In this document: positions 1-64,000 of the stretch, piece by piece
Layout of the letters: every line of letters begins with the position of its first letter
Numbering within the stretch: position 1 is the first letter of the stretch
Sequence record: MF044457
Reading direction: 5' to 3' (one strand)
Length of the DNA: 64,000 nucleotides
Origin: Escherichia phage ST0
Translations under genes and position numbers: made by a program
Notes under the pieces: model-generated
What the model was told of the DNA's origin: nothing
The model's input: the letters and a program-made list of their open reading frames with translations, nothing else
Database searches by the model: none

Positions 1-1
1 A

Positions 2-415
2 GAAGATGTAGTTCGACGTTGTAAGGTTGCGGTCTTTGCAGAGTATGTAGTAGCAAATTGGCTAGACGGATATGTTAATAAAGGTATTGAAGACGTAGAA
101 GACCCGTACACGTATGCATGGGACGTGTTAGCCCATCCCAAGTATTGTGGAATTCGTGTAGAAGTCAAGACACACCAGATAGATTCTAAATGGATTTCTG
201 TTACCACAGGATACAGTGGTGATTATCCAGGTGGCAACGGAATCAACATAGGGCCCTTCTTGAACCATCGAGTCGCAGATTGCATTATTATATTAGATGT
301 CAAAGAAACCTCACCTGACGTCTTCTCTTATTCTATAAAGTTCGTGGGAGACCATGAAGACCTAAAGAAAATCGTCCGCAAGAGCAACTACAACGGGTGG
401 TATCTTCAACTTTAA
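2..415 (+). CDS. hypothetical protein, 5' end outside window; possible PD-(D/E)xK nuclease-like core
   Basis: Frame is open from the window edge to the stop at 413-415; the pattern D...E-V-K (WDVLAHPK...IRVEVKT) resembles a restriction-endonuclease-like core; position is the ndd/denB-side accessory region of T4-like genomes. Confidence 0.4.
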   Translation, partial: EDVVRRCKVAVFAEYVVANWLDGYVNKGIEDVEDPYTYAWDVLAHPKYCGIRVEVKTHQIDSKWISVTTGYSGDYPGGNGINIGPFLNHRVADCIIILDVKETSPDVFSYSIKFVGDHEDLKKIVRKSNYNGWYLQL

Positions 416-427
416 TTTCATAAAAGT

Positions 428-464
428 GTTTACAACTAAGTAGGACTATGATATAGTAGTCCTA
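428..464 (+). promoter_or_regulatory. early sigma70-type promoter with dyad symmetry (PeSL-like)
   Basis: GTTTAC at 428-433, TATAGT about 18 nt downstream, 8-bp inverted repeat TAGGACTA/TAGTCCTA flanking the -10; about 20 nt upstream of the ORF starting at 484. Confidence 0.55.
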
Positions 465-483
465 TCTAAAAGAGGATAACATC

Positions 484-747
484 ATGAAATTTAAATTTTT
501 CTACGCAAAACATAAAGTAACAGGCGAATTTGTTTCAATGTACAACACTGCAGATGACGAAGGGATGATTTATACCCATTTGGGTCTATCTCATTGGGAC
601 TCAGACGTGCCTTATATGTCATCTGAAGCCGAAATAACTCGTCTGGTTAATGGACATATGAACGACCATTTTAGTGTTATTCTTTCTAAAGACCTTAAAG
701 AGGTTATCAACAAAGGATATATGGAACTCGCGGAAGTTGAGATATGA
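484..747 (+). CDS. hypothetical protein (87 aa)
   Basis: ORF preceded by promoter and Shine-Dalgarno AGAGGA; no recognisable motif. Confidence 0.5.
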   Translation: MKFKFFYAKHKVTGEFVSMYNTADDEGMIYTHLGLSHWDSDVPYMSSEAEITRLVNGHMNDHFSVILSKDLKEVINKGYMELAEVEI

Positions 748-939
748 GCTCTAAAATGTGGATCGGAATATGGTTGCTTAGTATCCCTATGATTTGTATA
801 GTATTTTCAATTGTATTGAGGTACTTATGAAAAATGCACTTATTATTGTACTAAGAACAATTTGTGATACGGGTTTTTACATCGCATGTTCGTTCACTGG
901 ATCATGGTTGGCTTTAACATATTTTAATGTAATTTAATT

Positions 940-977
940 GTTTACAACAAGGTAGGATTATGGTATAGTAGTCCTAC
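940..977 (+). promoter_or_regulatory. early promoter with dyad symmetry (PeSL-like)
   Basis: GTTTAC 940-945, TATAGT -10, inverted repeat GTAGGA/TCCTAC flanking the -10. Confidence 0.55.
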
Positions 978-997
978 TGAAACATGAGGAACACAAA

Positions 998-1198
998 ATG
1001 GCTAAGCTTTTTAAAGATGTTGAAATTGGTGAAAAATTTGTTCTGAATAATGGTCAGCAGCTTATTCGTGTAGCTTCTATCGCCGGACAAACTCATAACT
1101 GTATCGCCCCAACGTGTTGGACTCGATTCTTTATTGAAGATGACACTGAATGTTTAACTGTTGAAGAGCTTTTTGAACGTTCTGATATAGCCGAATAA
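998..1198 (+). CDS. hypothetical protein (66 aa)
   Basis: ORF with SD GAGGAA upstream; occupies an ndd.x-type position. Confidence 0.5.
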   Translation: MAKLFKDVEIGEKFVLNNGQQLIRVASIAGQTHNCIAPTCWTRFFIEDDTECLTVEELFERSDIAE

Positions 1199-1200
1199 AA

Positions 1201-1236
1201 TTGTACAAACTCTTGAGAGCAGAGTATAATGCTCTC
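1201..1236 (+). promoter_or_regulatory. early promoter with dyad symmetry around TATAAT
   Basis: TTGTAC -35-like, TATAAT at 1225-1230, inverted repeat GAGAGCA/TGCTCTC bracketing the -10; upstream of ndd. Confidence 0.55.
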
Positions 1237-1274
1237 ATGGATTACAAAAACATTAATCAATTGAGGAAATTAGC

Positions 1275-1721
1275 ATGTCCAAATATTTAACTCGTAAAGA
1301 CCTTCTGGCAGTTGGCGGTGAAGTTGTTGCAGTAGTTCGTAATGGCGAATACGGTTCTGAAGTTTCTAAAGAGTTTCGTTCTCGTGAAGGTTTTTACTTC
1401 TTTGTTAAAGGTTCATCTGACTGGCGTCAAGTTGCAGCACGATTCTTTGTAGGACGTCAACGTTCTAAACAAGGGTTGGATGCAATTCTTTCTCACATTC
1501 GTCAAGGCCGTTCGCAACTAGCCCGTACTATGGGCACTAACAATATTGAATATGATGTAATCTTTGTTGCAGCTAAGAACATGAAACCCCTGACTACTGG
1601 TTATGGTAAAGGACAATTGGCTCTGGCATTCACTCGCAATCATACATCAGAATATCAAACACTCACTGAAATGAACCGTCTTCTGGCAGATAATTTCAAA
1701 TTCGTTCTGCAGAGTTACTAA
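1275..1721 (+). CDS. ndd: nucleoid disruption protein Ndd
   Basis: 148 aa; recalled T4 Ndd similarity ([64 protein letters not shown]). Confidence 0.9.
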
Positions 1722-1729
1722 TTTATACG

Positions 1730-1750
1730 GGCCTATTAAGTTAGGCCTTT
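1730..1750 (+). terminator. rho-independent terminator-like hairpin after ndd
   Basis: GGCCTA-loop-TAGGCC stem followed by a T-rich run. Confidence 0.5.
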
Positions 1751-1773
1751 AATTTATTTTTGAGGTAATTAAA

Positions 1774-1923
1774 ATGGTAGCATGGATTATTGCATTGCTG
1801 TGTTGGTCGTTTTTATTCGTTAACACTTTAGTTACAGGCGAAACAACAGTATTTCAACAGGCTGTGTCACAAGGTACCTTAGCGGTCTTAGCTCTTCTTA
1901 ACGTATTAAAAGGCGAGCAATGA
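1774..1923 (+). CDS. small hydrophobic membrane peptide (49 aa), possibly ac-like
   Basis: ORF MVAWIIALLCWSFLFVNTLVTGE... with a predicted transmembrane segment, SD GAGG upstream; in the ac/52.1 position between ndd and gene 52. Confidence 0.35.
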   Translation: MVAWIIALLCWSFLFVNTLVTGETTVFQQAVSQGTLAVLALLNVLKGEQ

Positions 1924-2060
1924 TTAAGAAAATCTTAGCAGGAGCCTTCGGGCTCTTGTTTTTGCTTACGGTTCTGTACTACGGTGTGATGTTTGGGCTA
2001 ATCCAAGTAGTGCTTTTCATTTCAGATGTTATAATGGTTATTCGTTCATTAATATGGTGA
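1920..2060 (+). CDS. small hydrophobic membrane peptide (46 aa), possibly 52.1-like
   Basis: ORF MIKKILAGAFGLLFLLTVLYYGVMFGL...; start overlaps the previous stop (ATGA), consistent with translational coupling. Confidence 0.3.
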   Translation: MIKKILAGAFGLLFLLTVLYYGVMFGLIQVVLFISDVIMVIRSLIW

Positions 2061-2064
2061 AAAT

Positions 2065-3390
2065 ATGCAATTGAATTCTCGTAATCTAAAAAGTATTATT
2101 GATAACGAAGCCTTAGCATATGCGATGTACACCGTTGAAAACCGTGCAATCCCAAACATGATTGATGGATTTAAGCCGGTTCAACGTTTTGTGGTTCATC
2201 GTGCGTTAGATTTGGCTCGTGGTAATAAAGAAAAATTTCATAAACTTGCGTCAATTGCAGGAGGTGTTGCAGATTTAGGTTATCATCATGGCGAATCTTC
2301 TGCACAAGATGCAGGTGCATTGATGGCTAACACATGGAACAACAACTATCCGTTGTTAGATGGCCAAGGCAACTTTGGTTCTAGAACAGTCCAAAAAGCT
2401 GCAGCATCTCGTTATATTTTTGCTCGTGTAAGTAAAAATTTCTATAACGTATATAAAGATACTGAATATGCTCCAGCTCATGAAGATAAAGAACACATTC
2501 CGCCAAAATTCTATCTTCCTATTATTCCGACAGTTCTTTTGAATGGCGTCTCCGGTATTGCAACCGGTTACGCAACAAATATTCTGCCTCATAGTTTTAA
2601 ATCAGTCAAAAAGGCTGTATTACAAGCTCTTCAAGGTAAAAATGTCACTAAGCCAAAAGTTGAATTCCCGGAATTCCGTGGTGAAGTACATGAAGTTGAT
2701 GGGCGTTATGAGATTCACGGAACATATAAGTTCACATCTCGCACTCAAATGCAGATAACTGAAATCCCATATAAATTCGACCGTGAAACGTATGTGAGTA
2801 AGGTTCTTGACCCGTTGGAAGACAAAGGTCTAATCTCATGGGAAGATGATTGTGGTGAACACGGCTTTGGGTTTAAGGTGAAGTTCCGTAAAGAGTACTC
2901 GCTTCCTGATGATGAAGAGCTACGTCATGAAAAAATCATGAAAGATTTTAGTCTCATCGAACGTCGTTCACAAAACATCACAGTGATTAATGAAAAGGGT
3001 AAATTAGCAGTCTACGATAACGTAGTGGACTTAATCAAAGATTTTGTTGAAGTCCGTAAGACTTACGTTCAGAAACGTATTGACAACAAAATCCTTGAAT
3101 CTGAAAAAGCGTTTAAACTTGCTTTTGCTAAGGCACACTTCATCAAAAAAGTTATTACAGGTGAAATTGTGATTCAGGGCAAGACTCGTAAAGCTTTGAC
3201 TGAAGAGCTAGCACAAATCGAAATGTATAAAGAACATGTCGATAAACTGGTAGGTCTTAACATCTTCCATATCACTTCCGACGAAGCACGTAAACTGGCA
3301 GAAGAAGCTAAAGCTAAGAAAGAAGAAAATGAGTATTGGAAGTCTACCGATGTTGTGACAGAGTACACTAAAGACTTGGAGGCACTTTGA
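2065..3390 (+). CDS. 52: DNA topoisomerase II medium subunit gp52
   Basis: 441 aa; recalled T4 gp52 similarity throughout, length matches T4 (442 aa). Confidence 0.95.
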   Translation: MQLNSRNLKSIIDNEALAYAMYTVENRAIPNMIDGFKPVQRFVVHRALDLARGNKEKFHKLASIAGGVADLGYHHGESSAQDAGALMANTWNNNYPLLDGQGNFGSRTVQKAAASRYIFARVSKNFYNVYKDTEYAPAHEDKEHIPPKFYLPIIPTVLLNGVSGIATGYATNILPHSFKSVKKAVLQALQGKNVTKPKVEFPEFRGEVHEVDGRYEIHGTYKFTSRTQMQITEIPYKFDRETYVSKVLDPLEDKGLISWEDDCGEHGFGFKVKFRKEYSLPDDEELRHEKIMKDFSLIERRSQNITVINEKGKLAVYDNVVDLIKDFVEVRKTYVQKRIDNKILESEKAFKLAFAKAHFIKKVITGEIVIQGKTRKALTEELAQIEMYKEHVDKLVGLNIFHITSDEARKLAEEAKAKKEENEYWKSTDVVTEYTKDLEAL

Positions 3391-3466
3391 GTGCCCTAGC
3401 CTTAGGATTTCTCGGTGCAATAGCTGCACTAGTGATTTGGCTGTATTGGTTGGACAAACATGATTA

Positions 3467-3487
3467 GGGAGCTTCGGCTCCCTTTTG
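3467..3487 (+). terminator. rho-independent terminator
   Basis: GGGAGC-TTCG-GCTCCC hairpin followed by TTTT. Confidence 0.7.
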
Positions 3488-3507
3488 TGCATTTTTCTCG
3501 CAAAACA

Positions 3508-3536
3508 GTTTACATGTGCTTCAAACATGATATTAT
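3508..3536 (+). promoter_or_regulatory. early promoter (GTTTAC, 17-nt spacer, TATTAT)
   Basis: GTTTAC at 3508-3513, TATTAT at 3531-3536; the roughly 70-bp promoter-to-ATG cassette is nearly identical to the one at 3829-3897. Confidence 0.65.
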
Positions 3537-3575
3537 AGACCTATCAAAACAAAACAACCAAATTGGAGAAATAAA

Positions 3576-3791
3576 ATGTCTAAAATGAAATTAACCCAAA
3601 ACACAACTACTCGTTTTGGTAAAGTTAAACCTGGTATGAATGCTCCCCGTAAAGCACTTGTTGAAGAATTAAATTTCTTAGAAGTTGAAATCAATTCTTT
3701 AGTGGTTCGCGGTTCAAATGGTCATCATTTAGAAAAGCTTCGTTCTAAAAAGGCAAAACTTATTGGCCTTATTAAAGAAATGAGTTTGTAA
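3576..3791 (+). CDS. hypothetical basic protein (71 aa)
   Basis: ORF with SD GGAGAA and upstream early promoter. Confidence 0.5.
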   Translation: MSKMKLTQNTTTRFGKVKPGMNAPRKALVEELNFLEVEINSLVVRGSNGHHLEKLRSKKAKLIGLIKEMSL

Positions 3792-3828
3792 ATTTTACCA
3801 GGGCTTTTGAAAAAGAGCCCAAAATAAA

Positions 3829-3857
3829 GTTTACTTTTGCTTCAAACATGATATTAT
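3829..3857 (+). promoter_or_regulatory. early promoter (GTTTAC, 17-nt spacer, TATTAT) upstream of motA
   Basis: GTTTAC 3829-3834, TATTAT 3852-3857; near-duplicate of the 3508 cassette; preceded by hairpin GGGCTTTT...AAGAGCCC at 3801-3820. Confidence 0.65.
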
Positions 3858-3894
3858 AGACCTATCAAAACAAATACTAATTTGGAGAAATAAA

Positions 3895-4527
3895 ATGTCT
3901 AAAGTTACTTACATCATCAAAGCTTCTGAAAACGCTCTGAATGAAAAAACTGCTGCAATAATGGTTTATATCATTAAGAACAACTTCACCACTGCTGCCA
4001 ATGTCCGTGAAGCTCTGGAAGCGGAATACAATGCATCGGTTGTTAACTCTAACATTGGTGTATTGATTAAGAAAGGTTTAGTCGAAAAATCTGGTGATGG
4101 ACTTATAGCAACAGGCGAAGCAATGGATATTATCCAAAAAGCTGCAGACCTCTTTGCCCAAGAAAATGCTCCAGAACTTCTTCAGAAACGTAACACTAGA
4201 AAAGCACGTGGAGTTACTCCTGAAATGCATGAATTAGCAAACTTTGTTTTTGAAAATATTAAAGATAAAGTTGAAGTTAAAGAAATTGGTGAAAACCGTA
4301 GTAACTTGGAAGTTCGATTTGCAAAACGAGTTCTAGGTATTCGTCAGATCGAAATTCGTCGAAATGGTTCTCTTAGAATCTTTGCATACAACATGTCAGA
4401 AACCGAATCAAAGCTGTTTACTTCTCTTGAAAATGATGTTAAGATTAAGATCGGTGGTAAATATACTTACATTGACTTCCCTAATGTGTCCAAAGAAATC
4501 ATTACCCTTGTAACTAACGTACTGTGA
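3895..4527 (+). CDS. motA: middle-transcription activator MotA
   Basis: 210 aa; recalled T4 MotA similarity (MSKVTYIIKAS...NSNIGVLIKKGLVEKSGDGLI...AQENAPELL). Confidence 0.93.
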   Translation: MSKVTYIIKASENALNEKTAAIMVYIIKNNFTTAANVREALEAEYNASVVNSNIGVLIKKGLVEKSGDGLIATGEAMDIIQKAADLFAQENAPELLQKRNTRKARGVTPEMHELANFVFENIKDKVEVKEIGENRSNLEVRFAKRVLGIRQIEIRRNGSLRIFAYNMSETESKLFTSLENDVKIKIGGKYTYIDFPNVSKEIITLVTNVL

Positions 4528-4537
4528 GGAATACATA

Positions 4538-4882
4538 ATGAATAAGCTGAATATTATTAACGAACTTCGTAAATGTGCAGAACCTACTCAGGAAGGATGG
4601 GATATTTGGTACCACGGGGCTTATCTTGGAACTATAGTTAAAGTTAAAGCTGGGTTATATTTAATTATTCGCGAAAATTCTGAATTCCCTAATGGAGTAG
4701 CTCCTGGCGGTATACGTAAAAACTTTATGGCAGCGATCAGTTCATTTGTTGATGCCGCTTACGAAATCTATAAAGAAGATTATAAAGAATATCAGCAGTC
4801 ACAACCGGTTATTCGTTCGATTGGTGTAAATAAACAAGCACAAAAATCTATTTGGCAACGTATTAAGGAATGGTTTAAATGA
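4538..4882 (+). CDS. hypothetical protein (114 aa)
   Basis: ORF with SD; accessory island between motA and asiA. Confidence 0.5.
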
Positions 4883-5340
4883 AATCATTTAAAGAACGTT
4901 TAGAGCTATTAGATTTGGCCTTGTCTCGTGAGACTCCTGAAAGTCTAGCAGAAAAATTCCAGTCCTACGGTTATAATTATTCTGCTGATGATATAATGAA
5001 TGAAGTTCCTGAAATCTGTTGGCAAACGTGCTATTGGAATAATGACCAAAAAGTTCAACGTGTTATAGTATGTGCAGCTAATAGGTTTAAATTGAAGAGT
5101 GGTGGAACTCTGGTTATTCCTGGAGTTCGTCATTACTCTAAAGATATGGCTGAAGTACTTGATATAGTTGGTCCTCAATTAGTCTCGCAACAAGTTTGTG
5201 GTGACGACCAAGGCTTTATCGACCAATACTCTAATTACTGGACTCGTGAAGAAGCAATGATTATTGCAACGTATGCTGGACAGGCACGTATTGAACGTGG
5301 CGGAAGTGAGAAAGAACTTTATTCAGAGGACCTTTATTAA
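4879..5340 (+). CDS. hypothetical protein (153 aa)
   Basis: ORF with ATGA start/stop overlap with the upstream ORF. Confidence 0.5.
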
Positions 5341-5621
5341 TGAATATTAAACAACTCCAGAAAGATGCTATTGAATCACGTATCCAAGATATCAAACGTC
5401 TTAATCATATGATGGAAGAAAACTATGGTATGTATGCTAATCAGCCTGGTTGGGACGCTTTAGACCATCCTTATTTGGTTAATTTATGTAAAGGTGATAC
5501 GTTAGCAATTATTCGTGATGGGTTAAAACCTTTCTTGCGTGACATGTATATTAAAATGAACGAAGAAATTATTAGCTCGTTGCAATATCAATTAAGGAAA
5601 TTAGATGATAAGAATAATTGA
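5340..5621 (+). CDS. hypothetical protein (93 aa)
   Basis: ORF with TAATG overlap; position and size are compatible with an arn-type gene but I do not recognise the sequence. Confidence 0.45.
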   Translation: MNIKQLQKDAIESRIQDIKRLNHMMEENYGMYANQPGWDALDHPYLVNLCKGDTLAIIRDGLKPFLRDMYIKMNEEIISSLQYQLRKLDDKNN

Positions 5622-5823
5622 TTCTAAAGTAGATTATTTTAATTCTGTTAATGATAAGAATAAAGCTTTAATTCGCCACTTTATTACTGAGATGGGATAT
5701 ACTGACTCTAAAGATTTGAAAGAGCACATTATCGAATGTTCTGTGGCTAAAAAGTTTTCTTTTACCGATAAATGTTTAAATGAGGTTATAAATCATTATG
5801 AACAATCTTGTAGCAAAACATGA
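5605..5823 (+). CDS. hypothetical protein (72 aa)
   Basis: ORF in the same island. Confidence 0.4.
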   Translation: MIRIIDSKVDYFNSVNDKNKALIRHFITEMGYTDSKDLKEHIIECSVAKKFSFTDKCLNEVINHYEQSCSKT

Positions 5824-5906
5824 TTTCAATAAGGCTTCCGTCCATAAGGACAAGAAGAAATCAGAACTTCAATCTAAACGTAAACAAAAACATAAGGGTA
5901 AAGACT

Positions 5907-6206
5907 ATGCTTACTAAAATCAAAGAAAATCCTGCCACTGAACTTGTTATTCGTTGTGAAGAACTTGCAGAGCTTTATCAGGTTAACCGAGAAGTATATC
6001 GTAGTGTTGTTGCAGATATGGCAGACGAAGTATGTTCTCGTATTCCTTTTAGTGTTGATTTCAATCACATGAAGCCTGGTGAAATCACTATCGTCTTTGG
6101 TTCTGACTATACTGAAGAACGGGCTCTTAATGCCCTAGAATATGAAATGTCATTCTTCGACATACAGGACTACATTGATAGTTATAAGGAACGATATGAG
6201 TCATAA
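5907..6206 (+). CDS. hypothetical acidic protein (about 99 aa)
   Basis: Start chosen at the ATG preceded by SD TAAGGG; the track ORF begins at 5820, so the true start is ambiguous. Confidence 0.4.
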   Translation: MLTKIKENPATELVIRCEELAELYQVNREVYRSVVADMADEVCSRIPFSVDFNHMKPGEITIVFGSDYTEERALNALEYEMSFFDIQDYIDSYKERYES

Positions 6207-6357
6207 TCTTCAGAACGTAGTAGAGGCCGAACGTGAGCGTGAGGCTTTAGTCTATAATGAACTATTAGTTCAGTTCTTGGCCTTACACTCGTACGAACAG
6301 GAAGACTATACCAATTACGTTAAAAGCGTAGAAAAAGCCGTTTACAATCAACACTGA
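6196..6357 (+). CDS. hypothetical protein (about 53 aa)
   Basis: ATG preceded by SD AAGGAA; overlaps the 3' end of the previous ORF. Confidence 0.3.
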   Translation: MSHNLQNVVEAEREREALVYNELLVQFLALHSYEQEDYTNYVKSVEKAVYNQH

Positions 6358-6403
6358 TATTGGTACTATATCCATATCAACTAAGTGGAATGAATAAAAC
6401 GTT

Positions 6404-6676
6404 ATGAATAAAGACATTGAAATCGTACGTGAAATTATTACTATTGCTTCTATTTTGATTAAATTCTCTAGGGAAGATATTGTTGAAGACCGAGCAAGTT
6501 TCATCGGATTCTTGAATGAGATTGGAATTAAAAAAGATGGTCGGCAGCTAAATCAGAATTCGTTTAGAAAACTAATTACAAATTTAACTGCCGAAGAAAA
6601 GAAAACACTGATTAGTGAATTCAATGAAGGTTTTGAAAATATTTATCGTCATTTAGCGATGTATTCTAACAACTAA
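6404..6676 (+). CDS. asiA: anti-sigma70 factor AsiA
   Basis: 90 aa; recalled T4 AsiA similarity (VREIIT.ASILIKFSREDIVE.RA.FI.FLNEIG...LNQNSFRK...EFNEGFE). Confidence 0.95.
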   Translation: MNKDIEIVREIITIASILIKFSREDIVEDRASFIGFLNEIGIKKDGRQLNQNSFRKLITNLTAEEKKTLISEFNEGFENIYRHLAMYSNN

Positions 6677-7336
6677 TTATTTAGCCCTTCCTAGTATTCG
6701 GACCGCTTGGTTGCATATAGCCGCTAAGCGGTCTTCCTCAAGTATATTACTCCCCTTATACCAATACATCGTCACAGTTCCGGCATAGATGTTATCCAAA
6801 TTAAAGTATGGACAACTATACATATAAGAAAGTTCGGCAGTCTTAGATTTTGTAGGCAAAAATGCAAATTCTGATTTAGATGAGAAATGACGGCCACTTA
6901 AATGAATTATATATTCATTGGCCGTTTTATCCACCGGGAATCCGCCAAGGGACTTTTCAGAAATTGTGCTAGGTAGTTTGCCTTCATAAGCTATAAGGTC
7001 GACGAAATAATTTAAGTTTTTAGGTCTGAAAGAATACACAGCACTAAAATCCGCACCAGATGAGATATGAACTATTTGCAGTTGTTCTAGAGCCGCAGAT
7101 TCAAAACGTAAAGCTCGTTCTTTTTGGATTATTTCAGTATAAGTATCATACTTAGCTCTTACATAATAATCCAGCAAAATACTTCCTTTGTACCATATTA
7201 GTGCCATTAGGAACAAAAGAATAATTACCGCTACTCGGGACATTAAAACCTTTCCAGTAGCGTTATCTTTGAAAATACGATCTAGCAACCCAAATAGAAT
7301 ATCACTAAGTGAAAATGATACTTTTGGTGTTGCCAT
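6677..7336 (-). CDS. t: holin T
   Basis: 219 aa; recalled T4 holin similarity (FSAVYSFRPKNLNYFVD.IAYEGKLPSTISEKSLGG.PVDKT, YMYSCPYFNLDNIYAGT.TMYW), N-terminal transmembrane segment. Confidence 0.95.
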   Translation of the reverse strand: MATPKVSFSLSDILFGLLDRIFKDNATGKVLMSRVAVIILLFLMALIWYKGSILLDYYVRAKYDTYTEIIQKERALRFESAALEQLQIVHISSGADFSAVYSFRPKNLNYFVDLIAYEGKLPSTISEKSLGGFPVDKTANEYIIHLSGRHFSSKSEFAFLPTKSKTAELSYMYSCPYFNLDNIYAGTVTMYWYKGSNILEEDRLAAICNQAVRILGRAK

Positions 7337-7345
7337 AATACCTCC

Positions 7346-7897
7346 TTACTTAAAGATATTTATAATCGCTTTGACAATAGATTTGTTTTCAAGGTCAGGG
7401 AATTTAGGGAATTCACCGCCAAGATGTTCATGCTTTTCTAAAAGGGCAAAGAATTTTTTGAGCTCTTTATATTTTCGTTTTTCTTCTCTATTAGCAACCT
7501 CTGCGTCAATAAGAGAATTTAAAACACTGAATAATTTATAGAGTTCATGAATTTTCTTATCACGTTGAACTACGCGTTTATATGCTTCATCTTCCTTCCA
7601 CCCGTCGCCGGTCCAAATGTCAAATTCACCAGGTTCTTCTGTAGTAACATTTTGAAGAGCACCTGGTGTGTCAATAACAATTTTTTGCTTATCATAAGTC
7701 CATACTGTTTTTCCACGATGGTCTTCAACATATACCCATTCTTGCTCGCGTTCGTCAAATATAACAGCATAGCCTTCTTTAGGGTCTAAAGGTTTTTTTG
7801 GTGTCGAATGAGCCGGAAATCCTACGCCTTTTAATGGTTTATAATTTTCTTCTTTGTAAAATTCTTTAGTGTCAAAATAATAGTGATAGAGTTTCAT
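7346..7897 (-). CDS. 38: gp38, T4-type tail-fibre assembly chaperone (183 aa)
   Basis: Recalled T4 gp38 similarity (M.YHYYFDTKEFYKEENYKP...EKHEHLGGEFP); length is that of the T4 chaperone form, not the longer T2-type adhesin. Confidence 0.9.
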   Translation of the reverse strand: MKLYHYYFDTKEFYKEENYKPLKGVGFPAHSTPKKPLDPKEGYAVIFDEREQEWVYVEDHRGKTVWTYDKQKIVIDTPGALQNVTTEEPGEFDIWTGDGWKEDEAYKRVVQRDKKIHELYKLFSVLNSLIDAEVANREEKRKYKELKKFFALLEKHEHLGGEFPKFPDLENKSIVKAIINIFK

Positions 7898-7926
7898 ATT
7901 ATAAAAGGGACAGAAGTCCCTTCTCC

Positions 7927-10900
7927 TTATGCTAAACGAACGATATAGTTAAAAGCAACGTTTTTAACTGTGTTTTCTGTATTACCTGTACTATTTACAG
8001 TGATAGTATGACCGTGCGAACCAATAGCTACTGAATGAGTGTGAGCGCCAATACCTACGGTGTGAGTATGAGCGCCAATACCTACCGTATGCGCATGGTT
8101 GCCTGTGGTGCTAGTAGTACCAGACCAACTATGGGTGTGGGCACCATCATTTGATGTTTTACCGACCTTAGTTGCTAAAGTCGAACCAGTGATACCTGAG
8201 TTAAGTTTAGCGTATGCGTTTGCACTTATCGTAGTAACCCCGTCTCTAAACAAATCGTCTGCCCATGCAGCAGTGACCTGTGGACCTGAACGCGTGTGTT
8301 GGTGAGCACCAGCGGAACTAGTATTACCACTCACTGTATGGCTATGGTTGCCAGTGGTATTACTGGTCTTAGTACCATAATCAAAGCTTGAAGTCGTTTT
8401 GCTACCGTAATCAAAACTTGACGTATTTTTAGTACCCAAATCTGTGTTTGATGCACTTGCACTATGGCTATGTGACTTAACACCGTCTGCTTCTGTACTT
8501 AATACAGCACGACCAGATGGTTTACCCTTGATAGTTTGACCACGCATATCAGGCAGAGTGCCGGAAGGATACACTGCAGCTAACTTAGGATACAAGCCAG
8601 CATCAAATGTTTGACCTTCCATTATGGCATAGCCTTCAGGAGGTGTATCAGTAGGCCAAGGAATCGGAGCACCAATCGGGTAACTCGAGACAATATCCGT
8701 CTTAAGGTTATTTATTGTGGTATTCAAGTTAGCAAAATTACCAGAACCACCAGTGATATTACCATCAGTACCAATACGAACATTACCAGCGCCTAATTTA
8801 CCAGGAGAATAAAAATCACCGTTTTTATTAAATTCCCATCCAAGATCCTTTATAACAGCACCAGTAGAAACGCCGTCACCACCTTCGTGATAATGAACTC
8901 TAAAGTTACCACCATTAATTAAAGTACCAATAGAATAGCAACTATTATTTTGAACGTATCTTTGTTTCACAATAGGAACATAAGTGCTTGTATCGGTTCT
9001 ATCTATATTCATGTAGAACGGAGCACGAACGTTTTCATTATTTTGTGAAGCAAAAGAACCAGCTCCAGCAGGTCGTGCAGTATCAGTACATTCAGCGTCG
9101 ATATATGCCGATTGTCCTAATTGCATACGGTAATTAGGAGAAATGCGACTATGGCTAGTTATAACAACAAGTTTATTATCATTATCAACGGTCACCATAT
9201 TACCGCCAGCACCGTCATCACCTAACGTAACAGAATGGCGCATTTGAACCATACCATTATTAAGACTAATACTTAGTGGACGGAGATTACTTATTCCACC
9301 ACTTTCACCTGCATCTTTAAGTGTAGGTATAATATGCAAAGACGCTTCAGAACGACGGAAAATAGCTCCATATTCAGCATTGTAAATACGGAAAGCATCT
9401 GCGGTATTACCGATTTTAACTTGACCGGTAATAGAACCGCCACCGGATAAAACAAGCCCGTTATCCATAGTAACTTGTCCGGATAATGCACTTAATCCAT
9501 TAACTCTAAGACTTCCATCGGTGATAATGCTCCCTCTAGCATTAACTTGTCCATTGAACTGGGTTACAACAGGTCCCACAGTTTCTGAATCGGTTGGAGC
9601 TATGCGCTGAGAATAAAAATAATATCCCTGCCCGTCAGCTACTTCAAAAACTGTTTCACGAGTACGATCGCCGGATGCGTTAAATGAATTACCCCATGCT
9701 TTAACAGTTACGTAGCTTTTATTCTGCCCAGCACGAGTACCACCTTCCCACAAAATTTGCTTAGTGCCATCAACTGTAGTAGTTGGAGCGAATGTTAGCC
9801 CGGCAGTAGAATTATTAGCTGCTAAATATACACCATTATATATTGAAAGCTGCTTAGTGGATGTAATACCGCCATCAGCATAAAACATCACATTATTTGC
9901 ACCGGTTACCAATTTCAAAATACCCGGGTTAATTTCCATACCTTGTTGGGTATTGATATTCATCTGACCTGTACCACGGAAATAATGGGAAAATTTACCG
10001 CCAGAATTATATCCAATGTGGGTTTGACCATCACCTGCATTGTTTGTATCAGCCTGGGTTTGAACCGATAAAAGCGCGGCGTTGGTTCCAGGCATTGTCC
10101 AGGTTCCGCCTTGGTCTTCTGAGCGTCCAAATAATGCTTTACGAGTACTACGGAAACTATCAGGAGTAATAGAAGCAACAGAATTCCAATTACCTACTAA
10201 ATCATAAACGCCTTGCTTAATATATTTTAAACCAGTTGCAGCATCGCCCAAAGCAATATATCTTTCTCCCATTGGAGTAGGAGAGCCATAGTTGTTAGTA
10301 TTTTCGTCAGCAGTAATTGTGCCAATAGCAAGTGAACGACGTAATACCATTGCGCCATCATTACGAAGACCCATTAATTTAGTAGTAAGTGTATTTCCGG
10401 TCCACCAAGAAATTTCATCGTTCTTACCAGTTTGAGCTGAAGCGATTTCATGGTAAATAGTTCCGCCTGATTTAGCTCGAACTTTACGAAGATAGTTTAT
10501 ACCATTTTCTTCACCTGTTCCAGGATAAACATATTGAACTAATGATTGTGAATCATATTGTCCGAATGCCTTTGTATCTAAAATAATATTTTTAGTATTA
10601 ATCTGAGGTGAAGTAATATTTCCGAGAGCTGCAATATTTCCAGATGTAGTTATACTACCTCCTGATACTGCTAAACCTCCGCCGTCAACAGTAAATCCGC
10701 CGTCGCGTCGAAACGTCCAATATTTCGAATCGCCAGATTCATTGATATAATGAATCTTCAACGAACCTTCAGAAACTAAAGTACCTAATGAAAAAGTTCC
10801 ATCTTTAAAGCGTTGTTTAATTATAGGATTATATTCCGAAGTAGCGGTTGATGCGGAAATATCCATGAAAATAGGGGCTTTTGCCGTGTGTTGACCTGCC

Positions 10901-11199
10901 CAAGAACCAACTCCGGTGGCCTTATAAGCAAATTCGATATATCCACCAGATGCAACATTTTGTGAGCCTATTAAATTAAATGTACCTGTCTGAGTATAGT
11001 TACCTACGTGAGTTACATTACCGTTAATATCGCCGCCTTTAGCAAAGCCTAGGCTAATAATATTACCGAGGTCATCTTTAGTAAAAAGAGTTCGATCTTT
11101 TAAGTTTATCGCTAATTCGCCTTCGGCTAATTGTGCTGCAGTAGGATTAACTCCTGCCACTTTGCTTCTTTTAAATTGTATCTGTTTTAATGTAGCCAT
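7927..11199 (-). CDS. 37: long tail fibre distal subunit gp37 (receptor-recognising)
   Basis: 1090 aa; Gly/Ser/Thr-rich beta-structure composition; C-proximal histidine boxes (GNHSHT, GAHQHT, GAHTHS, GNHAHT, GAHTHT x2, GSHGHT) typical of the gp37 needle domain. Confidence 0.93.
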
Positions 11200-11207
11200 A
11201 AGTCCTC

Positions 11208-11873
11208 TTAATAATAGCCGAAATCTTGAACAGAATCTTTAATTACAATCTGGTCGAAACGAGGAACATGATTAGCCTCAGACGCCGGATTCTGTGAGAA
11301 AAAGTTTGGTGCTGTTAAAGTACCAGCCATGGTATCGCCAGAACGCAATACACGGGAATTTGCGTTATCTGTAACAATATTTATTCGTCCATCAACGTAA
11401 TCTTTTCTTGTGAGATCATTTGCTGCAACCGGAGCAGTCATATCGCTTCTTACTTGTCCTGAAGCAGATACAACGCCTTTTGTACTAATATCGCCATTAC
11501 GTGTGTTAATTACAACAGTTCGAGCTGCTGAACCTTGCGATGATTTAAAACCAATACCATTCCACGAAACAATATCGATATTTGCTACAGCAAAAGTAGC
11601 ATTATCACCGTTACCTGGATAAACGCCGCATGGGTTTGTGTTGTTTACAGCATACGGAACTTGAACGCCACCGTTAAATGTTACCTTTGATGCATACGTA
11701 CCACCATTAGCTTTAGAAACGAAATCATTATCAGCCGCTTGTGGTTTATTATATTCTGAATAGAGTTTAAACGTTTTATACAGGACGTCATCACCTGCTG
11801 GCATTAAAGGGAAATTACCTTGATGCCATATGACAGCACCGCCAGTTGTACTACCAGCTTTTAAATCGGCCAT
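11208..11873 (-). CDS. 36: long tail fibre distal connector gp36
   Basis: 221 aa as in T4; synteny 34-35-36-37. Confidence 0.9.
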
Positions 11874-11897
11874 AGTTGTCTCCTTATATGTATACCA

Positions 11898-11905
11898 TAT
11901 TTATA
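11898..11905 (-). promoter_or_regulatory. late promoter (TATAAATA) for gene 36/37 transcript
   Basis: Plus-strand TATTTATA is TATAAATA on the minus strand, upstream of the gene 36 start at 11873. Confidence 0.6.
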
Positions 11906-11930
11906 CAAAAATGGGAGACCGAAGTCTCCC
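11906..11930 (-). terminator. terminator hairpin after gene 35
   Basis: GGGAGAC-CGAA-GTCTCCC stem (18 nt) followed on the minus strand by ATTTTT. Confidence 0.6.
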
Positions 11931-11935
11931 TAAAT

Positions 11936-13063
11936 TTATTCCGATGCTTCTTTAAATTCTTGTCCAAATACCTTACCAGTATCAGTTGAAGATTGAGTAG
12001 GTAATGTCATTATGTCTGGGGCACTTAAAGATTCTGAAACATAATTTACACGAATACCATTTATACCAAACTCGGCAGGTTTTGAAACGCTTCCATTACA
12101 TGATACTTCAGTGAATATAACGTTTCTTAATCCACCTTGCCCGACTGGAGCTGTACGATAACAATAAATCGTGAACCCGTCAGCACCAGCAGGAATTTCT
12201 ACGTAGTCTTCATATATCTTCCATTCACCTGCGGCCCCATCAAAGTTTGTATCTTTAAATGAAATAGGTGAAGTAGAAGGAGATTTAAAGAAACGAATAG
12301 AAAGTCGTGTCGTCCCTTGTGCTAACAAATCAGCATCGGCCATTAGTTGGAATTTCATATAAAGGAAATCTCCAGGCTTCAATTTATACCCAGCGAGAGG
12401 TGTAATAAGGGATGTTGTAGGCATCCTTTTAATTTCATTATTAGTACCTCCAACAGCAGATAAAAATGTGTCTGTCGATTCGTACGTACGACTAGGGAAG
12501 CCGGTAGCACCAATATCATCGATCGTGTCGTACACAACATCAAGTGGTGTACTATAGTCGGTTGAAGTTTTCTTATTACTATACTTAATATGCTCTAGTG
12601 CTATAGCATTCTTACCAGAAATATAAAATGCTGAATAAGAAATGTCCACTATATTTAAAACTTGTTGAGCTAATGGAATAACAGAACTCCCAGCTTTAGT
12701 AAACCACGCAAGAACTTCTGGCGGAAAGTTTGTTTTAGCGTTAGTAACAAGAGCAAATATAAAATTAGAAGCGTATGTGTCCATGTAAGTAACAAATGCA
12801 CTTGACGTGGCGTCGTTTTCAGTAGAGAAATTATATGACTTAGATTCAACTACTGCACCTGTTGTAGGATTTATTACACGAACGTTTAATCCAACAGAAA
12901 AAACCTGGGACCCAAGTGGATTATCTTGGAACTTAATATAAGCAGGAGATGTTGATAGCGGGCAAGAGCCCGCTATGCTTAATTTAAATCGTACTGAATT
13001 GCTTTCCGATAAAAATGGCGTTTGGACGTATCCTTGTCCGAACTTAGCCATAAATTTTTCCAT
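11936..13063 (-). CDS. 35: long tail fibre hinge/connector gp35
   Basis: 375 aa (T4 372 aa); synteny. Confidence 0.88.
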   Translation of the reverse strand: MEKFMAKFGQGYVQTPFLSESNSVRFKLSIAGSCPLSTSPAYIKFQDNPLGSQVFSVGLNVRVINPTTGAVVESKSYNFSTENDATSSAFVTYMDTYASNFIFALVTNAKTNFPPEVLAWFTKAGSSVIPLAQQVLNIVDISYSAFYISGKNAIALEHIKYSNKKTSTDYSTPLDVVYDTIDDIGATGFPSRTYESTDTFLSAVGGTNNEIKRMPTTSLITPLAGYKLKPGDFLYMKFQLMADADLLAQGTTRLSIRFFKSPSTSPISFKDTNFDGAAGEWKIYEDYVEIPAGADGFTIYCYRTAPVGQGGLRNVIFTEVSCNGSVSKPAEFGINGIRVNYVSESLSAPDIMTLPTQSSTDTGKVFGQEFKEASE

Positions 13064-13071
13064 AATACCTC

Positions 13072-16000
13072 TTATTCAATCCACTCAAATTTAACAGTTT
13101 TATTCACAGGGTCTGGAATAATGCGAACATTACCAATCCTTAAGAAATCCCTTATTGTCAAGTTTCCGATTGTTGCATTATCAGAAGGTAAAGCGCCAAT
13201 ATCAGAAGGTTGAGGAGGGTTTCCGCCATCAAATACCTGAACAAAACTCGACCAAGAATTTTTAGTTTTCTGCCATGTACGTGTCCAACGGGTTGTACGT
13301 GCTTCTGGAGTTGTTGGATAAGTAATCCAATCTTGGTAAAGTGAATCAAGTGTATTACCAAACTGAGTCAATGTACCAGGAGATTTAACTTCTTCGCCAC
13401 GTTCTAAGTATGGAAGCCCAGTCACTTCATTAGTTTTTTCAACCATTTTAAAATAACCCGGGAATTGGTTATAAGTAGCTGAATCATTAATGTCAATTGA
13501 CCAGAATCCTACAGTATCAGATGTCGGTGCACGGGTGTATAAATCAGCGGTTTTAGTGCCCTGAGAACGAATTCTCGAGTTAACAGTTAAACCACCTGAA
13601 TTTATAGTAGCACCTTTGGCAATGATTAAGCTTTCACCAACCGTTACTTGGCCGGATGCATTATTAATAGCTAAAGGACGTAATCCATTAAATCCGCCAG
13701 TCTGATCACCTGATGCAGTAAGCATAAAATAGGTATTAGCAGCATCATTACGAATAAAGAATCCGTAATTACCACTAATTGCTCTGAATGCGTTTGCACT
13801 ATAGGTTATAAATTCACCCTGTGCTGTCACCGAACGTCCAAATGTTGCCGCACCATTAGCATTCAATGTTCCGGATGCATTAACATTAATCGGCCGAACT
13901 GTACCGTTGATGCTGAAAGTAATATTACCAAGGTTATCCCGTTGTGAATAAAAGTGGTTAGATGTTTCATCACCAACTTCAAATATCGTAGCACGAGATG
14001 TATCAGAACCGCCGGCGAATTGGTTACCCCATACACGGATATTCATCGCCTGAGCAGGGTTGTTTCCAGTTTGTGGACCTTTTTCAAATATTAAGCGAGT
14101 TGAAGCACCTGTATTAGAAATAGTTAATGTACTATTAGCAGATACCGAACCACCAAACGTAGCCGTACTAGATGATACAAGAGGGGCACTCAGATTCGTT
14201 TGTTGGGTTAAGGTTAGTGAACCATTAACCGTCTGTGCAATGTCCCTACGAATGAACTGAGATGAATCTAGGCCATCTAATAAATTTGCGTCAGCAGCTT
14301 TTGCTTTTAATGGCAAGTAATTTGCCAATACACGGTTTAATTCATACGGTGATACTGCATAGCTATTTTTCTCGTATAGCTCTAAGTTTTGTGTAGAACC
14401 GACTGTATCATTACCAACGAATGTAATAGAACCGGATGAAGTTTTAACGAATCCGCGAATTGCTGTAGTAGCAGCCCATGTTGGTTCGTTCTGGACAATC
14501 CATTTTAAATTCTTAGGAGATACAGCAGTGTTCGCTGACGTTCCAGTCACAGTTTCAGCCTGAGTAGCAACCTTGATTACACCTTCAGACGTTTCAGTGG
14601 ACTTAGTCCCTAAAAGCTTTTTAGGAGTAATAAGAACATCATCTAAAGTTCCTGCATTAGATTCTGCCTGGGTCGCTACGCGAAGTGTACCACGTTGTGT
14701 TTCATTTGCTTTAGAAATATCAAGAGTATAATGGTTCCACAAGGTTCCTTCTTCAATAAGTCCGGAATCAGAATTAACACTGGTACGGTCAGAAGAATCA
14801 AAATGAGTTTTAATTTTCAGTGGAGTCGAGATACGAGTATCATCAGTTCCAGTATCAAATTCAACTTGCGTAGCAATTTCGGCTATGCCGGATAATCCTT
14901 CCGTCGCTCTCCTATCATTTAACGTCTTAGGCGTTACTGCACGTGTATAATCAGTCCCAGCATTAGTTTCTGCTTGCGTAGCAATTTCAATTAAACCAAT
15001 ACGTCCATCAGTAGAAGTTTTCTTATGTAGTGTTTCAGGAGTTACTACAGCATGAGAGTATCCAGACTGAGATTGTCCAGCAATTACTTCACTATCAATA
15101 GCTAAAATTACTGCACCTTGTTGGGCGTAAGTTGCTTTATATTGGTCAAGGGCTTTAGGAGAAATAGTTAAATTATTTACGGTTTTATTATAAACGTTAG
15201 TGCCTGCGGCCCCACGAGTTTCAGCAGGAGTAGCAGAAGTAGTTGATACATATTTAACTATACCCGATAGTGTTTCGGAACCCTGACGTGCCTGTAATTT
15301 CTTAGGTGTAATAATCGTTGTGTCATCAAGACCAGCATCGGTTTCAGTCTGAGTAGCAATTTCAGCAAGACCGCGACGAGTTTCAGTTGCTGTACGCTCA
15401 TTTAGTTTTTTAGGCGTAACAATAGTATCGTCCACAAATGATGCTGTGGAATTCTGGTTAACTTGTGCTGTTGTAGCAATTTTAGCGATACCACGTCGAG
15501 CTTCAGTTGCTGTACGATTTGCCAATGTTTCCGGAGTAATAGCAACTTCTTTAGCCGGAGTATTCTCTAAATCAACATTTGCTTGCGCTTGAGTAGCAAG
15601 AGCAATAACACCTAAACGAGCTCGTGTAGCATCAGTTCCAGCATCAACACGTTCTACAGTTGGGACGTTTTGTTGAACAACCCAATAACGTGTACCAGCA
15701 ACGGTGTCTTCGATATACGATAATTCTAATACAGGAACATATGAAGTAGTGCCATTGAATTCTAGTTCAGTAACAGAGACCCATTGAGCATCAGGTGGAT
15801 ATTCAGAACGTTTAGGGAACTGAAGCAACGCAACAGAAGAAGCAATTGTATCACCTTCGGCAGCTTTAATTTTTACGGTTTGGCCTTTACGCATGTAGTT
15901 CATTGAAATTTTAACAGTGTCACCACTCAAAATTCCAGTAGGCAGCGTAAGATTAATAGTTCCGGTTGTAGCGTTATTTGTGCCAAAAATAAGAACTTCT

Positions 16001-16947
16001 TCATTTGGACGAATATTTGAATCAGCACGGATAATACGAAGACGCGATTTCTGGTCGCCTTCCCATATACGCCATAAACTATTTGAAGCATCAAAAACAA
16101 AAAACGCGTCAGAGTCATTTCTGCCTTCGGCAATATGAGTCCCGACTTCACCAATAGACGTTGTATCATCAAATGTTTTAACAATTGTATGATACAGTGG
16201 GTTTAATTTATCTAAATCGACTAGGGTGATTATATCACCATTGTTAGCATTACGTGGAAGTGTAATGTTGATTGGTGCTGCACTAGTAAAACGACGAACG
16301 ATAAAATCATTTGCTTGTGCTTGATATGGTGTCGCAGGTGTAACAGTGATTGATTCTTTACCGTAATCAATGATATACATCTGCCACAAACGATTACTAA
16401 ACACAAACAATAGTTGTGAACGTGGACGCGTCATTAAAACTGTACGAACTTGTTCACCTCTAAAGTTTAAAATACTCTGCACAGACGCGTTAATCTGTAC
16501 TTTAACTGTCCCGGTTCTTCCACCAATATCAGCCAAAACAACAGTATCACCATCAACCGGCGCATTTGGCAACGTGAAAACCATATCATTGCCGGCCCCA
16601 GTGTTAACCGAAATAGAATCACCTGAAGAAAGTTGATAAGTCCCAGAAGAGACAGTTATCCATTGTGCATCGGTACGAACTGCACGCCATTGTAAAAGGT
16701 TAAATGCCCCGGAAGGAGACACGATATCATTTATTGCTTGATATAAACGGTTGTCATAAAGAACAACAAATCCTTTGTTATATCCACGCGTAGAATCATA
16801 TACTTGAACGGTGTTTTCTTGTACCAGGAAGTCAACGTTTACGCCATCAGTACCTACTGTACGGTCGGCTAATGCTACGTTAACAATCTTGTCGCCACCG
16901 GCGTCCAGACCGTCTTCGGCTCTGAACTTACGTTTGATGTCGGCCAT
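13072..16947 (-). CDS. 34: long tail fibre proximal subunit gp34
   Basis: 1291 aa (T4 1289 aa); internal repeated RGxAxIATQAE-type motifs; synteny. Confidence 0.93.
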   Translation of the reverse strand: MADIKRKFRAEDGLDAGGDKIVNVALADRTVGTDGVNVDFLVQENTVQVYDSTRGYNKGFVVLYDNRLYQAINDIVSPSGAFNLLQWRAVRTDAQWITVSSGTYQLSSGDSISVNTGAGNDMVFTLPNAPVDGDTVVLADIGGRTGTVKVQINASVQSILNFRGEQVRTVLMTRPRSQLLFVFSNRLWQMYIIDYGKESITVTPATPYQAQANDFIVRRFTSAAPINITLPRNANNGDIITLVDLDKLNPLYHTIVKTFDDTTSIGEVGTHIAEGRNDSDAFFVFDASNSLWRIWEGDQKSRLRIIRADSNIRPNEEVLIFGTNNATTGTINLTLPTGILSGDTVKISMNYMRKGQTVKIKAAEGDTIASSVALLQFPKRSEYPPDAQWVSVTELEFNGTTSYVPVLELSYIEDTVAGTRYWVVQQNVPTVERVDAGTDATRARLGVIALATQAQANVDLENTPAKEVAITPETLANRTATEARRGIAKIATTAQVNQNSTASFVDDTIVTPKKLNERTATETRRGLAEIATQTETDAGLDDTTIITPKKLQARQGSETLSGIVKYVSTTSATPAETRGAAGTNVYNKTVNNLTISPKALDQYKATYAQQGAVILAIDSEVIAGQSQSGYSHAVVTPETLHKKTSTDGRIGLIEIATQAETNAGTDYTRAVTPKTLNDRRATEGLSGIAEIATQVEFDTGTDDTRISTPLKIKTHFDSSDRTSVNSDSGLIEEGTLWNHYTLDISKANETQRGTLRVATQAESNAGTLDDVLITPKKLLGTKSTETSEGVIKVATQAETVTGTSANTAVSPKNLKWIVQNEPTWAATTAIRGFVKTSSGSITFVGNDTVGSTQNLELYEKNSYAVSPYELNRVLANYLPLKAKAADANLLDGLDSSQFIRRDIAQTVNGSLTLTQQTNLSAPLVSSSTATFGGSVSANSTLTISNTGASTRLIFEKGPQTGNNPAQAMNIRVWGNQFAGGSDTSRATIFEVGDETSNHFYSQRDNLGNITFSINGTVRPINVNASGTLNANGAATFGRSVTAQGEFITYSANAFRAISGNYGFFIRNDAANTYFMLTASGDQTGGFNGLRPLAINNASGQVTVGESLIIAKGATINSGGLTVNSRIRSQGTKTADLYTRAPTSDTVGFWSIDINDSATYNQFPGYFKMVEKTNEVTGLPYLERGEEVKSPGTLTQFGNTLDSLYQDWITYPTTPEARTTRWTRTWQKTKNSWSSFVQVFDGGNPPQPSDIGALPSDNATIGNLTIRDFLRIGNVRIIPDPVNKTVKFEWIE

Positions 16948-16977
16948 TCGTTTTTCCTTTATTGTTTCAATAATACT

Positions 16978-16985
16978 TATTTATA
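16978..16985 (-). promoter_or_regulatory. late promoter (TATAAATA) for gene 34
   Basis: Plus-strand TATTTATA about 30 nt upstream of the gene 34 start codon. Confidence 0.65.
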
Positions 16986-16988
16986 CCA

Positions 16989-17018
16989 GTTTACGCTTTC
17001 AAATGAGTATGTTACTAT
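16989..17018 (+). promoter_or_regulatory. early/middle promoter upstream of rnh
   Basis: GTTTAC 16989-16994 and TACTAT -10 with an 18-nt spacer. Confidence 0.5.
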
Positions 17019-17050
17019 AGATAAGTTGACTAACTGAACAAGAGGTTCAT

Positions 17051-17968
17051 ATGGATTTAGAAATGATGTTGGATGAAGATTACAAAGAAGGTATTGCACT
17101 TGCCGACTTTAGTAACATTGCATTAGCAGCCGCATTAAACAACTTTGAAGACGGTGATAAAATTACTGTTCCGATGGTTCGTCATGTAATCTTGAATTCA
17201 ATTCGTAAAAACGTAGTGATGTTCCGTAAGCAAGGCTATACAAAATTTGTATTGTGTATGGATAATGCTACTTCAGGTTATTGGCGTCGTGACTTTGCTT
17301 ACTATTACAAGAAAAATCGTAAAACCGATCGTGAAGCTTCAAAGTGGGATTGGGAAGGATATTTTACTGCGCTCCGTCAAGTTGTTGATGAGATTAAGAA
17401 ATACATGCCATACGTTGTAATGGATATTGACAAGTATGAAGCGGATGACCATATCGGTGTATTAACTAAATATTTGTCATTAGCTGGACATAAGGTATGT
17501 ATTGTTGCATCAGATGGTGACTTTACACAATTACACAAATATCCTAACGTTAAACAGTGGTCGCCACCACAGAAAAAATGGGTTAAAATTAAGAACGGTT
17601 CTGCTGAAATTGATTGCATGACTAAAATTCTTAAAGGTGACCGTAAAGACGGCGTTGCATCTGTTCGAGTTCGTGGCGACTTCTGGTTTACCAGAGTTGA
17701 TGGTGAACGAACTCCGAGCATGAAAACAACGATTATTGAAGCAATTGCCAATGACCGTTCTCAAGCTGAAGTATTATTAAGTGCGGAAGAATATAAACGG
17801 TATCAAGAAAATTTGGTTCTTATTGATTTTGATTATATCCCTGATAATATTGCTTCAACCATTATAGAGTATTATAACTCATATAAACCACAACCTAAAG
17901 GCAAGATTTATTCATACTTTGTAAAATCTGGACTTTCTAAATTAACAAGTGTAATTAATGAATTCTGA
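17051..17968 (+). CDS. rnh: RNase H (5'-3' exonuclease / flap endonuclease)
   Basis: 305 aa as in T4; recalled T4 RNase H similarity. Confidence 0.93.
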   Translation: MDLEMMLDEDYKEGIALADFSNIALAAALNNFEDGDKITVPMVRHVILNSIRKNVVMFRKQGYTKFVLCMDNATSGYWRRDFAYYYKKNRKTDREASKWDWEGYFTALRQVVDEIKKYMPYVVMDIDKYEADDHIGVLTKYLSLAGHKVCIVASDGDFTQLHKYPNVKQWSPPQKKWVKIKNGSAEIDCMTKILKGDRKDGVASVRVRGDFWFTRVDGERTPSMKTTIIEAIANDRSQAEVLLSAEEYKRYQENLVLIDFDYIPDNIASTIIEYYNSYKPQPKGKIYSYFVKSGLSKLTSVINEF

Positions 17969-17975
17969 GGTAAAC

Positions 17976-18245
17976 ATGGCTAAGAAAGAAGCAGTTGAAT
18001 TTAATCAAGATGTGCATGGTGAAGAACTGGCTAAACTAGTCAAGGAAGCTTCCGATAACAAACTTAAAATTTCTGGTTATAATGAACTGATTAAAGACAT
18101 TCGTACTCGTGCTAAAGAAGAGCTTGGCGTCGATGGAAAAATGTTTAATCGTTTGTTAGCTCTTTATCATAAAGACGCTCGTGATCAATTTGAAGCTGAA
18201 AACGAAGAGGTAGTCGAGCTTTATGACACAGTTTTCACTAAGTGA
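17976..18245 (+). CDS. dsbA: dsDNA-binding late-transcription protein DsbA
   Basis: 89 aa from the internal ATG preceded by GAGG; recalled T4 DsbA similarity (KLKISGYNELIKDIR.RAK.ELGVDGKMFNRLLALYHKD). Confidence 0.9.
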   Translation: MAKKEAVEFNQDVHGEELAKLVKEASDNKLKISGYNELIKDIRTRAKEELGVDGKMFNRLLALYHKDARDQFEAENEEVVELYDTVFTK

Positions 18246-18561
18246 TATTAAACCGGTTGATGAGGCCGGTTTATCTGAACAAGAATTAGCAGTAAAACAC
18301 GATAAAGATGATATCGCTAAATTACTTGACCGACAAGAAAACGGATTCATTATCGAATCCATGGTTGAACGATTTGGTATGTCTTATTTAGAAGCAACAA
18401 CTGCTTTCTTGGAAGAAAATTCTATTCCAGAAACACAATTTGCTAAATTTATTCCTACAGGAATTGTTGAAAAAATTACAAGCGAAGCAATTGACGAAAA
18501 CATGCTTCGCCCATCAGTTGCTCGTGGTGAAAAAACTAATACGTTAGATTTCTTATTATGA
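18223..18561 (+). CDS. 33: late-promoter transcription co-activator gp33
   Basis: 112 aa as in T4; synteny dsbA-33-59. Confidence 0.9.
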   Translation: MTQFSLSDIKPVDEAGLSEQELAVKHDKDDIAKLLDRQENGFIIESMVERFGMSYLEATTAFLEENSIPETQFAKFIPTGIVEKITSEAIDENMLRPSVARGEKTNTLDFLL

Positions 18562-19211
18562 TTAAAATACGCATGCCTCCTGACGGAGAACGTTATATTA
18601 ACGGAAAATCGGTATACAAACTATACTTGATGTGCAAACAACATTTTAATGGTCGGTATGACGTAATCAAATATAACTGGTGCATGCGTGTTTCGGATAA
18701 TGCGTATCAAAAACGCCGAGATAAATATTTCTTTGAAAAGCTAGCAGAGAAATATAAATTGAAGGAACTCACCTTGATATTCATCAGTAACTTAGTTGCT
18801 AACCAAGATGCATGGATTGGTGAGATATCAGACGCTGATGCATTAGTTTTCTATAGGGAATATATTGGACGTCTCAAACAAGCCAAGGAGACGTTTGCTG
18901 AAGATGTACGTAACATCTACTATTTCAGTAAGAAAGTTGAAGTTAGCGCGCTTCAAGAGATATTTGATTATAATAACAACGTTCAGTCGAGCTACATATT
19001 CAAATTGCTACAAAGCAATATAATTTCATTTGAGACTTTCTTATTGTTGGACTCATTTTTGAATATTATAGATAAGCACGACGAACTTACTGACAATTTA
19101 GTCTGGCAAAATTATTCTACCAAATTAAAGGCATATCGAAAAATACTTCAAATCGATGGAAATGCTGCTAAGAAATTGTTCATAGAAACAATCAAATCAT
19201 GTAGGTATTAA
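18558..19211 (+). CDS. 59: helicase loader gp59
   Basis: 217 aa; recalled T4 gp59 similarity (MIK.RMP..GERYI.GKSVYKLYLM.KQH.NG.YDVIKYNWCMRVSD). Confidence 0.95.
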   Translation: MIKIRMPPDGERYINGKSVYKLYLMCKQHFNGRYDVIKYNWCMRVSDNAYQKRRDKYFFEKLAEKYKLKELTLIFISNLVANQDAWIGEISDADALVFYREYIGRLKQAKETFAEDVRNIYYFSKKVEVSALQEIFDYNNNVQSSYIFKLLQSNIISFETFLLLDSFLNIIDKHDELTDNLVWQNYSTKLKAYRKILQIDGNAAKKLFIETIKSCRY

Positions 19212-19240
19212 GCTTTATTTCTTGTGTGTTAAAATTACTT

Positions 19241-19333
19241 TATAAATAAATCATACCAGCTACGAGGTATAAGTGTCGTAGCAACCAACTGTAAGTAAAT
19301 AAATTAAATAATCTAAATAAAAGGTAATAATCC
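19241..19333 (+). promoter_or_regulatory. gene 32 late promoter plus autoregulatory translational operator (pseudoknot and AU-rich tract)
   Basis: TATAAATA at 19241-19248; stem GCTACGA/TCGTAGC at 19259-19282 followed by repeated TAAAT/AAATTAAATAA units to the start codon, as in the known T4 gene 32 operator. Confidence 0.65.
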
Positions 19334-20236
19334 ATGTTTAAACGTAAATCTACTGCTGACCTCGCTGCTCAAATGGCTAAACTGAATGGTAACAAAGGTT
19401 TCTCTTCAGAAGATAAAGGCGAATGGAAGCTGAAGCTAGATGCATCCGGTAATGGTCAAGCGGTAATTCGTTTCTTGCCAGCAAAAACTGATGATGCACT
19501 ACCATTTGCAATTCTTGTTAACCACGGTTTCAAGAAAAATGGTAAATGGTATATTGAAAATTGCTCTTCTACACATGGTGATTACGACTCTTGTCCTGTA
19601 TGTCAGTACATTAGTAAAAATGACCTGTACAATACCAACAAAGCTGAATATTCTCAACTGAAACGTAAAACTTCTTATTGGGCTAATATTCTGGTTGTTA
19701 AAGACCCTCAAGCTCCAGATAACGAAGGTAAAGTATTTAAATATCGTTTCGGTAAAAAGATTTGGGACAAAATCAATGCAATGATTGCAGTTGATACCGA
19801 AATGGGTGAAACTCCAGTTGATGTTACTTGTCCGTTTGAAGGTGCTAACTTCGTTCTGAAAGCTAAGCAGGTTTCTGGTTTTAGCAACTATGACGAATCT
19901 AAATTCTTGGGTCAATCTGAAATTCCTCGTATTAATGATGAAGCATTCCAGAAAGAACTATATGACCAGATGGTAGACCTTACCACTTTGACGGCTAAAG
20001 ACCAGTTCAAATCCTTTGAAAAATTAAATGAATCTTTCGCTAAGGTTCTTGGTACTGCCGCTCTTGGTGGTGCAGCAGCCGCAGCAGCTTCTGTTGCAGA
20101 TAAAGTTGCTTCTGACCTTGACGATTTTGATAAAGACATGGAAGCCTTTAGTTCTGCAAAAACTGAAGATGACTTCATGAGCTCTACCTCATCCTCTGAT
20201 GATGGTGACCTCGATGACCTGTTAGCCGGTCTATAA
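19334..20236 (+). CDS. 32: ssDNA-binding protein gp32
   Basis: 300 aa; recalled T4 gp32 similarity including the zinc-binding H/C cluster ([15 protein letters not shown]) and acidic C-terminal tail. Confidence 0.96.
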
Positions 20237-20243
20237 TAAATCG

Positions 20244-20264
20244 GGAGACTTCGGTCTCCCTTTT
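20244..20264 (+). terminator. rho-independent terminator after gene 32
   Basis: GGGAGAC-TTCG-GTCTCCC hairpin followed by TTTT. Confidence 0.75.
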
Positions 20265-20291
20265 GAGTATCTGTAAATTGCCAAAAAAGAT

Positions 20292-20320
20292 GTTTACTTC
20301 TTCCCTAGATGTGATATTAT
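20292..20320 (+). promoter_or_regulatory. early promoter (GTTTAC, 17 nt, TATTAT)
   Basis: Consensus spacing; about 30 nt upstream of the ORF at 20350. Confidence 0.6.
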
Positions 20321-20349
20321 AGTCCTATCAACAACATGAGGAAATCAAA

Positions 20350-20754
20350 ATGGAAATCGGAAAATCTTATATCATTAACCCTTTGTTTAAAGACGACTTT
20401 GTTCAAGAAGCACCACACAATAACGCTAAGATGTTAAAATTGATTGAACTCCACGGGCCTAGTTTTGTTGTAAACGGAATGGAACCTGATTATGACGGCG
20501 ATACGCCAAACGTAGTAAGTGTAACTATGGAAGATGGTACTGTATGTTCTGCCGGTGGTGAAATTGAAACTTATTTTGAGATTTATCCTGACGAGTTCAA
20601 ATACTTTATTGAGTACTTTACTGAGGTAACTTTAGAAAAGCCTCAACCTACTAACGAAGGTATAACTTTAGGTGTAACAAAAATCCATTGTATCGTAGAT
20701 GAAACCAACGTCGACGAAATCATCAAACTTTTGCAAAAAACTTTTAAAAAGTAG
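20350..20754 (+). CDS. hypothetical protein (134 aa), frd.x-type position
   Basis: ORF with SD GAGGAA. Confidence 0.5.
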   Translation: MEIGKSYIINPLFKDDFVQEAPHNNAKMLKLIELHGPSFVVNGMEPDYDGDTPNVVSVTMEDGTVCSAGGEIETYFEIYPDEFKYFIEYFTEVTLEKPQPTNEGITLGVTKIHCIVDETNVDEIIKLLQKTFKK

Positions 20755-20792
20755 TGTACAATCAGATAGGGTTATGTTATAGTAGCCCTATC
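20754..20792 (+). promoter_or_regulatory. promoter with dyad symmetry (PeSL-like)
   Basis: GTGTAC -35-like, TATAGT -10, inverted repeat GATAGGG/CCCTATC bracketing the -10. Confidence 0.5.
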
Positions 20793-20818
20793 AAATCAAA
20801 AGTGAAGCGGAGAATAAA

Positions 20819-21067
20819 ATGAGATTGCAACGCCAGAGCATCAAAGATTCGGAAGTTAGAGGTAAATGGTACTTCAACATCGTCGGTAAAGACGCTGAAC
20901 TCCTTGAACAAGCTGAAGAAGCTTTACGAGAAATGGGTTGGAACGAAGAATGTGATGGATGTCCACTCTACGAAGATGGTGAAAGTGCAGGATTCTGGAT
21001 TTATCATTCTGACGTCGATCAGTTTAAAGCTGATTGGAAAGTTGTTAAGAAAAATCTGAGGAAATAA
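20819..21067 (+). CDS. hypothetical protein (82 aa)
   Basis: ORF with SD; frd.x-type position. Confidence 0.5.
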   Translation: MRLQRQSIKDSEVRGKWYFNIVGKDAELLEQAEEALREMGWNEECDGCPLYEDGESAGFWIYHSDVDQFKADWKVVKKNLRK

Positions 21068-21069
21068 TT

Positions 21070-21318
21070 ATGAATGTTGTTGTTGAATACTCTCAAGGCG
21101 CTGATGTCGGATATGAAGTTTATACTTCAGTTAATTTAGACCATCCGGATTTGGCCGAATTCATTGGCGACGCATTTGATTTGTCTGGGCGATACACAAC
21201 AAAACCTCGCGTTTGTGTTATAACATTTGACCCGACCGACGGCTGTCAAATCCAGACTGATTTGGTTTCTTCTAAATCACAAATCCAAAAAGTTATTAAA
21301 GGACTTAAAAATGCTTAA
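21070..21318 (+). CDS. hypothetical protein (82 aa)
   Basis: ORF tightly packed between neighbours. Confidence 0.5.
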   Translation: MNVVVEYSQGADVGYEVYTSVNLDHPDLAEFIGDAFDLSGRYTTKPRVCVITFDPTDGCQIQTDLVSSKSQIQKVIKGLKNA

Positions 21319-21898
21319 ATTAGTATTCGCATGTGCTCCGACTAAAACAGTTGATGATAAGCTGGAATATGCTTTTGGATTAGGTGATATGCTTCCATGG
21401 AAGCATATCAAACAAGATATGAGTAACTTTGTTGCTCGCACTAAAAACACTGTAATGGTTATGGGTGCTAAGACTTTTGCATCATTACCTCGTCTACTCC
21501 CAGACCGTACTCATGTGGTTGTCACTGATATGGCCAGAAAACTGCCTAGGACTAAAACTGATGAACTTGCACGGTTCTATATCACCCAATCTGAATTTAT
21601 TACCTTGGTAACAGGTGGTGAAATTAACCTGTTTAGCCATGCAACTGACGTACCGTTTAAACTTTCTACTGAACATGTTGATGTCTCGGTTATTGGTGGT
21701 CCTGCTTTATTAAAACAAGCACTGCCTTATGCCGATGAAATCGTGATGACTAAAATCATTAAGAAATGTCGTGTTAATTCCGATGTTCAACTTGATAAAG
21801 ATTTCGTCCAAGATATTATGCTTCAACGTTCTATGGTAGAATCTCATTACTACAGAATCGATGAACTCACCGAAATTACTGAGAGCGTTTATAAATGA
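21311..21898 (+). CDS. frd: dihydrofolate reductase
   Basis: Start at the internal ATG (MLKLVFA...); recalled T4 Frd similarity (FGLGD.LPW, IMVMGAKTF.SLP.LLP.R.H.VV, SVIGGPALL..ALPYADE). Confidence 0.92.
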   Translation: MLKLVFACAPTKTVDDKLEYAFGLGDMLPWKHIKQDMSNFVARTKNTVMVMGAKTFASLPRLLPDRTHVVVTDMARKLPRTKTDELARFYITQSEFITLVTGGEINLFSHATDVPFKLSTEHVDVSVIGGPALLKQALPYADEIVMTKIIKKCRVNSDVQLDKDFVQDIMLQRSMVESHYYRIDELTEITESVYK

Positions 21899-22755
21899 AA
21901 CAATACCAATACCTGATTAAAGATATCTTAGAAAATGGCTACGAAACAGACGACCGTACAGGTACCGGCACTATTGCCCTGTTCGGAACTAAATTGCGAT
22001 GGGATCTGACTAAAGGATTCCCTGCGGTAACAACTAAGAAATTAGCATGGAAAGCTTGTATTGCCGAGTTACTGTGGTTCATGTCTGGTTCTACCAATGT
22101 TAATGATTTGCGTATTCGTACTCATGGTAGTCTTATTCAAGGTAAAACTATTTGGGACGACAACTATGAAAATCAGGCAAAAGACCTTGGGTATCATAGC
22201 GGCGAACTTGGTCCTATTTATGGTAAGCAATGGCGTGATTTTGGTGGTGTAGACCAATTAGTTGAAACAATCGACCGTATTAAAAAATTACCAACTGATC
22301 GTCGTCAAATTGTTTCTGCCTGGAATCCAGCTGAAATAAATCAAATGGCTCTTCCTCCTTGCCATATGTTCTATCAGTTCAATGTGCGTAATGGTCATCT
22401 TGATTTACAATGGTATCAACGCAGTGTAGATGTTTTCTTGGGTCTGCCGTTCAACATTGCCTCGTACGCTGCCTTGACGCATATTGTAGCGAAGATGTGT
22501 AACCTTATCCCAGGTGATTTAGTGTTCTCAGGCGGCAACACGCATATCTACAGCAATCATGTAGAACAATGCAAAGAAGTTCTTCGTCGTGAACCTAAAG
22601 AGTTATGTTCTCTTGAAATTAATTGGCCTAGTAATTTTGAGAATTGGCCTACAAAAATCCAAATGGACTGGGTTACTGGAACGATGACATATTCTGATTT
22701 CGTTCTTAAAAATTACGAATCACATCCAGCTATCAAAGCTAAAATGGCGGTATAA
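21895..22755 (+). CDS. td: thymidylate synthase, uninterrupted
   Basis: 286 aa continuous ORF with thymidylate synthase motifs (active-site LPPCH, DLGPIYG, QWYQRS.D.FLG.PFNIASYA); no intron insertion. Confidence 0.95.
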   Translation: MKQYQYLIKDILENGYETDDRTGTGTIALFGTKLRWDLTKGFPAVTTKKLAWKACIAELLWFMSGSTNVNDLRIRTHGSLIQGKTIWDDNYENQAKDLGYHSGELGPIYGKQWRDFGGVDQLVETIDRIKKLPTDRRQIVSAWNPAEINQMALPPCHMFYQFNVRNGHLDLQWYQRSVDVFLGLPFNIASYAALTHIVAKMCNLIPGDLVFSGGNTHIYSNHVEQCKEVLRREPKELCSLEINWPSNFENWPTKIQMDWVTGTMTYSDFVLKNYESHPAIKAKMAV

Positions 22756-22756
22756 A

Positions 22757-23011
22757 ATGATTTTACGTTTTATTAATTCATATGGCACCACAATTTTTGA
22801 AATGAAAAATCCTACCGAACTGGATATCCCTTCACCGAATAGTGAAATCACAGTTAAAGGTGAACGATTCATTTGCTATTCACATGAACGAATTTATGAC
22901 TATCGTGAATTTTGTGGTGGTTACGGTATAGAAAAAGAACCGTTGGTTTATTTCGATATCACAGTCTTGACACCTAAAGAATACGAAGAAATTATTGCTG
23001 AGGATAATTAA
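22757..23011 (+). CDS. hypothetical protein (84 aa)
   Basis: ORF with one-nucleotide spacing after td. Confidence 0.45.
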   Translation: MILRFINSYGTTIFEMKNPTELDIPSPNSEITVKGERFICYSHERIYDYREFCGGYGIEKEPLVYFDITVLTPKEYEEIIAEDN

Positions 23012-23019
23012 CGCTTCAG

Positions 23020-23052
23020 TTTAAAAGTGTATAATAAATTAACGGGATAAAT
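23020..23052 (+). promoter_or_regulatory. TATAAT -10 element followed by a stem-loop, upstream of nrdA
   Basis: TATAAT 23020-23025; hairpin ACGGGA...TCCCGT at 23032-23052. Confidence 0.4.
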
Positions 23053-23098
23053 ACTATCCCGTTTGGAGTAATGTCTATCAACCTATACTGAGGACTAT

Positions 23099-25354
23099 AT
23101 GCAAGTAACTAAGAGCAGTGGTGTATCCCAAAATTTTGATGCACAGAAAATTATTCAAGTCTTAACTTGGCAATGTGAAGGAACACAAATTGACCCATAT
23201 GAATTGTACGAAGAAATTAAGACCCATCTTGTTGACGGGATGAGCACCAAAGATATCCAGAAGATTTGTATTAAAGTTGCAGCTAACTCGATTTCTGTCG
23301 AAGAACCTGATTATCAGTATGTCGCCGCCAAAGGGCTAATGTTTGCACTCCGTAAAGATGTATACGGACAGTTTGAACCGCCTGCTTTTATCGACCATAT
23401 TTCTTATTGTGTTAATGAAGGCAAATACGACCCTGAGTTGTTGTCTAGATATTCTGCAGAAGAAATCATTTATCTTGATTCTCAGATTAAACATGAGCGA
23501 GATTTTGACCTGACTTATGCTGGTGCTATGCAGCTTAAAGAAAAATATCTAGTTAAAGATAAAACAACTGGGAAGATTTATGAAACTCCCCAGTTTGCTA
23601 TCATGGCTATTGGCATGGCCTTACATCAAGACGAAACTCATGACCGTTTGAAACATATTATTCGTTTTTATGATGCCGTTTCTACTCATCAAGTTTCATT
23701 GCCTACCCCAATTATGGCAGGTGCTCGTACTCCGACTCGCCAGTTCTCTAGTTGTGTAGTTATTGAAGCAGGTGATTCGTTAAAATCTATTAACAAAACT
23801 TCAGCATCAATTATTGAATATATTTCTAAACGAGCTGGTATCGGTATCAACGTTGGTATGCTTCGTGCAGAAGGTTCTAAGATCGGTATGGGTGAAGTTC
23901 GACATACAGGTGTTATTCCATTCTGGAAACATTTCCAAACTGCAGTAAAATCTTGTTCTCAAGGTGGTATTCGTGGTGGTGCTGCTACAGCGTATTATCC
24001 GATGTGGCACTTAGAAGTAGAGAACCTATTAGTTCTGAAAAATAACAAAGGCGTGGATGAAAACCGTATTCGACATATGGACTACGGAATTCAGATTAAT
24101 GACCTTATGATGGAACGCCTTGGTAAAAATGATTATATTACTTTATTTAGCCCTCACGAAATGTCAGGCGAACTATACTACTCGTTCTTTGAAGATCAAG
24201 ATAAATTCCGTGAGCTTTATGAGAAAGCTGAAAAAGACCCGACAATCAGAAAGAAAAGAATCAAAGCACTAGAACTCTTTGAATTGTTCATGACTGAACG
24301 TTCTGGCACTGCTCGAATTTATCCACAATTCGTTGATAACACGAATAACTACACTCCGTTTATTCGCGAAAAAGCTCCAATTCGTCAGAGTAACTTATGT
24401 TGTGAAATCGCTATTCCGACTAATGACGTGAATGGTCCTGATGCTGAAATTGGTTTATGCACATTATCTGCTTTTGTATTAGATAAATTTGATTGGCAAG
24501 ACCAAGATAAAATTAATGAACTTGCTGAAGTACAAGTACGTGCACTTGATAACCTGTTAGACTATCAAGATTATCCGGTTCCAGAAGCTTTAAAAGCTAA
24601 AAAGCGACGTAACTTGGGTATTGGTGTTACGAACTATGCCGCATGGTTAGCTTCTAACTTTGCTTCATATGAAGACGCTAACGATTTGACTCATGAATTG
24701 TTTGAGAGATTGCAATATGGCCTTATCAAAGCTTCAATCAAACTCGCCAAAGAAAAAGGACCTTGTGAGTATTATTCAGACACTAAATGGTCTAGAGGCG
24801 AATTACCTATCGACTGGTACAATAAAAAGATTGACCAAATCGCAGCCCCGAACTACGTCTGTGACTGGGAAGAACTTCGAGCTGAACTCAAAGAACATGG
24901 AATTCGTAACTCAACGTTGTCTGCACTCATGCCTTGTGAGTCAAGCAGTCAAGTATCGAACTCTACAAACGGTATCGAACCTCCGCGCGGTCCAGTAAGT
25001 ATTAAAGAATCTAAAGAAGGCAACTTCCGTCAGGTTGTTCCTAATATAGAACATAACATGGGTCTTTATGACTACGCGTGGAAACTTGCTAAGAAAGGTA
25101 ATAAACCTTATTTGACCCAAGTTGCTATCATGTTGAAATGGGTGTGCCAATCTGCTTCTGCTAATACTTACTATGACCCTGCAGTATTTGAGAAAGGTAA
25201 AGTGCCAATGTCAGTAATGCTTGACGATCTGCTTTACTTCTGGTACTTTGGCGGAAAAAACCTCTACTATCATAACACTCGTGATGGGTCAGGTACAGAT
25301 GACTATGAATTAGAAACACCTAAAGCTGAAGATTGTTCTGCTTGTAAGCTTTAA
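23099..25354 (+). CDS. nrdA: aerobic ribonucleoside-diphosphate reductase large subunit
   Basis: 751 aa; class Ia RNR motifs (catalytic NLCCEI region, C-terminal Cys pair in ...EDCSACKL). Confidence 0.95.
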   Translation: MQVTKSSGVSQNFDAQKIIQVLTWQCEGTQIDPYELYEEIKTHLVDGMSTKDIQKICIKVAANSISVEEPDYQYVAAKGLMFALRKDVYGQFEPPAFIDHISYCVNEGKYDPELLSRYSAEEIIYLDSQIKHERDFDLTYAGAMQLKEKYLVKDKTTGKIYETPQFAIMAIGMALHQDETHDRLKHIIRFYDAVSTHQVSLPTPIMAGARTPTRQFSSCVVIEAGDSLKSINKTSASIIEYISKRAGIGINVGMLRAEGSKIGMGEVRHTGVIPFWKHFQTAVKSCSQGGIRGGAATAYYPMWHLEVENLLVLKNNKGVDENRIRHMDYGIQINDLMMERLGKNDYITLFSPHEMSGELYYSFFEDQDKFRELYEKAEKDPTIRKKRIKALELFELFMTERSGTARIYPQFVDNTNNYTPFIREKAPIRQSNLCCEIAIPTNDVNGPDAEIGLCTLSAFVLDKFDWQDQDKINELAEVQVRALDNLLDYQDYPVPEALKAKKRRNLGIGVTNYAAWLASNFASYEDANDLTHELFERLQYGLIKASIKLAKEKGPCEYYSDTKWSRGELPIDWYNKKIDQIAAPNYVCDWEELRAELKEHGIRNSTLSALMPCESSSQVSNSTNGIEPPRGPVSIKESKEGNFRQVVPNIEHNMGLYDYAWKLAKKGNKPYLTQVAIMLKWVCQSASANTYYDPAVFEKGKVPMSVMLDDLLYFWYFGGKNLYYHNTRDGSGTDDYELETPKAEDCSACKL

Positions 25355-25407
25355 GACTTTTTATTATAATTTACTCATGGATGAGTTAAACTAAGTGAGA
25401 AAATATA

Positions 25408-26586
25408 ATGAGTACAGTTTTTAACACACAACAAGTCGATGTTTTGAATGAACCGATGTTCTTTGGTTCTGGTCTTGGTATTGCGCGTTATGATATTCAA
25501 CGCCATAAAGTTTTTGAAGATTTGACCGAAAAGCAATTATCATTTTTTTGGCGCCCAGAAGAGGTAAACTTGATGTTGGACTCTGCGCAGTTCAATAAGC
25601 TTCCTCAGTTCCAACAGGACATCTTTACAAACAATCTTAAGTATCAATCATTATTAGATTCTATCCAAGGCAGGGCCCCGTCTGCGGTACTTATGGCACT
25701 GATTTCTGACCCTTCATTAGATACATGGGTTGCAACATGGACATTCAGTGAAACTATTCACTCTCGTTCGTATACTCATATTATGCGAAATCTTTATACT
25801 GATCCATCCAAAGTATTTGATGAGATTGTATTAGACGAAGCAATCATGAAACGAGCTGAATCAATAGGTAAATATTACGATGATGTTCTGGTTAAAACTC
25901 GTTATTGGGAAAACGCTAAAGCTGATATCGAATACCAAAAAGAAATTAATGCAGACGAAGACGTTATTGAAGATGCTATTGAGCATGAGACATATTGGAA
26001 GCGTGAGCTAATGAAATCTCTTTATCTCTGTTTGCATGTTATCAACGCCTTAGAAGCTATTCGTTTTTACGTATCATTTGCATGTACCTTTAACTTCCAT
26101 AAAAACATGGAAATTATGGAAGGTAATGCAAAGATTATGAAGTTCATTGCTCGTGACGAACAACTCCACCTCAAGGGTACTCAGTACATTATCCGTCAAC
26201 TTCAATCTGGTACTGATGGTGATGAGTGGGTTCAAATTGCTAAAGAATGTGAACAGGAAGCAGTTGACATTTTTATGGAAGTAAATAGACAAGAGAAGGA
26301 ATGGGCTGCACATCTCTTTAAAGACGGTACATGCCCAGGTATCAATACACAGAGTATGTGTGCTTTTGTTGATTACTTGACTGTGTCTCGTATGAAACAG
26401 TGTGGTTTGCCATGTCCAATTACTGATGCTCCTACAAAGCATCCGTATCCTTGGATTCGTGAATATCTGAACTCTGATTTAGTTCAAGCAGCTCCTCAGG
26501 AAGTTGAAATCAGTTCTTATCTTGTCGCACAAATTGATAATGATGTAGACCAAAATGTAATCAATTCATACAAAAAATATTTCTAA
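25408..26586 (+). CDS. nrdB: ribonucleoside-diphosphate reductase small subunit, uninterrupted
   Basis: 392 aa continuous ORF with ferritin-like di-iron/tyrosyl radical protein features; no intron. Confidence 0.93.
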   Translation: MSTVFNTQQVDVLNEPMFFGSGLGIARYDIQRHKVFEDLTEKQLSFFWRPEEVNLMLDSAQFNKLPQFQQDIFTNNLKYQSLLDSIQGRAPSAVLMALISDPSLDTWVATWTFSETIHSRSYTHIMRNLYTDPSKVFDEIVLDEAIMKRAESIGKYYDDVLVKTRYWENAKADIEYQKEINADEDVIEDAIEHETYWKRELMKSLYLCLHVINALEAIRFYVSFACTFNFHKNMEIMEGNAKIMKFIARDEQLHLKGTQYIIRQLQSGTDGDEWVQIAKECEQEAVDIFMEVNRQEKEWAAHLFKDGTCPGINTQSMCAFVDYLTVSRMKQCGLPCPITDAPTKHPYPWIREYLNSDLVQAAPQEVEISSYLVAQIDNDVDQNVINSYKKYF

Positions 26587-26612
26587 GGACGGGACTTCGG
26601 TCCCACTTTATT

Positions 26613-27023
26613 ATGAAAGATATTGCCGCCGAATATTCCTTTATTAAATATACAGAATTGGAGCTATTAGAAGATGCAACAATTAAAACAGTTGATGTCC
26701 CTAATAAGAAAAATGTCATATACGCTATTGCTATAGATGACGAACTTGTGTATATTGGTAAAACCAAGAATTTAAAGAAACGCATTAACTATTATCGAAC
26801 AGCCATAAATCGAAAAGACCAGACTTCAGATTCAAGAAAATCTCTTATGATTTTGGATGCCTTAATGCAAGGCAAAAAGGTTGAATTCTGGGCCCGCCAA
26901 TGTTTTGACCTTTCAGTCACCAACGAACTTGGTTCAATGACCATCGCAACAATGGACCTTGAAGAACCGCTTTTTATCAAAAAGTTCAACCCGCCTTGGA
27001 ATATCCAACATAAGAAAAAGTAG
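26613..27023 (+). CDS. denA: endonuclease II (GIY-YIG family)
   Basis: 136 aa exactly as in T4; GIY-YIG-type motifs (VIYAIAIDDELVYIGKTKNL.KRINYYR); recalled T4 DenA similarity. Confidence 0.93.
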   Translation: MKDIAAEYSFIKYTELELLEDATIKTVDVPNKKNVIYAIAIDDELVYIGKTKNLKKRINYYRTAINRKDQTSDSRKSLMILDALMQGKKVEFWARQCFDLSVTNELGSMTIATMDLEEPLFIKKFNPPWNIQHKKK

Positions 27024-27052
27024 TTTACATACCACAAGGATTGTGGTACAAT
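27023..27052 (+). promoter_or_regulatory. early promoter with dyad symmetry upstream of rnlA
   Basis: GTTTAC 27023-27028, TACAAT -10, inverted repeat CCACAA/TTGTGG in the spacer. Confidence 0.5.
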
Positions 27053-27070
27053 TTAAAAAAAACTAACTGA

Positions 27071-28204
<1,134 letters not shown>

Positions 28205-28266
28205 TGGTTTACAAACACCAAGGATGGTGTTACTATGGCTTTTATCAACATCACGAGGAGAAAATT

Positions 28267-28767
28267 ATGAATATGCAATTGATTACTAACGATATGGTTG
28301 TGGCAGCATTTGGTGATTCTTCAGATGGAATCAGGGTCTTTAAGAAAGGACGTCCAGTTGGTTATCTTACTGACCTACGTGTTACACTGGCCAAAAATCT
28401 TAAAAAGAAAGTAAAACAAAAAGAGTATTCCACCCGATACGCTGAAGAGAAACGCGAAGCGATGCCGGAAGCAGTTAATGCTATGGTAGAATTTCTTCAA
28501 AACAATTTGTCTAAATACGACGCTAACGTGTTCATTAATATTAGTCAACCAAATGTACATATCGCAGGTATAAAATTCTACATTATTTGCGACCCTCTTA
28601 CCGACAAATTCAACCGCCTCGGAATTTCAAGTCCGTATCATACAGCAGAAGAGTTGTGTGTATTGTTTGAATCGTACAAAATCCAGTGCGATGGTCCGAA
28701 AACCGTTCTTATCAATGGATTATCCCGAGATGAAATCATTGAGATTATTAAAACATGCTTAAAGTAA
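28267..28767 (+). CDS. alc: probable Alc (host transcription unfolding/termination protein)
   Basis: About 166 aa from the SD-preceded ATG; position between rnlA and the spanin genes and size match T4 alc; sequence not independently recognised. Confidence 0.5.
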   Translation: MNMQLITNDMVVAAFGDSSDGIRVFKKGRPVGYLTDLRVTLAKNLKKKVKQKEYSTRYAEEKREAMPEAVNAMVEFLQNNLSKYDANVFINISQPNVHIAGIKFYIICDPLTDKFNRLGISSPYHTAEELCVLFESYKIQCDGPKTVLINGLSRDEIIEIIKTCLK

Positions 28768-29111
28768 ATCCGATTTATACTATAGTAGCAGCTTTTGCTC
28801 TAGTTTCTACGGTAACAATAGTTGTCTTAAACAACAAAGTTGATTCGTTGAATACTGAATTAGCTTCTGTCAAAGAGACCGCTAAAAACAATGCTAAAGT
28901 ATTAGACGACTTCAAGGTTCAGTATCAGTCAATCGAAGAAATGACTTATAAGAACCGTGTTTTAGTTGACCAACTTAAGGCCGAAAATGAAAAGCTCCGT
29001 AAGGATTCGAAGAAGAAGAACGTGGTGGCGAGTAAGCCAGGATTGGTCGAAAAACAAATCAACAAGTCCTTCGATTCCTTTGCAGAAGACCTCAGGAAGC
29101 TCTCAGAATGA
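28755..29111 (+). CDS. pseT.3: i-spanin (inner-membrane spanin subunit)
   Basis: 118 aa; N-terminal transmembrane helix (IYTIVAAFALVSTVTIVVL) followed by a charged coiled-coil region; immediately upstream of a lipoprotein gene. Confidence 0.8.
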   Translation: MLKVNPIYTIVAAFALVSTVTIVVLNNKVDSLNTELASVKETAKNNAKVLDDFKVQYQSIEEMTYKNRVLVDQLKAENEKLRKDSKKKNVVASKPGLVEKQINKSFDSFAEDLRKLSE

Positions 29112-29398
29112 TTAAATTAACCGCAGTTGTATTATTTATTGGCATTTTGGCCGGATGTGCCCAGGATGTGCCTTTAAGCCCTAAAGAAACTTTACATCCG
29201 CCATGGCCAGAATCTATTGTTGAATATAACCAGAAATGGCAAGTAAAGGTTATTGATGGTAATCCATGGGTTGGAATGCCATTTGAAGACTCTCAAGAAT
29301 TTCGTATCTGGTTAAACGACGTAAAAAGATATGTACATGACCAGAAGACTATGTTATGTTATTATCGTAGTGGTTTAAAAGAGGAAAAATGCCAATGA
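29108..29398 (+). CDS. pseT.2: o-spanin (outer-membrane lipoprotein spanin subunit)
   Basis: 96 aa; signal peptide with lipobox LAGC (MIKLTAVVLFIGILAGC); ATGA overlap with the i-spanin gene. Confidence 0.8.
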   Translation: MIKLTAVVLFIGILAGCAQDVPLSPKETLHPPWPESIVEYNQKWQVKVIDGNPWVGMPFEDSQEFRIWLNDVKRYVHDQKTMLCYYRSGLKEEKCQ

Positions 29399-29613
29399 CT
29401 AAAGAACAGCATGAATACATTAAAGGGCTTATCTATGAATCTGAAATGGCGGCCATGATTTACGGGCGACAGATTCAACGATTAGAATCTTTGCCTCCGA
29501 CTAATGACCGCTTGTTAGTTCAGTCTCGTGCTAATCTGAAAAATGAATATCAGAATAAGTGGGCGGTAGCGACTAAAGCTCTTCATGAGTATATTGAATC
29601 TTTAGTAAAATAG
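29389..29613 (+). CDS. hypothetical protein (74 aa), pseT.1 position
   Basis: ORF overlapping the o-spanin stop. Confidence 0.5.
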   Translation: MPMTKEQHEYIKGLIYESEMAAMIYGRQIQRLESLPPTNDRLLVQSRANLKNEYQNKWAVATKALHEYIESLVK

Positions 29614-29647
29614 TTTACAAACTCTCGGGAGCAGAGTATAATGCTCC
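29613..29647 (+). promoter_or_regulatory. early promoter with dyad symmetry around TATAAT
   Basis: GTTTAC 29613-29618, TATAAT 29637-29642, inverted repeat GGAGCA/TGCTCC bracketing the -10; same architecture as the element at 1201. Confidence 0.6.
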
Positions 29648-29670
29648 TATGGATAATTGAGGAAATCTAA

Positions 29671-29969
29671 ATGAAAACAATACTAGAGAATTACGTCAAA
29701 CGGTCTGATGAGTATATTGATATCTGCCGTGGAATGTCACTTGCCAATTATGACAAAGATGCAGCAAAGGCACTAGATGAAGCAGGTAAAGCTCTTCGTA
29801 AAGCTGCTAAAGAAAAAGGGTTGGATTTGCAACAACTCAAAAGTCATATGATTAAATTTATTTCTTCAAACGTTAGAAGTAAGTCAATTAATAAAAACGT
29901 TGCTGAAATTAATAAAGACCGGCGCGAGCATAACATTCGTATTCTTGAAACTTTCTTAGGAATAAAATA

Positions 29970-29970
<1 letters not shown>
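29671..29970 (+). CDS. hypothetical protein (99 aa)
   Basis: ORF with SD GAGGAA. Confidence 0.5.
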
Positions 29971-31056
<1,086 letters not shown>

Positions 31057-31057
<1 letters not shown>

Positions 31058-31248
31058 TGAAACGATTATATGAAGTGATTGAGGCCATCGAACAGCATAA
31101 AGAATATTTGTTTGTAGTATGGCCTTTAGTAAATGGACGGTTCGGTATTGATGTGCTGGACTATGAACATGAAGAATGGTTGGACGGCGGTATATTTGAT
31201 AACGTCGACCAGGCAATTGAATGGTTAAATGAAAACTATGTACGATAA
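31057..31248 (+). CDS. hypothetical protein (63 aa)
   Basis: ORF with TAATG overlap with pseT. Confidence 0.4.
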
Positions 31249-31453
31249 ACATCATGAAATCGAAGATGAAGCATACAAAATGCTTCGTAAACTAGTGGGA
31301 CTTAATATGAGTCCTACATTAATCAACAAACTCGCAGGAATTCGTAATGATCTGAATACTCGTTACAAAGGTGAATATCATGTAGAGTTTGTTCCTGTAG
31401 GTGAACCGACCGAGCGATTTGTTGTTCGAGTTAAAGTAAATACTGTACACTGA
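31229..31453 (+). CDS. hypothetical protein (74 aa)
   Basis: ORF in the cd.x-type island. Confidence 0.4.
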   Translation: MKTMYDKHHEIEDEAYKMLRKLVGLNMSPTLINKLAGIRNDLNTRYKGEYHVEFVPVGEPTERFVVRVKVNTVH

Positions 31454-31460
31454 GGTAATT

Positions 31461-31736
31461 ATGTTCCCAACTTATTCTGAAATTGTAAAGGTAGTCTTCA
31501 GTCAGATTATTGCTAATAATATGTTTGAAGTGCTTGATAATGCAGCCGAACTCAGAGTTCATGCTCAACTAACTCATGTACTCAATGCTTTGCTCCCAGA
31601 CCAAGTAGATTCTATTGCTATTACTCTTCTCCCTGGGTCTGCACACGTCATAGTGGTATTTGATCTTGACGGCGATTTAGTTATCCAATGTGATATCAAT
31701 TTCGGTACACAAAAAATTGAATGCAAAGCAATTTAA
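31461..31736 (+). CDS. hypothetical protein (91 aa)
   Basis: ORF with SD GAGG. Confidence 0.4.
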   Translation: MFPTYSEIVKVVFSQIIANNMFEVLDNAAELRVHAQLTHVLNALLPDQVDSIAITLLPGSAHVIVVFDLDGDLVIQCDINFGTQKIECKAI

Positions 31737-31739
31737 TGG

Positions 31740-31769
31740 GTTTACAACATGGTGGAGTTGTGATACTAT
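31740..31769 (+). promoter_or_regulatory. early promoter (GTTTAC, 18 nt, TACTAT)
   Basis: Consensus elements immediately after the preceding stop codon. Confidence 0.5.
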
Positions 31770-31797
31770 AACTCTACCAACAAATGAGGAAATAGAA

Positions 31798-32034
31798 ATG
31801 CTAAGTGAAAACCCAATTACAGTACACGAATTTCAGATTAAAGTAAAAGAATTTGCTCAAGCACTCATCAATAAAGTGTCTGAACGTTTCCAAGATGCAA
31901 CATTACGAGTTATTCAAGAATCTCCACGTTCTTTTCTCATAATCGTTAATCCTAAAGATGGTGACCAAATTACTAATCTTAAATTAGGCAGTGATGGTCT
32001 TGTTGAAGCAACTCGAGTATATGGAACACTATAA
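31798..32034 (+). CDS. hypothetical protein (about 78 aa)
   Basis: Start placed at the ATG preceded by SD GAGGAA; the track ORF begins earlier at 31690. Confidence 0.4.
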   Translation: MLSENPITVHEFQIKVKEFAQALINKVSERFQDATLRVIQESPRSFLIIVNPKDGDQITNLKLGSDGLVEATRVYGTL

Positions 32035-32154
32035 TGAGAGCTATCTCATTACTATCGTGAATGCTCATAAATCTGAGCACTACCAACTTAGCCTGTCTAA
32101 TCCGGTTAAAGGTATTGTTGAATCAGAATCTGTTTATATCTCCTAAGGATTGTT

Positions 32155-33147
32155 ATGTTACCTGTCATCAGAAAACTTATTTCTCCAAAAGAACTGGCTG
32201 AGATTATTCCTTTGTCGGAAGCTTACGCATCACAAGTGGCTTCTCATCGCGAACAAGTTAATTCGATTATGAACGGTGAAGACCCACGCAAACTTATTGT
32301 TGTAGGTCCTTGTTCAATTCATGACCCTATTGCTGCTGTTGAATACGGCAAACGTCTGGCTGAACTTCAAACTCGTCTTCCTAATGTTCTGTTAGTGATG
32401 CGCGTTTATTTTGAAAAGCCTCGAACTACCGTAGGTTGGAAAGGTCTTGTAAATGATCCATATCTTGACGGAAGTTTTGATATGAACCACGGTCTTATAG
32501 TTGCACGAACATTGTGTCGTAAACTTCTACGTATGGGACTTCCATTAGCAACTGAAGTATTAGACCCATTCACGATTAAGTATCTTTCTGGTATTTTCTC
32601 ATGGGTTGCTATTGGCGCCCGTACGACTGAAAGTCAGACACATCGTGAAATTGCTTCAGGTCTACCGATGTGCGTAGGCTTCAAGAACGCAACCAATGGT
32701 TCTATTAAAGTAGCTACAGACGCGATGTATAGTGCCGCCTGGCCTCATCGGTATATGGGTATGGACGTCGATGGTACTGTAGGCATTGTTGAAGCTGAAG
32801 GTAATCAGAATACGCATATCGTATTGCGTGGCGGGACTAACGGCCCGAACTATCATTCTTCTGATATTCAAGAAGCTTCTAACAAAGCAAGTGCATTAGG
32901 TCTGAATCATTATGTAATGGTTGACTGTAGCCATGCAAACGCTGATGGGTATTATAGCAATCAAATTGGTATTGGTAAAAATTTAGCAGCTAATGATTTG
33001 GTCAAAGGAATTATGATAGAATCATTCCTACATGAAGGAAATCAAAAAATTTCTGATAATATGTCCTATGGCGTTTCCGTTACCGATGCGTGCATCAGTT
33101 GGGAACAAACTAAAGAGCTGTTAACTTATATTAATAAGGTTCAATAA
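32155..33147 (+). CDS. 3-deoxy-D-arabino-heptulosonate-7-phosphate (DAHP) synthase, class I (AroF/AroG/AroH family)
   Basis: 330 aa; conserved blocks VVGPCSIHDP, MRVYFEKPRTTVGWKGL.NDP, GARTTESQ.HRE.ASGL, VGFKN, HI.LRGG, DCSHAN, S.TDACI.W; SD AAGGA upstream; phage-like AT-rich codon usage. Confidence 0.88.
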   Translation: MLPVIRKLISPKELAEIIPLSEAYASQVASHREQVNSIMNGEDPRKLIVVGPCSIHDPIAAVEYGKRLAELQTRLPNVLLVMRVYFEKPRTTVGWKGLVNDPYLDGSFDMNHGLIVARTLCRKLLRMGLPLATEVLDPFTIKYLSGIFSWVAIGARTTESQTHREIASGLPMCVGFKNATNGSIKVATDAMYSAAWPHRYMGMDVDGTVGIVEAEGNQNTHIVLRGGTNGPNYHSSDIQEASNKASALGLNHYVMVDCSHANADGYYSNQIGIGKNLAANDLVKGIMIESFLHEGNQKISDNMSYGVSVTDACISWEQTKELLTYINKVQ

Positions 33148-33728
33148 TGAAAGCTAGCACATATCTTCAAATTGCTTATTTGATTTCTCAAGAATCAAAA
33201 TGTTGTTCATGGAAAGTTGGTGCCGTCATTGAAAAAGATGGACGCATTATCTCTACTGGATATAATGGCTCACCCGCAGGTGGCGTTAACTGTTGTGAAC
33301 ATGCATCCGAAAATGGTTGGTTGAAGAATAAACCAAGCCCGGTCATCGTTGCTGGACATAAAGAAGGCACTACAGCATTTGGACGGGCAGATAATTTTGT
33401 TTTGGCTAAAGAACATCGGGCCGCTCATAGTGCATGGTCTGCTAATAATGAAATCCATGCAGAATTGAATGCAATTTTGTTTGCAGCTCGTAAAGGTAAT
33501 TCTATTGAAGGTGCTACGTTATATACTACGCTTTCTCCATGTCCTGATTGCACTAAAGCTATTACGCAGTCAGGTATTAAAAAGGTTGTATACGCAGAAT
33601 TATACGATCGATCTCCTGAAAATTGGGCAGACATTCTAAAACAAGCCGGTATTGAAGTAATTCAGTACTCTCGTAATAATCTTCGTTCTCTGAATTGGGA
33701 ACAAATCCGAAACTTTTGTGGTGAATAA
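33147..33728 (+). CDS. cd: dCMP deaminase
   Basis: 193 aa as in T4; zinc-binding deaminase motifs (HAE...PCPDC); recalled T4 Cd similarity. Confidence 0.95.
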   Translation: MKASTYLQIAYLISQESKCCSWKVGAVIEKDGRIISTGYNGSPAGGVNCCEHASENGWLKNKPSPVIVAGHKEGTTAFGRADNFVLAKEHRAAHSAWSANNEIHAELNAILFAARKGNSIEGATLYTTLSPCPDCTKAITQSGIKKVVYAELYDRSPENWADILKQAGIEVIQYSRNNLRSLNWEQIRNFCGE

Positions 33729-34026
33729 TATGATTTTAACTGAACAAGAAACTATGGTTCTTCGTGAACGTATTAAAACTATTCTGTCTGTAGGCGTTCA
33801 TTGTGTTGTATTTGAAAAGGCTAACGGCGAGGTACGCACTATGTTTGCTTCGCGCGATGAACTTGAAGTCAAATATGAAAATAACAATCCAGCAACAGAA
33901 GTTCGTTATGAACCTCGTGAATCAGTTCGAGCATTCGATACCAAGTTAGGCCAGTGGCGTTCTTTCCGCCTTGATAAAGTAATTTCGGTTGATGGTACTC
34001 CGGCGGAACGTTTGCTTCTTATGTAA
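33718..34026 (+). CDS. hypothetical protein (102 aa), 31.x position
   Basis: ORF between cd and gene 31. Confidence 0.45.
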   Translation: MVNNMILTEQETMVLRERIKTILSVGVHCVVFEKANGEVRTMFASRDELEVKYENNNPATEVRYEPRESVRAFDTKLGQWRSFRLDKVISVDGTPAERLLLM

Positions 34027-34083
34027 TATGCTTTACGAATAGTATGGTATTATTAATCTATCGTCAAACAACAAGGAAATAAG

Positions 34084-34416
34084 ATGTCTGAAGTACAACT
34101 CCCAATTCGTGCTGTTGGTGAATATGTCATTCTGGTTTCTGAACCCGCTCAAGCAGGTGATGAAGAAGTTACAGAATCAGGACTTGTGATTGGTAAACGT
34201 GTTCAAGGTGAAGTTCCTGAACTATGTGTAGTTCATTCTGTAGGTCCTGATGTTCCTGAAGGTTTTGTTGAAGTCGGTGATTTGACTCCACTACCAGTTG
34301 GACAAATTCGAAATGTTCCACATCCATTTGTGGCTTTGGGACTTAAACAACCTAAAGAAATTAAACAGAAATTCGTAACATGCCACTATAAAGCTATTCC
34401 ATGTCTTTATAAGTGA
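34084..34416 (+). CDS. 31: co-chaperonin gp31 (GroES analogue for capsid protein folding)
   Basis: 110 aa; recalled near-identity to T4 gp31 over essentially the whole length. Confidence 0.96.
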
Positions 34417-34424
34417 TATAAATA
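34417..34424 (+). promoter_or_regulatory. late promoter (TATAAATA) upstream of rIII
   Basis: Exact TATAAATA on the plus strand directly after the gene 31 stop. Confidence 0.5.
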
Positions 34425-34540
34425 ACTATATGAAGAGAACACTCTTCTAAGCGGTAGCCTACAACTGAGAGACTTGTCGAAAGAAAGTGAAATTCAGAAG
34501 AACGTGGCTACTAAATATTATCTCGAATTGAGAATTTAAA

Positions 34541-34789
34541 ATGATTAAACAATTACAACACGCTCTTGAACTGCAACGCAACGCATGGAATAACGGTCAC
34601 GAAAACTACGGTGCGTCAATTGATGTTGAAGCCGAAGCACTGGAAATCCTGCGTTATTTCAAACACCTGAATCCTGCTCAGGCTACTCTGGCTTCTGAAC
34701 TGGAAGCTAAAGATGAATTGAAATATGCTAAGCCTTTGGCTTCTGCAGCACGCAAAGCAGTTCGTCATTTTGTTATTACTTTGAAATAA
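34541..34789 (+). CDS. rIII: lysis inhibition accessory protein rIII
   Basis: 82 aa; recalled near-identity to T4 rIII. Confidence 0.95.
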   Translation: MIKQLQHALELQRNAWNNGHENYGASIDVEAEALEILRYFKHLNPAQATLASELEAKDELKYAKPLASAARKAVRHFVITLK

Positions 34790-34952
34790 TTGCTATCATG
34801 CGTCAGCAAAAGGTTAGCTGTGTAAGTCATGGTAGGTATGATGACGGGTTTATGGTTATCCTGTCGTTAAATACCCAAAACCTATGTTCCCGTTGAGGGC
34901 TTGCGCAGGCAATGTCAATAAGTCCTGCATTTTCATTTAAAGAGAATTTATA

Positions 34953-35132
34953 ATGGCAAAACAAGCTAAAGCAAAGAAAGCAGTTGAAAAGAAAGTTGAT
35001 GGTACCTCTAAACGCGCTGGATACAAGCGTGGGTCGAACTCTCGTATTAATCAAACAGTTGAGAAGATCATGCGCAGAGCACGTGCAGTTCTTCGAGATG
35101 ATGCTTCTCGATTTGGAAAGGTTGTTGCATAA
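34953..35132 (+). CDS. small highly basic protein (59 aa)
   Basis: ORF MAKQAKAKKAVEKK...; below the 60-aa track threshold; ends directly before a strong terminator; preceded by a 163-bp non-coding stretch. Confidence 0.4.
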   Translation: MAKQAKAKKAVEKKVDGTSKRAGYKRGSNSRINQTVEKIMRRARAVLRDDASRFGKVVA

Positions 35133-35137
35133 TTTTA

Positions 35138-35159
35138 GGGAGACTTCGGTCTCCCTTTT
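35138..35159 (+). terminator. rho-independent terminator
   Basis: GGGAGAC-TTCG-GTCTCCC hairpin followed by TTTT (same hairpin sequence as the gene 32 terminator). Confidence 0.75.
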
Positions 35160-35192
35160 GTGCGTTTAGGGCAGAAAAAGTTTAAAAAGATG

Positions 35193-35220
35193 TTTACTCT
35201 CCTGTAGGATGTGTTACTAT
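35193..35220 (+). promoter_or_regulatory. early promoter (GTTTAC, TACTAT)
   Basis: Consensus elements about 40 nt upstream of the ORF at 35263. Confidence 0.5.
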
Positions 35221-35262
35221 AGACTTGTACCACCTAATCAATAAAACAACCTGGAGAACAAA

Positions 35263-35631
35263 ATGAAAATCAATCTGAACTCATACATCAAATGTAAAGA
35301 CCACGATGGTTATAAAGCTATCGAAATTAAAGAATTCCAGTGGATGTTATACAAAGAGCAATTTGAGTTCGTAGGTTGTATGACCCCTGAAGGTCCTTCT
35401 GATGATTTCTCTTGGAAAATTGTGTTAGCAAACTTTTTCACAGGTGACACGTACGAATTAAAAACTATTATTACCGGTAAAATTCGTTCAGAAACATATG
35501 TTGACGAAGAAACTGGTTACTCTGAAGATGTTACATGGTATCAAAATGGACGCATTACAGCAGATAACCTGATCGAAAAAATGAAAGCCAAAGGTGTTTT
35601 AAATTTAGACAATTGGATTAAAGTTGCATAA
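35263..35631 (+). CDS. hypothetical protein (122 aa)
   Basis: ORF with SD GGAGAA; 30.x-type island. Confidence 0.5.
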   Translation: MKINLNSYIKCKDHDGYKAIEIKEFQWMLYKEQFEFVGCMTPEGPSDDFSWKIVLANFFTGDTYELKTIITGKIRSETYVDEETGYSEDVTWYQNGRITADNLIEKMKAKGVLNLDNWIKVA

Positions 35632-35635
35632 AACA

Positions 35636-35675
35636 GTTTACTTTGGTACAGGTTATGTTATTATAGACCTGTACC
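35636..35675 (+). promoter_or_regulatory. early promoter with 9-bp dyad symmetry (PeSL-like)
   Basis: GTTTAC 35636-35641, TATTAT 35659-35664, inverted repeat GGTACAGGT/ACCTGTACC bracketing the -10. Confidence 0.6.
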
Positions 35676-35705
35676 AATAAACAACTTAAACATCTGGAGA
35701 ATAAA

Positions 35706-36071
35706 ATGAACTACATCAACTTCGAACGCAAATATGTTTCTAACGGTATTGCTGGTTCTTCTGAAGTTATTTGCTTATGGAAACACGAAAACGGTACAGT
35801 TTGTGAAATCGAACAGTGCATGACTCCTAATTACGTTTATATGCGATTTGAAAATGGCATCACGGTTTCAATCACAATGGAAGGTTCCAACTTCAAAATT
35901 GCATTAGATGATGATTTCCGTCAACGTGATTTAGGTACTCATCCTTGCTGGAATGGTGTTAATCGTAAGCTTCTGGTTAAAACTTGGATTCGTCATATCC
36001 TGAGTAACCGAGCTAAACCTGAACATCTCGAAGCAATCTTTGATGTAGTTCTTAATGAATTCGATATCTAA
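35706..36071 (+). CDS. hypothetical protein (121 aa)
   Basis: ORF with SD GGAGAA. Confidence 0.5.
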   Translation: MNYINFERKYVSNGIAGSSEVICLWKHENGTVCEIEQCMTPNYVYMRFENGITVSITMEGSNFKIALDDDFRQRDLGTHPCWNGVNRKLLVKTWIRHILSNRAKPEHLEAIFDVVLNEFDI

Positions 36072-36077
36072 TTTAAC

Positions 36078-36095
36078 TGGGAGCTTCGGCTCCCA
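36078..36095 (+). terminator. stem-loop (weak terminator or RNA processing signal)
   Basis: TGGGAGC-TTCG-GCTCCCA hairpin with no downstream T-run. Confidence 0.35.
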
Positions 36096-36106
36096 CTGAG
36101 GAAATT

Positions 36107-36721
36107 ATGTTTAAAGTTAATACTTTTTATAAAATGAATTTTAAAAATGGGGATATTACTCCACGCCTTAAAAACATGTTCTCATATGATCTTATCGAGC
36201 CTTTTGAAGTTTTAGAAGTTACTGATGCCGGCTCGGTTTGTGAAATTAGAACGTCTGAAGGTAAAATTTATCAGGCTGGTGTTGGTAAATTCAGTAATTG
36301 TTTTACTTTAATATTCTCGACTGATTTAGATGAGCATTTTATTGAATGTCCTAACCCTAAGGTCCATGAAGTTCCACAACAAGAAACTAAGAAAAATGGC
36401 CCGCACGAATATACGAAGGTTGAAACTCCTCACGGCGTGATGTGGCGACATAACTCTCCTTTTGGAAGTAAAGGAACATTTGCTCAACTGGCTAAGCCCT
36501 ACGACGATGAAAAATATGTAGTAGTCCTTTTATCTGAACAGGGTACTCAAGACCGTGGATGCCAACGTTCCGGTTTATTGAGTGAACTCGAAGCTCATAA
36601 CCGAGCACGTGAATTCGTTGAGAAAAATCCTGGTTCTGAAGCTCTAGTCATGAAAGCAATTACTCAATATATCACTGCTCAACCTGTTGTTCATCCGGTA
36701 GAAATTAATTTCATTAAGTAG
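36107..36721 (+). CDS. hypothetical protein (204 aa)
   Basis: ORF with SD GAGGAA. Confidence 0.5.
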   Translation: MFKVNTFYKMNFKNGDITPRLKNMFSYDLIEPFEVLEVTDAGSVCEIRTSEGKIYQAGVGKFSNCFTLIFSTDLDEHFIECPNPKVHEVPQQETKKNGPHEYTKVETPHGVMWRHNSPFGSKGTFAQLAKPYDDEKYVVVLLSEQGTQDRGCQRSGLLSELEAHNRAREFVEKNPGSEALVMKAITQYITAQPVVHPVEINFIK

Positions 36722-36765
36722 TGTACATCCAAGGACGGATTAGAGTATAATGATTTCTTTAGTAA

Positions 36766-36975
36766 GTGGAAAAAAATATGAAATTTTTAATAGCACAAAC
36801 AGTCCAATTAAAAGGTGTTGGAATCCCTGGGGTGATTTTTAAAGTTCTCCCTGAATTTAAAACCGCCGCTGGAATTATCAATGAAGCGTATGCTGTTCAA
36901 TGGGTTGATTGGACTTCTGACATACGTATGGGTAAAGAGTTATCTCCTATTAAAGGGTTGAAACATGTTGAATAA
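36766..36975 (+). CDS. hypothetical protein (69 aa)
   Basis: Short ORF. Confidence 0.4.
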   Translation: MEKNMKFLIAQTVQLKGVGIPGVIFKVLPEFKTAAGIINEAYAVQWVDWTSDIRMGKELSPIKGLKHVE

Positions 36976-37177
36976 ATTAATCCAGAAATTGTTAGGCACG
37001 GAAATGGTCGAAGTTACTTATCGTGTGACTGACTGCTCGCCTATTCATCCACAGGATGAACCGTATATCAAGACAATTAAAATGCTTAAAAATGACGGTG
37101 GTTTATCCATTGAAGACCGTCTGCCTAGTTACGGTCATTGGGCTGATGTTGAAATTATAAGTGTTAAAGATGTCTGA
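36965..37177 (+). CDS. hypothetical protein (70 aa)
   Basis: Short ORF overlapping its neighbours. Confidence 0.4.
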   Translation: MLNKLIQKLLGTEMVEVTYRVTDCSPIHPQDEPYIKTIKMLKNDGGLSIEDRLPSYGHWADVEIISVKDV

Positions 37178-37628
37178 ATTAGAAATAAGAAGTAATTTCA
37201 AGTGGCCGTCATGTGCATTAAGTAACTTTGCTCAATGGCCTTTTGTTATGGATGGTATTCAATTCGGAGGTCTTGAAGGATTTCTCCAAGGATGTAAGGT
37301 GAAAAATGTTGAACAACAAAGACGTATATTTGGGCTGTCAGGTCTGGCCGCACAGCAAGCTGGAAGGTCTTATGCAAGAGCTCAGGACCGTGGGACTCTC
37401 TTCTGGTTAGGAGTTCCATTTTCAAGATACTCTGAAGCGTGGAAAGAATTATACACAAATGCATATTTTGAAGCCGCGATCCAAAACAAGGGGTTTCGCG
37501 ATGCCTTACAAGCCTCTAAAGGAAAAATTTTGAAGCACAGCATGGCCAGCCACCTAACAAAAGATGATACAATATTAACCGAAGCCGAATTTATTGATGT
37601 GTTAAACCTATTAAGAGACTCTTTATGA
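37161..37628 (+). CDS. NADAR (YbiA/DUF1768)-like protein
   Basis: 155 aa; N-terminal motif SNFAQWPF.MDG..F...EGFLQ..K resembles the YbiA-family signature (SNFA.WP...DG); motif-level assignment only. Confidence 0.5.
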   Translation: MLKMSELEIRSNFKWPSCALSNFAQWPFVMDGIQFGGLEGFLQGCKVKNVEQQRRIFGLSGLAAQQAGRSYARAQDRGTLFWLGVPFSRYSEAWKELYTNAYFEAAIQNKGFRDALQASKGKILKHSMASHLTKDDTILTEAEFIDVLNLLRDSL

Positions 37629-38440
37629 AGCCTACTATTTTGACTGATATTGATGGTGTATGTTTAAGCTGGCAATCTGGACTTCCTTATTTTGCCCAAA
37701 AATATAATCTTCCATTAGAACATATTTTAAAAATGATTCAGGACGAAAAATTTATTTCTCCTGGTAAACTGTTCAATACCGACGATAACCTTGGTAAACA
37801 ATTAATAGAAAAATATAATAGCTCTGATTTTATTCGTTACTTAGCGCCTTATTCGGATGCTCTTCGAGTTATCAATAAACTAAAAGAAGACTATAATTTT
37901 GTAGCCGTGACGGCGCTAGGTGATTCAATTGATGCTCGATTGAATAGACAATTTAATTTGAATGCTTTGTTCCCAGGCGCTTTCTCTGAAGTAATGATGT
38001 GTGGTCATGATTCTTCAAAGGAACAATTATTTGAACTAGCTAAAACAAAATATAACGTGATTTGTTACGTTGACGATTTAGCTCATCACTGTGACCATGC
38101 AGCAGAAATTCTTAATGTACCGATTTATTGGTTGGCTCGTGGTGAACGTGATGCCATTCCTCGTACTGCACAACGTGTACACACGTGGGATGATATTGAA
38201 TCTCGATTGGTTCCGCCAGAGCATAATTCAGATTCAGATCGTGAAGACCTTTTAAAACGATTGGCAGATTTGCTTAAAGAATCTGGTGCAACAAGTCCAG
38301 GTGCATGGCCTAATCAAATTGGCACTCCGTCGAATCCGTATACCTGGCGAAACCAAGGACCAACCGATATGCAGCCATGGTGGACGATTCAAAACTTTCC
38401 TTTAGATTCGTCCAAATGGACTTGGTCTATAAATTGTTAA
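37625..38440 (+). CDS. HAD-superfamily hydrolase-like protein (possible nucleotidase/phosphatase)
   Basis: 271 aa; N-terminal HAD motif I (ILTDIDGV) and a later acidic DD motif (YVDDLAHH); ATGA-coupled to the NADAR-like gene. Confidence 0.5.
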   Translation: MKPTILTDIDGVCLSWQSGLPYFAQKYNLPLEHILKMIQDEKFISPGKLFNTDDNLGKQLIEKYNSSDFIRYLAPYSDALRVINKLKEDYNFVAVTALGDSIDARLNRQFNLNALFPGAFSEVMMCGHDSSKEQLFELAKTKYNVICYVDDLAHHCDHAAEILNVPIYWLARGERDAIPRTAQRVHTWDDIESRLVPPEHNSDSDREDLLKRLADLLKESGATSPGAWPNQIGTPSNPYTWRNQGPTDMQPWWTIQNFPLDSSKWTWSINC

Positions 38441-38449
38441 GGGTTAATT

Positions 38450-38719
38450 ATGTTTGTAGTTCATGATATTACAGATGGCAAAAACACAACGCGTGACTAC
38501 GGTCACGTTAACATGTTCTTTAGAGACTGGCCAATGTTTCGTTCAGTAAAAGACGCAGAAATATTTAAAGAGTGTGTTGAACAAGGGTTCATCTACATTT
38601 CAGAATATTATGTTGAAGGACTCGGTAAATGGATTACCACTTATCAGAAAACGCTGAAATCGCTTCTAGATGAAGTGGCTTATAATAGAACCGTAACCAA
38701 AATCGAGGATATCAAATGA
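38450..38719 (+). CDS. hypothetical protein (89 aa), 30.1 position
   Basis: ORF directly upstream of and overlapping the ligase start. Confidence 0.45.
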   Translation: MFVVHDITDGKNTTRDYGHVNMFFRDWPMFRSVKDAEIFKECVEQGFIYISEYYVEGLGKWITTYQKTLKSLLDEVAYNRTVTKIEDIK

Positions 38720-40209
38720 TTTTAGATATTTTAAACCAAATAGCTGCGATCGGTTCTACTAAAACAAAACAGGAAATCCTTAAGAAAAATAAGGACAACA
38801 AATTACTTGAACGTGTATATCGTTTAACGTATGCACGTGGCATTCAGTATTATATTAAGAAATGGCCGGGGCCAGGTGAAAGGTCTCAAGCGTATGGCCT
38901 TCTTGAATTAGATGACATGTTGGATTTTATTGAGTTCACATTGGCCACTCGTAAACTCACTGGTAATGCAGCAATTAAAGAGCTCATGGGTTATATCGCC
39001 GACGGTAAACCTGATGATGTTGAAGTACTACGCCGTGTAATGATGCGAGACCTTGAAGTAGGTGCTTCAGTGTCTATCGCGAATAAGGTATGGCCTGGAC
39101 TTATTCAATTGCAACCACAGATGTTAGCATCTGCATATGATGAGAAATTGATTACTAAAAATATTAAATGGCCTGCATTTGCTCAATTAAAAGCCGATGG
39201 TGCTCGTTGTTTCGCTGAAGTTCGCGATGATGGTGTTCAATTCTTTTCTCGCGCTGGTAATGAATACCATGGTCTTACTCTATTAGCGGATGAACTAATG
39301 GAAATGACTAAAGAAGCTCGTGAAAGACACCCTAATGGGGTTTTAATCGACGGCGAATTAGTTTATCATTCATTTGATATTAAAAAGGCCGTGAGCTCAG
39401 GAAATGACCTGTCGTTCTTATTTGGTGATAATGAAGAATCCGAAGAAGTACAGGTTGCAGACCGTAGCACTTCAAATGGTTTAGCAAATAAATCTCTTCA
39501 AGGGACTATTTCTCCTAAAGAAGCGGAAGGTATGGTTCTTCAAGCCTGGGACTATGTTCCTTTAGATGAAGTCTATTCTGATGGCAAAATTAAAGGTCAG
39601 AAATACGATGTTCGTTTTGCTGCTCTTGAAAATATGGCTGAAGGCTTTAAACGAATTGAACCTATCGAAAACCAGTTAGTTCGTAATCTTGACGAAGCTA
39701 AAGTGGTTTATAAAAAATATGTTGACCAAGGCCTTGAAGGTATTATCCTTAAAAACCGTGATTCATATTGGGAAAACAAACGCTCTAAGAACCTAATTAA
39801 ATTTAAAGAAGTTATTGATATCGCTTTAGAAGTTGTAGGATACTATGAACACTCTAAAGACCCTAACAAATTAGGTGGTGTCGAACTCGTATCACGTTGT
39901 CGTCGTATTACAACCGATTGTGGTTCAGGGTTTAAAGATACAACTCATAAAACAGTTGACGGTGTAAAGGTTCTTATTCCTTTAGACGAGCGTCATGATT
40001 TAGACCGTGAACGATTAATGACAGAAGCCCGTGAAGGTAAATTAATTGGACGTATTGCTGATTGTGAATGTAATGGTTGGGTTCATTCTAAAGGACGTGA
40101 AGGCACTGTAGGTATTTTCCTTCCAATTATTAAAGGGTTCCGTTTTGATAAAACAGAAGCGGATTCGTTTGAAGACGTATTTGGACCGTGGTCCCAGACA
40201 GGTTTATAA
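38716..40209 (+). CDS. 30: ATP-dependent DNA ligase gp30
   Basis: 497 aa; adenylation motif KADGARC; size and synteny as T4 gp30 (487 aa). Confidence 0.93.
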   Translation: MILDILNQIAAIGSTKTKQEILKKNKDNKLLERVYRLTYARGIQYYIKKWPGPGERSQAYGLLELDDMLDFIEFTLATRKLTGNAAIKELMGYIADGKPDDVEVLRRVMMRDLEVGASVSIANKVWPGLIQLQPQMLASAYDEKLITKNIKWPAFAQLKADGARCFAEVRDDGVQFFSRAGNEYHGLTLLADELMEMTKEARERHPNGVLIDGELVYHSFDIKKAVSSGNDLSFLFGDNEESEEVQVADRSTSNGLANKSLQGTISPKEAEGMVLQAWDYVPLDEVYSDGKIKGQKYDVRFAALENMAEGFKRIEPIENQLVRNLDEAKVVYKKYVDQGLEGIILKNRDSYWENKRSKNLIKFKEVIDIALEVVGYYEHSKDPNKLGGVELVSRCRRITTDCGSGFKDTTHKTVDGVKVLIPLDERHDLDRERLMTEAREGKLIGRIADCECNGWVHSKGREGTVGIFLPIIKGFRFDKTEADSFEDVFGPWSQTGL

Positions 40210-40397
40210 TGAAAGCTTATTTAGAAACAGTTATTGTAGCTAAGAAGGATGGTGGAGATGTTTCCACCTCTTGTTCCCAAATTGTATTAGATTTTCCTAA
40301 TAACGATTCCTATCGTATTTTTATGGACAATTTTGATAAGTACGAAAAAGGCCCTAATTTTGAAGTTTATCGTACTTTGCTCCCGATTGTGGATTAA
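40209..40397 (+). CDS. hypothetical protein (62 aa)
   Basis: Start at the TAATG overlap with the ligase stop. Confidence 0.4.
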   Translation: MKAYLETVIVAKKDGGDVSTSCSQIVLDFPNNDSYRIFMDNFDKYEKGPNFEVYRTLLPIVD

Positions 40398-40418
40398 GAG
40401 CCTTCGGGCTCTTTTTTG
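40397..40418 (+). terminator. rho-independent terminator
   Basis: AGAGCC-TTCG-GGCTCT hairpin followed by TTTTTT. Confidence 0.7.
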
Positions 40419-40453
40419 GCATAAATATAAATTATTACTAAAAGGAAAACACT

Positions 40454-42541
40454 ATGTCTGAACAATTAAATGAAGTGTTTGAATCTGAAGGCAGTCTTCC
40501 TGTCGTCAATTTGAACCCTAAAGCTAAAGTTCCACAAGTCTGGAAAATTGGTGATATCGATACAAACATCGTAGTTCGCTTATTCTCTTACCTTTCTGAA
40601 GGCGATGCTGTAAAACAAGTTAAACTTGGCGACAAATACGCCCATGTTGTTATTATGAGTCTGTCTGAAAAGGGTAATCTCGCTGAATTGAAAAATGGCC
40701 TTGGTCCTGCTCCTATTGATGCAATCAACACTATTTTCAATACAGTATATGAACAGGTTAAAGCTCTTCGTATGGATGCAGTTCTGTTCCGGTTCCCTAC
40801 CAAGAAATTGAAAGGACGTGGACAACAGCTTCAAACTCTTCTTGCTCGTTTAGTTTCTACTAAAACTGGCGGTCGTTTTAAAGTATTGTCAGCAATGTAT
40901 CAATTCACAGGTAAACACACCTATGTGATGATGGTTCGTAAAAATGCCAACATTGAAGATATTAAAGGCATCCCTAACATTAACACAGAGTTGTACACGA
41001 AAGTAGATTCTGATGTTGGCGAAGTTTATGTGAGTAAAAAGACTGGCGAAAAGGTCACCAAAGAAACGGCTATCGCTGGTTCTATTGCTGCTGTAGAAGA
41101 AAAACGTAAAGATAAGCCTGTTATTGCTCGTACTAAAATTTCTCGTCGTGCTATTGCAGCAAGTCAATCTTTAGAAGCTGACCGACAAGAAGGTGAGTTA
41201 TTCCAGAAATACGAAAATTCTGCTAAAGAAGTTAGTGGCCCAGCTACAGCCGAATTACTTCCTGAAGCATATGAAATCGTACTAGCCCAAGCATCGTCCA
41301 CAGCAAAAGGCACTTTAGTTGCTGATATCGAAAATAAGATTTATAATCGTATTGATGAATCCTTTAAATTTGCTGATGAAGTTTCTTATGGTAGTGTTAT
41401 TAAGCCGACTTTAGAAAAGTTTGCTAAGAAAATTAAAACTGAAAAAACAACATCTGTTAAAGCATTAGCCGCTTTTGTTGAAGCTGCAAACGAAATTGCA
41501 GACTCTATTAGAGACGAATGGTTTGAAGATTTTAGACGTGATAATTTCCAACTGCCTGACGATGTTTTAGCTGAAGTATCTGAAAGAACTTGGAAACAAC
41601 GTAAATCAGCGTTCTTGTCTAATGTGATGTATACTTATGCACGAGAATCGGCTAGAGGCACCTTTAATATAACAATGAATCGGGACCCTAAACAATACTC
41701 TGTTGCTGAAAAACGAGCTATTCGTGAATATGCCTCTTCTGCGTATACCGATATCAATAATATGTTGTTAGGTCGTTATAAACCAGATTTTTACGATGTT
41801 GCAGATGAAGATGAAGTTAAACGCGCTATTGATGGTCTTGATTCGGCGTTTTTAAATGGAGACCGTTTACCTGAAGGACTAACGTTATATAGAGCTCAGT
41901 CTATCAGAATGCCTATTTACGAAGCAATGGTTAAAAATAAGGTATTCTACTTCAGAAACTATGTTTCCACTTCACTAGCTCCTATTATTTTCGGTGGGTT
42001 TAAAGAGAACGTTGCCCTTGGACTTGCTCCTGAAGAAGTTCGCAAAGAGCTTAACATTGACAATAATGACGAAGGTGTTACTATTTCTCCTAGTCAAGTA
42101 AGAACAGCTATGCATGCACCAGAACAAATCCGTGTTAACGTTGGATGGGCTATTGATGGCGCCCATAAAGTTAACGTGATTTATCCAGGACAGTTGAGTA
42201 ATCACCCTAATGAGCAAGAAATTATTTTGCCTAGAGGCATTCTCTTGCAGATAAATAAAATTACAGATGCGTCATCTGATACTGGTGCAGGTTTAGAATC
42301 CAACCTTAAATTTATTCAAGCTGAAGTCATGTCCTCAGACCAGTTAGATGAAGCTGTCATTTATGATGGTGATGTTCTCATGGAAACAGGCGAGGTAGTT
42401 GCTATGACAGGTGAAATCGAATCAGATGAGCCGGTATCTTTTGCCTCATTTGTAGAAAAAACTAGTGCACCTAAAGGTTTGAAATTGTTAGCATCTTTAA
42501 TGGATTTAGAATCAGTTCCGTTTAAATTTGTCCAAGGATAG
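40454..42541 (+). CDS. alt: ADP-ribosyltransferase Alt (capsid-packaged, modifies host RNA polymerase)
   Basis: 695 aa (T4 682 aa); synteny 30-alt-54; ADP-ribosyltransferase-like C-terminal half. Confidence 0.85.
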   Translation: MSEQLNEVFESEGSLPVVNLNPKAKVPQVWKIGDIDTNIVVRLFSYLSEGDAVKQVKLGDKYAHVVIMSLSEKGNLAELKNGLGPAPIDAINTIFNTVYEQVKALRMDAVLFRFPTKKLKGRGQQLQTLLARLVSTKTGGRFKVLSAMYQFTGKHTYVMMVRKNANIEDIKGIPNINTELYTKVDSDVGEVYVSKKTGEKVTKETAIAGSIAAVEEKRKDKPVIARTKISRRAIAASQSLEADRQEGELFQKYENSAKEVSGPATAELLPEAYEIVLAQASSTAKGTLVADIENKIYNRIDESFKFADEVSYGSVIKPTLEKFAKKIKTEKTTSVKALAAFVEAANEIADSIRDEWFEDFRRDNFQLPDDVLAEVSERTWKQRKSAFLSNVMYTYARESARGTFNITMNRDPKQYSVAEKRAIREYASSAYTDINNMLLGRYKPDFYDVADEDEVKRAIDGLDSAFLNGDRLPEGLTLYRAQSIRMPIYEAMVKNKVFYFRNYVSTSLAPIIFGGFKENVALGLAPEEVRKELNIDNNDEGVTISPSQVRTAMHAPEQIRVNVGWAIDGAHKVNVIYPGQLSNHPNEQEIILPRGILLQINKITDASSDTGAGLESNLKFIQAEVMSSDQLDEAVIYDGDVLMETGEVVAMTGEIESDEPVSFASFVEKTSAPKGLKLLASLMDLESVPFKFVQG

Positions 42542-42570
42542 TTTACAAACACATGGATGTGTGATACTAT
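42541..42570 (+). promoter_or_regulatory. early promoter (GTTTAC, 18 nt, TACTAT)
   Basis: GTTTAC begins at the last base of the alt stop codon; TACTAT 42565-42570. Confidence 0.5.
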
Positions 42571-42599
42571 CATCCCATCAACAACATGAGGAAAACGTT

Positions 42600-42893
42600 A
42601 TGAAATCTATGCTTCGCTTTAATGGTCAAGAACTAGTAGTTGAAGATGCTATCCCAGCGGATGATGTTTTTAACGAAGCTGTGATTGATGAATTGAATCG
42701 AGTATTCCCAGGTGCATTCCATATTGCTATGGAACCTCTTAAAAACTTTCGTGACCCTGAGCACACTGATCAAATTTTTGTCGGTGTAGTGACAGGTCAT
42801 TTAGAAACAGAGGTACCAATGGTCGTATTAGTTAAATACTCTAAAGATGATACTCCATTTCGAGCACCAGCATTCCTTTCATTCCGTAAATAA
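42600..42893 (+). CDS. hypothetical protein (97 aa)
   Basis: Start at the ATG preceded by SD GAGGAA. Confidence 0.45.
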   Translation: MKSMLRFNGQELVVEDAIPADDVFNEAVIDELNRVFPGAFHIAMEPLKNFRDPEHTDQIFVGVVTGHLETEVPMVVLVKYSKDDTPFRAPAFLSFRK

Positions 42894-42902
42894 ACCCCTA
42901 AA

Positions 42903-42925
42903 GGGAGACAACGTCTCCCTTTTTC
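42903..42925. terminator. terminator hairpin between convergent genes
   Basis: GGGAGAC-AACG-TCTCCC followed by TTTTT on the plus strand; lies between the plus-strand ORF ending at 42893 and minus-strand gene 54. Confidence 0.65.
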
Positions 42926-43888
42926 TTATAGTCCTAAAACTCTTGACGCAGAATTCACAACACCTGTCAATGTGTTTATATTAGACACACCACCAGCAGT
43001 CCCACCTAATCTAGAAAGTCTTGATACTGCACTTCCTAGTCCAGAATCATTCTGATTATTTCCAAACATTCCTGAAACACTACTAATAAGTCCTGATTCC
43101 AGCCATTCTAAAGCAGCCTGTCTATTTACAGCACCTGATTGCATAACGCGATAAGCAAATGTTACGTCAAAAACTGTTATCTGATTATCACCATCATACG
43201 TTAACTCAGGAGAAGAGACACTAACAGGAATACATCCAGTGAACATGACAGCGGTATGTGGTAAACCATTTCGTGCATGTAAATTAACCTGAATATCTGC
43301 TTCGACGTCTTGTGGTAAAGCACGAAGACCTGTTACAGGGTCTTGGACTGAGTTTACCCAGTCTTGCATTGCTCTAAAGTTAGATGCTTCAGAATCCATT
43401 CTAAAGCTTATTACTAACGGGTCCATTTCACGGCCGGTAATTCGGATGTTCGGGGAGTTATAGTTGAAATCCGTTTCATAAGATAATCGGTTCTCAGGCA
43501 TTTTTACAGAATAAATCATTAAACCTGTATTATTATATGCCATATTGAAGAAGTCTATCAGATAAGCTCCTACTGTGAACTCGCCTAACAAGCTTTGTAC
43601 CGTACGTTGGCTCATTGCTCCAATCAGATATTTACTTACACCTGATTTTCGAATTAATTTCTGTGTTCCTGCTGTAATCAGGGTTGTTACGCCCTGATTG
43701 ATATCACCTTGAGTCAATCCTAGCCAATCAGAATCCAACCCTAAGTTATTATAAGCAAAACTACCAATTGACGAAATTAGTGAAGATGATTTAGTCGATG
43801 GTGTAGTAGCAAATACACAACTAAACATATTGTTTCGTTGGAAATCTGCATTTATAGCTTGGTTATTAAATTCTTCTAAAGAGTACAT
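42926..43888 (-). CDS. 54: baseplate tail-tube initiator gp54
   Basis: 320 aa as in T4; synteny. Confidence 0.92.
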   Translation of the reverse strand: MYSLEEFNNQAINADFQRNNMFSCVFATTPSTKSSSLISSIGSFAYNNLGLDSDWLGLTQGDINQGVTTLITAGTQKLIRKSGVSKYLIGAMSQRTVQSLLGEFTVGAYLIDFFNMAYNNTGLMIYSVKMPENRLSYETDFNYNSPNIRITGREMDPLVISFRMDSEASNFRAMQDWVNSVQDPVTGLRALPQDVEADIQVNLHARNGLPHTAVMFTGCIPVSVSSPELTYDGDNQITVFDVTFAYRVMQSGAVNRQAALEWLESGLISSVSGMFGNNQNDSGLGSAVSRLSRLGGTAGGVSNINTLTGVVNSASRVLGL

Positions 43889-44997
43889 TAGAAAGTCCCC
43901 GCATAAAGTGAAGAACGGTTTAATGTAATAATTTCTCGCATTGTTATCTCTAACGTAAATGTTGACGGTAAGTTAGGAGCAACAGCGAGACCATTAAATT
44001 GTCCATTTGGAGTTTTATCAAAACGTACGCTTTGAATTTGGCATGGGCCAAATACGTCAGTTAATCCATCAAATTTAGATGTATAACCAAAGTTTTTAAC
44101 CATCCAAATTGTAGGGTTGCTTACAACTAATACATTTGTTAATGACGCAGTAATCTTTTCAAACAATGTCTTATTTTTTACTGCATCATCAGGCGTCATA
44201 GGCTCAATAAACGTTGAACGGTACCATTCGTCTAAATAACTTTTAATCTCTTGGGCGTACTGTGATTTACCGGTCTCACCATATGAGAAATAGTTAAAAT
44301 ACTGGTAAATGTTTATAATAGCCATAAGGTCTTCAGTTGAACGTGGAGTTAAATCCCATGTAAAGACTTTAGTACGGTTCTCAGCACCGCCATACATACT
44401 ACGAGAAGTCGTATAAATCTGTTCGTTATTATCAGCCATAAGCCCTTGAGTAATAGAATCTAATGCACCAAAAACTGCAGTAGAAGCAATGTTACTTAAA
44501 ACACCAGTAGCAGTACCTCCACCTTTAGTAATAAGGCTATCACCAATATCATTAAAACGATGTGAAGTTGTATCAACGTCAGATTTGGAACGTGGCAAAA
44601 GTATATTAGCAACAGGAGTTTTATTTATAGTAGGTTTATTAGCTCCGGCAGGAAGCAACCCATTAGAGAATTTAGTCACTGCATCTTTCACATTATCAGT
44701 TAAATCTGATATGATACCATTAGATGAAGTGCCGGCGTATGCCGGACGTAAATTCCTGAGGGATCCTGAATCGCGTGCAGACATATTGTACGCGGTAAAT
44801 AATAATCCATTCTTATAAAGGTCTGTTACCTGGAAGTCTCCTGTGGAGTCATTTCCGGCTGCTCTTCCTGTAGGAAATTGAGCAACATAAGTTTTAGTAG
44901 TTGTTTCGGTTTTAGTGCTTTGCCCAGCACTTTCTGAGACTGGGATTGCTTTATTTAAATCCTTTGCATCTACTACTATTTCTTTTACACTAATCAT
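43888..44997 (-). CDS. 48: baseplate tail-tube cap gp48
   Basis: 369 aa (T4 364 aa); synteny. Confidence 0.92.
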   Translation of the reverse strand: MISVKEIVVDAKDLNKAIPVSESAGQSTKTETTTKTYVAQFPTGRAAGNDSTGDFQVTDLYKNGLLFTAYNMSARDSGSLRNLRPAYAGTSSNGIISDLTDNVKDAVTKFSNGLLPAGANKPTINKTPVANILLPRSKSDVDTTSHRFNDIGDSLITKGGGTATGVLSNIASTAVFGALDSITQGLMADNNEQIYTTSRSMYGGAENRTKVFTWDLTPRSTEDLMAIINIYQYFNYFSYGETGKSQYAQEIKSYLDEWYRSTFIEPMTPDDAVKNKTLFEKITASLTNVLVVSNPTIWMVKNFGYTSKFDGLTDVFGPCQIQSVRFDKTPNGQFNGLAVAPNLPSTFTLEITMREIITLNRSSLYAGTF

Positions 44998-45008
44998 AAT
45001 AATAATCC

Positions 45009-46781
45009 TTAATTAACACCGGTGGCATGGAAAATTCCAGGAGCCGTTGTACTTGTTACAGGGGTCATATTCTGGACTACGGTATTCTTTTTGACGACAT
45101 TATTTGTGTTACTAATCGCCGCTACCGGTTGCTGTTGTTTAGATTCAGAAGCACGTCCTTTCTCTATTGACTGAACTTGTTTTGCTTCAGGAGATTTAGT
45201 CGAAGATTCAGGCTTAACTGTCGTCTGAGCCTTTTTGGCTTCAGCCATTTTATTATTTAGCTTTTCAAATCTAGCATCTAATTCCTTTTTAACAACAGGA
45301 GTTTTATTAAGTTCAGGGTCTTTAATAAGTTTACTTAAATCAGCATAAGACTTCTCGACGTTTTTAGCATTTTCTGGATTAGTCATATCGATTTTATCGA
45401 TATAATCCTCAAATCTAACTAGTGCCGCACGAGTTTCATTAGCTTTTATATATGCCTCTTTACGCTCCTCTTCAGGTAACTCTTTTAATTTTGCTGATTC
45501 CGCAGCACGCTCATCGCTTGTACTAAACTCTTCTTTATTGTCATTACCACGAACCCAGTTAGTAACGAATGTTTTGCCGCGTTGTAACATATCAAGACCT
45601 TTAGAAACGGTTCCTAATTCCCCATCGTCACGCTTCATTTGATATTTAGCGACTTTCTCTTGGTCTTCTTTCTTTAATTTGTTCCCAGTAGTTTCTTGGA
45701 ATCCTTCCAAAGCACGTCCTTCTATTTCGTCTGCGGTATCACCAAAACCTATAGCACGCAATATAGACGCGGAGAGTTTAGCCATTCCTAATTGAATTAG
45801 TTCACCTAAGTTCATTAATGCTGTTCCTACACCTTTGACAATAGCAACGGTTAAACCACCCCAGTCTCCAGCTTCCCACAATTGTTTTATAGAGTCAATA
45901 GAAGTGAATATATCACTTAAGAATTTACCCCACTCTTTAGCTTCATCGGAGAATTTAGTAAAGTTTTCGTCAAATAAATCCCAGGCAGAAGTGAACTTGT
46001 CTGTCCAATATTTGAAATGGACTATCAATAAATCAATACCGATAACAATACCAAGAATAAGTGCGGCCATTTTTGCTGCTTCAATAGCAGCCGTTATAGT
46101 GTATTTGAAAAGCATTCCAGCAATTCTGTCTGAAATTGATATTGATTTATTAAACCCGGTTTGAACTGTTTTGGTGAGCATTGCAATTTTATCGCTCAAT
46201 TTAAAGCTAATTCCGCCTTTAGAATCGGAAGTAGAATTAGCACTTTCTTGAACCGGGGCTGGGAAGAAATCTTCGTCTGGCTTATTATCAATCTTTTCAG
46301 GTGTAGGTAATGCTTTAAACAGCTCATCAGAAGTTTCATTCTCAACCACTTTAACAGGTATTGCGTTCTCAATTACTTCAAGAGAGGTGCCTCCTGTATT
46401 TTGAATAGCGGTAGATGTTTGTAATTTTTGCTCTAATAATGTAGCTAATCGGTCTAACTTAGAGCTTATTGCACTAGAAACTTCGTTTATACTTTTAGTG
46501 ACTTCAGTTTGTTTTTCAATAACCTCTGCGATAAGCTCTGTGCCTTCAGCAGTATTATCTGTCGAATTCTTTAAGTCTCCAATTGATTCAATAATTCCAT
46601 TGCCTTTATCTTCTACACTTTGTGATGTGAGTTCAGACGCGGCTTGGACATCGTCTAGTTTTGATGAAATGTTATTCAATGCTTCTAATGAATCGGTAGC
46701 TGCTGTTGCAGCTACTTTTTGTGGTTTATTATCGGCAATGACCTTATTTCTACGCATGGATTTCATTTCTTCAGGTTTCAT
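45009..46781 (-). CDS. 29: baseplate hub subunit / tail length determinator gp29
   Basis: 590 aa as in T4; synteny. Confidence 0.92.
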   Translation of the reverse strand: MKPEEMKSMRRNKVIADNKPQKVAATAATDSLEALNNISSKLDDVQAASELTSQSVEDKGNGIIESIGDLKNSTDNTAEGTELIAEVIEKQTEVTKSINEVSSAISSKLDRLATLLEQKLQTSTAIQNTGGTSLEVIENAIPVKVVENETSDELFKALPTPEKIDNKPDEDFFPAPVQESANSTSDSKGGISFKLSDKIAMLTKTVQTGFNKSISISDRIAGMLFKYTITAAIEAAKMAALILGIVIGIDLLIVHFKYWTDKFTSAWDLFDENFTKFSDEAKEWGKFLSDIFTSIDSIKQLWEAGDWGGLTVAIVKGVGTALMNLGELIQLGMAKLSASILRAIGFGDTADEIEGRALEGFQETTGNKLKKEDQEKVAKYQMKRDDGELGTVSKGLDMLQRGKTFVTNWVRGNDNKEEFSTSDERAAESAKLKELPEEERKEAYIKANETRAALVRFEDYIDKIDMTNPENAKNVEKSYADLSKLIKDPELNKTPVVKKELDARFEKLNNKMAEAKKAQTTVKPESSTKSPEAKQVQSIEKGRASESKQQQPVAAISNTNNVVKKNTVVQNMTPVTSTTAPGIFHATGVN

Positions 46782-47311
46782 TCAAGCAATCCAATAATTT
46801 CTGCTATACCCTTAATAGGGCCATTAGGGCCCGGAATAGCAATAGTTGTCGAAAGGTCTTCTGCCCATTTGATTACAAAAGCAGGCATCTCAAGGAAAGA
46901 AATTTCTTTCTCTTCGTCATTAACTTTTATTAAGCAATTTGATAGCATTTCACTGATTGTAGCGAATTGTTCAAATTTGCCTGGGGGTCTAAAATAAAAA
47001 GTATTACCTTGAAATTGGAATTCTGTTCGTTGGCATACATAGACGTCATCTAGTTTATAAGTGAATCCATCTTTTTCAACTTCAGACTTAAGTTTGTTAT
47101 TAAATTCCAATATGTGTAGACATGCAAAATCAAAATCTGCCGGACTCATATTTTTACAAATAGAATCAGCTAAGATTTTCATGTTTTCGTCAGGACCTTT
47201 AACGTCCTTTAAAAGATTATAATGTTTGAGCCCTAATTTAGGAATCATTACCTTTTTATTAGACTGTGGTAGAATTATTTTCTTTAGAGGTAGAATCAGA
47301 TTTAAGTTCAT
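46778..47311 (-). CDS. 28: baseplate hub distal subunit gp28
   Basis: 177 aa as in T4; the start overlaps the 3' end of gene 27 by 53 nt, so the exact start is uncertain. Confidence 0.85.
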
Positions 47312-48431
47312 TTTTAACCTTAACTGGGTTAACAGGTTCTAACACCATTGAGTTGGTAAACATGTACAGATGAGTTTGTGAGTTGTTATTTGATAACTCA
47401 TGAATAACTTCATCTACGTAAAATTCGGATTTGAATTGGTTCTTTTGGTCAACAAATATAATTTTAGTAGCAGGCGTTATGTTAAAATTACCTGTAGTAG
47501 TGCATTTAGCATATCCGTCATATTGAGCCATTGTCTGAAGACGACTTGCTTCTTCAAATCCATTACGATAGGTCATTTCGGAATATCCACCTGATCTTGA
47601 CACAAGAATAGCATTATCACCATCACCTGTAACAATAACCGGAATAGATGTATCTAAAAATGAATGAGCGAATATCGTGGCGTTTTTAATAGGGTCTCTT
47701 GTAAATTGGTTAGCTTTAGTCATCCAGGTGAAATCCCATACTAATGGATACTCAAGCTCTTGAATATACTGACCTACAGTATTTGGCTCGCCTACAACCA
47801 TCTTAATGCCTTCCTGACCAATAAGAGTATCATAGTCAATCATGTTTACGCCTAAAATATCTTGCCATACGAATACGAACTTATCACTCGCTGTAGCAAG
47901 TCCTAATTCTCTGACATATGCCAAATAATCATCAAATGTGCTTGTCCAAGGGATATCAGGAACATAAGCATTAATAGTGTTTATTGGCGGAGTAATTAAC
48001 GTACGGTCTTTATATATGACACCTAACATTTCACGTATAGATTCTCCTGCGTCTGAGAAGAATGGTCGCCCAAATTTAAGATTCTCTATAGAATGTATTG
48101 TTCCAAGCTCAATTGCAATAATATTGTCACCTTTTGAGTCCACAGACACAGAATAATGTCTACATCCATAAATTCGAGTTCTAACTTGGAGAGGTGTGTT
48201 TGAATTTGAAACAGAGATTTGAACTATCTGTCTACCGTCCATTTTAGTGTGGATGTTTTTAGTGTCATAAAATTGAAGAATCCCTTCATTTCTTCCATAT
48301 AGCGAATCTCGCATGGTTAAAGTTGTTATTGTTGCTGCGAGTTCAACGTATCTATTTTCTTGCCAAGCCGAATAATCTTGATATAATTTAACGCTTAAGT
48401 TAGGATATCCTGGACGTTGGAATACTGTCAT
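47259..48431 (-). CDS. 27: baseplate hub subunit gp27
   Basis: 390 aa (T4 391 aa); synteny. Confidence 0.92.
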
Positions 48432-49180
48432 TTTTTATGGTCCTTTTCTACTAATGTTAAAGCAATACCACGTTCAACAGGAATCATTTGCATAATAGAA
48501 TCCAATGTGTATTGACTCTTTACAAGTGAATGGTTTATCTGATAGAATGTAAAAATCTCATCAGGGTTAACTAACAATTTAAAAACCTCTAAGATATCAG
48601 TATATGTTTTAACATGTCGTTCACAACAACCTAATCTAAGGGTCAAATTAATAGGATTCATAGAAGCAATAACCTTCTCAAGAGAGTCAATATCTATTGC
48701 TTCTATTACTTGGATTTGGTTCTCTTCAGTCAAATCATTCCATGGGTACCATTCATCATTATAATATATTTCTTTTATGTTTTCGCTTATCATTAATGCT
48801 TTATTGTCATAAAACTTTTCAGGGAAAGAAAAACGTATTTTTATACCAGCAACATCAAGTTCAGGTTCGACTAGTTCTTTTTGATATATCTCAAATGGTG
48901 CAGTTTTTTCTTTAGAGCATTTAGGGCAAGTGAAAATAACGGGAACTTTTGTTTTGCCTATAGAGCCTGCAAAAACTTGCAGGAATATAAATGGTTGCCA
49001 TGTTTTAGGGTACTCGCCAAAATAATCATCAATCAGATCGGCAATTATTTCTTTTTGTTCTTGCGGCGAACGATGTTCGATATCATTTCTAACTAGTAAA
49101 AAGTCTCTATAATCCGCCACAGTGAACGGCTTAAAACGATGAACACCATCCGGTAATTTACAACGAATTATATTAGCCAT
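48428..49180 (-). CDS. 51: baseplate hub assembly catalyst gp51
   Basis: 250 aa (T4 249 aa); synteny. Confidence 0.9.
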
Positions 49181-49197
49181 AATTACTCCTTTTCTAT

Positions 49198-49209
49198 TAT
49201 TTATAAATA
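49198..49209. promoter_or_regulatory. overlapping divergent late promoters (TATTTATAAATA) for gene 51 (minus) and gene 26 (plus)
   Basis: The 12-mer reads TATAAATA on both strands with an 8-nt overlap; about 18 nt from each divergent start codon. Confidence 0.55.
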
Positions 49210-49227
49210 CACAATAAAGGAGTTAAC

Positions 49228-49854
49228 ATGTACAAATATACGTTTACCGTACGTTTAGGCGATAAAGAAGTGAATTGTAGAGCCTTTACTTTAAAAGAAT
49301 ATTTAGGACTCATTGGTGCGCGGGCTACCGGTACTATTGAATCAGCAGTGAACAATATTATCACTAATTGCTCTAATGCTAAAAACTTGACTAAACAAGA
49401 AGCCGAGCTATTGTTGGTAAATCTTTGGGCACATTCATTAGGTGAAGTGAATCAAGAACACACCTGGAATTGTTCCTGTGGGCATTCATTTCAAGTCTAT
49501 ATGAATTTATTGCACACTCAATTAGATGAACAGGCCGATCCCTGGTATTCGTTCAGCGGTATTAAAATTAAGTTCCGTCAACCTAAATTATTTGATGATA
49601 AAAATATAGCATTAATGATTGCTTCATGTATTGAGGCCGTTTTTGTCAATGGAGAGTCTATCCCTGTTGAAGATTTAACTGAAGCAGAAATAAACGACCT
49701 TTACGGCCTTATAACAGAAGATGACATGATCAATATTAAAAATCTTTTGGTATCGCCATCAATTTATCTGGCAACCCCTATTAAATGTCCCAAATGTGGG
49801 GCGTCACACGTTCACACAATACGAGGCCTCAAAGAATTCTTTGAGTTACTATAA
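49228..49854 (+). CDS. 26: baseplate hub subunit gp26
   Basis: 208 aa as in T4; Cys pairs CSCGH and CPKCG. Confidence 0.9.
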   Translation: MYKYTFTVRLGDKEVNCRAFTLKEYLGLIGARATGTIESAVNNIITNCSNAKNLTKQEAELLLVNLWAHSLGEVNQEHTWNCSCGHSFQVYMNLLHTQLDEQADPWYSFSGIKIKFRQPKLFDDKNIALMIASCIEAVFVNGESIPVEDLTEAEINDLYGLITEDDMINIKNLLVSPSIYLATPIKCPKCGASHVHTIRGLKEFFELL

Positions 49855-50252
49855 TGTCTAATATCAATAAACTTTATTCAGATATCGACCCAGAAATGCG
49901 TATGGATTGGAACAAGGACGTTGCTCGTTCTGTAGGACTTCGTTCTATTAAAAATAGTCTTCTTGGCATAGTGACAACTAGAAAAGGCTCACGCCCCTTC
50001 GACCCTGAATTTGGATGCGATTTGGTCGACGAACTTTTCGAGAACATGACACCACTTACAGCCGATACGATTGAGCGTAATATCCAGGCAGCTGTTCGTA
50101 ACTATGAGCCACGCATCGACAAACTTTCTGTAAGCGTAACGCCAGTATATGATGACTATACGGTTATAGTAGAGATTAGATTTTCGGTCGTAGACAACCC
50201 TGACGATATTGAACAAATTAAACTTCAGTTGGCGTCAAGCAATAGAGTGTAA
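49854..50252 (+). CDS. 25: baseplate wedge subunit gp25
   Basis: 132 aa as in T4; synteny. Confidence 0.92.
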   Translation: MSNINKLYSDIDPEMRMDWNKDVARSVGLRSIKNSLLGIVTTRKGSRPFDPEFGCDLVDELFENMTPLTADTIERNIQAAVRNYEPRIDKLSVSVTPVYDDYTVIVEIRFSVVDNPDDIEQIKLQLASSNRV

Positions 50253-50332
50253 TGCTTCAAAGCAACCTATGTATAATGGTTTTAGGTCCTTCCGATACAG
50301 CCGGGAGATTATTAGTTAAAAGAGAGAATATT

Positions 50333-50746
50333 ATGAAGCTGGAAGATTTACAGGAAGAGTTAGACGCAGACTTAGCTATTGATATGTCAAAGTTGCAATA
50401 TGAGACGGCGAATAATGTTAAGTTATACAGCAAATGGCTACGTAAGCACTCATTTATTCGTAAAGAAATGTTGCGTATAGAGACTCAGAAGAAAACTGCT
50501 CTAAAAGCAAGATTAGACTACTACTCGGGACGAGGTGACGGTGATGAATTCAGTATGGACCGATACGAGAAATCTGAAATGAAAACTGTCTTGGCTGCAG
50601 ATAAAGACGTGCTTAAAATAGAGACTACTTTACAATACTGGGGAATTTTACTTGAGTTCTGTAGTGGTGCACTTGACGCAGTTAAGTCTCGTAGTTTTGC
50701 ACTTAAACATATCCAGGATATGCGAGAATTTGAAGCGGGGCAATAA
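50333..50746 (+). CDS. uvsY: recombination mediator UvsY
   Basis: 137 aa from the internal ATG (MKLEDLQEEL...); recalled T4 UvsY similarity (LQYE.ANNV.LYSKWL.KHS.I.KEMLRIE.QKK.ALKARLDYYSGRGDGDEFSMDRYEKSEMKTVL). Confidence 0.95.
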   Translation: MKLEDLQEELDADLAIDMSKLQYETANNVKLYSKWLRKHSFIRKEMLRIETQKKTALKARLDYYSGRGDGDEFSMDRYEKSEMKTVLAADKDVLKIETTLQYWGILLEFCSGALDAVKSRSFALKHIQDMREFEAGQ

Positions 50747-50970
50747 TGCGTTATTCGATTGAAGATGCCTTTAATAATGATGAAGAATTTGAAACTGAAA
50801 TTAAATTCTTAATGGAAAAGTACCGTCTACGTCGTCAGGATATTCGTATCCTGGCAGACCACCCTTGTGGCGAAGACGTCCTTTATATTAAAGGGAAGTT
50901 TGCTGGGTACATCGACGAGTATTTTTATACAAAAGATATGGGTATCGATATGTGCATGCGAGTGATATAA
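50746..50970 (+). CDS. uvsY.-1: conserved hypothetical protein UvsY.-1
   Basis: 74 aa; synteny and size as T4 uvsY.-1. Confidence 0.7.
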   Translation: MRYSIEDAFNNDEEFETEIKFLMEKYRLRRQDIRILADHPCGEDVLYIKGKFAGYIDEYFYTKDMGIDMCMRVI

Positions 50971-51002
50971 ATAGATATGTAATTTCAACTTAGGAGGCAA
51001 TC

Positions 51003-51170
51003 ATGTCAGATAAGATTTGTGTTGTCTGTAAAACTCCAATCGATTCTGCATTGGTTGTTGAAACAGACAAAGGACCAGCACATCCTGGGCCTTGTTATAA
51101 TTATGTCCAACAAATGCCGGTTTCAGAAAGTTCAGAAGAGCAATTGAACGAAACCCAACTTTTACTATAG
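51003..51170 (+). CDS. uvsY.-2: conserved hypothetical protein UvsY.-2 (Cys-rich)
   Basis: 55-aa ORF (MSDKICVVCKTPID...HPGPCYNY) with SD GGAGG; below the track threshold. Confidence 0.6.
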   Translation: MSDKICVVCKTPIDSALVVETDKGPAHPGPCYNYVQQMPVSESSEEQLNETQLLL

Positions 51171-51195
51171 TGTTACCTTTTTTTGCCTATGGTTT

Positions 51196-51225
51196 TGGCC
51201 CTTCCAAAAAGGTCGGGCCTTTTTT
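51196..51225 (+). terminator. rho-independent terminator between convergent uvsY.-2 and uvsW.1
   Basis: GGCCC...GGGCC stem followed by TTTTTTT. Confidence 0.6.
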
Positions 51226-51228
51226 TAA

Positions 51229-51462
51229 TTAGAAGTCTTCTTCCTCATCCTCATCATCGTCGCCTTCAAGTTCGGCACGCTTACCTGCTAAGGCATCCCT
51301 GACAGAAATATCATCTGTATCTTTTAATTCCGTTTCTTTTATACGTTTCTTATAATAAGCTTCCAATTCTTCAAGCCCTTCTAGGGTATGACAACTAGCA
51401 ATTTTACCCATGAATTCGTCAATAGATGCTTCGTATAAAAATTGTTTAAATTCAAGTACCAT
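51229..51462 (-). CDS. uvsW.1: UvsW.1 (small acidic-tailed protein)
   Basis: 77 aa; recalled T4 UvsW.1 similarity; acidic C-terminus. Confidence 0.85.
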   Translation of the reverse strand: MVLEFKQFLYEASIDEFMGKIASCHTLEGLEELEAYYKKRIKETELKDTDDISVRDALAGKRAELEGDDDEDEEEDF

Positions 51463-51487
51463 TTTTATCTCCTAAGGGCCGAAGCCC

Positions 51488-53002
51488 TTATAAATTAATT
51501 GTTTTCATTACATAGTTAAATTTCTCATCAGCGTAACGTTGGATACGATCAATACCGTGTTTTAACAAGTAATTAAGATGAGTATACTTCTTTTTAGTAT
51601 TTAATGATTTAGGTTTTACACCTGCGTCATCGATGAGATCCCAAACTGTAGCAACAGCTTTAGAACCATGCTTACGAAGCACGCGACCTACGGTTTGAAG
51701 TACGATAATTTTTGATTTAACACCATGAGCAAAAATAACGTGATGAAGATTCTTGACTGAAATACCAGTAGAGAATACTCCATATGATGCGACAATAATA
51801 ATGCCTTTACCATTTTCTGCCATGACTTTAAGCGCGTTACGTGTTTCAGTATCAACTTCACCTGATACGTAATAAACTTTTTCGTATCCAAGCTCTTTAA
51901 TAGCTTCAAATATTTCTTTACCGTGTGTAACGTGTTTAAACATTACAAAGGCGTTCTCGTCTTTCTTAGCCAATTTGACTGAAAGTTGAGCAATCCACTT
52001 TGTACGACGTTTTAGTCCGGTAATAATTTTAACTTCTTCTTGGTATGTTTTACCTTTTAATTTAACAGTGAATTCGTCCGGATAACGAAGGAAAATACTA
52101 TTAATCTTAAGCTCAGTTACCTGTCCATCTTCCATTAATTTAGACGTGCTAACAGGACGGAAGATTTCGCCGAACATACCTACGTACTGCATTACATTGG
52201 CCTTTCCGTCTCTTAATGAGCCAGATAAACCGAATTTAAACATACAATTATTTAATCCTGAGATAATTGAAGAAATACTTTTGCCTGTTGCTAAGTGGCA
52301 TTCATCGTTCATCATCATACCGAACTGAGAGAACCATTCTTTAGGCTGCTTAACTACTGTTTGCCATGTGCCAACAATAATTGGAGCGTCGTTTTTAGCT
52401 CTGTCTGCTTTATCGGCACCGCCGCCAATTTTCTTAATCATCGAATGACTAAACAAGCGATAATCAACAAAATCATTAGCCATCTGGGTTGTCAATGCTG
52501 TTGTAGGGACGATAATGAGAATTTTACCTTCATAGTTCTCTAGATAATACCGAGCTAAAAGTGCTTGGATTAGTGATTTACCTGCTGATGTCGGAAGGTT
52601 TAAAATTCGACGACGATTAACTAGTCCTTCATATACTGCATCTTTTTGATACCAATGTGGTTCGATTTTGGCGTTGCCCGAATAAATCTCTTGTTTAGAA
52701 AGCCATGCGTCAAAATCTTCCCTGGTAAGGTCTTCGGTCTCAAAGATTTTAGGGTCAATCCATACAGAATAACTCATATTGTTACAGAACTTTTTTATTT
52801 GTCCTACAAGTCCATATGGTAACAAACGGTTGTAATCTAAAAGTCGAATTCTACCATCCCATTGCCCATAGCGATATTTTGGGTTAAATTTATACCCGTC
52901 AGCTTCAAAGCTAAAAAAGTCACGAAGTTCGTAAAACGTACTTTCGTCGCATTCAATGCGCACGTGACTAAAATCATAAAAATGTACTTTAATGTCAGTC
53001 AT
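51488..53002 (-). CDS. uvsW: UvsW RNA-DNA and DNA-DNA helicase
   Basis: 504 aa; SF2 helicase motifs (LPTSAGKS Walker A, DECH box); size as T4 UvsW. Confidence 0.95.
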   Translation of the reverse strand: MTDIKVHFYDFSHVRIECDESTFYELRDFFSFEADGYKFNPKYRYGQWDGRIRLLDYNRLLPYGLVGQIKKFCNNMSYSVWIDPKIFETEDLTREDFDAWLSKQEIYSGNAKIEPHWYQKDAVYEGLVNRRRILNLPTSAGKSLIQALLARYYLENYEGKILIIVPTTALTTQMANDFVDYRLFSHSMIKKIGGGADKADRAKNDAPIIVGTWQTVVKQPKEWFSQFGMMMNDECHLATGKSISSIISGLNNCMFKFGLSGSLRDGKANVMQYVGMFGEIFRPVSTSKLMEDGQVTELKINSIFLRYPDEFTVKLKGKTYQEEVKIITGLKRRTKWIAQLSVKLAKKDENAFVMFKHVTHGKEIFEAIKELGYEKVYYVSGEVDTETRNALKVMAENGKGIIIVASYGVFSTGISVKNLHHVIFAHGVKSKIIVLQTVGRVLRKHGSKAVATVWDLIDDAGVKPKSLNTKKKYTHLNYLLKHGIDRIQRYADEKFNYVMKTINL

Positions 53003-53031
53003 GTCAAATTACCATGTAATAAATATAGTTA

Positions 53032-53039
53032 TATTTATA
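53032..53039 (-). promoter_or_regulatory. late promoter (TATAAATA) for uvsW
   Basis: Plus-strand TATTTATA 30 nt upstream of the uvsW start. Confidence 0.6.
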
Positions 53040-53052
53040 ATGAGGAAATATT

Positions 53053-53721
53053 ATGATCGATAAAGACTATATTGAAGAGTTACGTGCTCTTTCTGATAAA
53101 AAGGAAGCCAAAGCTAAACTGTTTGAATATGCGGAACAATTTGGCATTAGTGTTAAGAAAACAAAATCATTCGATAATATTGTTATTGATATCGAAGAAG
53201 CTCTTAACGCACTGGCTGATGAACCATTACCTGAAACTGATGGATTATCTATCACCGATTTAATTACTGCCGCAGATGATGTGGACGGTGTTAATTTCAC
53301 CAACGAAGAAGTTAAAGAAGAAGCTATTCTGTTGTTTGATTCTCCAACAGAACAAGTTGAAGTATTAGAAGTTGTCGAACAAGAAAAAGAATTCGACCAT
53401 GATAAATTCGAAGAAGCAATTACTCAGGTTGTTGAATCTGAAAAAGAGCCTGAGACAGAGGTAAATAAAGAAGTAAAATTTGTTCTGCCTGAAAATTTTA
53501 GTCCTACACTCATTAAATTAGGCAAAGGCCCAGGGTATGTTACTGTTCCTTGGTGGATTTATCAGTGGATAGCCGAAACACCTGATTGGAAATCTCGCCC
53601 AACTAGTTTTGTGCACGCTTCTGCTCACCAAACGTTATTTAGCTTAATTTATTATATTAATCGCGATGGATCAGTTCTAATTCGTGAAACTCGTAATTCT
53701 TCTTTTGTAACATTAAAATAA
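53053..53721 (+). CDS. inh: probable Inh (inhibitor of prohead protease gp21)
   Basis: 222 aa with acidic N-terminal half; position next to hoc as in T4. Confidence 0.7.
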   Translation: MIDKDYIEELRALSDKKEAKAKLFEYAEQFGISVKKTKSFDNIVIDIEEALNALADEPLPETDGLSITDLITAADDVDGVNFTNEEVKEEAILLFDSPTEQVEVLEVVEQEKEFDHDKFEEAITQVVESEKEPETEVNKEVKFVLPENFSPTLIKLGKGPGYVTVPWWIYQWIAETPDWKSRPTSFVHASAHQTLFSLIYYINRDGSVLIRETRNSSFVTLK

Positions 53722-53730
53722 GGATAACTT

Positions 53731-54861
53731 ATGGCTTTTACAGTTGATATAACTCCTAAAACACCTACTGGAGTTATAGATGAGACTAAGCAGTTTACTG
53801 CTACTCCCAGTGGTGAAACTGGAGGTGGAACTATTACCTATGCATGGAGTGTAGACGGTGCTCCTCAAGTAGGATCGGCAGAAACTTTTGATTATGTGTT
53901 AAAAGGACCTGCTGGAACAAAAACAATTAAAGTTGTTGCAACAAATACTATTCCTGACTCTGAAGCTGAAACAGCTGAAATTAGTACAACTATTACAGTT
54001 CAAAACAAAACACAGACAACTACCTTGGCAGTAACTCCCAATAGTCCTCCAACAGGAGTAATTGGAACCCCAGTTCAATTTACCGCCGCCTTAGCTTCTC
54101 AACCATCAGGTGCATCTGCTACGTATCAGTGGCATGTAGATGGTTCTCCTGTGAGCGAAGCAACTAGTGCTACATTCAATTACACTCCTACTACAAGCGG
54201 AGTTAAAAAAATCAAGTGTGTAGCTCAAGTAACAGCGACAGATTATGATGCACTGAGCGTTACTTCTAATGAAGTATCATTGACAGTTAATAAGAAGACA
54301 ATGAATCCACAGGTTGCACTGACTCCTCCTTCTATTAACGTTCAGCAAGATGCTTCGGCTACGTTTACTGCTAACGTAACTGATGCTCCTGAAGAAGCGC
54401 AAATCGAATATTCATGGAAGAAAGATTCTTCTCCTGTAGAAGGGTCAACTAATGTATATACCGTTGATACATCATCTATTGGAAGTCAAACTATTGAAGT
54501 TACTGCAACTATTACTGCAACTGATTACGATAGCAAAACTATTACAGCAGAAGGTCAAGTTCAGGTAACTGATAAAGTTGCTCCAGAACCAGAAGGTGAA
54601 CTACCTTATGTTCATCCTCTTCCACATCGTACTTCAGCTTACATCTGGTGCGGTTGGTGGGTTATGGATGAAATACAAAAAATGACTGAAGAAGGTAAAG
54701 ATTGGAAAACTGAAGATCCGGATAGTAAGTATTACTTGCATCGTTATACGCTTCAGAAGATGATGAAAGACTACCCAGAAGTTGATGTTCAAGAATCACG
54801 TAATGGATACATCATCCATAAAACTGCTTTAGAAACTGGTATCATCTATACATATCCATAA
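53731..54861 (+). CDS. hoc: Hoc, highly immunogenic outer capsid protein
   Basis: 376 aa as in T4; tandem Ig-like repeat units (recurrent T.T.ATD/ITATDYD-type beta-strand motifs); synteny. Confidence 0.9.
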   Translation: MAFTVDITPKTPTGVIDETKQFTATPSGETGGGTITYAWSVDGAPQVGSAETFDYVLKGPAGTKTIKVVATNTIPDSEAETAEISTTITVQNKTQTTTLAVTPNSPPTGVIGTPVQFTAALASQPSGASATYQWHVDGSPVSEATSATFNYTPTTSGVKKIKCVAQVTATDYDALSVTSNEVSLTVNKKTMNPQVALTPPSINVQQDASATFTANVTDAPEEAQIEYSWKKDSSPVEGSTNVYTVDTSSIGSQTIEVTATITATDYDSKTITAEGQVQVTDKVAPEPEGELPYVHPLPHRTSAYIWCGWWVMDEIQKMTEEGKDWKTEDPDSKYYLHRYTLQKMMKDYPEVDVQESRNGYIIHKTALETGIIYTYP

Positions 54862-54867
54862 TCGTAA

Positions 54868-54895
54868 GGGGCTTCGGCCCCTTTCTTCGTTTTTA
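54868..54895 (+). terminator. rho-independent terminator after hoc
   Basis: GGGGC-TTCG-GCCCC hairpin followed by a T-rich run. Confidence 0.7.
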
Positions 54896-54949
54896 AAGCA
54901 TAAAAACACGACTTGAGATTGATGTATATAATGGCACCAACTCGATAAC

Positions 54950-55156
54950 ATGAGATTGATTATGAGAACTGAAGTTGAAGTTTATACATTACATGAGGCG
55001 GGATTTTCATTCGTAGAAATTGCTCAAAAAATCGGTTTACAACCTAAAGATGTTGGATTACTATGGACTAAAGCCGAGACAGCTCGGTCAAAGTTTAAAG
55101 CAAAAGAAAAAGTTGTATACCGTAAACGTTTGATTAACAAAAAGGTGAAGAAATGA
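54950..55156 (+). CDS. small protein with helix-turn-helix-like segment (68 aa)
   Basis: ORF; segment FSFVEIAQKIGLQPKDV resembles an HTH; basic C-terminus. Confidence 0.45.
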   Translation: MRLIMRTEVEVYTLHEAGFSFVEIAQKIGLQPKDVGLLWTKAETARSKFKAKEKVVYRKRLINKKVKK

Positions 55157-55404
55157 GTTTTGCACAGGAATTAAGAGAAAGGGCCCTGGCCACTAAAGCC
55201 AATTTGTTGAAAGATTTTATTGCTAACTTCTCTGTGATGGCAGAGAAAGCCGCTGACAAAGGCCAGACACAATTCACGTACTATCCATCAAAGAATGATT
55301 TAACTATCACTGAGCAAGTTGGGCAGTGGTTACGTGATAACGGCTTTCAGTACAAAATTAATCACGACCAGCGTGATGGGCACTGGATAGAAATCAAGTT
55401 CTAG
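55153..55404 (+). CDS. hypothetical protein (83 aa)
   Basis: ORF with ATGA overlap. Confidence 0.45.
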   Translation: MSFAQELRERALATKANLLKDFIANFSVMAEKAADKGQTQFTYYPSKNDLTITEQVGQWLRDNGFQYKINHDQRDGHWIEIKF

Positions 55405-55423
55405 TATGCTTTACATTTTTTGA

Positions 55424-55486
55424 TGGTATAATGAATCTAGGTTCTATCCATTCAAATTAAACATCGGGTCGGAGACAGAGTCTCTG
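55424..55486 (+). promoter_or_regulatory. extended -10 promoter (TGGTATAAT) followed by a stem-loop, upstream of rnlB
   Basis: TGnTATAAT at 55424-55432; hairpin CGGAGAC-AGA-GTCTCTG at 55470-55486. Confidence 0.4.
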
Positions 55487-55523
55487 CTAATTATTTTGAT
55501 ATTATTATTTATAATGGTGATTT

Positions 55524-56522
55524 ATGTTTAAGAAATACAGCAGTCTTGAAAACCACTACAACTCTAAGTTTATTGAAAAACTCTACACTAATGGTTTGAC
55601 TACTGGTGTTTGGGTAGCACGTGAGAAAATCCATGGGACTAACTTCTCGTTAATAATTGAACGTGACAACGTCACATGCGCCAAGCGCACAGGCCCTATT
55701 CTTCCAGCAGAAGATTTTTATGGCTATGAAATCGTACTCAAGAAGTATGATAAAGCTATTAAAGCCGTTCAGGAATTAATGCACGCAGCTCGAGCCGTAT
55801 CATATCAAGTATTCGGTGAATTTGCTGGTGGTGGAATCCAGAAAGGTGTTGACTACGGTGAAAAAGATTTTTATGTGTTCGATATCCTTATCAATACGGA
55901 AAGTGGTGACAATACGTATTTGACCGATTACGAAATGCAAGATTTCTGTAATGAATTCGGTTTTAAAATGGCACCAATGCTTGGTCGTGGAACATTTGAT
56001 TCTCTTATCATGATTCCAAATGACCTTGATTCGGTCTTAGCCGCTTATAATGCTACTGCGTCAGAAGACCTTGTAGAAGCAAATAATTGTGTATTTGATG
56101 CTAATGTTATTGGCGATAATACGGCAGAAGGTTATGTTCTGAAGCCTTGTTTCCCTAAATGGCTGCCAAACGGTACTCGTGTAGCTATTAAGTGCAAGAA
56201 CTCTAAATTCAGTGAAAAGAAAAAGTCTGATAAGCCTATTAAAACTCAGGTTCCATTAACAGAAACTGACAAAAACTTGCTTGATGTTCTAGCTTGTTAT
56301 GTTACATTAAACCGTGTTAATAATGTTATTTCTAAGATTGGTGCTGTAACGCCAAAAGATTTTGGCAAAGTGATGGGATTGACTGTTCAAGATATTCTGG
56401 AAGAAACTTCTCGTGAAGGTATTGTATTAACATCATCTGATAATCCGAATCTTGTTAAGAAAGAATTGGTCCGAATGGTGCAAGATGTTCTGCGTCCTGC
56501 ATGGATTGAATTAGTATCATAA
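55524..56522 (+). CDS. rnlB: RNA ligase 2
   Basis: 332 aa; nucleotidyltransferase motif I KIHGTN; size as T4 Rnl2 (334 aa). Confidence 0.92.
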
Positions 56523-56529
56523 CAAAAAA

Positions 56530-56552
56530 GGGACCGTAAGGTCCCTTTTTTT
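56530..56552. terminator. bidirectional terminator between convergent rnlB and gene 24
   Basis: GGGACC-GTAA-GGTCCC hairpin flanked by an A-run upstream and a T-run downstream. Confidence 0.75.
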
Positions 56553-57834
56553 ATTCATCAATGATAATTTTTGGTAGTTTAACACCGAGTAAAACAGACA
56601 AGTCTGAACGTCCTGCCATTTTATCCATGTCCCCACCATCAATTACTCTCGCTTCTTTTTCATCTTTTGCTACTGTGTAAGGATTTGCTGATAAAGCATA
56701 TCTAACCAATAATCCGATAGACGGTTGCAAGCTTTCTGGATCAACTACAACTTTAAATGCACCAACATGTTCTGGGTCATCTAAATCTACTCCTTCAGTG
56801 TATGGAGCATAAAAGATGGACCCTACAATTTCTTTTTCGCCGAGATTTTCTACAACACCCACAATAACATAATCTAATGGGCTGTTGGTATCGCAGTAAA
56901 GAGGTAATCCATTTGCCAAGAATCCATAAGCATTTTGTGAAAGATACTTGTCATCTTCTGGCTTATGTTTTAACCAACCGGAAGCAGCAAGAATAGCAGC
57001 TGCACGAGCTGAGGCTACACAAAACGTTGCAGTATAAGTTGTCTCTTTTTGAATGTGTGATACCATTTCACACACCATTCGATATAATGAACGACCTGCT
57101 TCTGGAGCGGATGCATAGCTCAAGTCAATAAATCCAGTGTCAGTAATTCCAGTAACTTTATAACGTTTCGATACAGTAATTAAAGACTGAAGAATATCTT
57201 TATTAATTTCATCTGCCATTTCAGTAGCAAGCAAATCTTCTAAGAAGTTAGGGGCATCAAATCCATTCGCTTCCAAATCTTGCGCTAATTCGACCGTGAG
57301 GCCAGTTTTAAGTTTACGAGATTTGACTGAAGTTTGCCATTTATTAATCTGGAATCTTGCATCAGAAATTTCGCTATCAGAGCTTTCAAATTTGCTTGTT
57401 ACCGCTGCATCTGAAAATAACCGTACCTTTAAATGAACGACCGCAATCTGAAGAGCTAATTCTAGATCACTTTCTTGAATATCTGCAAACGGTGTATCTT
57501 CTAACACTTTATAGACGATATTATTATATTTGAAAAAATCGCCTTTATTTAGTGTGACTTTTGATTCTTCTGTGAGCTCAGTAATTTTTTCTCGGTCTAC
57601 ATATCCAACTTCACCCGCATAAGTAGCACCAGTTTTAAATGTGAATTCATTATCTGGGTTAAGATATTTGATACCATAAAAAGCAGCAACAGGTTGATTA
57701 GTTCTTTGTGTTGCTACAATGTCAGAATATATTAATTTAGTCGTAGCGCGAGTCAAAGCAACGAGATTTGGGCGACCAATTGAGTTGCTAGTAGACGTTG
57801 TAGATTCACGCAATAATTTTTGGATTTTACTCAT
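56551..57834 (-). CDS. 24: head vertex protein gp24
   Basis: 427 aa as in T4; fold-related composition to gp23; synteny. Confidence 0.93.
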   Translation of the reverse strand: MSKIQKLLRESTTSTSNSIGRPNLVALTRATTKLIYSDIVATQRTNQPVAAFYGIKYLNPDNEFTFKTGATYAGEVGYVDREKITELTEESKVTLNKGDFFKYNNIVYKVLEDTPFADIQESDLELALQIAVVHLKVRLFSDAAVTSKFESSDSEISDARFQINKWQTSVKSRKLKTGLTVELAQDLEANGFDAPNFLEDLLATEMADEINKDILQSLITVSKRYKVTGITDTGFIDLSYASAPEAGRSLYRMVCEMVSHIQKETTYTATFCVASARAAAILAASGWLKHKPEDDKYLSQNAYGFLANGLPLYCDTNSPLDYVIVGVVENLGEKEIVGSIFYAPYTEGVDLDDPEHVGAFKVVVDPESLQPSIGLLVRYALSANPYTVAKDEKEARVIDGGDMDKMAGRSDLSVLLGVKLPKIIIDE

Positions 57835-57861
57835 TGCATTTTTTCCTTATGTGATATAGAT

Positions 57862-57869
57862 TATTTATA
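57862..57869 (-). promoter_or_regulatory. late promoter (TATAAATA) for gene 24
   Basis: Plus-strand TATTTATA 28 nt upstream of the gene 24 start. Confidence 0.6.
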
Positions 57870-57875
57870 AAGATT

Positions 57876-57905
57876 GTTTACAACGTATTTGGTATGTGAT
57901 ACTAT
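57876..57905 (+). promoter_or_regulatory. early promoter (GTTTAC, 18 nt, TACTAT)
   Basis: Consensus elements upstream of the ORF at 57936. Confidence 0.5.
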
Positions 57906-57935
57906 AGACTTATCAACTACAGAGGAGTAAACAAA

Positions 57936-58205
57936 ATGACTAAAGCACGTTTCTTACGAGATACTTTAAAAGTTCTAGAAGCTGAAGCGGTTAAGTTAGT
58001 AGAAAAATATGGTGCAAAAGTTAATGGTAATGCCTTCAACAAAGTATGGATGAAAGTTGATTCTGAAGCTCGAGCTAAAGGTTATTGGGCCACTGATAAA
58101 CTTGCATCATTCAAAAACAAAGACGGTTCTCCGGCATATGTCCAAGAAGGTATGCCTAATTGGCAAAATATTTTGAAAACTTACATCGAAATTGCACAGA
58201 AATAA
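57936..58205 (+). CDS. hypothetical protein (89 aa) between genes 24 and 23
   Basis: ORF with SD GAGGAG. Confidence 0.5.
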   Translation: MTKARFLRDTLKVLEAEAVKLVEKYGAKVNGNAFNKVWMKVDSEARAKGYWATDKLASFKNKDGSPAYVQEGMPNWQNILKTYIEIAQK

Positions 58206-58214
58206 AACCAAAAA

Positions 58215-58234
58215 TGGGAGACCGAAGTCTCCCA
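58215..58234. terminator. terminator hairpin downstream of gene 23 (minus strand)
   Basis: TGGGAGAC-CGAA-GTCTCCCA stem with T-run on the minus-strand side. Confidence 0.65.
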
Positions 58235-58257
58235 AAATAAGATTTAATCAATTAAGA

Positions 58258-59826
58258 TTAGATGCCTTTTACATATACACGGCGGAAGTAAGCGTTCTTA
58301 CCAAGGCTGTTCAGGATAGACGGCATACCGGACTGGATGCGAGCACCTGGAGCCTGCAGGGAACTTTCAGCAAACGGGTTAACACCGATACCGTAACGAG
58401 TTTTAAAGCCCATTACCGGCTGGAAGTTCTTAGGATCGGAACCACGCAGTGGGGTAAGTGCAACGTAAGGAGCATAGTAAATACCTGCATCCATTTCGTT
58501 AGCGCCTTTGTAACCAACGGTGAAGTAATCCTGTTTAGCATACTGGTCGATGTATACGCGGTATTTACCACCAAGTACACCGGCAAATACAGACTTAGTA
58601 GTGTCGGTATTAAAACCAGAAGCCAGACCCTGTGCAGCGTAAGAAATACCAGTATCAACTGAAGCCAGTACGTTAACTACGTTACGGGAAGCGATAATGA
58701 AGTTACCTTCACCACGACCGGTTTGACGAGCAATTTCAACTGCTTCTTTATCAATCTGGAACAACAGAGATTTAAAGCTTTCACCGGCCCAACGAGCACC
58801 ACGGATATCAATCGGGTCCTGGAAGTCAAATACACCGGCTTTAGAACCCGGAGTCAGGGTCATACCAGATTTACCAACCTGTGCTGAGTAGTTAATCCAA
58901 TCAACAACTTCACGGTTGATTTCTAGCATAATTTCTGTAGCCAGAATACCGCTCAGTTCAGCATCAGCATCCATACCGTGTACTGCACGGAGGTCTTGTG
59001 CTAATTCGATAGAGTAAGCAGCTTTCAGCTGGCGAGATTTAGCTTCAATAACTTGTTTATCGATACGGAAGCCCATTTCATTCCATGGGTTATCGGTAGA
59101 ACCGTTGAAACCTTCCTGGAGTTCAGCGATAGAAGTAGCCATACCTTCAGCGATTTCTACCAGTGCACCAGCTTCCATTTGTTTCTTAACTTCTGCATCT
59201 AATTTAGCAGCATCAGTCGCACTAGAATCAAGTGTTACGATAGCAGAAGCTTGCAGATATACGGTACCAGTTTCTTGGAAGAAGTGAGTATAGATATCAC
59301 CTACAACAGTAGTAGTGTCAGCAGCCAGAGCTGGGAATTTCTTAGCAGCACCCTGACCAGAGAACATCGCGTCCGGGGCATACATCGGATGGAAAGCTTC
59401 TTTAGCGCCAGCAGCGATAGGGTCTTTACCATATACTGCACGGAGAGCAAATACCTGACCGGTCGGGCTGTTCATAGGCTGAACACCACAAATATCAAAA
59501 GCGATCAGATTAGGAATAGCACGACGAACCATACCCATAACTGCCGGCCCAATTTGGGTTACTGCACCAGAGGTTTGACCTGCTGCGATGTTCTGAGCAT
59601 TATAACCGTGGTCGCCACCAATTTCAGCTTCGGTCAAGAAAGAACCAAATGCCTGAGCGATTTTCTCGTCTTTATATTCAGGGGATACTTCGAAATCTTT
59701 TTCCTGGTTTTCGAAGATTTTAGCGATAATAGCCTGCTTGCTATTAGCGATTTCCGGCAGGCCTTCACCTTCCAGCAGTTCTTTCCATTTGTCTACGAGC
59801 TGAGCTTTAGTTTTGATAGTAGTCAT
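58258..59826 (-). CDS. 23: major capsid protein gp23
   Basis: 522 aa (T4 521 aa); recalled T4 gp23 similarity; synteny 20-67-68-21-22-23. Confidence 0.97.
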   Translation of the reverse strand: MTTIKTKAQLVDKWKELLEGEGLPEIANSKQAIIAKIFENQEKDFEVSPEYKDEKIAQAFGSFLTEAEIGGDHGYNAQNIAAGQTSGAVTQIGPAVMGMVRRAIPNLIAFDICGVQPMNSPTGQVFALRAVYGKDPIAAGAKEAFHPMYAPDAMFSGQGAAKKFPALAADTTTVVGDIYTHFFQETGTVYLQASAIVTLDSSATDAAKLDAEVKKQMEAGALVEIAEGMATSIAELQEGFNGSTDNPWNEMGFRIDKQVIEAKSRQLKAAYSIELAQDLRAVHGMDADAELSGILATEIMLEINREVVDWINYSAQVGKSGMTLTPGSKAGVFDFQDPIDIRGARWAGESFKSLLFQIDKEAVEIARQTGRGEGNFIIASRNVVNVLASVDTGISYAAQGLASGFNTDTTKSVFAGVLGGKYRVYIDQYAKQDYFTVGYKGANEMDAGIYYAPYVALTPLRGSDPKNFQPVMGFKTRYGIGVNPFAESSLQAPGARIQSGMPSILNSLGKNAYFRRVYVKGI

Positions 59827-59843
59827 TTGTGTTAACCTTTAAA

Positions 59844-60656
59844 TTAGAAACGAGATGCGACTTTCGCATATAAACTTACATTAGAATTCTGTTCTACCTG
59901 AGTTGTGGTAGTGTCAACTGCTTCGGCAACAAAATTAAGACCGGCAGCGTCATTGTCAACTGTATTTATACTTTCGGTAATATCGGCTTCTTCTTTAGTA
60001 GAACCTTTAACCATTTCTACAATAGCAGTTAACTTAGTACCAAATGCGTCAGAATAATCCATACCTTCAACCAGGCCAATAACTTTTTCTTTCTGAGATT
60101 CAGTCAGGTCTTTTACGCTTTCATTAATAGCGGTTTCACGCTGAACGTAATTGATATATGCATCACGTTTGGTAACTTCTTCGAACAAACGAGCGGTTTC
60201 TTCTTTATGTTCGGCCAGCTCTTCTTCCATTTCTGCTACAACATCTACAGATTCTTCTGGAATAACAACGTTATGTTCAACAAACAGTTCTTTCAGACCA
60301 CCAAGCATGGATTCGAACAAATCAGCTTTAATGCCTTTATCAACTGCGATTTGGTTTTCTGCGAGCCATTCTTTTGCAAGATGGTCCAGGAATTTAGAAG
60401 CTTGTTCAGCCAATTTTTTATCAGCTTTCTCTTCAGCATCTTCTTTAGCCTTTTCAACTTCTTCTTCGGCTTTTTCGGCGATAGCTTTGATATGAGATTC
60501 AGCTAGTTTGACTGCTTCCTGCTTAACGGTGGCTTCGAATACAGTGCTGAAATTAGCTTTAACGTCCGGAGACAGTTCTACTGATTCGAAAACACTATTA
60601 AGAGCAACTGAAGTCTCGATATTCTGAGCTTCTTTCAAAAGTTGTTCTTTGATCAT
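59844..60656 (-). CDS. 22: prohead core scaffold protein gp22
   Basis: 270 aa; highly charged E/K-rich alpha-helical composition; synteny. Confidence 0.93.
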   Translation of the reverse strand: MIKEQLLKEAQNIETSVALNSVFESVELSPDVKANFSTVFEATVKQEAVKLAESHIKAIAEKAEEEVEKAKEDAEEKADKKLAEQASKFLDHLAKEWLAENQIAVDKGIKADLFESMLGGLKELFVEHNVVIPEESVDVVAEMEEELAEHKEETARLFEEVTKRDAYINYVQRETAINESVKDLTESQKEKVIGLVEGMDYSDAFGTKLTAIVEMVKGSTKEEADITESINTVDNDAAGLNFVAEAVDTTTTQVEQNSNVSLYAKVASRF

Positions 60657-60689
60657 TTTAGTGTCCTGTGGTTTAGATTACATTATTAT

Positions 60690-61331
60690 TTATAATGCTT
60701 TTAAACTCTCTGCGAGAGCTTTAAATGCTTCGTCAGCACTGTTTTTGGTGATTTCCACCGAATTTTCTGATTCTGATATTTGTTTAGGAGTAACCCAAGC
60801 ATCTGGAGCAGAAGGTCCCCATACGGCATCTACGCCGACGGTTAATTTAAATCCTTCGTTCACGATACGGTACCCTTTATTGGTGTCGGTTAAAGAACCA
60901 AGACCACGAGAGGAAACACCTGGAATCCAACCAGCTCGTATATTAGCAGCTAATTTATCACCGGGACCATGGTCGCCTTCAATAATTCTAGCACGTCCAT
61001 ATACATCGTTTCCTTTCCACCACATATCTTCAATAATGATAGCGGCTTGCATAGGGTCAACATTTGCACGAGGTGGATGGTTTAATTCTCCAAGGGCTTG
61101 TTTGGTTGCAACTTGTTCTTTAATATAGTCACTTACTGCTTTTTCCAAAACACGTTTAGGATATAAACGTTTATTTCGGTTAACAACCTCTGCCTGAAGA
61201 AAAATACCTTCTATATAAAGCCCTGGTTTTAAGCCAGAATCTTTTCCATCATGAGATTCCAACATTGGAACACCATCAATAATCTCACCGGGTTGACCCC
61301 AAGTTTCAATAAGTAACTCGGGTTTATTCAT
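60690..61331 (-). CDS. 21: prohead core protease gp21
   Basis: 213 aa (T4 212 aa); synteny. Confidence 0.93.
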   Translation of the reverse strand: MNKPELLIETWGQPGEIIDGVPMLESHDGKDSGLKPGLYIEGIFLQAEVVNRNKRLYPKRVLEKAVSDYIKEQVATKQALGELNHPPRANVDPMQAAIIIEDMWWKGNDVYGRARIIEGDHGPGDKLAANIRAGWIPGVSSRGLGSLTDTNKGYRIVNEGFKLTVGVDAVWGPSAPDAWVTPKQISESENSVEITKNSADEAFKALAESLKAL

Positions 61332-61756
61332 TAGCTTAATCCTAATGCTTTACGACGTTTAAGAGCTTTTTTACGCTTACGCAAGCCTTTAACTTGGCCT
61401 GAAGGGTTAGCTTTTTTAGCTTTAACGACCTTACGAGCGATTTGTCTACGTTTTGCTTTAGAAAGACCAGTTGTTTGGAACGCGGTACGTTCACGAGTTT
61501 TACGGTCTTTAGTGCGAGTGACTTCACCACGAGAAGAAACATGTTTAACGATAAACTCATTTAACTGTTCTTCATTAATAATGGAAGCCATTGCAACAGC
61601 TAAATCCGTTTCAGTTTCAAGCATGTTCTCGATAATAGTATTTATATCGTCAATATCGAGAGCAGAAGACAATGCATCGATTCGGCCCTGTGCTTCAGGA
61701 ATAAGTGCTTCGACATTTTCGAGTACCAATTCATAAGATTCAGGGATAAGATACAT
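61331..61756 (-). CDS. 68: prohead core protein gp68
   Basis: 141 aa as in T4; basic C-terminal tail. Confidence 0.9.
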
Positions 61757-61986
61757 TATTCATCGTCCTCATCATCTTCGTCTTCGTCGTCATCGCCTTC
61801 ATCAGCGTCGTCTTCCGAAGCTTTCTTTTCTTCTTCAGGTTCTTCGCCTTCAATCAAAAATTGAGAAGCGATTTCTGCTTTGCGTGCTTCAATCAAACGA
61901 ACCGTTTTTTCTGCCATTGCACTTTCAAAAAACTTTCGAGTAGCAACGAGGTCGTTTGATTTAATAGCTTGAATTAAATCGTCCAT
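61756..61986 (-). CDS. 67: prohead core protein gp67
   Basis: 76 aa with poly-acidic C-terminus. Confidence 0.9.
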
Positions 61987-63557
61987 TAAAAATCCTCTTG
62001 TTCTTGGTCGGGGTCTTGGAAACGAGCCTCTTTCGACTCTTCTTCAATTTGCTTAGCCTCTTGTTCAATTTCCTCGTCAGACATCTGAAGAATATCTTTC
62101 ATAGCTGTTCTGTGAGAAATATATTTACCAATAAATGGTTCGGCCATCTGAAGCATATTAATGCGACGCTCCAGAATCTCAGCATCCTTTAATTCCGAGA
62201 AATAACTATCCCGATGAAATTTTATCTTAATATTATTTATTTCATCATTCCACTCATCTTCTGTAATAATTCCTTTAAGAATTAAATTAGTTTTAAGCGG
62301 GTCTAGGAATATCTCTTCAAATTTATGTTGCAGCTCACGAATAAATTTACCAAATGACAATTCATCTCGCGTAATAGAAGTACCAGCATCAAACTGTATA
62401 CCACCTTGGTCACTTGGAATACGGGTAATAGGAATACGTAAAGCCATATAAAGCGCATTACGGAACCAACGTACATCTTCCATATTTCCAGTATTATCTG
62501 CACCCGGTAATGTGTCAACTTCTGTTACTGCTTTACCATCACGTCGTTGTAACCAATAATCTTCGGTCATCGACATAATATGCTGCTGGTTTTTAATCTT
62601 GCCTGTAGTAGCATCATATGCAATACGGTTTTTCATCGTATTCATAACATGTTGCATATGTTCTGCTGCTTTTCTTGAAGGCATATTACCTGTATCAACG
62701 TACCATACACGACGATCTGGAGCACGAGTAATACGATAAATTACGACGGCATCTTCAAGAAGTTTTAATTGGTTCGCTGGCTTAATAGCCCGATGCAAAT
62801 AACCGATGATATTTTTACCACAGCAATCAACTAAACCAGAATGGGCATAAACAATCGCGGCTTTAGGGATTTTTATTTTTGTGCCAGCTTCATATATACG
62901 ACCGTCACAAGCATAAGATTCGTGTGATGTGTCATAAATGAAATATTCTTTATAACCCTTGACTATTTTAACACCGGCTTCAGTGGTTGTAATAACTTCA
63001 CGGACATATTGAACTTGGCGTGGGTCTAAACGACGAAGCTCTTTAATACCTTCTTTAGGGCGTTTAGGGTCAATAATTTTATGGAAGAAAATTCGAGAAT
63101 CCACATACCAACGTCTAAAATGATCTGAACCTTTACGTTGGAAAGATAAATGATTTAATACTTCATTAAATTCATCCAACATCATTGATTTGATATTTGG
63201 ACTAAATTTTGTGTTATCTAAATTTATAGAAACGACTTCTGTATCATCTTCATACACGATAGCATCGGAAACTATTTCAGAGACCGCGTTATCCACTTCA
63301 TAGTTCGTCATCAAATTTCGATACGTATCGATTAATTCACGGGTTGATTTGAGCCCTGGTTCTTGACTACCGAACATTCTCTGAAACATAGCATTATATG
63401 TTTGCTGTGCTTCATTTTCAGATACTTCGTATTCTTTAGCGCCGTCGTCTAATTTTGGTGTAGTGATAGATTCTAAATTTTCTTTTTCTTGGTCTTTGTA
63501 ATCACGTTCGTCCATTTTTGCCCATGGAGCAAACAAACTTAAGATATTAAATTTCAT
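61986..63557 (-). CDS. 20: portal vertex protein gp20
   Basis: 523 aa (T4 524 aa); synteny. Confidence 0.95.
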
Positions 63558-63585
63558 TGTATTCTCCGAATGGGAATTATAGTTA

Positions 63586-63593
63586 TATTTATA
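63586..63593 (-). promoter_or_regulatory. late promoter (TATAAATA) for gene 20
   Basis: Plus-strand TATTTATA 29 nt upstream of the gene 20 start. Confidence 0.6.
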
Positions 63594-63641
63594 TGGACTT
63601 CTCCGTCATCACGGGAAGCTGGGGATTTCTCCCCAACCAGA

Positions 63642-64000
63642 TTATTCCCACCAATCAAGAGCAAGAGTTACTTCGAACGTTTCAATCTCGTTATTGCTGT
63701 CCCAGTCAAGAGATACTTCACCAACGTTAGTAGGCCACAAGCCAACAATTTCAACTTCTTTAGTGACCGTTTTAGCATCACGAGCAAATTGACGAACGAT
63801 AGCAGACTTTTTATATTCAGCAGGTTTACCACCGGTAATTTCATTACCTTGTCCTGCTGCAATACCTTGCCAATCAACAAATTTCTGACGAATGCTATGA
63901 GCATCATCGTTCATTACTGTAATAGTCCAATCATCGAATGTACGATCACCGGCCACGTTAATTTTACGGTTCATATAAGAAACAGGAACCTTTTCAACGA
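63642..64000 (-). CDS. 19: tail tube protein gp19, 3' part (N-terminus beyond window end)
   Basis: Reading frame open to the window edge; C-terminal sequence (...WDSNNEIETFEVTLALDWWE) and position next to gene 20. Confidence 0.85.
   Translation of the reverse strand, partial: VEKVPVSYMNRKINVAGDRTFDDWTITVMNDDAHSIRQKFVDWQGIAAGQGNEITGGKPAEYKKSAIVRQFARDAKTVTKEVEIVGLWPTNVGEVSLDWDSNNEIETFEVTLALDWWE

Follow-up and report, generated by a model that had tools for sequence, protein, structure and literature searches.

A covarying pseudoknot in the modular RNA spacer between rIII and 30.9 of T-even phages

Bacteriophage T4 is the best-studied lytic phage, and several of the structured RNAs that most resemble the element described here come from T-even transcripts. 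The gene 32 leader of T4, T2, and RB69 carries an H-type pseudoknot, conserved among the T-evens, in an untranslated stretch ahead of a gene whose product is of the nucleic-acid-binding type; it serves in autoregulation by gp32, and gp43 has a hairpin operator (PMC3014915). The gene 32 knot lies at a fixed distance and is followed by an unstructured A/U-rich lattice that extends to the ribosome binding site (RBS). In the T4 genes e, soc, 49, and I-TevI, a local helix lies over the Shine-Dalgarno (SD) sequence on transcripts that start upstream (PMC3014915), and a late promoter within that hairpin frees the RBS. The T4 tRNA precursor also yields the stable RNAs rnaC and rnaD (species 1 and 2), small structured molecules cotranscribed with the phage tRNAs whose role is unknown. 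Pistol RNAs (RF02679; env25, PDB 5K7C) are phage associated (PMC4604425) and have a P1 hairpin whose loop, with UU at its start, forms a pseudoknot of 5 to 8 bp with a more 3' strand that ends in AA; env25 reads CGUGG-UUAGGG-CCACG-UUAAAUAG... (PMC7373991). The riboswitch aptamers preQ1-I, SAM-II/V, and fluoride are compact; an A-rich strand crosses a stem in them, and the covarying helices are separated by unpaired bases that are conserved.

The locus studied here lies in a 64-kb window (64,000 nucleotides of Escherichia phage ST0, record MF044457) belonging to an RB69-like (Mosigvirus) T-even phage. Gene rIII, so labeled in the annotation of more than 100 close relatives, ends at 34789 and the next conserved open reading frame (ORF), of 59 amino acids, starts at 34953, so that the gap between them measures 163 nt (Table 1). 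The original prediction, made from the letters of the window, had singled out 34790 to 34952 as a noncoding stretch that was unusually long and less AT-rich than other gaps, and its coordinates and content were correct: in a crude gene map with a median gap of 10.5 nt and few gaps of at least 150 nt, this gap has a G+C content of 40.5% versus a mean of 34.5% in the 43 others. A long gap on that map at 46782 to 47258 is an artefact, as baseplate hub genes cover that interval. The basic ORF that had been noted downstream is gene 30.9, and a terminator does follow it. Differences between 30.9 and 13 homologues are distributed 147/113/261 over codon positions 1, 2, and 3, and the gene is therefore coding. 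Its product belongs to PHROG 1427 by a full-length profile match and by the synteny 31-rIII-30.9-30.8/30.7; the family is tiny and confined to T4-like phages, and no Pfam, PDB, or remote cellular homologue of gp30.9 was found. An AlphaFold model of low confidence (pLDDT 67) has three helices, including a long one. The longer versions of 30.9 (72 aa in RB14, 97 aa in UniProt) are annotation artefacts, with stops and 1-nt indels upstream of the ATG.

Table 1. Features of the rIII-30.9 region, in window coordinates.
Feature	Position	Strand	Sequence or pairing	Remarks
Late promoter, T4-type	34417-34424		TATAAATA	Upstream of rIII; from sequence, annotated by homology
rIII	34541-34789	+		ORF, 82 aa; lysis-inhibition accessory protein; stop codon opens the gap
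Module B, outer stem	34793-34835	+	CTATCATG 34793-34800 / CATGGTAG 34828-34835	8 bp
Module B, inner part			CAGC 34804-34807 / GCTG 34817-34820	Internal loop, 4-bp stem, conserved 9-nt loop AAAAGGTTA
PK, 5' flank	34836-34842	+	GTATGAT	Conserved
PK, P1 hairpin	34843-34865	+	GACGGG 34843-34848 / CCTGTC 34860-34865	Loop TTTATGGTTAT 34849-34859
PK, linker	34866-34879	+	GTTAAATACCCAAA	Single stranded; consensus GUUAAAUAyCCAAAA
PK, 3' strand	34880-34886	+	ACCTAT + G34886	Pairs with loop GGT 34854-34856 and TA 34851-34852; T34853 bulged
Module H	34887-34905	+	TTCCC-GTTGA-GGG (CCC 34889-34891 / GGG 34897-34899)	Hairpin, then conserved CTTGCG 34900-34905
Module V	34905-34928	+	GCAGG 34905-34909 / CCTGC 34924-34928	14-nt loop CAATGTCAATAAGT
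SD hairpin (weak, predicted)	34929-34947	+	ATTTTC 34929-34934 / GAGAAT 34942-34947	Covers the 30.9 SD (GAG 34942-34944)
30.9	34953-35132	+		59-aa basic Lys/Arg-rich protein; phrog_1427, E 2.4e-31
Intrinsic terminator	35137-35158	+	GGGAGAC-TTCG-GTCTCCC + TTTT	End of the 31-rIII-30.9 unit

Because the gap shows frame-breaking 1-nt indels relative to T4 and RB14, and every frame meets a stop codon before the 30.9 ATG, it is noncoding. A 32-aa ORF at 34798 to 34896 was rejected, having no family match and a start inside a module (B) that is absent from T4. A mini-ORF over P1, AUGAUGACG...UAA, differs in frame and length among relatives (9, 19, 35, and 2 codons) and is therefore no leader peptide. 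The stretch from the pseudoknot to the ATG is 97% identical to that of T4 and 93% identical to that of IME08, and it is better conserved than the flanking genes rIII (88 to 91%) and 30.9 (77 to 92%). The single-sequence fold energy of the gap is unexceptional for either strand (+, z = -1.59; -, z = -0.42), and the support for a structure beyond chance is thus comparative rather than energetic.

On the + strand the gap folds, 5' to 3', into hairpin B, an H-type pseudoknot (PK), hairpin H, stem V, and a weak hairpin at the RBS. PK, an RNA motif of phages that spans about 55 nt and is autonomous, is built on a 6- to 7-bp stem (P1) whose loop pairs with a strand 14 to 15 nt downstream, across a conserved A-rich linker. 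P1 is the dyad that the original prediction had named, and it is backed by covariation: across genera it takes the forms GAC..GG/CC..GTC, GTC..GG/CC..GAC, GTT..GG/CC..AAC, GTGG/CCAC, and GTCGTAG/CTAGAC, with 4 of 6 pairs altered on both sides and 85% of alignment cells paired in a MAFFT alignment (5 of 6 pairs in a model-fitted one). The pairs between loop and tail likewise differ by genus (TTAGTAGT/ACTACTAA, GTTGG/CCAAC, CAAGG/CCTTG, GTGAG/CTCAC, GGTAG/CTACT), and half of the eight pseudoknot pairs are altered on both sides in the MAFFT alignment. For P1 and the pseudoknot together, over 26 variants in that unbiased alignment, 78.4% of cells are paired versus 66.0% in shuffles, and covariation is 0.363 versus 0.168 when shuffled (0/500), with a slid control maximum of 0.171. 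Duplexes between loop and tail average -5.1 kcal/mol for cognate partners versus -2.6 kcal/mol for noncognate ones, and five of seven loop types lie at -6.9 to -9.1 kcal/mol; no type in the family pairs more weakly than the one shared by the window and T4 (5 bp with a bulge, -2.2 kcal/mol). The linker is nearly invariant, whereas the helices on either side covary. The 5' flank reads GTATGATG, GAATGATG, or GTATGTTG in the T-evens and GCATGATG in unrelated contigs. RNAalifold proposed that the GUAUGAUG flank pairs with the linker; this was rejected because variation in the flank is not compensated in the linker. A pairing of the P1 5' strand with CCCGUU of H is specific to the window and unconserved.

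The other modules differ in how much their variation reveals. Among six sequence variants of B, 93.1% of cells are paired versus 82.4% in shuffles, 5 of 12 pairs are altered on both sides, and covariation is 0.350 versus 0.139 shuffled (0/500; slid control maximum, 0.106); B occurs in Mosigvirus, Dhakavirus, and some others, and T4 does not have it. Module H (consensus GUWCCC-NUNGA-GGGCUUGcG) is kept in sequence in most genera, precedes PK in L035, L036, and L039, and is lacking in PM2. Because it is nearly invariant its pairs are little informative; compensated variants are CCUC/GAGG (L027) and GCC/GGC (L294). The position of V is occupied in other genera by GAACUGG/CCAGUUC, GGGAGC/GCUCCC (with a 58-nt insert), GAGAG/CUCUC, GGUGGAG/CUCCAC, and GGGAAC/GUUCC. 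In a model-fitted alignment both members of all five modeled pairs change, and pairing holds in 98.4% of cells. For P1, H, and V combined, 93.8% of cells are paired versus 72.1%, with 12 of 14 pairs altered on both sides, in an alignment that was itself fitted to the modeled structure. V has a competitor in the T4 type, the alternative pairing GGGCUU/AAGUCC. The T4 type alone has AUUUUCAUUU after V; other genera have no U run, and an attenuator or terminator role for V was therefore rejected. The SD-covering hairpin is predicted independently in most relatives despite differing sequence (UUUUC/GAGAA in the T4 type, UUCUCC...GGAAGA with a C.A mismatch in others). V and this hairpin always lie directly 5' of the 30.9 start codon, a constant placement that makes them leader-like.

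The check proposed with the original prediction, folding with covariation across related phages, thus came out in its favor, since compensatory changes in P1, PK, V, and B exceed both shuffled and slid controls. Its suggestion that the gap may encode either a structured small RNA or a leader regulating the basic protein is supported insofar as the gap encodes a conserved, covarying + strand RNA with leader-like elements abutting the 30.9 ATG; the structured RNA stands, and neither a bond between PK and 30.9 nor a single small RNA gene does. The same changes largely refute a reading of the conservation as a DNA-level signal (a promoter, replication origin, or recombination joint) or as a decayed gene, which we regard as scarcely probable. 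The authors of the ATK47 record annotated an "ori type 2 repeat" immediately before 30.9, the H-like half-sites around module A would suit recombination joints, and UniProt formerly listed a 97-aa "11.1 kDa" ORF here. However, pairing is preserved by compensation in four helices, G.U pairs suit one strand only (G34846-T34862 in P1 is compatible with the + strand alone), and 1-nt indels break the frames. As to promoters, a sigma-70 scan gave 11 sites versus 8.2 +/- 2.9 expected, which is the level of chance, the late promoter sequence TATAAATA was not found in 34790 to 34952, and no T4 middle promoters are mapped between P31 and P30.2 (PMC2988021).

PK recurs in more than a thousand T4-like phages, among them T4 itself, and in the tRNA clusters of unrelated uncultured phages. 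It was found in every Tevenvirinae rIII-30.9 spacer retrieved; these spacers are 146 to 416 nt long and are mosaics of shuffled structured modules, of which B is the extra, interchangeable one in the window and A, D, F, G, and Z are found elsewhere. Placement of PK is free: its distance from the rIII stop ranges from 5 to 250 nt and that to the ATG from about 70 to about 300 nt, and in Jiaodavirus a 135-nt module separates it from H. The copies in tRNA arrays (L062, L064, L065, and L077) run on the tRNA strand; in L065, PK occupies the 58-nt spacer between tRNA-Asp and tRNA-Pro, and its 3' strand abuts the tRNA 5' end. In other uncultured phages PK stands without 30.9 in stand-alone noncoding loci that have their own terminator, and distant 30.9 homologues without PK exist as well (L296 and L012, each with its own promoter). 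The variable distance to the ATG and the occurrence of each without the other show PK to be independent of 30.9. What the region represents is one example of modular RNA domains that are shuffled as a set, and not a single small RNA gene. Outside the T-evens, L201 and its relatives, which are among the stand-alone loci, have a perfect 7-bp pseudoknot, and in several examples the loop-tail pairing is imperfect. Among 596 Gb of cellular genomes, 70 hits to the PK pattern were at chance level and none was convincing with the model.

Existing collections did not name the element. Rfam 15 gave no match over the whole window at gathering score and, at E up to 10 on 901-nt and 171-nt segments, only terminator fragments and miRNA/snoRNA noise, the partial matches landing on terminator hairpins only; 11 related loci had no Rfam match in the spacer. 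ARAGORN reported no tRNA or tmRNA genes in the window and no cloverleaf at the element. A literature search found no description of it; the paper of Driukas and Nivinskas (2003, Biologija) on rIII/30.9 expression lay outside its scope.

The only strong terminator of the unit lies 3' of 30.9, and the late promoter lies upstream of rIII. The terminator, with a 7-bp stem, a UUCG loop, and UUUU, has the hallmarks of an intrinsic terminator and is annotated as such in SA79RD and ATK47; a simple scan left it unlisted because that scan demands five T in eight. All genera have an equivalent hairpin with a GTTTAC early-promoter box after it, and in T4 the 30.9 RNA is of the early class (PMC9697503 supplement). 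Tentatively, and as part of one explanation that includes a role in processing or stability, we propose that transcription runs through the gap, which would form an untranslated stretch within the gene 31-rIII-30.9 mRNA. Embedded in that message, PK would be an RNA domain that probably serves processing or stability, and a leader that damps translation would come after it. Along the gap RNA, B, PK, H, V, and the SD hairpin would each fold on their own, and PK, probably with H, may be recognized in its folded form by a factor of the host or the phage. Judged by its context, it could act as "punctuation" within the mRNA, setting apart the terminal segment of structured RNA, 30.9, and terminator and shielding the 5' side of that segment; such a role fits the other habitat of PK, the spacers within precursor arrays of phage tRNAs. 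The actual leader of 30.9 would consist of V and the SD hairpin, and the swappable extra modules may keep the long untranslated stretch compact. The SD hairpin resembles those of e, soc, 49, and I-TevI, although it is much weaker and no internal late promoter is visible at it. However, the high degree to which H and the unpaired bases of linker and loop are conserved in sequence counts against this explanation, since it suggests a function more specific than that of a generic obstacle, such as ligand binding, catalysis, or recognition by a specific protein. The weak pseudoknot of the window and T4 type, the unexceptional single-sequence fold, the weakness of the SD hairpin, and the imperfect loop-tail pairing in several examples outside the T-evens weigh against it too.

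Alternatively, PK and its neighbors may form a trans-acting noncoding RNA, cut from or carried by the mRNA, that titrates a host or phage factor while 30.9 is a mere neighbor. We consider this unlikely. Its presence without 30.9 in tRNA clusters and in noncoding loci with their own terminator, its free position, its conserved unpaired nucleotides, and the other elaborate domains that share the spacer (for example, module D) would all be in keeping with such an RNA, as would the precedent of rnaC and rnaD, which, like the PK copies in tRNA arrays, are small structured RNAs made with phage tRNAs. One candidate target, proposed because PK also resides in tRNA arrays, is a tRNA-directed enzyme or a tRNA-targeting defense nuclease. 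However, no promoter or terminator was found bracketing PK in the T-evens, no PK was found in the T4 tRNA region, and rnaC and rnaD contain no PK motif; the window copy itself lies in an mRNA rather than a tRNA precursor.

The likeness to pistol is partial. The two share a P1 loop that opens with UU and forms a pseudoknot with a strand whose last bases are AA (with only 5 bp and a bulge in the window copy), an identical C-GUUAAAUA after P1 (GUUAAAUA at 34866 to 34873 versus ...CCACGUUAAAUAG... in env25, which is one pistol sequence and not the family consensus), purines just 5' of the pseudoknot 3' strand, a similar spacing (14 to 15 nt versus 16 nt), and a phage habitat. By contrast, a 3-nt segment of PK (CCC/UCC/UAC/ACC/UUC/GUC) has no covarying partner at a consistent downstream place that would form P2; in the place of P3 with its 2-nt G-U junction come H and the conserved CUUGCG, with no P2 strand, and PM2, L035, and L039 have a different hairpin than H after PK. 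The base following the 3' strand is G, A, or U by genus, so that there is no conserved equivalent of G40. P1 is longer and has an extra bulge, its loop has 3 to 4 additional bases, and the Rfam Pistol model gives no match at E up to 10 over 171 nt. With P2, the P3/G-U junction, G40, and an Rfam match all lacking, PK was not assigned to the pistol family. That PK is nevertheless the core of a pistol-related self-cleaving ribozyme, cutting the mRNA or a tRNA precursor next to the pseudoknot and freeing the downstream RNA with a 5'-OH end, appears very improbable for the same reasons, even though its abutment on a tRNA 5' end in L065 would suit such a cut. The shared features do make a cleavage assay of PK worthwhile.

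The T-even precedents of gp32 autoregulation through a leader pseudoknot and of the gp43 hairpin operator (PMC3014915) raise the question of whether the region is an operator or riboswitch for 30.9, with gp30.9 binding PK or H and repressing itself or with a ligand altering access to the SD. Like the gene 32 element, PK is an H-type knot, conserved among the T-evens, in an untranslated stretch upstream of a gene for a protein of the nucleic-acid-binding type; gp30.9 is rich in Arg and Lys and has a long helix in its model, PK and 30.9 occur together in all Tevenvirinae sampled, H is a small sequence-conserved hairpin of the kind used as protein operators, and the conserved unpaired pseudoknot bases, between covarying helices and with an A-rich strand crossing the stem, recall the riboswitch aptamers, as does the compact size of PK. 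We nonetheless judge this possibility distinctly improbable. PK has no sequence similarity to the gene 32 knot, occurs in phages without 30.9, and varies by more than 200 nt in its distance from the RBS, with whole modules between; the intervening RNA is structured and provides no unstructured A/U-rich lattice for binding. That PK and 30.9 are separable counts against an obligate pairing of gp30.9 with PK. In contrast to the pseudoknotted riboswitches, the PK 3' strand contains neither an SD nor a terminator strand and thus no overlapping expression platform, its contexts (rIII/30.9, tRNA arrays, and stand-alone loci) are not those of metabolic genes, and no Rfam riboswitch matched.

A broader view, which we put forward as possible but doubtful, is that PK represents a new class of phage RNAs that have their own activity and that the rIII-30.9 spacer of the T-evens, including T4, is an unrecognized locus gathering folded RNA domains (PK, D, and A) shuffled by recombination. 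One possibility for that activity is a pistol-related catalyst punctuating mRNAs and tRNA precursors, or a decoy in tRNA arrays against host tRNA-directed defenses. Whichever explanation holds, the unannotated spacer of T4 and about a thousand relatives contains a second covariation-supported pseudoknot, and its presence both in T4 and in unrelated tRNA arrays offers a concrete and cheap target for work on phage RNA processing, mRNA stability, and counterdefense. The neighboring domains suggest that further undescribed RNA folds exist at the locus; module D (135 nt), for example, has 39 pairs, 10 of them compensated, and a covarying kissing loop. As a minor observation, H-like half-sites flank module A, a hint of recombination joints.

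The spacer of 163 nucleotides between rIII and gene 30.9 is, as the original prediction held, longer and less AT-rich than usual: it has 40.5% G+C against a mean of 34.5% in 43 other gaps taken from a crude gene map, whose median length is about 10 nt. It is noncoding, with stops in all frames and single-base indels in T4 and RB14 relative to the window. The basic 59-amino-acid open reading frame after it is a real coding gene, matching PHROG 1427 and differing from 13 homologs mostly at third codon positions (147, 113, and 261 differences at positions 1, 2, and 3), and it does end at a strong terminator (GGGAGAC-UUCG-GUCUCCC-UUUU). By BLAST, the region belongs to Mosigvirus (RB69-like T-even phages), with 97 to 99% identity to many isolates. 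A long spacer here, of 146 to 416 nt, was found in every Tevenvirinae genus sampled. Over the 117 nt leading up to the 30.9 start codon, identity is 97% to T4 and 93% to Dhakavirus IME08, compared with 88 to 91% for rIII and 77 to 92% for 30.9. Judged from these identities, the gap is under selection.

Local gene names and order were assigned by homology (see the table). A late promoter box precedes rIII; late transcription should therefore also cover rIII, 30.9, and the structured spacer between them. The middle promoters mapped in this part of T4 are P31 and P30.2, with none in the gap (PMC2988021), a sigma-70 promoter scan gave no excess over chance level, and the sole strong terminator lies 3' of 30.9; the gap is therefore untranslated RNA internal to the 31-rIII-30.9 message. 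T4 omics data class the 30.9 RNA as "early" and leave the gp30.9 protein unclassified (PMC9697503 supplement). An early-promoter GTTTAC box follows the terminator in every retrieved spacer with its flank in frame. The "30.8" gene beyond does not align to T4 30.8 and shares 85% identity with its counterpart in Dhakavirus IME08, which suggests, from sequence, that a cassette was replaced immediately 3' of the conserved terminator and early promoter.

Features of the rIII-30.9 region in the window and of related loci
Feature	Coordinates	Strand	Remarks
DAHP synthase	32155-33147	+	330 aa; AroG-like, shikimate pathway; directly upstream of cd; annotated thus in close relatives
cd	33147-33728	+	by homology
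31.1	33718-34026	+	by homology
Gene 31	34084-34416	+	by homology
T4-type late promoter box	34417-34424	+	TATAAATA; immediately 3' of gene 31 stop codon, before rIII
rIII	34541-34789	+	by homology; followed by the 163-nt gap
B			43-nt hairpin
PK			H-type pseudoknot; stem P1 with 11-nt loop, which pairs with ACCUAU 14 nt downstream across linker GUUAAAUAyCCAAAA
H			small sequence-conserved hairpin, then CUUGCG
V			stem, variable in sequence and length
SD hairpin			weak; covers 30.9 Shine-Dalgarno sequence
Alternative helix GGGCUU/AAGUCC	34897-34902/34920-34925		within 34897-34927
Gene 30.9	34953-35132	+	59 aa; followed by terminator, 30.8, 30.7
"30.8"	35263-35631		122 aa
ATK47 (L002) "ori type 2 repeat"	2163-2172		about window 34933-34942
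L065 PK	6797-6851	-	exactly fills 58-nt spacer, tRNA-Asp to tRNA-Pro
L062 PK	9138-9191	-	in L062 and relatives, about 95 nt upstream of tRNA-Pro
L064 PK	2099-2145	-	tRNA array
L077 PK	1358-1411	+	tRNA array
Stand-alone PK locus, L201	about 1-330		also L232, L268, L285; L191, L280
Module A, T4 (L003)	1075-1200		also L008, L014
Module A, ATK47 (L002)	1889-2015
Module D, PG7 (L010)	about 865-1000		also L005, L006, L011, L014, L294

Comparative analysis showed that the spacer carries a conserved, modular RNA structure on the + strand, the core of which is an autonomous pseudoknot. When about 30 distinct spacers were compared, the 163 nt of the window's copy could be divided into B, PK, H, V, and the SD hairpin, five elements in all. 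The PK linker is nearly invariant, and the dyad GACGGG/CCTGTC pointed out originally is the PK stem P1, which is supported by covariation. When 26 distinct PK modules were aligned with plain MAFFT, 78.4% of P1 and PK cells were paired versus 66.0% in column-shuffled controls, covariation scored 0.363 versus 0.168 in shuffles (reached in 0 of 500) and at most 0.171 when partners were slid by 1 to 3 columns, and 8 of the 14 pairs had changes on both sides. Loop-tail duplexes, compared alignment-free, averaged −5.1 kcal/mol for cognate and −2.6 kcal/mol for noncognate partners; cognate values were −6.9 to −9.1 kcal/mol for five of seven loop types, and the weakest pairing was that of the type shared by the window and T4 (−2.2 kcal/mol for 5 bp and a bulged U). 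With R1, a covariance model of PK, H, and V, 34 distinct sequences gave 93.8% paired cells versus 72.1% in shuffles and 12 of 14 compensated pairs (5 of 5 in V), counts that come from an alignment fitted to the model. Module B had 93.1% paired cells versus 82.4%, with 5 of 12 pairs compensated among six sequences. The H counts are uninformative because H is nearly invariant; compensated variants do occur in L027 (CCUC/GAGG) and L294 (GCC/GGC). A weak SD hairpin is predicted for most relatives, in two unrelated sequence solutions. By folding energy alone, the window's copy of the spacer is unexceptional (z = −1.59). Several G.U pairs fit the + strand only, and a DNA-level signal or gene remnant as the origin of these patterns is scarcely credible. 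The reading as a structured RNA or a regulatory leader is supported by this conserved, covarying structure and by the constant position of V and the SD hairpin against the 30.9 start codon.

Across T-even relatives, the rIII-30.9 spacer is a mosaic and can be described as a gathering place for structured RNA modules. All Tevenvirinae spacers retrieved contain PK. In T4, a 125-nt module, A, takes the place of B, and ATK47 has both; a 135-nt module, D, is carried by Karam-, Kanagawa-, Moon-, Jiaoda-, and Gaprivervirus, and the small hairpins F, G, and Z are present in some spacers and missing in others. Module order also varies, with D between PK and H in Jiaodavirus and H before PK in three loci (L035, L036, and L039). 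Module D makes a convincing RNA domain by itself: 403 phage records contain it, unannotated and once per genome, at >90% identity across genera, RNAalifold gave 39 pairs with 10 compensated, and it combines a GNRA-type hairpin with a covarying loop-loop contact (CGAUGG/CCAUCG). It had no Rfam match and is not found in the window. Module A, of roughly 125 nt with nested helices and likewise absent from the window, begins with GAGGAGC and ends with GTACCTCTTGA; since these ends resemble the two halves of H in swapped order, H-like sequences may act as recombination joints for module shuffling.

PK is not confined to this locus. R2, a PK-only covariance model, had a single match in the 64-kb window (34836-34888, 70.9 bits). 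Copies outside rIII-30.9 were sought with a degenerate pattern scan and filtered by R2 or a P1-pairing test; such copies occur within the tRNA arrays of contigs from uncultured phages other than T-evens, in the same orientation as the tRNAs, with tRNA-Pro(UGG) nearby in three of the four. Others lie in long noncoding loci of metagenome contigs, each ending in its own terminator, and include four with a perfect 7-bp knot, UCUAUGU/ACAUAGA (L201, L232, L268, and L285), and the further stand-alone loci L191, L280, and L213. Across 596 Gb of genomes from bacteria and archaea, the pattern was at chance level, with no convincing match. Stand-alone loci span roughly 300 nt with PK at the center and further long-range helices (ACCCCUAU...AUAGGGGU); in L280 and L191 the knot is followed by GUACCC, as in T-evens. 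That PK is a trans-acting RNA domain or a decoy, a reading on which these loci bear, is somewhat unlikely. Conversely, P0074 (L296) and PspYZU05 (L012) have 30.9 homologs with their own promoter and no PK, and the T4-like contig L294 retains D, F, PK, H, and V beside a roughly 50%-identical homolog. As PK occurs without 30.9 and 30.9 without PK, the two are separable; an operator or riboswitch for 30.9 is improbable.

The closest known architecture is that of the pistol ribozyme. Like env25 pistol (CGUGG-UUAGGG-CCACG-UUAAAUAG...; PMC7373991), PK has UU at the start of its P1 loop, AA at the end of the strand with which that loop pairs, an identical C-GUUAAAUA linker after P1, and similar spacing. 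Unlike pistol, it has no P2, no P3 with a 2-nt G-U junction, and no invariant G40 (PMC4604425), and the Rfam pistol model did not match it; PK is therefore not filed as pistol, and a pistol-like ribozyme is very improbable. Within T-evens, the functional analog is the gene 32 leader pseudoknot, which differs from PK in its fixed placement, the unstructured lattice after it, and its strict link to its own gene. No description of PK was found in the literature searched, and it is a candidate new RNA motif, one that T4 itself carries.

We hypothesize that PK, perhaps with H, is recognized in its folded form and serves as "punctuation" for RNA processing or stability. Such a role would explain its free position within the spacer, its occurrence between tRNAs in precursor transcripts, and its place before a terminal mRNA segment with a strong terminator at the end. 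V and the SD hairpin would be the real leader, damping 30.9 translation; an SD-covering leader of this kind is a familiar T4 device (PMC3014915). Taken whole, punctuation by PK plus this leader is the explanation we favor, though tentatively, as a serious possibility that falls short of being probable. In ATK47, the depositors marked 10 nt just upstream of 30.9 as an "ori type 2 repeat"; these nucleotides overlap the SD-hairpin loop, and no evidence of a replication origin was found at this site. Another helix, GGGCUU/AAGUCC, of T4/Mosigvirus type, competes with both H and V; it gives the minimum-energy fold of T4, SA79RD, and UPEC07, is absent from other genera, and could, on these predicted folds, form a two-state switch.

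Follow-up and report, generated by a model that had tools for sequence, protein, structure and literature searches.

A GoF-like two-domain protein in the 30.6 slot of a probable Mosigvirus version of the T4 30.8 to 30.4 gene cluster

GoF (also ComC-alpha), Frd.2 and MotB.1 are early phage proteins with an LSm-like fold (Kim et al. 2025, PMC12152347). An effect on RNA stability has been shown for the GoF D25Y mutant only, wild-type GoF and MotB.1 having no clear RNA effect (PMC12152347). T4-type phages also carry promoter-early stem-loop (PeSL) cassettes (Arbiol et al. 2010, PMC2839356; Comeau et al. 2014, PMC4122927). Among the small T4 genes numbered 30.4 to 30.9, the 30.7 mRNA is a documented target of RegB, in its Shine-Dalgarno (SD) region (PMC9409239), and the 30.5 product has been reported to bind the E. 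coli polyphosphate kinase Ppk and to activate bNACHT11 (bioRxiv 10.1101/2024.12.17.629029). A literature search on gp30.4-30.9, the accession numbers and "30.6A" found this preprint alone.

We analysed a cluster of five plus-strand open reading frames (ORFs) of 69-204 aa in a window of 64,000 nucleotides. The cluster is flanked by rIII/30.9 upstream and by 30.3/30.2/30.1/DNA ligase downstream, and the earlier placing of this interval among the 30.x genes of a phage related to T4 is borne out. A DNA search with positions 34400-38800 returned many Mosigvirus genomes at ~97% identity and 100% coverage, and the source of the window is assigned by its sequence to the RB69-like T-even phages (Mosigvirus). 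The interval is very probably the Mosigvirus version of the T4 prereplicative cluster 30.8-30.7-(30.6 slot)-30.5-30.4, a reading with which the annotated synteny in SA79RD, T4, RB69 and SP18 agrees. The features of the locus are as follows.

34953-35132, plus strand: gene 30.9, directly upstream of the cluster; 59 aa, very basic (pI 11.4)
35137-35163, plus strand: intrinsic-terminator-like hairpin after 30.9, GGGAGACU-UCGG-..., with an 8-bp stem, then UUUUGUG
35192-35220, plus strand: T4-type early promoter of ORF1/30.8, GTTTAC-N17-TACTAT; PeSL-type cassette with the preceding hairpin
35263-35631, plus strand: ORF1, gene 30.8; 122 aa, SD GGAG at 35253-35256
35636-35682, plus strand: T4-type early promoter of ORF2/30.7 (35636-35664, GTTTAC-N17-TATTAT) inside a stem-loop; PeSL in the strict sense
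35706-36071, plus strand: ORF2, gene 30.7; 121 aa, SD GGAG at 35696-35699
36078-36095, plus strand: UUCG-tetraloop hairpin between 30.7 and ORF3, GGGAGC-UUCG-GCUCCC, without U-tract or promoter
36107-36721, plus strand: ORF3, of the "gp30.6A" type; 204 aa
36722-36751, plus strand: degenerate early promoter, GTGTACA ... TATAAT, for ORF4/30.5 and the overlapping downstream genes
36778-36975, plus strand: ORF4, gene 30.5; 65 aa from ATG 36778 (mechanical ORF 69 aa from GTG 36766)
36965-37177, plus strand: ORF5, gene 30.4; 70 aa, 11-nt overlap with 30.5

ORFs 1, 2, 4 and 5 are orthologues of T4 30.8, 30.7, 30.5 and 30.4 with the T4 gene order kept, and ORF3, standing in for T4 30.6, is the sole replacement in the cluster. 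The preliminary description had found none of the five ORFs recognisable; four of them are named T4 genes, two with Pfam families of their own. In the comparison across T4-like genomes ORF3 differs from the reference phages and the other four ORFs are not unique; close homologues were found for these four, a partner being reported for T4 30.5 only. The 204-aa ORF3 product is also not the largest unannotated protein in the window, as had been stated, since a 222-aa ORF at 53053-53721 has no Pfam match and the 271-aa 30.2 product has a sub-threshold HAD match only. Immediately upstream, the 30.9 product is 100% identical to that of RB69 and 96% identical to that of T4, and matches phrog_1427.

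ORF1 lies between 30.9 and 30.7, as 30.8 does in T4, RB69 and SP18, and matches the Pfam family Phage_30_8 (PF06019) almost end to end, scoring 149.2 bits (cut-off 25) with residues 2-121 aligned to profile positions 3-123 of 124. Its identity to T4 30.8 (NP_049822) is 37%, rising to 57% for RB69, 87% for SP18 and 100% for a metagenomic locus (L006); the 30.8 allele has thus diverged far from those of T4 and RB69 and is nearer the SP18 type. ORF2 matches PF06919 (172.9 bits, cut-off 27) and is 93% identical to T4 30.7 (NP_049821) over 121 of 121 residues and 99% identical to RB69 30.7. Given that cleavage has been shown for T4 30.7, we propose the GGAG SDs of both 30.8 and 30.7 as putative RegB cleavage sites.

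ORF4 aligns over its full length with T4 30.5 (NP_049819; 64% identity over 64 residues, E 3e-28 by BLASTP) and matches phrog_1690. Its start is more likely ATG 36778 than GTG 36766, because related phages have the gene annotated from that codon (198 nt) and the T4 30.5 alignment also sets in there. ORF5 is 46% identical to T4 30.4 (NP_049818) and 72% identical to RB69 30.4, and matches phrog_2042; its 3' end is in turn overlapped by the ATG of 30.3 (37170). Pfam gave no match for ORF3, ORF4 or ORF5, and neither NCBIfam nor PADLOC matched any of the five ORFs. A PDB sequence search with ORFs 1, 2, 4 and 5 and the ORF3 family profile found nothing (best E 0.39, a PI-PLC segment), and the window as a whole yielded no RNA gene to ARAGORN or to Rfam at gathering thresholds.

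All five ORFs are genuine coding genes evolving under purifying selection (dN/dS 0.13, 0.10, 0.15, 0.22 and 0.22 for ORF1 to ORF5, from 7-8 Mosigvirus genomes that are closely related and non-independent).

The window has 14 matches to the T4-type early promoter pattern GTTTAC-N16-18-TAYWAT, all on the plus strand, where 0.33 would be expected, and two of the 14 fall in the cluster, preceding ORF1 and ORF2. The hairpin after 30.9 (35137-35156) has a folding energy of -18.3 kcal/mol (z = -3.5), and the orthologous position in SA79RD carries a terminator annotation. The leader below the 35192-35220 promoter is 76% identical to that of ORF2. The stem-loop that encloses the ORF2 promoter folds at -20.7 kcal/mol (z = -3.8) and its SA79RD orthologue is annotated as both early promoter and terminator. 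The UUCG hairpin ahead of ORF3 (z = -3.1) is kept in RB69. Further downstream, the 36722-36751 promoter scores 10 of 12 matches in a sigma-70 scan, with one mismatch from the early-promoter pattern, in the -35 element, and has no significant stem-loop (z = +0.26). Its GTGTACATCC...ATAATGATT motif recurs downstream of the 146-aa gene of L006 and of SP18 30.6A, and the corresponding site in CkP1, L008 and L010 carries GTTTACATCC.

The pattern scan of the window found no early-promoter match before ORF3 or ORF5. The preliminary description had credited the ORFs with their own PeSL-type promoters; this stands for ORF1 and ORF2, where the promoters are canonical, extends to ORF4 only as a one-mismatch variant, and does not apply to ORF3, which is preceded by the UUCG hairpin alone, or to ORF5, which overlaps ORF4. 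By comparison with T4, early transcription of the cluster would start from two canonical promoters and one degenerate promoter, and 30.5, 30.4, 30.3 and the genes beyond may be read as an overlapping polycistron.

The identity profile against four comparison genomes (RB69, T4, SP18 and L006) is mosaic. Identity to RB69 is 98-100% up to the 35192-35220 promoter, falls to 54-82% right after it, and is 96-100% again at 35636-35682; the drop lies at ~35250 and the return at ~35650. It is lost once more at 36100, past the hairpin, SD and ATG, and in the junction alignment the homology with RB69, T4 and SP18 alike stops a few bases beyond the ORF3 ATG. The breaks in RB69 identity are sharp and coincide with the promoter/stem-loop cassettes and with start codons. 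The 30.8 allele, and likewise the block of ORF3, 30.5 and 30.4, may have been swapped with PeSL-type repeats as the recombination substrates, in which case the locus would illustrate, cleanly and on a small scale, how cassettes are exchanged at elements that combine an early promoter with a stem-loop.

ORF3 belongs to phrog_17531 (484 bits) and is found in 112 phage records at at least 94% identity, among them JS09_0240 of phage JS09, annotated gp30.6A, a 95% identical orthologue in the same slot. No homology to T4 or RB69 gp30.6 was detectable (BLASTP E 1.6; hhalign probability 0.1%), and the PHROG matches are disjoint, T4 30.6 falling in phrog_2153, phrog_7668 and phrog_23293, none of which ORF3 matches. 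The canonical gp30.6 of T4 and RB69 (755 phage records) has 93-95 aa against the 204 aa of ORF3, and yet the two genes share their position after the 30.7 hairpin, with an identical SD and identical first two codons (ATG TTT). A possible link between ORF3 and 30.6 through a weak match of an ORF3 relative (P0007) to PF25744 (T4_Y13H) was dropped, T4 30.6 itself having no match to this family. A homing endonuclease or other mobile element was considered as the agent of the replacement, but a search for domains of this kind gave none. Two deposited genomes, G2469 and SQ17, have a frameshift in ORF3, which could reflect either dispensability or sequencing error.

Word-indexed homologue searches with ORF3 returned its own clusters alone, and an exhaustive HMMER search of 1.8 billion proteins found just six related representatives. 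These are split along the protein, P0007 matching the N-terminal part and P0003-P0006 the C-terminal part (E 1e-19 to 1e-22). ORF3 has three segments.

36107-36391, plus strand: GoF-like N-terminal domain of ORF3, about residues 1-95, with matches to phrog_622, phrog_3710 and phrog_5804
36392-36502, plus strand: insertion, about residues 96-132
36503-36691, plus strand: small alpha/beta C-terminal module, about residues 133-195, with matches to 30.6A-type proteins

The C-terminal part of ORF3 is 45-75% identical to the 30.6A-type proteins P0003-P0006, and residues 129-184 are 75% identical to SP18 gp30.6A (SP18_gp222). The 30.6A versions of SP18, CkP1, L008 and L010 are proteins of 116-152 aa that have no GoF-like N-domain and are encoded between 30.9 and 30.8. 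These alignments identify the C-terminal ~100 residues of ORF3 as the "30.6A" module, found as a separate small gene in other T4-like phages. The label "gp30.6A" itself, used for TuIa, SP18 and JS09, is a database name with no function attached.

For the N-terminal ~95 residues, sequence profiles show membership of the GoF/Frd.2/MotB.1 family, a group of early proteins from the Tevenvirinae. Residues 1-99 match phrog_622 (E 4e-6, profile positions 3-107 of 132), to which T4 GoF belongs at 131.5 bits; the N-terminus also matches phrog_3710, phrog_5804 and phrog_8920, the first two being common to GoF and ORF3. In the other direction, a profile of ORF3-like proteins finds T4 GoF (22 bits, hhalign probability 86%) and MotB.1 (10 bits). 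Whole ORF3 gives a colinear profile-profile match over both halves to phrog_8920 and the CkP1 proteins (probability 91%, E 1e-6), in which the C-domain, scoring 1-12 bits by itself, is significant only as part of the colinear alignment. We predict an LSm-/SH3-like beta-barrel for the N-domain, the fold of this domain in the family being a bent antiparallel beta-sheet of five strands. This fold assignment rests on the sequence-profile links and not on a model, because the AlphaFold2 models of ORF3 were poor (mean pLDDT 35.6 alone, 51.1 with a seven-sequence alignment). The window also contains an Frd.2 paralogue, at 20323-20751; an HMM search of all window ORFs gave no significant ORF3 paralogue, Frd.2 appearing at E 0.6. 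A 204-aa protein that stands as "hypothetical" in annotations can accordingly be given a place in an LSm-like family described in 2025.

GoF-like two-domain proteins occupy the slot after 30.7 in more distant T4-like phages as well, and on this account ORF3 is read as one of two alternative occupants of the 30.6 slot and not as a foreign insertion. It is quite possible, if somewhat short of probable, that ORF3 is a recent chimera, in which illegitimate or PeSL-guided recombination joined a GoF-like gene of the 30.6 slot (such as the 146-aa P0007 gene) to the C-terminal half of a 30.6A gene that came out of the slot between 30.9 and 30.8, and not the ancestral full-length source of the P0007 and 30.6A genes. 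The halves of ORF3 do differ in their closest relatives, which sit in different slots, and the upstream hairpin, SD, first codons and downstream promoter are common to ORF3 and the P0007 gene of L006 while the middle differs. However, each half has only ~50-74% DNA identity to its nearest relative, so that no recent event is visible, and the C-domain of P0007 and of the phrog_8920 proteins already aligns with that of ORF3, which divergence and an insertion would explain equally well.

As to function, the cluster products may be dispensable host-takeover proteins that bind host components, a suggestion that we make with low confidence. Polyphosphate kinase is the most likely partner of the 30.5 orthologue, as it is of T4 30.5, and ORF3 is most likely a small cytoplasmic adaptor; confidence in either proposal is low. 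We regard it as doubtful that the LSm-like domain of ORF3 touches RNA, or a host factor that handles RNA, while the 30.6A module adds a second specificity that can be exchanged; the idea comes from analogy with GoF(D25Y), and this analogy is thin because wild-type GoF and MotB.1 have no clear RNA effect. Less likely again is the wider proposal that ORF3 represents a fourth lineage of the LSm-like family, in which an N-domain binding RNA or host factors is combined with a C-module that hops between the 30.9/30.8 and 30.7/30.5 slots. If the N-domain does handle RNA or an RNA-processing host protein, then P0007, 30.6A on its own, ORF3 and the three CkP1 paralogues would offer a ready-made dissection of the family.

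A role in the arms race with the host, in which ORF3 and/or its neighbours would be counter-defence proteins or defence triggers kept variable by that conflict and would have no housekeeping part in host takeover, also seems unlikely. The T4 orthologue of the adjacent 30.5 directly triggers bNACHT11 and has a host kinase as its binding partner, close relatives differ in their alleles at the 30.8 and 30.6 slots, and the genes are early and apparently dispensable; against this, dN/dS of 0.10-0.22 does not indicate diversifying selection inside the lineage, the literature on the cluster genes is confined to 30.5, and PADLOC gave no match, a result that speaks only to the ORFs not being defence-system components, the proteins that its models cover. 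Allelic variation beside 30.5 may affect host range, because T4 30.5 triggers a defence protein of the NLR-like kind and has the polyphosphate kinase of the host as a binding partner.

The first description, in which five novel ORFs, each a cassette with a promoter of its own, make up a lineage-specific accessory island inserted between rIII and the 30.3/30.2 pair, is very improbable. The interval does lie in the hyperplastic part of T4-like genomes, with two PeSL-type cassettes, an ORF3 missing from T4 and RB69 and a 30.8 allele only 57% identical to that of RB69, but every ORF except ORF3 has a named T4 gene as its syntenic orthologue (two with dedicated Pfam families, and 30.7 93-99% identical to T4 and RB69), two or three promoters serve five ORFs, ORF3 is already in the databases as "gp30.6A" or hypothetical protein, and related GoF-like genes fill its slot in distant T4-like phages. 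The cluster as a whole, read as a Mosigvirus version of the T4 genes, is of small import, four of its genes being long catalogued as T4 "conserved hypothetical" and over 100 sequenced phages having the whole arrangement at a DNA identity of ~97%.

Set beside T4, the order, orientation and neighbours of 30.8, 30.7, 30.5 and 30.4 (NC_000866 128758-130253) are all as in the window, the overlap of 30.5, 30.4 and 30.3 is the same, and the GGAG SD of 30.7 is common to both. The junction of the 30.6-slot gene with 30.5 differs, the genes abutting in T4 and being separated here by a 56-nt spacer with a promoter. The traits of PeSL cassettes are present, namely a TTTACW-N17-TAYWAT promoter with a stem-loop in an intergenic spacer, a repeated leader and mosaic breakpoints. 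A PeSL is confined to two ORFs of the five, however, a third having a degenerate copy minus the stem-loop.

With the GoF family, ORF3 shares the motif M-x-F-K-V-N-x-[FW]-Y ... P-F-[EK]-[VI]-L ... G-x-V-x-x-I-x-T-S-x-G and, from the ORF3 alignments and the colinear two-part match, an architecture of N-domain, linker and variable C-domain. Both belong to an early-gene context in Tevenvirinae phages, ORF3 lying in the cluster on the early strand, downstream of early promoters. It differs from GoF in having only ~24% identity over the N-domain, another genomic slot, another C-terminal domain and an insertion of ~37 residues. With ORF3, both the genomic slot and the C-terminal partner would be new to the GoF/Frd.2/MotB.1 family.

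The window is identified by its nucleotide matches as an RB69-like T-even phage, given in the direction of early transcription: positions 34400-38800 match 757 phage records (megablast), 126 of them at 80% query coverage or more and the best at ∼97% identity across 100% of the query, nearly all of these being Mosigvirus phages of Escherichia or Shigella. The preliminary description placed five ORFs between rIII and DNA ligase, and all five were found on the + strand in a mechanical ORF list:

35263-35631, + strand: ORF1, 122 aa; 30.8, Pfam PF06019 (Phage GP30.8, 149 bits), 37% identity to T4 30.8
35706-36071, + strand: ORF2, 121 aa; 30.7, Pfam PF06919 (Gp30.7, 173 bits), 93% identity to T4 30.7
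36107-36721, + strand: ORF3, 204 aa; occupies the 30.6 slot
36766-36975, + strand: ORF4, 69 aa counted from GTG; 30.5, no Pfam match, 64% identity to T4 30.5
36965-37177, + strand: ORF5, 70 aa; 30.4, no Pfam match, 46% identity to T4 30.4 and 72% to RB69 30.4

Upstream lie dCMP deaminase, 31.1, gp31, rIII and a 59-aa ORF, and downstream a Phage_30_3 protein, a weak-HAD protein, a DUF3045 protein and a 497-aa ligase. The T4 record has the order rIII, 30.9, 30.8, 30.7, 30.6, 30.5, 30.4, 30.3, 30.2, 30.1, 30, identical to that of the window, and RB69 has it too but without 30.5. Because this order is shared by all three phages, the proposed accessory island is the ordinary and known T4 30.8-30.4 cluster in a configuration common in Mosigvirus. 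Four of the ORFs carry names from T4 and two belong to Pfam families, so the statement that none was recognisable does not hold. Only ORF3 departs from the T4 gene set, and it is itself present in 119 phage records; nor is it the largest ORF in the window lacking a family, since a 222-aa ORF (53053-53721, +) without a Pfam match at E ≤ 0.01 exceeds it.

All five ORFs are genuine genes. Against seven related genomes (SA79RD, ESh15, O157 typing phage 6, JS09, HX01, F2 and SQ17), dN/dS from ORF1 to ORF5 was 0.13, 0.10, 0.15, 0.22 and 0.22 (Nei-Gojobori), a small sample of relatives in which synonymous changes still clearly predominate; the two halves of ORF3 are each constrained (0.18 and 0.14). 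None of the five products has a hydrophobic segment resembling a membrane span. The start of ORF4 is more likely ATG 36778, giving 65 aa, because the T4 30.5 alignment begins at codon 5 and a 198-nt gene is annotated there in related phages. ORF5 overlaps ORF4 and is itself overlapped by 30.3.

Three observations concern the surroundings. The 59-aa ORF, 30.9 (34953-35132, +), is extremely basic (pI 11.4, Lys/Arg-rich), a composition that suggests nucleic-acid binding, and with 100% identity to RB69 and 96% to T4 it is conserved far above its neighbors. Immediately 5' of dCMP deaminase is a 330-aa DAHP synthase gene (32155-33147, +), whose SA79RD orthologue is annotated as Tyr-sensitive phospho-2-dehydro-3-deoxyheptonate aldolase, where T4 and RB69 have cd.1/cd.2; it represents a shikimate-pathway auxiliary metabolic gene in a T-even phage. 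Phage F2 (MN864145) is filed under Tequatrovirus and has a rIII-ligase region ∼97% identical to the window, including the ORF3 allele; either its taxonomy label is wrong or its genome is mosaic.

Matches to the T4 early-promoter pattern GTTTAC-N16-18-TAYWAT number 14 across the window (0.33 expected), and all lie on the + strand. Two of them fall in the 30.8-30.4 region, where a third promoter-like element is also found:

35192-35220, + strand: early promoter serving 30.8, 36 nt past a strong UUCG terminator-like hairpin 3' of 30.9
35636-35664, + strand: early promoter serving 30.7, inside a -20.7 kcal/mol stem-loop
36722-36751, + strand: promoter-like element GTGTACATCC...TATAAT, 5' of 30.5

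The leaders following the first two are 76% identical, and these promoter/stem-loop elements match the PeSL (promoter-early stem-loop) cassettes of T4-type phages, for which the T4-group consensus is TTTACW-N17-TAYWAT (PMC4122927). The third has no stem-loop; its GTGTACATCC is one base off the GTTTACATCC at equivalent spacers of Citrobacter phage CkP1 and two metagenomic phage loci (L008 and L010), and the element also lies 3' of genes in SP18 and a further metagenomic phage (L006). Only a UUCG hairpin without a U-tract precedes ORF3. The ORFs had been credited with their own PeSL-type promoters, which is thus true of ORF1 and ORF2, roughly so of ORF4, and false for ORF3 and ORF5. Both 30.8 and 30.7 have GGAG, the RegB recognition motif, as their Shine-Dalgarno sequence, and T4 30.7 mRNA is described in a passage of PMC9409239 citing Truncaite et al. 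2006 as an established RegB substrate.

DNA identity to RB69 changes abruptly along the interval:

up to ∼35250: rIII, 30.9 and spacer, 96-100%
∼35250-35650: 30.8, 54-82%
∼35650-36100: 30.7, 94-100%
36100-∼36950: ORF3 and 30.5, none
∼36950-37150: 30.4, 66-84%
from ∼37150: 30.3 onward, 98-100%

At 30.8, the window allele shows 100% identity to the L006 phage, 87% to SP18 and only 57% to RB69. The breaks fall at promoter/stem-loop cassettes or start codons, as expected under the PeSL shuffling model, although a comparison with four genomes is not enough to prove it. Homology to RB69, T4 and SP18 spans the 30.7 stop, the UUCG hairpin, the Shine-Dalgarno and ATG TTT, then ends, resuming past ORF3 at 30.5 for T4 and SP18 and at 30.4 for RB69.

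ORF3 showed no similarity to gp30.6 (BLASTP E 1.6; profile-profile probability 0.1%; disjoint PHROG matches). Canonical 30.6 is present in 755 records; among the 119 with ORF3, 112 have it at full length with 94-98.5% identity (tblastn). The JS09 copy (95% identical) is annotated “gp30.6A; similar to TuIa gp30.6A”, and all named members of the ORF3 protein cluster are “hypothetical protein”. This cluster, in a 90%-identity protein collection, also contains 65-aa gp30.5 proteins (e.g., URY11320.1) with zero similarity to the 204-aa protein, which looks like a clustering artefact, perhaps via a fused gene call. Two deposited genomes carry a frameshifted or truncated ORF3: SQ17 (158 aa; L017 901-1377), which also lacks the window's 30.8 allele, and G2469 (115 aa; P0002). 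Either dispensable genes have been lost naturally or the sequences contain errors, and the frameshifts fit both.

When 1.8 billion representatives were scanned exhaustively with HMMER, only six proteins matched ORF3, one of them a truncated copy. Four (118-152 aa) cover residues ∼80-195 at 45-66% identity and are encoded between 30.9 and 30.8, as SP18 gp30.6A, CkP1_0226 and in two metagenomic phages. The slot following 30.7 is taken in these more distant phages by phrog_8920 proteins of 156-164 aa. The sixth (P0007, 146 aa) covers residues 1-84 at 37% identity, its gene lying directly 3' of 30.7, ORF3's own slot, on a metagenomic Mosigvirus-like contig. A phrog_8920-type profile made without ORF3 and P0007 is colinear with both parts of ORF3 (hhalign probability 91%, E 1e-6, 128 columns), leaving residues ∼96-132 as an insertion otherwise found only in 30.6A proteins; the C-terminal link taken alone is weak (1-12 bits). 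ORF3 is thus likely homologous to these proteins in both domains, as either a fusion or the ancestral full-length form. Elsewhere among T4-like phages the 30.x region has other contents: in CkP1, GoF-like paralogues (143, 179 and 163 aa; L005 2961-4439) stand three in tandem where 30.8 would be, and in L008 (3382-4414) a RyR-domain protein (PF02026) and a gene of 30.6A type separate 30.9 from 30.8.

Residues 1-99 of ORF3 match phrog_622 (E 4e-6, nearly the entire profile), phrog_8920, phrog_3710 and phrog_5804. T4 GoF (ComC-alpha, “overcomes rho mutant effects”) is a full-length phrog_622 member (131 bits) that also matches phrog_3710, 5347 and 5804. With a profile of ORF3-like proteins, T4 GoF scores 22 bits (hhalign probability 86%) and MotB.1 10 bits, and the ORF3-like/GoF alignment shares the pattern M-x-F-K-V-N-x-[FW]-Y ... 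P-F-[EK]-[VI]-L ... G-x-V-x-x-I-x-T-S-x-G. Members of the GoF/Frd.2/MotB.1 family combine a predicted five-stranded LSm-/SH3-like N-domain with a linker and variable C-domains; the genes are non-essential, and stabilisation of an mRNA is seen only with the GoF(D25Y) mutant (Kim et al. 2025, PMC12152347). ORF3 fits this family in sequence and architecture. Its structure models (pLDDT 35.6 and 51.1) contain five low-confidence strands over residues 6-71, too poor for fold confirmation, and fold searches with them returned nothing informative. A second family member in the window is a Frd.2 homologue (20323-20751, +; Pfam PF03197, E 1e-33), barely detectable from the ORF3-family profile (E 0.6).

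Family, structure and literature searches found nothing giving a function to 30.8, 30.7, 30.4 or ORF3. According to a preprint (bioRxiv 10.1101/2024.12.17.629029), polyphosphate kinase of E. coli co-purifies with T4 30.5, this protein activates the NLR-related defence protein bNACHT11, and T4 escapes that defence when 30.5 and two other triggers are deleted; extrapolating from 64% identity, the window orthologue plausibly acts likewise. We envisage that the cluster would be expressed early and limited by RegB, and that its small proteins would be dispensable and bind host components, with ORF3 as a putative LSm-like adaptor bearing an exchangeable second module. An RNA-related role for ORF3 is a guess, and a rather doubtful one.

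The preliminary description was therefore partly to largely correct as observation and only partly so as interpretation. The one addition made here is the placement of 30.6A, a gene hypothetical in all records and with a mobile C-terminal module, in the recently described GoF/Frd.2/MotB.1 family; the cluster is otherwise the already known 30.8-30.4 set of T4.

Follow-up and report, generated by a model that had tools for sequence, protein, structure and literature searches.

Promoter-early stem-loop (PeSL) cassettes were described by Arbiol et al. (2010) in phages phi1 and RB49 as an A/T-rich tract, a sigma-70 promoter, a stem-loop, and a Shine-Dalgarno (SD) motif with ATG (PMC2839356). Five positional subclasses were distinguished, the commonest with the stem-loop between -35 and -10 or overlapping -10; promoter and terminator activity was measured, and mini-circles, which arise by recombination between adjacent copies, were detected (PMC2839356). 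Such cassettes are present in many copies, mostly among small non-essential ORFs of hyperplastic regions. The stem-loop of PeSL211/210 lowered lacZ expression to a degree similar to rrnB T1, the stem-loops block sequencing polymerases, and one RB49 mini-circle crossover was mapped to the hairpin loop (PMC2839356). The elements of T-even phages, first seen, according to the account in that paper, by Repoila et al. (1994) at internal-protein loci, are analogs and not homologs of these, lie on T4 early promoters, and have weaker, AT-rich stems (PMC2839356). Comeau et al. (2014) extended PeSLs to PST/T4 and nt-1/KVP40, with the PST/T4 consensus TTTACW-N17-TAYWAT and stems that are often of the type AGNA-loop-TCNT (PMC4122927). 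No description of PeSLs in RB69-like phages (Mosigvirus) was found in the literature searched.

The stretch of DNA analysed here (64,000 nt of Escherichia phage ST0, record MF044457; hereafter the window) was placed by megablast in the Mosigvirus group of T4-type coliphages (RB69, JS09, HX01, ATK47) with 97–99% identity. Its average A+T content is approximately 62%, and its early genes are on the + strand. The original prediction had assigned a dispersed set of early promoters in the window to the PeSL-type cassettes of T4-type phages, and their features fit the published definition, including the -10-overlapping subclass (PMC2839356, PMC4122927). The elements are T-even PeSLs in another genus, a known promoter/stem-loop cassette and no new element type.

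Early promoters and hairpins in the window

The motif GTTTAC-N17-18-TAnnnT had 19 matches in the window, all on the + strand, compared with 2.03 ± 1.45 in dinucleotide shuffles (0 of 100 reached 19), which bears out the predicted promoter family. In this AT-rich genome a generic sigma-70 consensus scan was uninformative (59 matches vs 52.6 ± 7.3 expected), and the lineage-specific GTTTAC motif was needed. Eighteen copies with an A/T-rich tract upstream and SD/ATG downstream were retained as credible early promoters, a density of 18 per 64 kb with six within the first 6.4 kb. They have a GTTTAC-like -35, a TGn/TATAAT-like -10, and A/T-rich upstream sequence (67–92% A+T in the 12 nt before -35 at eight hairpin-bearing sites), and an SD-like motif with ATG follows 20–38 nt past the predicted start site. 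The T4 RefSeq record contains no promoter annotation; start sites were set here from the position of -10, and we infer from the features above that the elements are active as T4-type early promoters. Most of the downstream genes fall in PHROG families without a known function; ndd, rnlA, alc, and motA are the exceptions. The predicted association with small accessory ORFs was supported in that the ORFs following the promoters are mostly small and of unknown function. All seven sites cited in the original prediction are present where it had put them. The GTTTAC they were said to share occurs at most of them, with TTGTAC at 1201 and GTGTAC at 20754, and the -10 lies within the dyad at six, the dyad at 27023 being in the spacer. 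No match to Rfam 15 was obtained at the gathering score across the whole window.

The element before gp30.7 (35636..35705, + strand) lies between homologs of T4 genes 30.8 (35263–35631) and 30.7 (35706–36071). Its -35 GTTTAC (35636–35641), 4 nt behind the gp30.8 stop codon, is separated by N17 from the -10 TATTAT (35659–35664), and SD GGAG and the ATG at 35706 follow. The hairpin TTGGTACAGGT/ACCTGTACCAA (35643–35653 / 35667–35677) is a perfect 11-bp stem of -18.0 kcal/mol; the element therefore begins as predicted at 35636, but its stem extends past the predicted end at 35675 to 35677. T4 has the element too, ahead of 30.7, as do all 26 of the relatives examined, and the stem is conserved from Mosigvirus to T4 although the sequence on either side diverges. 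A related-locus search with gp30.7 yielded 14 loci from viral contigs and nine from metagenomes, all from close relatives, and ndd as the query yielded three related loci. In the GenBank record of phage SA79RD the annotation of the 35636 ortholog shows an early promoter that overlaps a predicted terminator.

Seven hairpins bracket -10 (428, 940, 1201, 20754, 29613, 31740, and 35636), two lie in the spacer (27023 and 28207), and four stand upstream of the promoter; in about half of the early promoters the hairpin is built around or inside the promoter. All of these elements are on the + strand. PeSL 428 (428..483; GTTTAC, N18, TATAGT) has the hairpin TAGGACTA/TAGTCCTA at 441–448 / 457–464 (-13.2 kcal/mol) and precedes an 87-aa ORF of unknown function (484–747). 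Its paralog 940 (940..997) has a hairpin at 951–978 with 11 pairs including G·U (-13.6 kcal/mol) ahead of a 66-aa ORF (998–1198), and PeSL 20754 (20754..20818; GTGTAC, N18, TATAGT), before an 82-aa ORF, has one at 20765–20792 with 11 pairs (-16.3 kcal/mol), its stem differing from that of 428 by a compensatory A-T to G-C change. PeSL 1201 (1201..1274; TTGTAC, N18, TATAAT), with TGAGAGCA/TGCTCTCA at 1214–1221 / 1230–1237 (-13.9 kcal/mol), precedes ndd (1275–1721). Its paralog 29613 (29613..29670), before a 99-aa ORF, pairs GGAGCA/TGCTCC plus G·U at 29628–29647 (-12.2 kcal/mol). PeSL 31740 (31740..31797; GTTTAC, N18, TACTAT) forms 13 pairs with G·U at 31750–31779 (-16.9 kcal/mol) and is followed by an ATG at 31798. 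The spacer hairpin of PeSL 27023 (27023..27079), before RNA ligase 1, covers 27030–27048 with 8 bp (-8.3 kcal/mol) and reaches only the first two bases of -10; that of PeSL 28207 (28207–28266), before alc, is at 28214–28231. The 13-pair helix with G·U at 31740 and the spacer hairpin at 28207 had been missing from the original list.

Hairpins upstream of the promoter are seen in the unit 3467..3894, where a hairpin at 3467–3482 precedes promoter 3508 and a hairpin at 3800–3820 precedes promoter 3829. Between these two promoters is a 71-aa ORF (3576–3791), and promoter 3829 precedes motA. At 35138–35155 (unit 35138..35262) the canonical terminator GGGAGAC-TTCG-GTCTCCC-TTTTG is followed by early promoter 35192, which has no embedded hairpin, and a canonical terminator at 20243–20260 is arranged in the same way ahead of promoter 20292.

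The original prediction would have failed had the dyads been no commoner than in shuffled sequence, and they were found far above chance. In 7 of 18 promoters -10 is bracketed by a perfect dyad of 6 bp or more; 1000 shuffles averaged 1.38 such promoters and never exceeded 6. When the spacer and downstream flank were shuffled with -10 kept fixed, the summed folding energy of the spacer, -10, and next 16 nt was -63.0 ± 8.7 kcal/mol, compared with -156.6 kcal/mol for the actual sequences, and the seven bracketing hairpins (-12.2 to -18.0 kcal/mol) had z-scores of -3.1 to -6.4. Spacers paired best with their own or a paralogous flank (mean 7.4 pairs vs 5.5 with swapped partners), indicating that the dyads are site-specific and do not simply follow from the promoter consensus. 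That consensus does have an inherent weak TGATA...TATCA complementarity, and only this weak 5–6 bp pairing is seen at 3829, 20292, 57876, and 6340.

Pairing, strand sense, and position of the stems

The promoters with hairpins group into a few paralogous families (428/940/20754, 1201/29613, 35636, and 31740), all of which use one register: the 5' arm lies in the spacer, the loop consists of TGn and the first five -10 bases, the helix is closed by the last T of -10, and the 3' arm runs over the discriminator and the region of the start site. Promoters were harvested from the window and approximately 30 related loci from IMG/VR, metagenomes, and GenBank, including T4, Lutter, SSE1, AlbertHofmann, and NHEP36. 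The stem at the 31740 junction is GGTGGAGTT/AACTCTACC in the window, GGTAGAGTT/AGCTCTACC in T4-like phages, and GGTAGGACT/AGTCCTACC in others, and the 1201/29613 family forms a series from the 1201 stem through an intermediate TGGGAGCA/TGCTCCTA with G·U to TGGGAGCA/TGCTCCCA.

In an ungapped alignment of 15 distinct related copies, 93.3% of cells were paired, compared with 77.9 ± 1.9% with partners shuffled (0/500), and 9 of 11 pairs were altered on both sides (1/500 in shuffles), p-values that are optimistic because the copies are phylogenetically related. Sliding the partner by 1–3 columns lowered pairing to 27–56%. Since the relatives of 35636 are all close, the covariation test rests on the 428/940/20754/31740 and 1201/29613 families; at 35636 itself the only covariation comes from orthologs that differ by nothing but one stem base, in two variants that each replace C with T and give G·U. 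To judge from these alignments the stems are under selection for pairing, a pattern that is clear although the figures are generous.

The + RNA folded more strongly than the - RNA at all seven bracketing hairpins (e.g., -16.9 vs -8.1 kcal/mol at 31740 and -13.6 vs -6.3 kcal/mol at 940). Among the eight core pairs, 13 cells were G·U and one was A·C where partner shuffling predicts approximately 2:1, an excess that is partly compositional in that the + strand arms are G/T-rich. The non-Watson-Crick cells of 12 distinct 35636 orthologs include five G·U and no A·C. Mismatches of the G·U and not the A·C kind point to + sense RNA and argue against a cruciform or a protein site in duplex DNA; the asymmetry favors a structure that would form in + sense RNA or, less specifically, in + strand single-stranded DNA.

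The position of the stem determines which transcript could contain it. Because its 5' arm occupies the spacer, ahead of every start site open to the promoter, the hairpin falls outside the promoter's own leader and can be present only in read-through RNA from the upstream gene. With the start set 7 nt after -10, the leaders are predicted to be 20–38 nt in length and to lack structure (0 to -3.3 kcal/mol), and the original placement of the stem-loop in the 5' leader must accordingly be abandoned.

Upstream stop codons and recombination at the junctions

The occurrence of an embedded hairpin followed the distance to the upstream gene. Of the 11 promoters in the window with no more than 12 nt between the upstream stop codon and -35, nine had an embedded hairpin of -8 kcal/mol or stronger (the exceptions, 36721 and 42541, abut the stop without a strong hairpin); none of the other seven promoters had one. 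In four of these seven non-abutting promoters (3508, 3829, 20292, and 35192) the gap is instead occupied by a canonical terminator or a comparable hairpin: GGGAG(A)C-TTCG-G(T)CTCCC and then TTTTG before 3508, 20292, and 35192, and GGGCT/AGCCC and then AAAAT before 3829. Among 71 unique promoter cores from the window and its relatives, embedded hairpins were found in 27 of 44 abutting promoters vs 4 of 27 others (Fisher p = 1.7e-4, optimistic owing to the relatedness of the copies), with a reciprocal trend in the folding of the 60 nt upstream (-6.0 kcal/mol for abutting promoters vs -12.1 kcal/mol). The simplest reading is that each early junction holds a 3'-end hairpin for the upstream RNA, which is merged into the promoter when space is short.

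None of the seven bracketing hairpins is followed by a U tract, the next 10 nt being A-rich, and a terminator scan of 26000–43000 flagged no embedded hairpin, although it flagged the canonical terminators of the same region; the embedded hairpins are therefore not canonical intrinsic terminators. A Rho-independent terminator, with a GC-rich stem running directly into a U tract, was accordingly rejected as a description of them.

Promoters 3508 and 3829 are direct repeats of approximately 85 nt that start at -35, take in the 5' UTR and SD, and end after the first three codons (ATGTCTAAA). The 321-nt unit 3508–3828 is absent from SSE1, EP32B, and the uncultivated relatives L017 and L019, which have one hybrid repeat copy directly before motA and no 71-aa ORF; in HX01, APCEc01, and Shf125875 the stretch is covered completely. 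Neither repeat has a -10 dyad, and the crossover lies in a 20-nt identical stretch around the SD and start codon.

Across 20 more distant relatives, homology breakpoints were found at 7 of 8 PeSL junctions and at 13 of 23 promoterless gene junctions; breakpoints being common at plain junctions too, the enrichment at PeSLs was not significant (Fisher p = 0.12). The breakpoints sit at PeSL edges and not in the loops. In T4-like phages homology starts exactly at the -35 of 35636, PeSL 29601–29666 is a conserved island of approximately 60 nt between two replaced flanks in many relatives, and insertions of 0.5–2.2 kb adjoin 31798 and 42541. Among close Mosigvirus relatives, one of four events over 14–54 kb was linked to a PeSL, namely the swap of the gene at 36107–36721 with PeSL 36721; the other three were a homing-endonuclease insertion, the loss of an ORF with 9-nt microhomology, and an insertion after rIII. 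The predicted role as recombination hotspots was thus supported only in part, by one clean cassette indel (3508/3829), and weakened by the breakpoint statistics and by most recent indels not being bounded by PeSLs. The comparison of gene content suggested with that prediction gave the same mixed picture, the 321-nt indel and the 36721 swap on one side and recent indels unrelated to PeSLs on the other. Mosaicism here therefore arises by several routes, PeSLs being one of them, in agreement with the conclusion of Comeau et al. (PMC4122927).

Proposed role and comparison with described PeSLs

These elements are probably T-even PeSLs in which an early promoter for the downstream gene is combined with a stem-loop for the upstream RNA, the latter likely an attenuator or 3'-exonuclease barrier, and which also provide a substrate for recombination. 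Each would be a compact junction cassette between early genes, consisting of a strong sigma-70-dependent promoter of the T4 type and the stem-loop of the upstream gene. A separate hairpin would have no room where the stop codon of the preceding gene abuts -35, and the hairpin would for that reason be written into the promoter. It would form only in + sense read-through transcripts and not in the promoter's own transcript, and in read-through RNA it may delimit and stabilize the upstream cistron as an attenuator, a 3'-exonuclease barrier, or both. Since the cassettes are repeated (up to approximately 85 nt alike), they would also be substrates for homologous recombination, by which modules of a single ORF could be added or removed.

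A role in DNA alone would have a cruciform or single-strand hairpin attract structure-specific cleavage (e.g., by T4 endonuclease VII) or stall polymerases, making the cassettes recombination hot spots with no role in RNA. The polymerase block and the mini-circle crossover in a hairpin loop reported by Arbiol et al. (PMC2839356) agree with this, as do homology breakpoints that touch seven or eight of the eight PeSL junctions. However, a cruciform requires both strands to fold and the hairpins are consistently weaker on the - strand, G·U exceeds A·C by 13 to 1, and the either/or relation with upstream terminators is not predicted. The clean 3508/3829 indel, moreover, arose without an embedded hairpin through a crossover as in plain homologous recombination, and with breakpoints at PeSL edges instead of loops we regard a role confined to DNA as unlikely. 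It also seems improbable that the embedded hairpins are efficient terminators themselves, insulating each early gene from upstream transcription. The RB49 PeSL211/210 stem-loop was comparable to rrnB T1 in reducing lacZ expression (PMC2839356), a Rho-independent terminator was called by WebGeSTer at the 35636 ortholog in the SA79RD record, and the embedded hairpins complement the upstream canonical terminators, but the A-rich sequence in place of a U tract and the silence of the consensus scan speak against termination, and the AT-rich stems with G·U are unlike the poly-G/poly-C stems of RB49. The terminator role in RB49 cannot simply be transferred to the embedded hairpins here, for which attenuation, pausing, or protection from 3' exonucleases would be the more likely role in RNA.

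Two further explanations were considered. A dimeric phage or host protein might bind the inverted repeat at -10 and shut off a subset of early promoters; the dyad is centered on -10 as in many repressor operators, and the mechanism of T4 early-promoter shut-off is incompletely explained (PMC2988021), yet at least five unrelated arm sequences occur in one register, compensatory double substitutions keep the pairing and not the sequence, G·U is tolerated in one sense only, and the presence of the dyad tracks the closeness of the upstream stop codon, all of which makes an operator very improbable. Least credible of all is an absence of function, with the dyads as chance matches or as a duplicated by-product of the partly self-complementary consensus (TGATA...TATCA). 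Such an origin would suit the consensus-inherent 5–6 bp pairing at 3829, 20292, 57876, and 6340 and the confinement of hairpin copies to few paralogous families, but it was largely refuted by the shuffling tests, z-scores, and covariation: chance was rejected, own-flank pairing exceeded swapped-flank pairing, compensatory changes occurred within and between families, and the 35636 stem was kept from Mosigvirus to T4 despite diverged flanks.

Within the preferred reading of a promoter joined to a stem-loop for the upstream RNA, a more specific form is conceivable, if somewhat doubtful, in which the approximately 40 nt are dual-coded. As duplex DNA they would be a strong early promoter, and as RNA transcribed from upstream they would be an insulator independent of a U tract, the hairpin with -10 in its loop folding as the polymerase crosses the promoter. 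If so, sigma-dependent pausing at -10 could hold the polymerase while the hairpin attenuates read-through or sets a protected 3' end, early RNA would be divided into independently stable cistrons, and the covariation of spacer and discriminator would be a so far unrecognized constraint on T-even early promoters.

The analysis adds phages of the RB69/JS09 group, which are widely isolated for phage therapy, to the carriers of PeSL-type cassettes. Beyond the published descriptions it adds selection on pairing with a + RNA bias, a hairpin outside the promoter's own transcript, and the stop-codon rule; together they give a simple and testable account of how T-even phages may pack a 3'-end signal and a promoter into approximately 60 nt. 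For annotation, overlapping "promoter" and "terminator" calls at such sites would not be errors. For engineering, the 5' arm could in principle be mutated with the -35 and -10 hexamers intact, and the cassettes would offer natural insertion points for single genes. The basic picture given by the literature is unchanged, and the additions are modest.

The embedded hairpins resemble the canonical Rho-independent terminators of T-even phages in their position relative to the 3' end of the upstream gene, and the two are apparently interchangeable depending on room. The canonical terminators have a GC stem, a TTCG tetraloop, and a U tract, whereas the embedded hairpins have an AT-rich stem, a loop of 8–13 nt containing -10, and no U tract. 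The PeSLs of phi1/RB49 have the same layout as those described here, their common stem-loop positions are identical, and in both cases repeated copies precede small ORFs of unknown function; RB49/phi1 ORF192, with two flanking copies vs a single copy in a close relative, presents the same situation as 3508/3829. By contrast, the phi1/RB49 promoter is a near-perfect TTGACA-N17-TATAAT and that of the window is GTTTAC-N17-18-TAyWAT, and the poly-G/poly-C stems of RB49 share no sequence homology with the mixed or AT-rich, G·U-containing stems found here. Terminator, promoter, and mini-circle activities were measured in phi1/RB49, whereas the present description is drawn from sequence. The PeSLs of PST/T4 are the nearest counterparts, belonging to the same phage subgroup with the same promoter consensus, weak, AT-rich stems, and an association with indels and gene replacements that is partly borne out here. 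The covariation, RNA-sense asymmetry, and stop-codon proximity rule found here are unreported in the PST/T4 papers, whose analyses did not extend to RB69-like phages. In the PST figure legend the stem-loops stand immediately before the promoter, as they do here at 3508, 3829, 20292, and 35192, whereas half of those in the window are inside the promoter. The AGNA...TCNT stem type of PST/T4 is matched here by TAGGACTA/TAGTCCTA.

Promoter and cassette around alc and motA

The mechanically called ORF at 28204-28767 overcalls the start of alc. In the AlbertHofmann annotation, alc begins at the equivalent of window position ~28267, and promoter 28207 (promoters are named by the first coordinate of the -35 element) therefore lies in the rnlA-alc gap and is not intragenic. 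The ORF at 3576-3791 encodes 71 aa and belongs to PHROG 6200, whose function category is unknown; on either side of it lies one copy of a unit made up of the promoter and 5' UTR of motA with the gene's first three codons. The stretch carrying this ORF was present in HX01, APCEc01 and Shf125875, which matched it over its full length; SSE1 and EP32B lack it, as do two uncultivated relatives.

Gene replacement and indels relative to related phages

At 36107-36778, the window has a 204-aa gene together with promoter 36721 in place of a 30.6-like gene of ~95 aa. The latter is what nearly every relative has here, and the close Mosigviruses AlbertHofmann and NHEP36 are no exception. These two phages also carry a 355-376-nt insertion, annotated as a putative homing endonuclease, at a site between frd and td (21892-21900) where the window has none. 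Immediately 3' of the rIII stop codon (34789-34833), many relatives have 100-250 nt extra; an 'ori type 2 repeat' is annotated within this additional segment in the record of ATK47. Between alt and promoter 42541 (42453-42541), T4-like relatives contain 0.5 or 2.2 kb of additional DNA. The ORF at 21070-21318 (82 aa; window 21067-21300) is absent from NHEP36. At the junction, the segments aligned on either side share 9 nt of NHEP36 sequence, and there is no promoter cassette. The loss of this ORF is an indel unrelated to promoter-early stem-loop cassettes (PeSLs).

Inverted repeats within genes and between them

Terminators set aside, one of the two longest inverted repeats of the window is a perfect 11-bp repeat within a coding region (TGATATGCTTC-catg-GAAGCATATCA, 21385-21410). 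A 12-bp stem flanked by convergent genes (AAAAAAGGGACC-gtaa-GGTCCCTTTTTT, 56524-56551) looks like a bidirectional terminator.

Seven near-identical hairpins, each comprising GGGAG(A)C, a 3-4-nt loop and G(T)CTCCC, are dispersed in the window at 3467-3482, 11913-11930, 20243-20260, 35138-35155, 36079-36094, 42903-42919 and 58216-58233. The loop is TTCG in four of the seven, and a TTTT tail follows four copies (3467, 20243, 35138 and 42903). The copy at 36079, which has no T tract, coincides with a homology breakpoint at 36076-36113 common to ~20 relatives. These hairpin repeats could themselves serve as recombination substrates, and they are to be compared with the GGGC/GCCC motifs mentioned for T4 deletion endpoints (PMC2839356).

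Follow-up and report, generated by a model that had tools for sequence, protein, structure and literature searches.

Phage T4 overcomes the DarTG1 defence with its AdfN protein (gp30.3), a NADAR DNA ADP-ribosylglycohydrolase (Johannesman et al., Nat Commun 2025, PMC11825919). T4 AdfN is needed, and also suffices, against DarTG1, its function is abolished by E36A and likewise by K43A, and the purified protein strips ADP-ribose from DNA (PMC11257639/PMC11825919). The substrate is guanine-ADP-ribose on DNA, placed there by the host toxin DarT1 (PMC11825919, PMC11125620); guanosine-ADPr is hydrolysed in vitro by T4 gp30.3 (Cihlova et al., Toxins 2024, PMC11125620), and the phenotype of an adfN deletion is DarTG1-specific. 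As a minimal NADAR-fold enzyme AdfN would cleave, on phage DNA, the N-glycosidic linkage of guanine N2 to ADP-ribose, and erasing in this way the replication-blocking marks written by DarT1 would allow phage growth on DarTG1 hosts. T4 AdfN is no substitute for DarG1 in uninfected cells (PMC11825919); it is active only during T-even infection, and neither in uninfected E. coli nor with T5 or Bas25. T4-GT7, which has unmodified DNA, is still protected by AdfN, and for this reason the authors propose that a phage-encoded T-even factor potentiates the enzyme.

The NADAR core fold is common to AdfN, to the DarT1-associated NADAR antitoxins/DarG1 (e.g. that of Geobacter lovleyi, 8bat) and to E. coli YbiA (2b3w), as are the catalytic Glu and Lys and, according to the literature, the guanine-ADPr hydrolase chemistry. 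AdfN differs in having no N-terminal extension, no toxin gene alongside and, in the last strand, the His that is the hallmark of phage NADARs where YbiA has Glu and DarG1 Asp (PMC11125620, PMC12945103). For the product of the adjoining gene, gp30.2, the closest described proteins are the NT5C deoxyribonucleotidases (cdN 2jao/2i7d, human mdN 1mh9, S. epidermidis 3bwv), which have in common with it a HAD Rossmannoid core, a small helical C1 cap and a DxDGV motif I followed at equal spacing by an aromatic residue. However, identity is only 14-19%, and gp30.2 stays below the Pfam NT5C threshold and has an additional C-terminal extension of ~70 residues that is partly disordered.

Escherichia phage ST0 is a Mosigvirus (an RB69/JS09-like T-even phage), and the two ORFs considered here, found in a 64-kb stretch of its DNA (the window), are orthologues of T4 genes 30.3 and 30.2 inside the conserved cd-31-rIII-30.x-30-alt block (Table 1). 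ORF 1, which counted from a GTG spans 37161..37628 and 155 aa, contains ALSNFAQWPFVMDG; ORF 2 (37625..38440, 271 aa) has the N-terminus MKPTILTDIDGV. Their 4-nt overlap reads 'ctctttATGAagcct', the ATG being at 37625 and the TGA stop occupying 37626-37628. An earlier note on this DNA had described two ORFs with SNFA/WP/DG and DIDGV motifs, joined by an ATGA overlap, and alt some 2 kb further downstream; all of this is borne out here, and the note's remark that the pair might be ordinary 30.x homologues was exactly right. The alt gene is a syntenic neighbour and lies outside the adfN/30.2 pair. The successive junctions 30.5/30.4/adfN/30.2/30.1/ligase measure -11, -8, -4, +9 and -4 nt, the gp30.4 homologue thus overlapping the start of adfN by 8 nt and gp30.1 that of the ligase by 4 nt. 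Scanned for promoters and terminators, the block gave 31 against 24.9 expected, no different from shuffled sequence, and consequently no operon boundaries are drawn.

Table 1. Features of the adfN/30.2 region of phage ST0 (window coordinates)
Feature	Coordinates	Strand	Evidence
gp30.4 homologue, 70 aa	36965..37177	+	phrog_2042, E=4e-34
adfN (gene 30.3), phage NADAR, 152 aa	37170..37628	+	PF08010, E=1.9e-69
gp30.2 catalytic core, aa 1-200, predicted HAD-superfamily phosphatase	37625..38224	+	motifs, AF2, Foldseek
gp30.2 C-terminal extension, ending in the stop codon	38225..38440	+	pLDDT, homologue comparison, composition
gp30.1 (DUF3045), 89 aa, between 30.2 and ligase	38450..38719	+	PF11243, E=9.9e-27; phrog_2054
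gene 30, ATP-dependent DNA ligase	38716..40209	+	PF01068, E=1.9e-26
alt, packaged ADP-ribosyltransferase	40454..42541	+	PF03496 (ADPrib_exo_Tox), E=6.6e-28

The frame that the earlier note gave for the 155-aa ORF stands and its GTG start does not: translation almost certainly begins at the ATG at 37170, 9 nt further on, to give 152 aa, since the T4 30.3 annotation is also 152 aa, the published T4 30.3 constructs begin at ATGTCTGAG (MSELEIRSN), and the ST0 and T4 proteins align end to end without a gap. In this alignment 147 of 152 residues are identical (97%), and the two proteins agree in length, start, genomic slot and the 4-nt overlap with 30.2. The five substitutions, at positions 11, 89, 120, 125 and 128 (K/R, E/P, I/V, M/I, H/G), touch none of the known catalytic positions; E36, K43 and the phage-specific His at position 123 are all present in ST0 and are invariant across 46 homologues. 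Pfam PF08010 (Phage_30_3) matches ST0 AdfN with 232.2 bits, the cut-off being 36, over profile positions 1-138 of 138, and the general NADAR family PF08719 is also matched by 17 of the 46 family members. The AF2 model (pLDDT 94.1, pTM 0.89), computed here together with the motif, orthology and synteny analyses, retrieves from the PDB with Foldseek 2b3w YbiA first (E=4e-5), 8bau second and 8bat third, all of them NADARs, and beyond these three no PDB match with E below 1; a PADLOC search gave no match. The identification of ORF 1 as the NADAR-fold N-glycosidase AdfN, which the earlier note had anticipated as NADAR-like, is thus supported by profile, catalytic residues and predicted fold.

For its activity and role we rely on the literature on the 97%-identical T4 protein, through which the function of ORF 1, DNA de-ADP-ribosylation against DarTG1, would already be known; the ORF thereby gains a function with an experimental grounding. 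The Mosigvirus background calls for a further comparison. The AdfN allele of the type species RB69 is inactive, being frameshifted with loss of the C-terminal helix. The extra T of RB69 (alignment column 411) is absent from ST0 adfN, which reads through to ...LNLLRDSL as in T4 with the C-terminal helix intact. With an intact allele, ST0 is predicted to resist DarTG1, unlike RB69.

The motifs and the model show ORF 2, gp30.2, to be a HAD-fold protein in which no catalytic motif is missing: D8-I-D10-G-V makes up motif I, T96 motif II, K132 motif III and D150-D151 motif IV. Conservation in an alignment of 40 sequences is complete at D8, D10 and K132 and at least 90% at T96, D150 and D151; D8, D10 and D151 are invariant as well among 47 remote relatives. 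In the AF2 model the core (pLDDT above 90) is a HAD Rossmannoid domain with a C1 cap inserted after motif I, helical and ~70 residues long (about aa 15-86). The C-terminal extension consists of one helix and then a disordered Trp/Pro/Ser/Asn-rich tail (pLDDT below 50 at residues 227-271), which varies between genera and is missing from many homologues of ~200-220 aa. Direct sequence searches (PDB, Pfam, NCBIfam, PADLOC) gave only sub-threshold HAD/NT5C hints or nothing, so that the assignment required structure prediction and a profile of the remote relatives. No HAD model of Pfam or NCBIfam scores above its cut-off (HAD_2 16 bits against 23.8, TIGR01428 12.7 against 125), and membership is argued from fold and motifs because sequence models alone miss the protein; the HAD-like label of the earlier note accordingly holds for the predicted fold and the four motifs, with the Pfam/NCBIfam cut-offs not reached.

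The best Foldseek matches of gp30.2 are mouse cdN 2jao (E=4e-8) and then 3bwv, with other HAD classes close behind, so that the likeness to deoxyribonucleotidases is not exclusive. Searched against the PDB, the remote-relative profile has its best match with 3bwv over the full length (E=1e-5), followed by the pyrimidine nucleotidase Sdt1/SSM1 and then by mitochondrial dNT (mdN). All four HAD motifs line up with those of 3bwv, and the position of the Phe after motif I in cdN is taken in the alignment by the near-invariant W16. Pfam NT5C (PF06941) does not match ST0 gp30.2 at E<=1 and matches 7 of the 40 close homologues weakly (best E=0.003); among the remote relatives it is the most frequent Pfam family (20/47, best E=4e-10). 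Genes of these relatives are found beside DNA ligase and UvsY, overlapping a dCMP deaminase gene, or near deoxynucleoside kinase, UDG and RecA. On the basis of the nearest relatives and of these gene contexts in the wider family, we infer that the most likely substrate of gp30.2 is a small nucleotide-like molecule, which would make it a 5'(3')-(deoxy)nucleotidase; the protein would be a Mg2+-dependent, C1-capped HAD phosphomonoesterase and would count among the DNA/nucleotide-metabolism neighbours of the ligase gene. Knock-down of T4 30.2 causes no fitness defect in the laboratory, and a core role in nucleotide metabolism is therefore not evident. A literature search on gp30.2, phage NT5C/HAD nucleotidases and HAD counter-defence proteins found nothing. 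The protein is near-universal in T4-like phages, better conserved than the adjoining ligase, keeps its catalytic motifs and is dispensable in the laboratory; determining its substrate would supply a missing entry in the T4 gene map. A gp30.2 paralogue of Vibrio phage K575 lies near a nicotinamide phosphoribosyltransferase gene.

How the two genes relate to each other, to the ligase and to alt was examined in 77 related loci carrying a 30.2 homologue. The 30.2 gene is most consistently linked to the ligase gene rather than to adfN: in 72 of the 77 loci the ligase follows downstream on the same strand (within 400 nt in 64), whereas adfN immediately precedes 30.2 in 19, is separated from it by 100-1200 nt in 18 and does not occur within 6 kb in 40. 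In Straboviridae the two genes are near-universal (1438 and 1509 phage records), and they can be about 100 kb apart, as in Aeromonas phage avDM7. The NADAR-HAD adjacency is not conserved beyond the T-even, Morganella and Acinetobacter phage lineages; at remote loci an HAD gene is found within 4 kb of the NADAR gene in 0/6 and a NADAR gene within 4 kb of the HAD gene in 0/9. A recurring NADAR-HAD module is rejected on these counts, and the dedicated glycohydrolase plus phosphatase pair that the earlier note had put forward is not supported. The 4-nt overlap to which the note drew attention is real; no T-even locus examined departs from it, nor does Morganella phage MP1. It is not a special signal, however: a crude ORF census of the window counts 58 adjacent plus-strand pairs, of which 28 overlap, 9 through ATGA, and since overlaps are so common in the ST0 genome this one is discounted as a sign of partnership.

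The reading that we favour, and hold to be probable, is that the ORFs are the T4 30.3 and 30.2 orthologues, with AdfN acting against DarTG1 and gp30.2 as a HAD phosphomonoesterase, likely a nucleotidase, that has no obligate partner in AdfN or Alt. We infer the independence of gp30.2 from AdfN, and the T-even cofactor suggested by the AdfN authors means that it is not proven. Could gp30.2 itself be that factor, needed by AdfN in vivo and coupled to it for a fixed proportion, so that NADAR and HAD form a two-component anti-DarT system? As a cofactor it would stabilise AdfN, localise it (e.g. through the disordered tail) or clear the small-molecule product, and the coupling would account for AdfN's failure when cells are uninfected or the phage is not a T-even. 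The confinement of AdfN activity to T-even infection and the overlap kept throughout the T-evens are consistent with this, as is the fact that the gp30.2 of RB69, a phage fully rescued by ectopic AdfN, is intact and shares 98% identity with that of ST0; and between ST0 and T4 it is AdfN (97%) and the 30.2 core (84%) that are best conserved of the block, where the neighbours show 44-65% amino-acid identity. We nevertheless consider it improbable, because most other Straboviridae keep both genes without adjacency, remote NADAR and HAD loci do not pair, overlapping junctions are generic in ST0, and a pure scaffold needs no conserved catalytic site. Moreover gp30.4, or any of ~100 uncharacterised T-even genes, is equally eligible. 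Among the 77 loci gp30.4, which lies upstream and is equally coupled, was detected only where adfN directly adjoins 30.2, a distribution more tightly T-even-restricted than that of gp30.2, and it is an alternative candidate for the potentiating factor. That factor is a question stated explicitly by the field, for which gp30.2 and gp30.4 are thus both candidates.

The constancy of the ligase linkage, which persists in a remote lineage with reversed gene order, would also suit a DNA-end 3'-phosphatase that readies nicks for the adjoining ligase in the manner of the Pnkp phosphatase domain, and 2 of the 47 remote relatives weakly match Pfam HAD_PNKP. In the HAD superfamily a C1 cap is typical of small-molecule enzymes, and Pnkp-type DNA phosphatases are capless. 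The model of gp30.2 has the helical cap over its active site, nucleotidases are its closest matches in both sequence and fold, the match to Pnkp covers only 126-129 core residues, and ST0 already encodes PseT, whose phosphatase domain in T4 is of the capless Pnkp type and acts on polynucleotide 3' ends; an end-processing role for gp30.2 is accordingly unlikely.

Least probable by far, in our judgement, is the role proposed in the earlier note, a two-step pathway in which NADAR and HAD proteins remove and degrade the ADP-ribose adducts made by Alt, for self-protection or salvage. The position of alt on that strand, 2 kb further downstream, made this tempting, a 2022 survey (PMC9503650) noted that NADAR genes in phages frequently belong to the early class and lie near ARTs, and the context of the K575 paralogue might be read in the same sense. 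The published substrate of T4 AdfN is, however, the DarT1-made guanine adduct on DNA and no Alt product (PMC11825919, PMC11125620), and the deletion phenotype is DarTG1-specific. NADAR hydrolysis yields intact ADP-ribose, which offers no terminal phosphomonoester to an HAD phosphatase. At the remote loci the NADAR-HAD pair does not recur outside this synteny block, and alt itself stays in loci without an adjacent adfN; relative to 30.2 it is oriented and spaced differently in different lineages, Acinetobacter- and Aeromonas-type loci having it on the opposite strand. Given the published substrate and the variable synteny, a link of adfN/30.2 to Alt is set aside as unsupported, and with it the Alt story for the gene pair. 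One smaller candidate gene of the region was also set aside: in ST0 a stop codon cuts through ORF 30.3', which is annotated inside T4 30.3.

The upstream ORF of the pair, which the earlier note had called as a 155-aa protein of NADAR type, is adfN, the gene known in T4 as 30.3. The ORF itself is real; its start should be placed at ATG 37170 to give 152 aa, because T4 30.3 is 152 aa long, the published expression constructs of the T4 gene begin ATGTCTGAG, and the T4 and window proteins align end to end (147/152 residues identical). The NADAR assignment holds: the protein scores 232 bits against Pfam Phage_30_3, is assigned to phrog_652, and gives a very confident AlphaFold model (pLDDT 94.1) whose sole significant PDB matches are the three NADARs YbiA (2b3w), a Phytophthora NADAR (8bau) and a Geobacter DarG1-type NADAR (8bat). 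Across 46 aligned homologs, 17 of which also match Pfam NADAR, there is no variation at E36, K43 or H123. The T4 annotation includes an overlapping 75-aa gene, 30.3', in a frame other than that of adfN; its counterpart in the window is interrupted at codon 35 by an in-frame stop, and the T4 30.3' annotation probably does not represent a real gene.

Positions of the features discussed (coordinates are those of the window, or of the named locus)
Feature	Position	Strand	Remark
DAHP synthase, class-I, 330 aa	32155..33147	+	PF00793, E=2e-74
204-aa ORF	36107..36721	+	phrog_17531; no Pfam match
ORF 1 (adfN), as called in the earlier note	37161..37628	+	motif SNFA.WP...DG present
30.3' counterpart, inside adfN	37306..37533	+	
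ORF 2 (gene 30.2)	37625..38440	+	motif DIDGV present
gp30.2 tail	38225..38437	+	disordered
Stretch compared with T4 (L001)	37170..40209		
alt.1, 62 aa	40209..40397	+	Phage_blade (PF24647), E=5e-30
gp30.2 match, Vibrio phage K575 (L081)	3995..4567		
175-aa ORF, non-T-even contig (L093/L094)	2353..2880		weak Phage_T5_dNMPase match

The function of AdfN is settled by the literature. T-even resistance to the host defence DarTG1 was mapped to gene 30.3, which was renamed adfN (Johannesman et al., bioRxiv 2024 PMC11257639; Nat Commun 2025 PMC11825919); the T4 gene is necessary and sufficient, counteraction is abolished by E36A or K43A, and purified AdfN removes ADP-ribose from DNA modified by the DarT1 toxin (PMC11257639, PMC11825919). 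Hydrolysis of guanosine-ADPr in vitro was demonstrated by Cihlova et al., who also gave a His in the last strand as the hallmark of phage NADARs (PMC11125620), and the T4 enzyme is again listed as a G-ADPr hydrolase elsewhere (PMC12945103). The NADAR gene is thus an already known and characterised counter-defence gene. The DarTG1 sensitivity of the type Mosigvirus, RB69, is due to insertion of a single T that truncates its AdfN; the window adfN is free of this insertion, from which the phage is predicted to be DarTG1-resistant.

The downstream ORF encodes gp30.2 (69% identical to the T4 and 98% to the RB69 protein; phrog_420, labelled "unknown function"), so that the more cautious alternative in the earlier note, that both genes are ordinary 30.x homologs, was correct. 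Sequence models recognize gp30.2 weakly (HAD_2 E=0.013, TIGR01428 E=0.09, the cytosolic deoxyribonucleotidase cdN, 2jao, E=0.11). The four HAD motifs (D8xD10GV, T96, K132 and D150-D151) are kept in 40 homologs, all from T4-like phages, and the modelled core (residues 1-190, pLDDT > 90) has a C1 cap, a helical insertion after strand 1; beyond the core come a single C-terminal helix and a tail of pLDDT < 50. Foldseek places mouse cytosolic 5'(3')-deoxyribonucleotidase (2jao) and the deoxyribonucleotidase-like 3bwv at the top. An exhaustive profile search yielded 1166 cluster representatives, most of ~190-215 aa and tailless; a profile of 46 remote members finds 3bwv over its full length at E=1e-5, followed by the pyrimidine nucleotidase Sdt1/SSM1 and mitochondrial deoxyribonucleotidases, and NT5C is the commonest Pfam family among the remote members (20/47, best E=4e-10). 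D8, D10, R108, K132 and D151 do not vary among them, and conservation of W16 is at least 90%; W16 aligns with the cdN Phe after motif I, which stacks on the base in cdN/mdN structures. The HAD assignment of the earlier note is therefore upheld at the level of motifs and model, and gp30.2, predicted to be a HAD phosphatase, is read from its fold, motifs and wider family as a catalytically competent small-molecule phosphatase; we infer the substrate, which would make it most likely a (deoxy)nucleotidase. Literature searches found no publication assigning it a function, and a genome-wide T4 CRISPRi-ART screen lists it as unknown and "Not Fit", i.e. knock-down had no effect. The HAD gene is a catalogued T4-core accessory gene without assigned function.

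The gp30.2 tail is rich in Trp, Pro, Ser and Asn, with short motifs recurring across genera, such as P..[WY]RN..P.D[LM]..[WY][WY], or GTGIEYL..QPT in other phages, and may be a protein-interaction peptide; many genera lack it (proteins of ~200-220 aa). The large records of Vibrio phages K575 (L081) and V07 (L082), the latter classified as Schizotequatrovirus, match gp30.2 in two places each, and a nicotinamide phosphoribosyltransferase gene lies 1.5 kb from the tabulated K575 match.

That adfN and 30.2 form a dedicated functional pair, connected with Alt, had been suggested by their ATGA overlap and by alt starting 2 kb downstream, both of which are present as described. The overlap is real but unremarkable: about half of the adjacent plus-strand ORF pairs in the window overlap, nine by ATGA, and the junctions 30.5/30.4/adfN/30.2/30.1/ligase measure -11, -8, -4, +9 and -4 nt, so that the overlap was rejected as a special sign of pairing. 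Both genes are near-universal in Straboviridae (1438 and 1509 phage records, with near-identical host breakdowns), but in many genera they lie far apart, as in Aeromonas phage avDM7 (133 kb and 27 kb). Among 77 IMG/VR loci encoding gp30.2 relatives, scanned with HMMs, AdfN immediately precedes 30.2 in 19, namely T-evens that share the -4 overlap, Morganella phage MP1 and some Acinetobacter phages; in 18 it lies farther upstream, at 100-1200 nt, and the other 40 have no AdfN within 6 kb. Beyond this synteny, no gp30.2-like gene occurs within 4 kb in six loci with remote gp30.3-type NADARs, nor a NADAR within 4 kb in nine loci with remote gp30.2-like genes. DNA ligase, in contrast, is downstream of 30.2 on the same strand in 72/77 loci, and in 64 within 400 nt, i.e. 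directly adjoining or with only 30.1 between; remote relatives adjoin ligase and UvsY, overlap a dCMP deaminase gene, or have deoxynucleoside kinase, UDG and RecA nearby. Not AdfN but the neighbourhood of ligase and nucleotide metabolism is therefore the stable partner of gp30.2. The connection with Alt is not supported either: alt stays in position at loci where adfN lies somewhere else, its orientation is reversed in other lineages, and it is a syntenic neighbour only.

A narrower association concerns the T-even factor that AdfN is proposed to need in vivo, since T4 AdfN cannot counter DarT1 when E. coli is uninfected and is of very little benefit to T5 or Bas25; T4-GT7, whose DNA is unmodified, is still protected in an adfN-dependent manner (PMC11825919). 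The obvious candidates are gp30.2, coupled downstream and intact in RB69, and gp30.4, coupled upstream and detected, among the 77 loci, only where adfN adjoins 30.2. It is nevertheless quite unlikely that gp30.2 is this putative factor, because the synteny speaks against gp30.2 and AdfN being obligate partners, and there are many other candidate genes.

The genes in this region follow the order of the T4 cd-31-rIII-30.x-30-alt block. The 1.9 kb around the two ORFs matches 696 T-even-type records and shares 97-98% identity with Mosigvirus genomes (Escherichia phages 348Ecol098PP, F2, ATK47 and JS09). Conservation against T4 is very uneven: the best conserved of the block are AdfN, at 97% amino-acid and 89% nucleotide identity, and the gp30.2 core, at 84% amino-acid identity, followed by ligase (65%), 30.1 (56%) and 30.4 (44%). 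The many synonymous differences between the two adfN genes point to strong purifying selection, not recent transfer.

Where T4 and RB69 carry gene 30.6, the window has a 204-aa ORF found also in 348Ecol098PP and an IMG/VR locus (L073). In L093/L094 a gp30.3-type NADAR is preceded, at a distance of 1-4 kb, by DNA ligase and by a 175-aa ORF that is not a gp30.2 relative, giving another region of NADAR, ligase and possible nucleotidase. The mechanical ORF list starts alt.1 at GTG 40188, inside the ligase gene; homology places the start at ATG 40209. The DAHP synthase gene, directly upstream of dCMP deaminase and sharing 1 nt with it, is present in 348Ecol098PP and occupies a slot with no annotated gene in T4 or RB69; it places an enzyme of the aromatic-amino-acid pathway in a lytic T-even phage.
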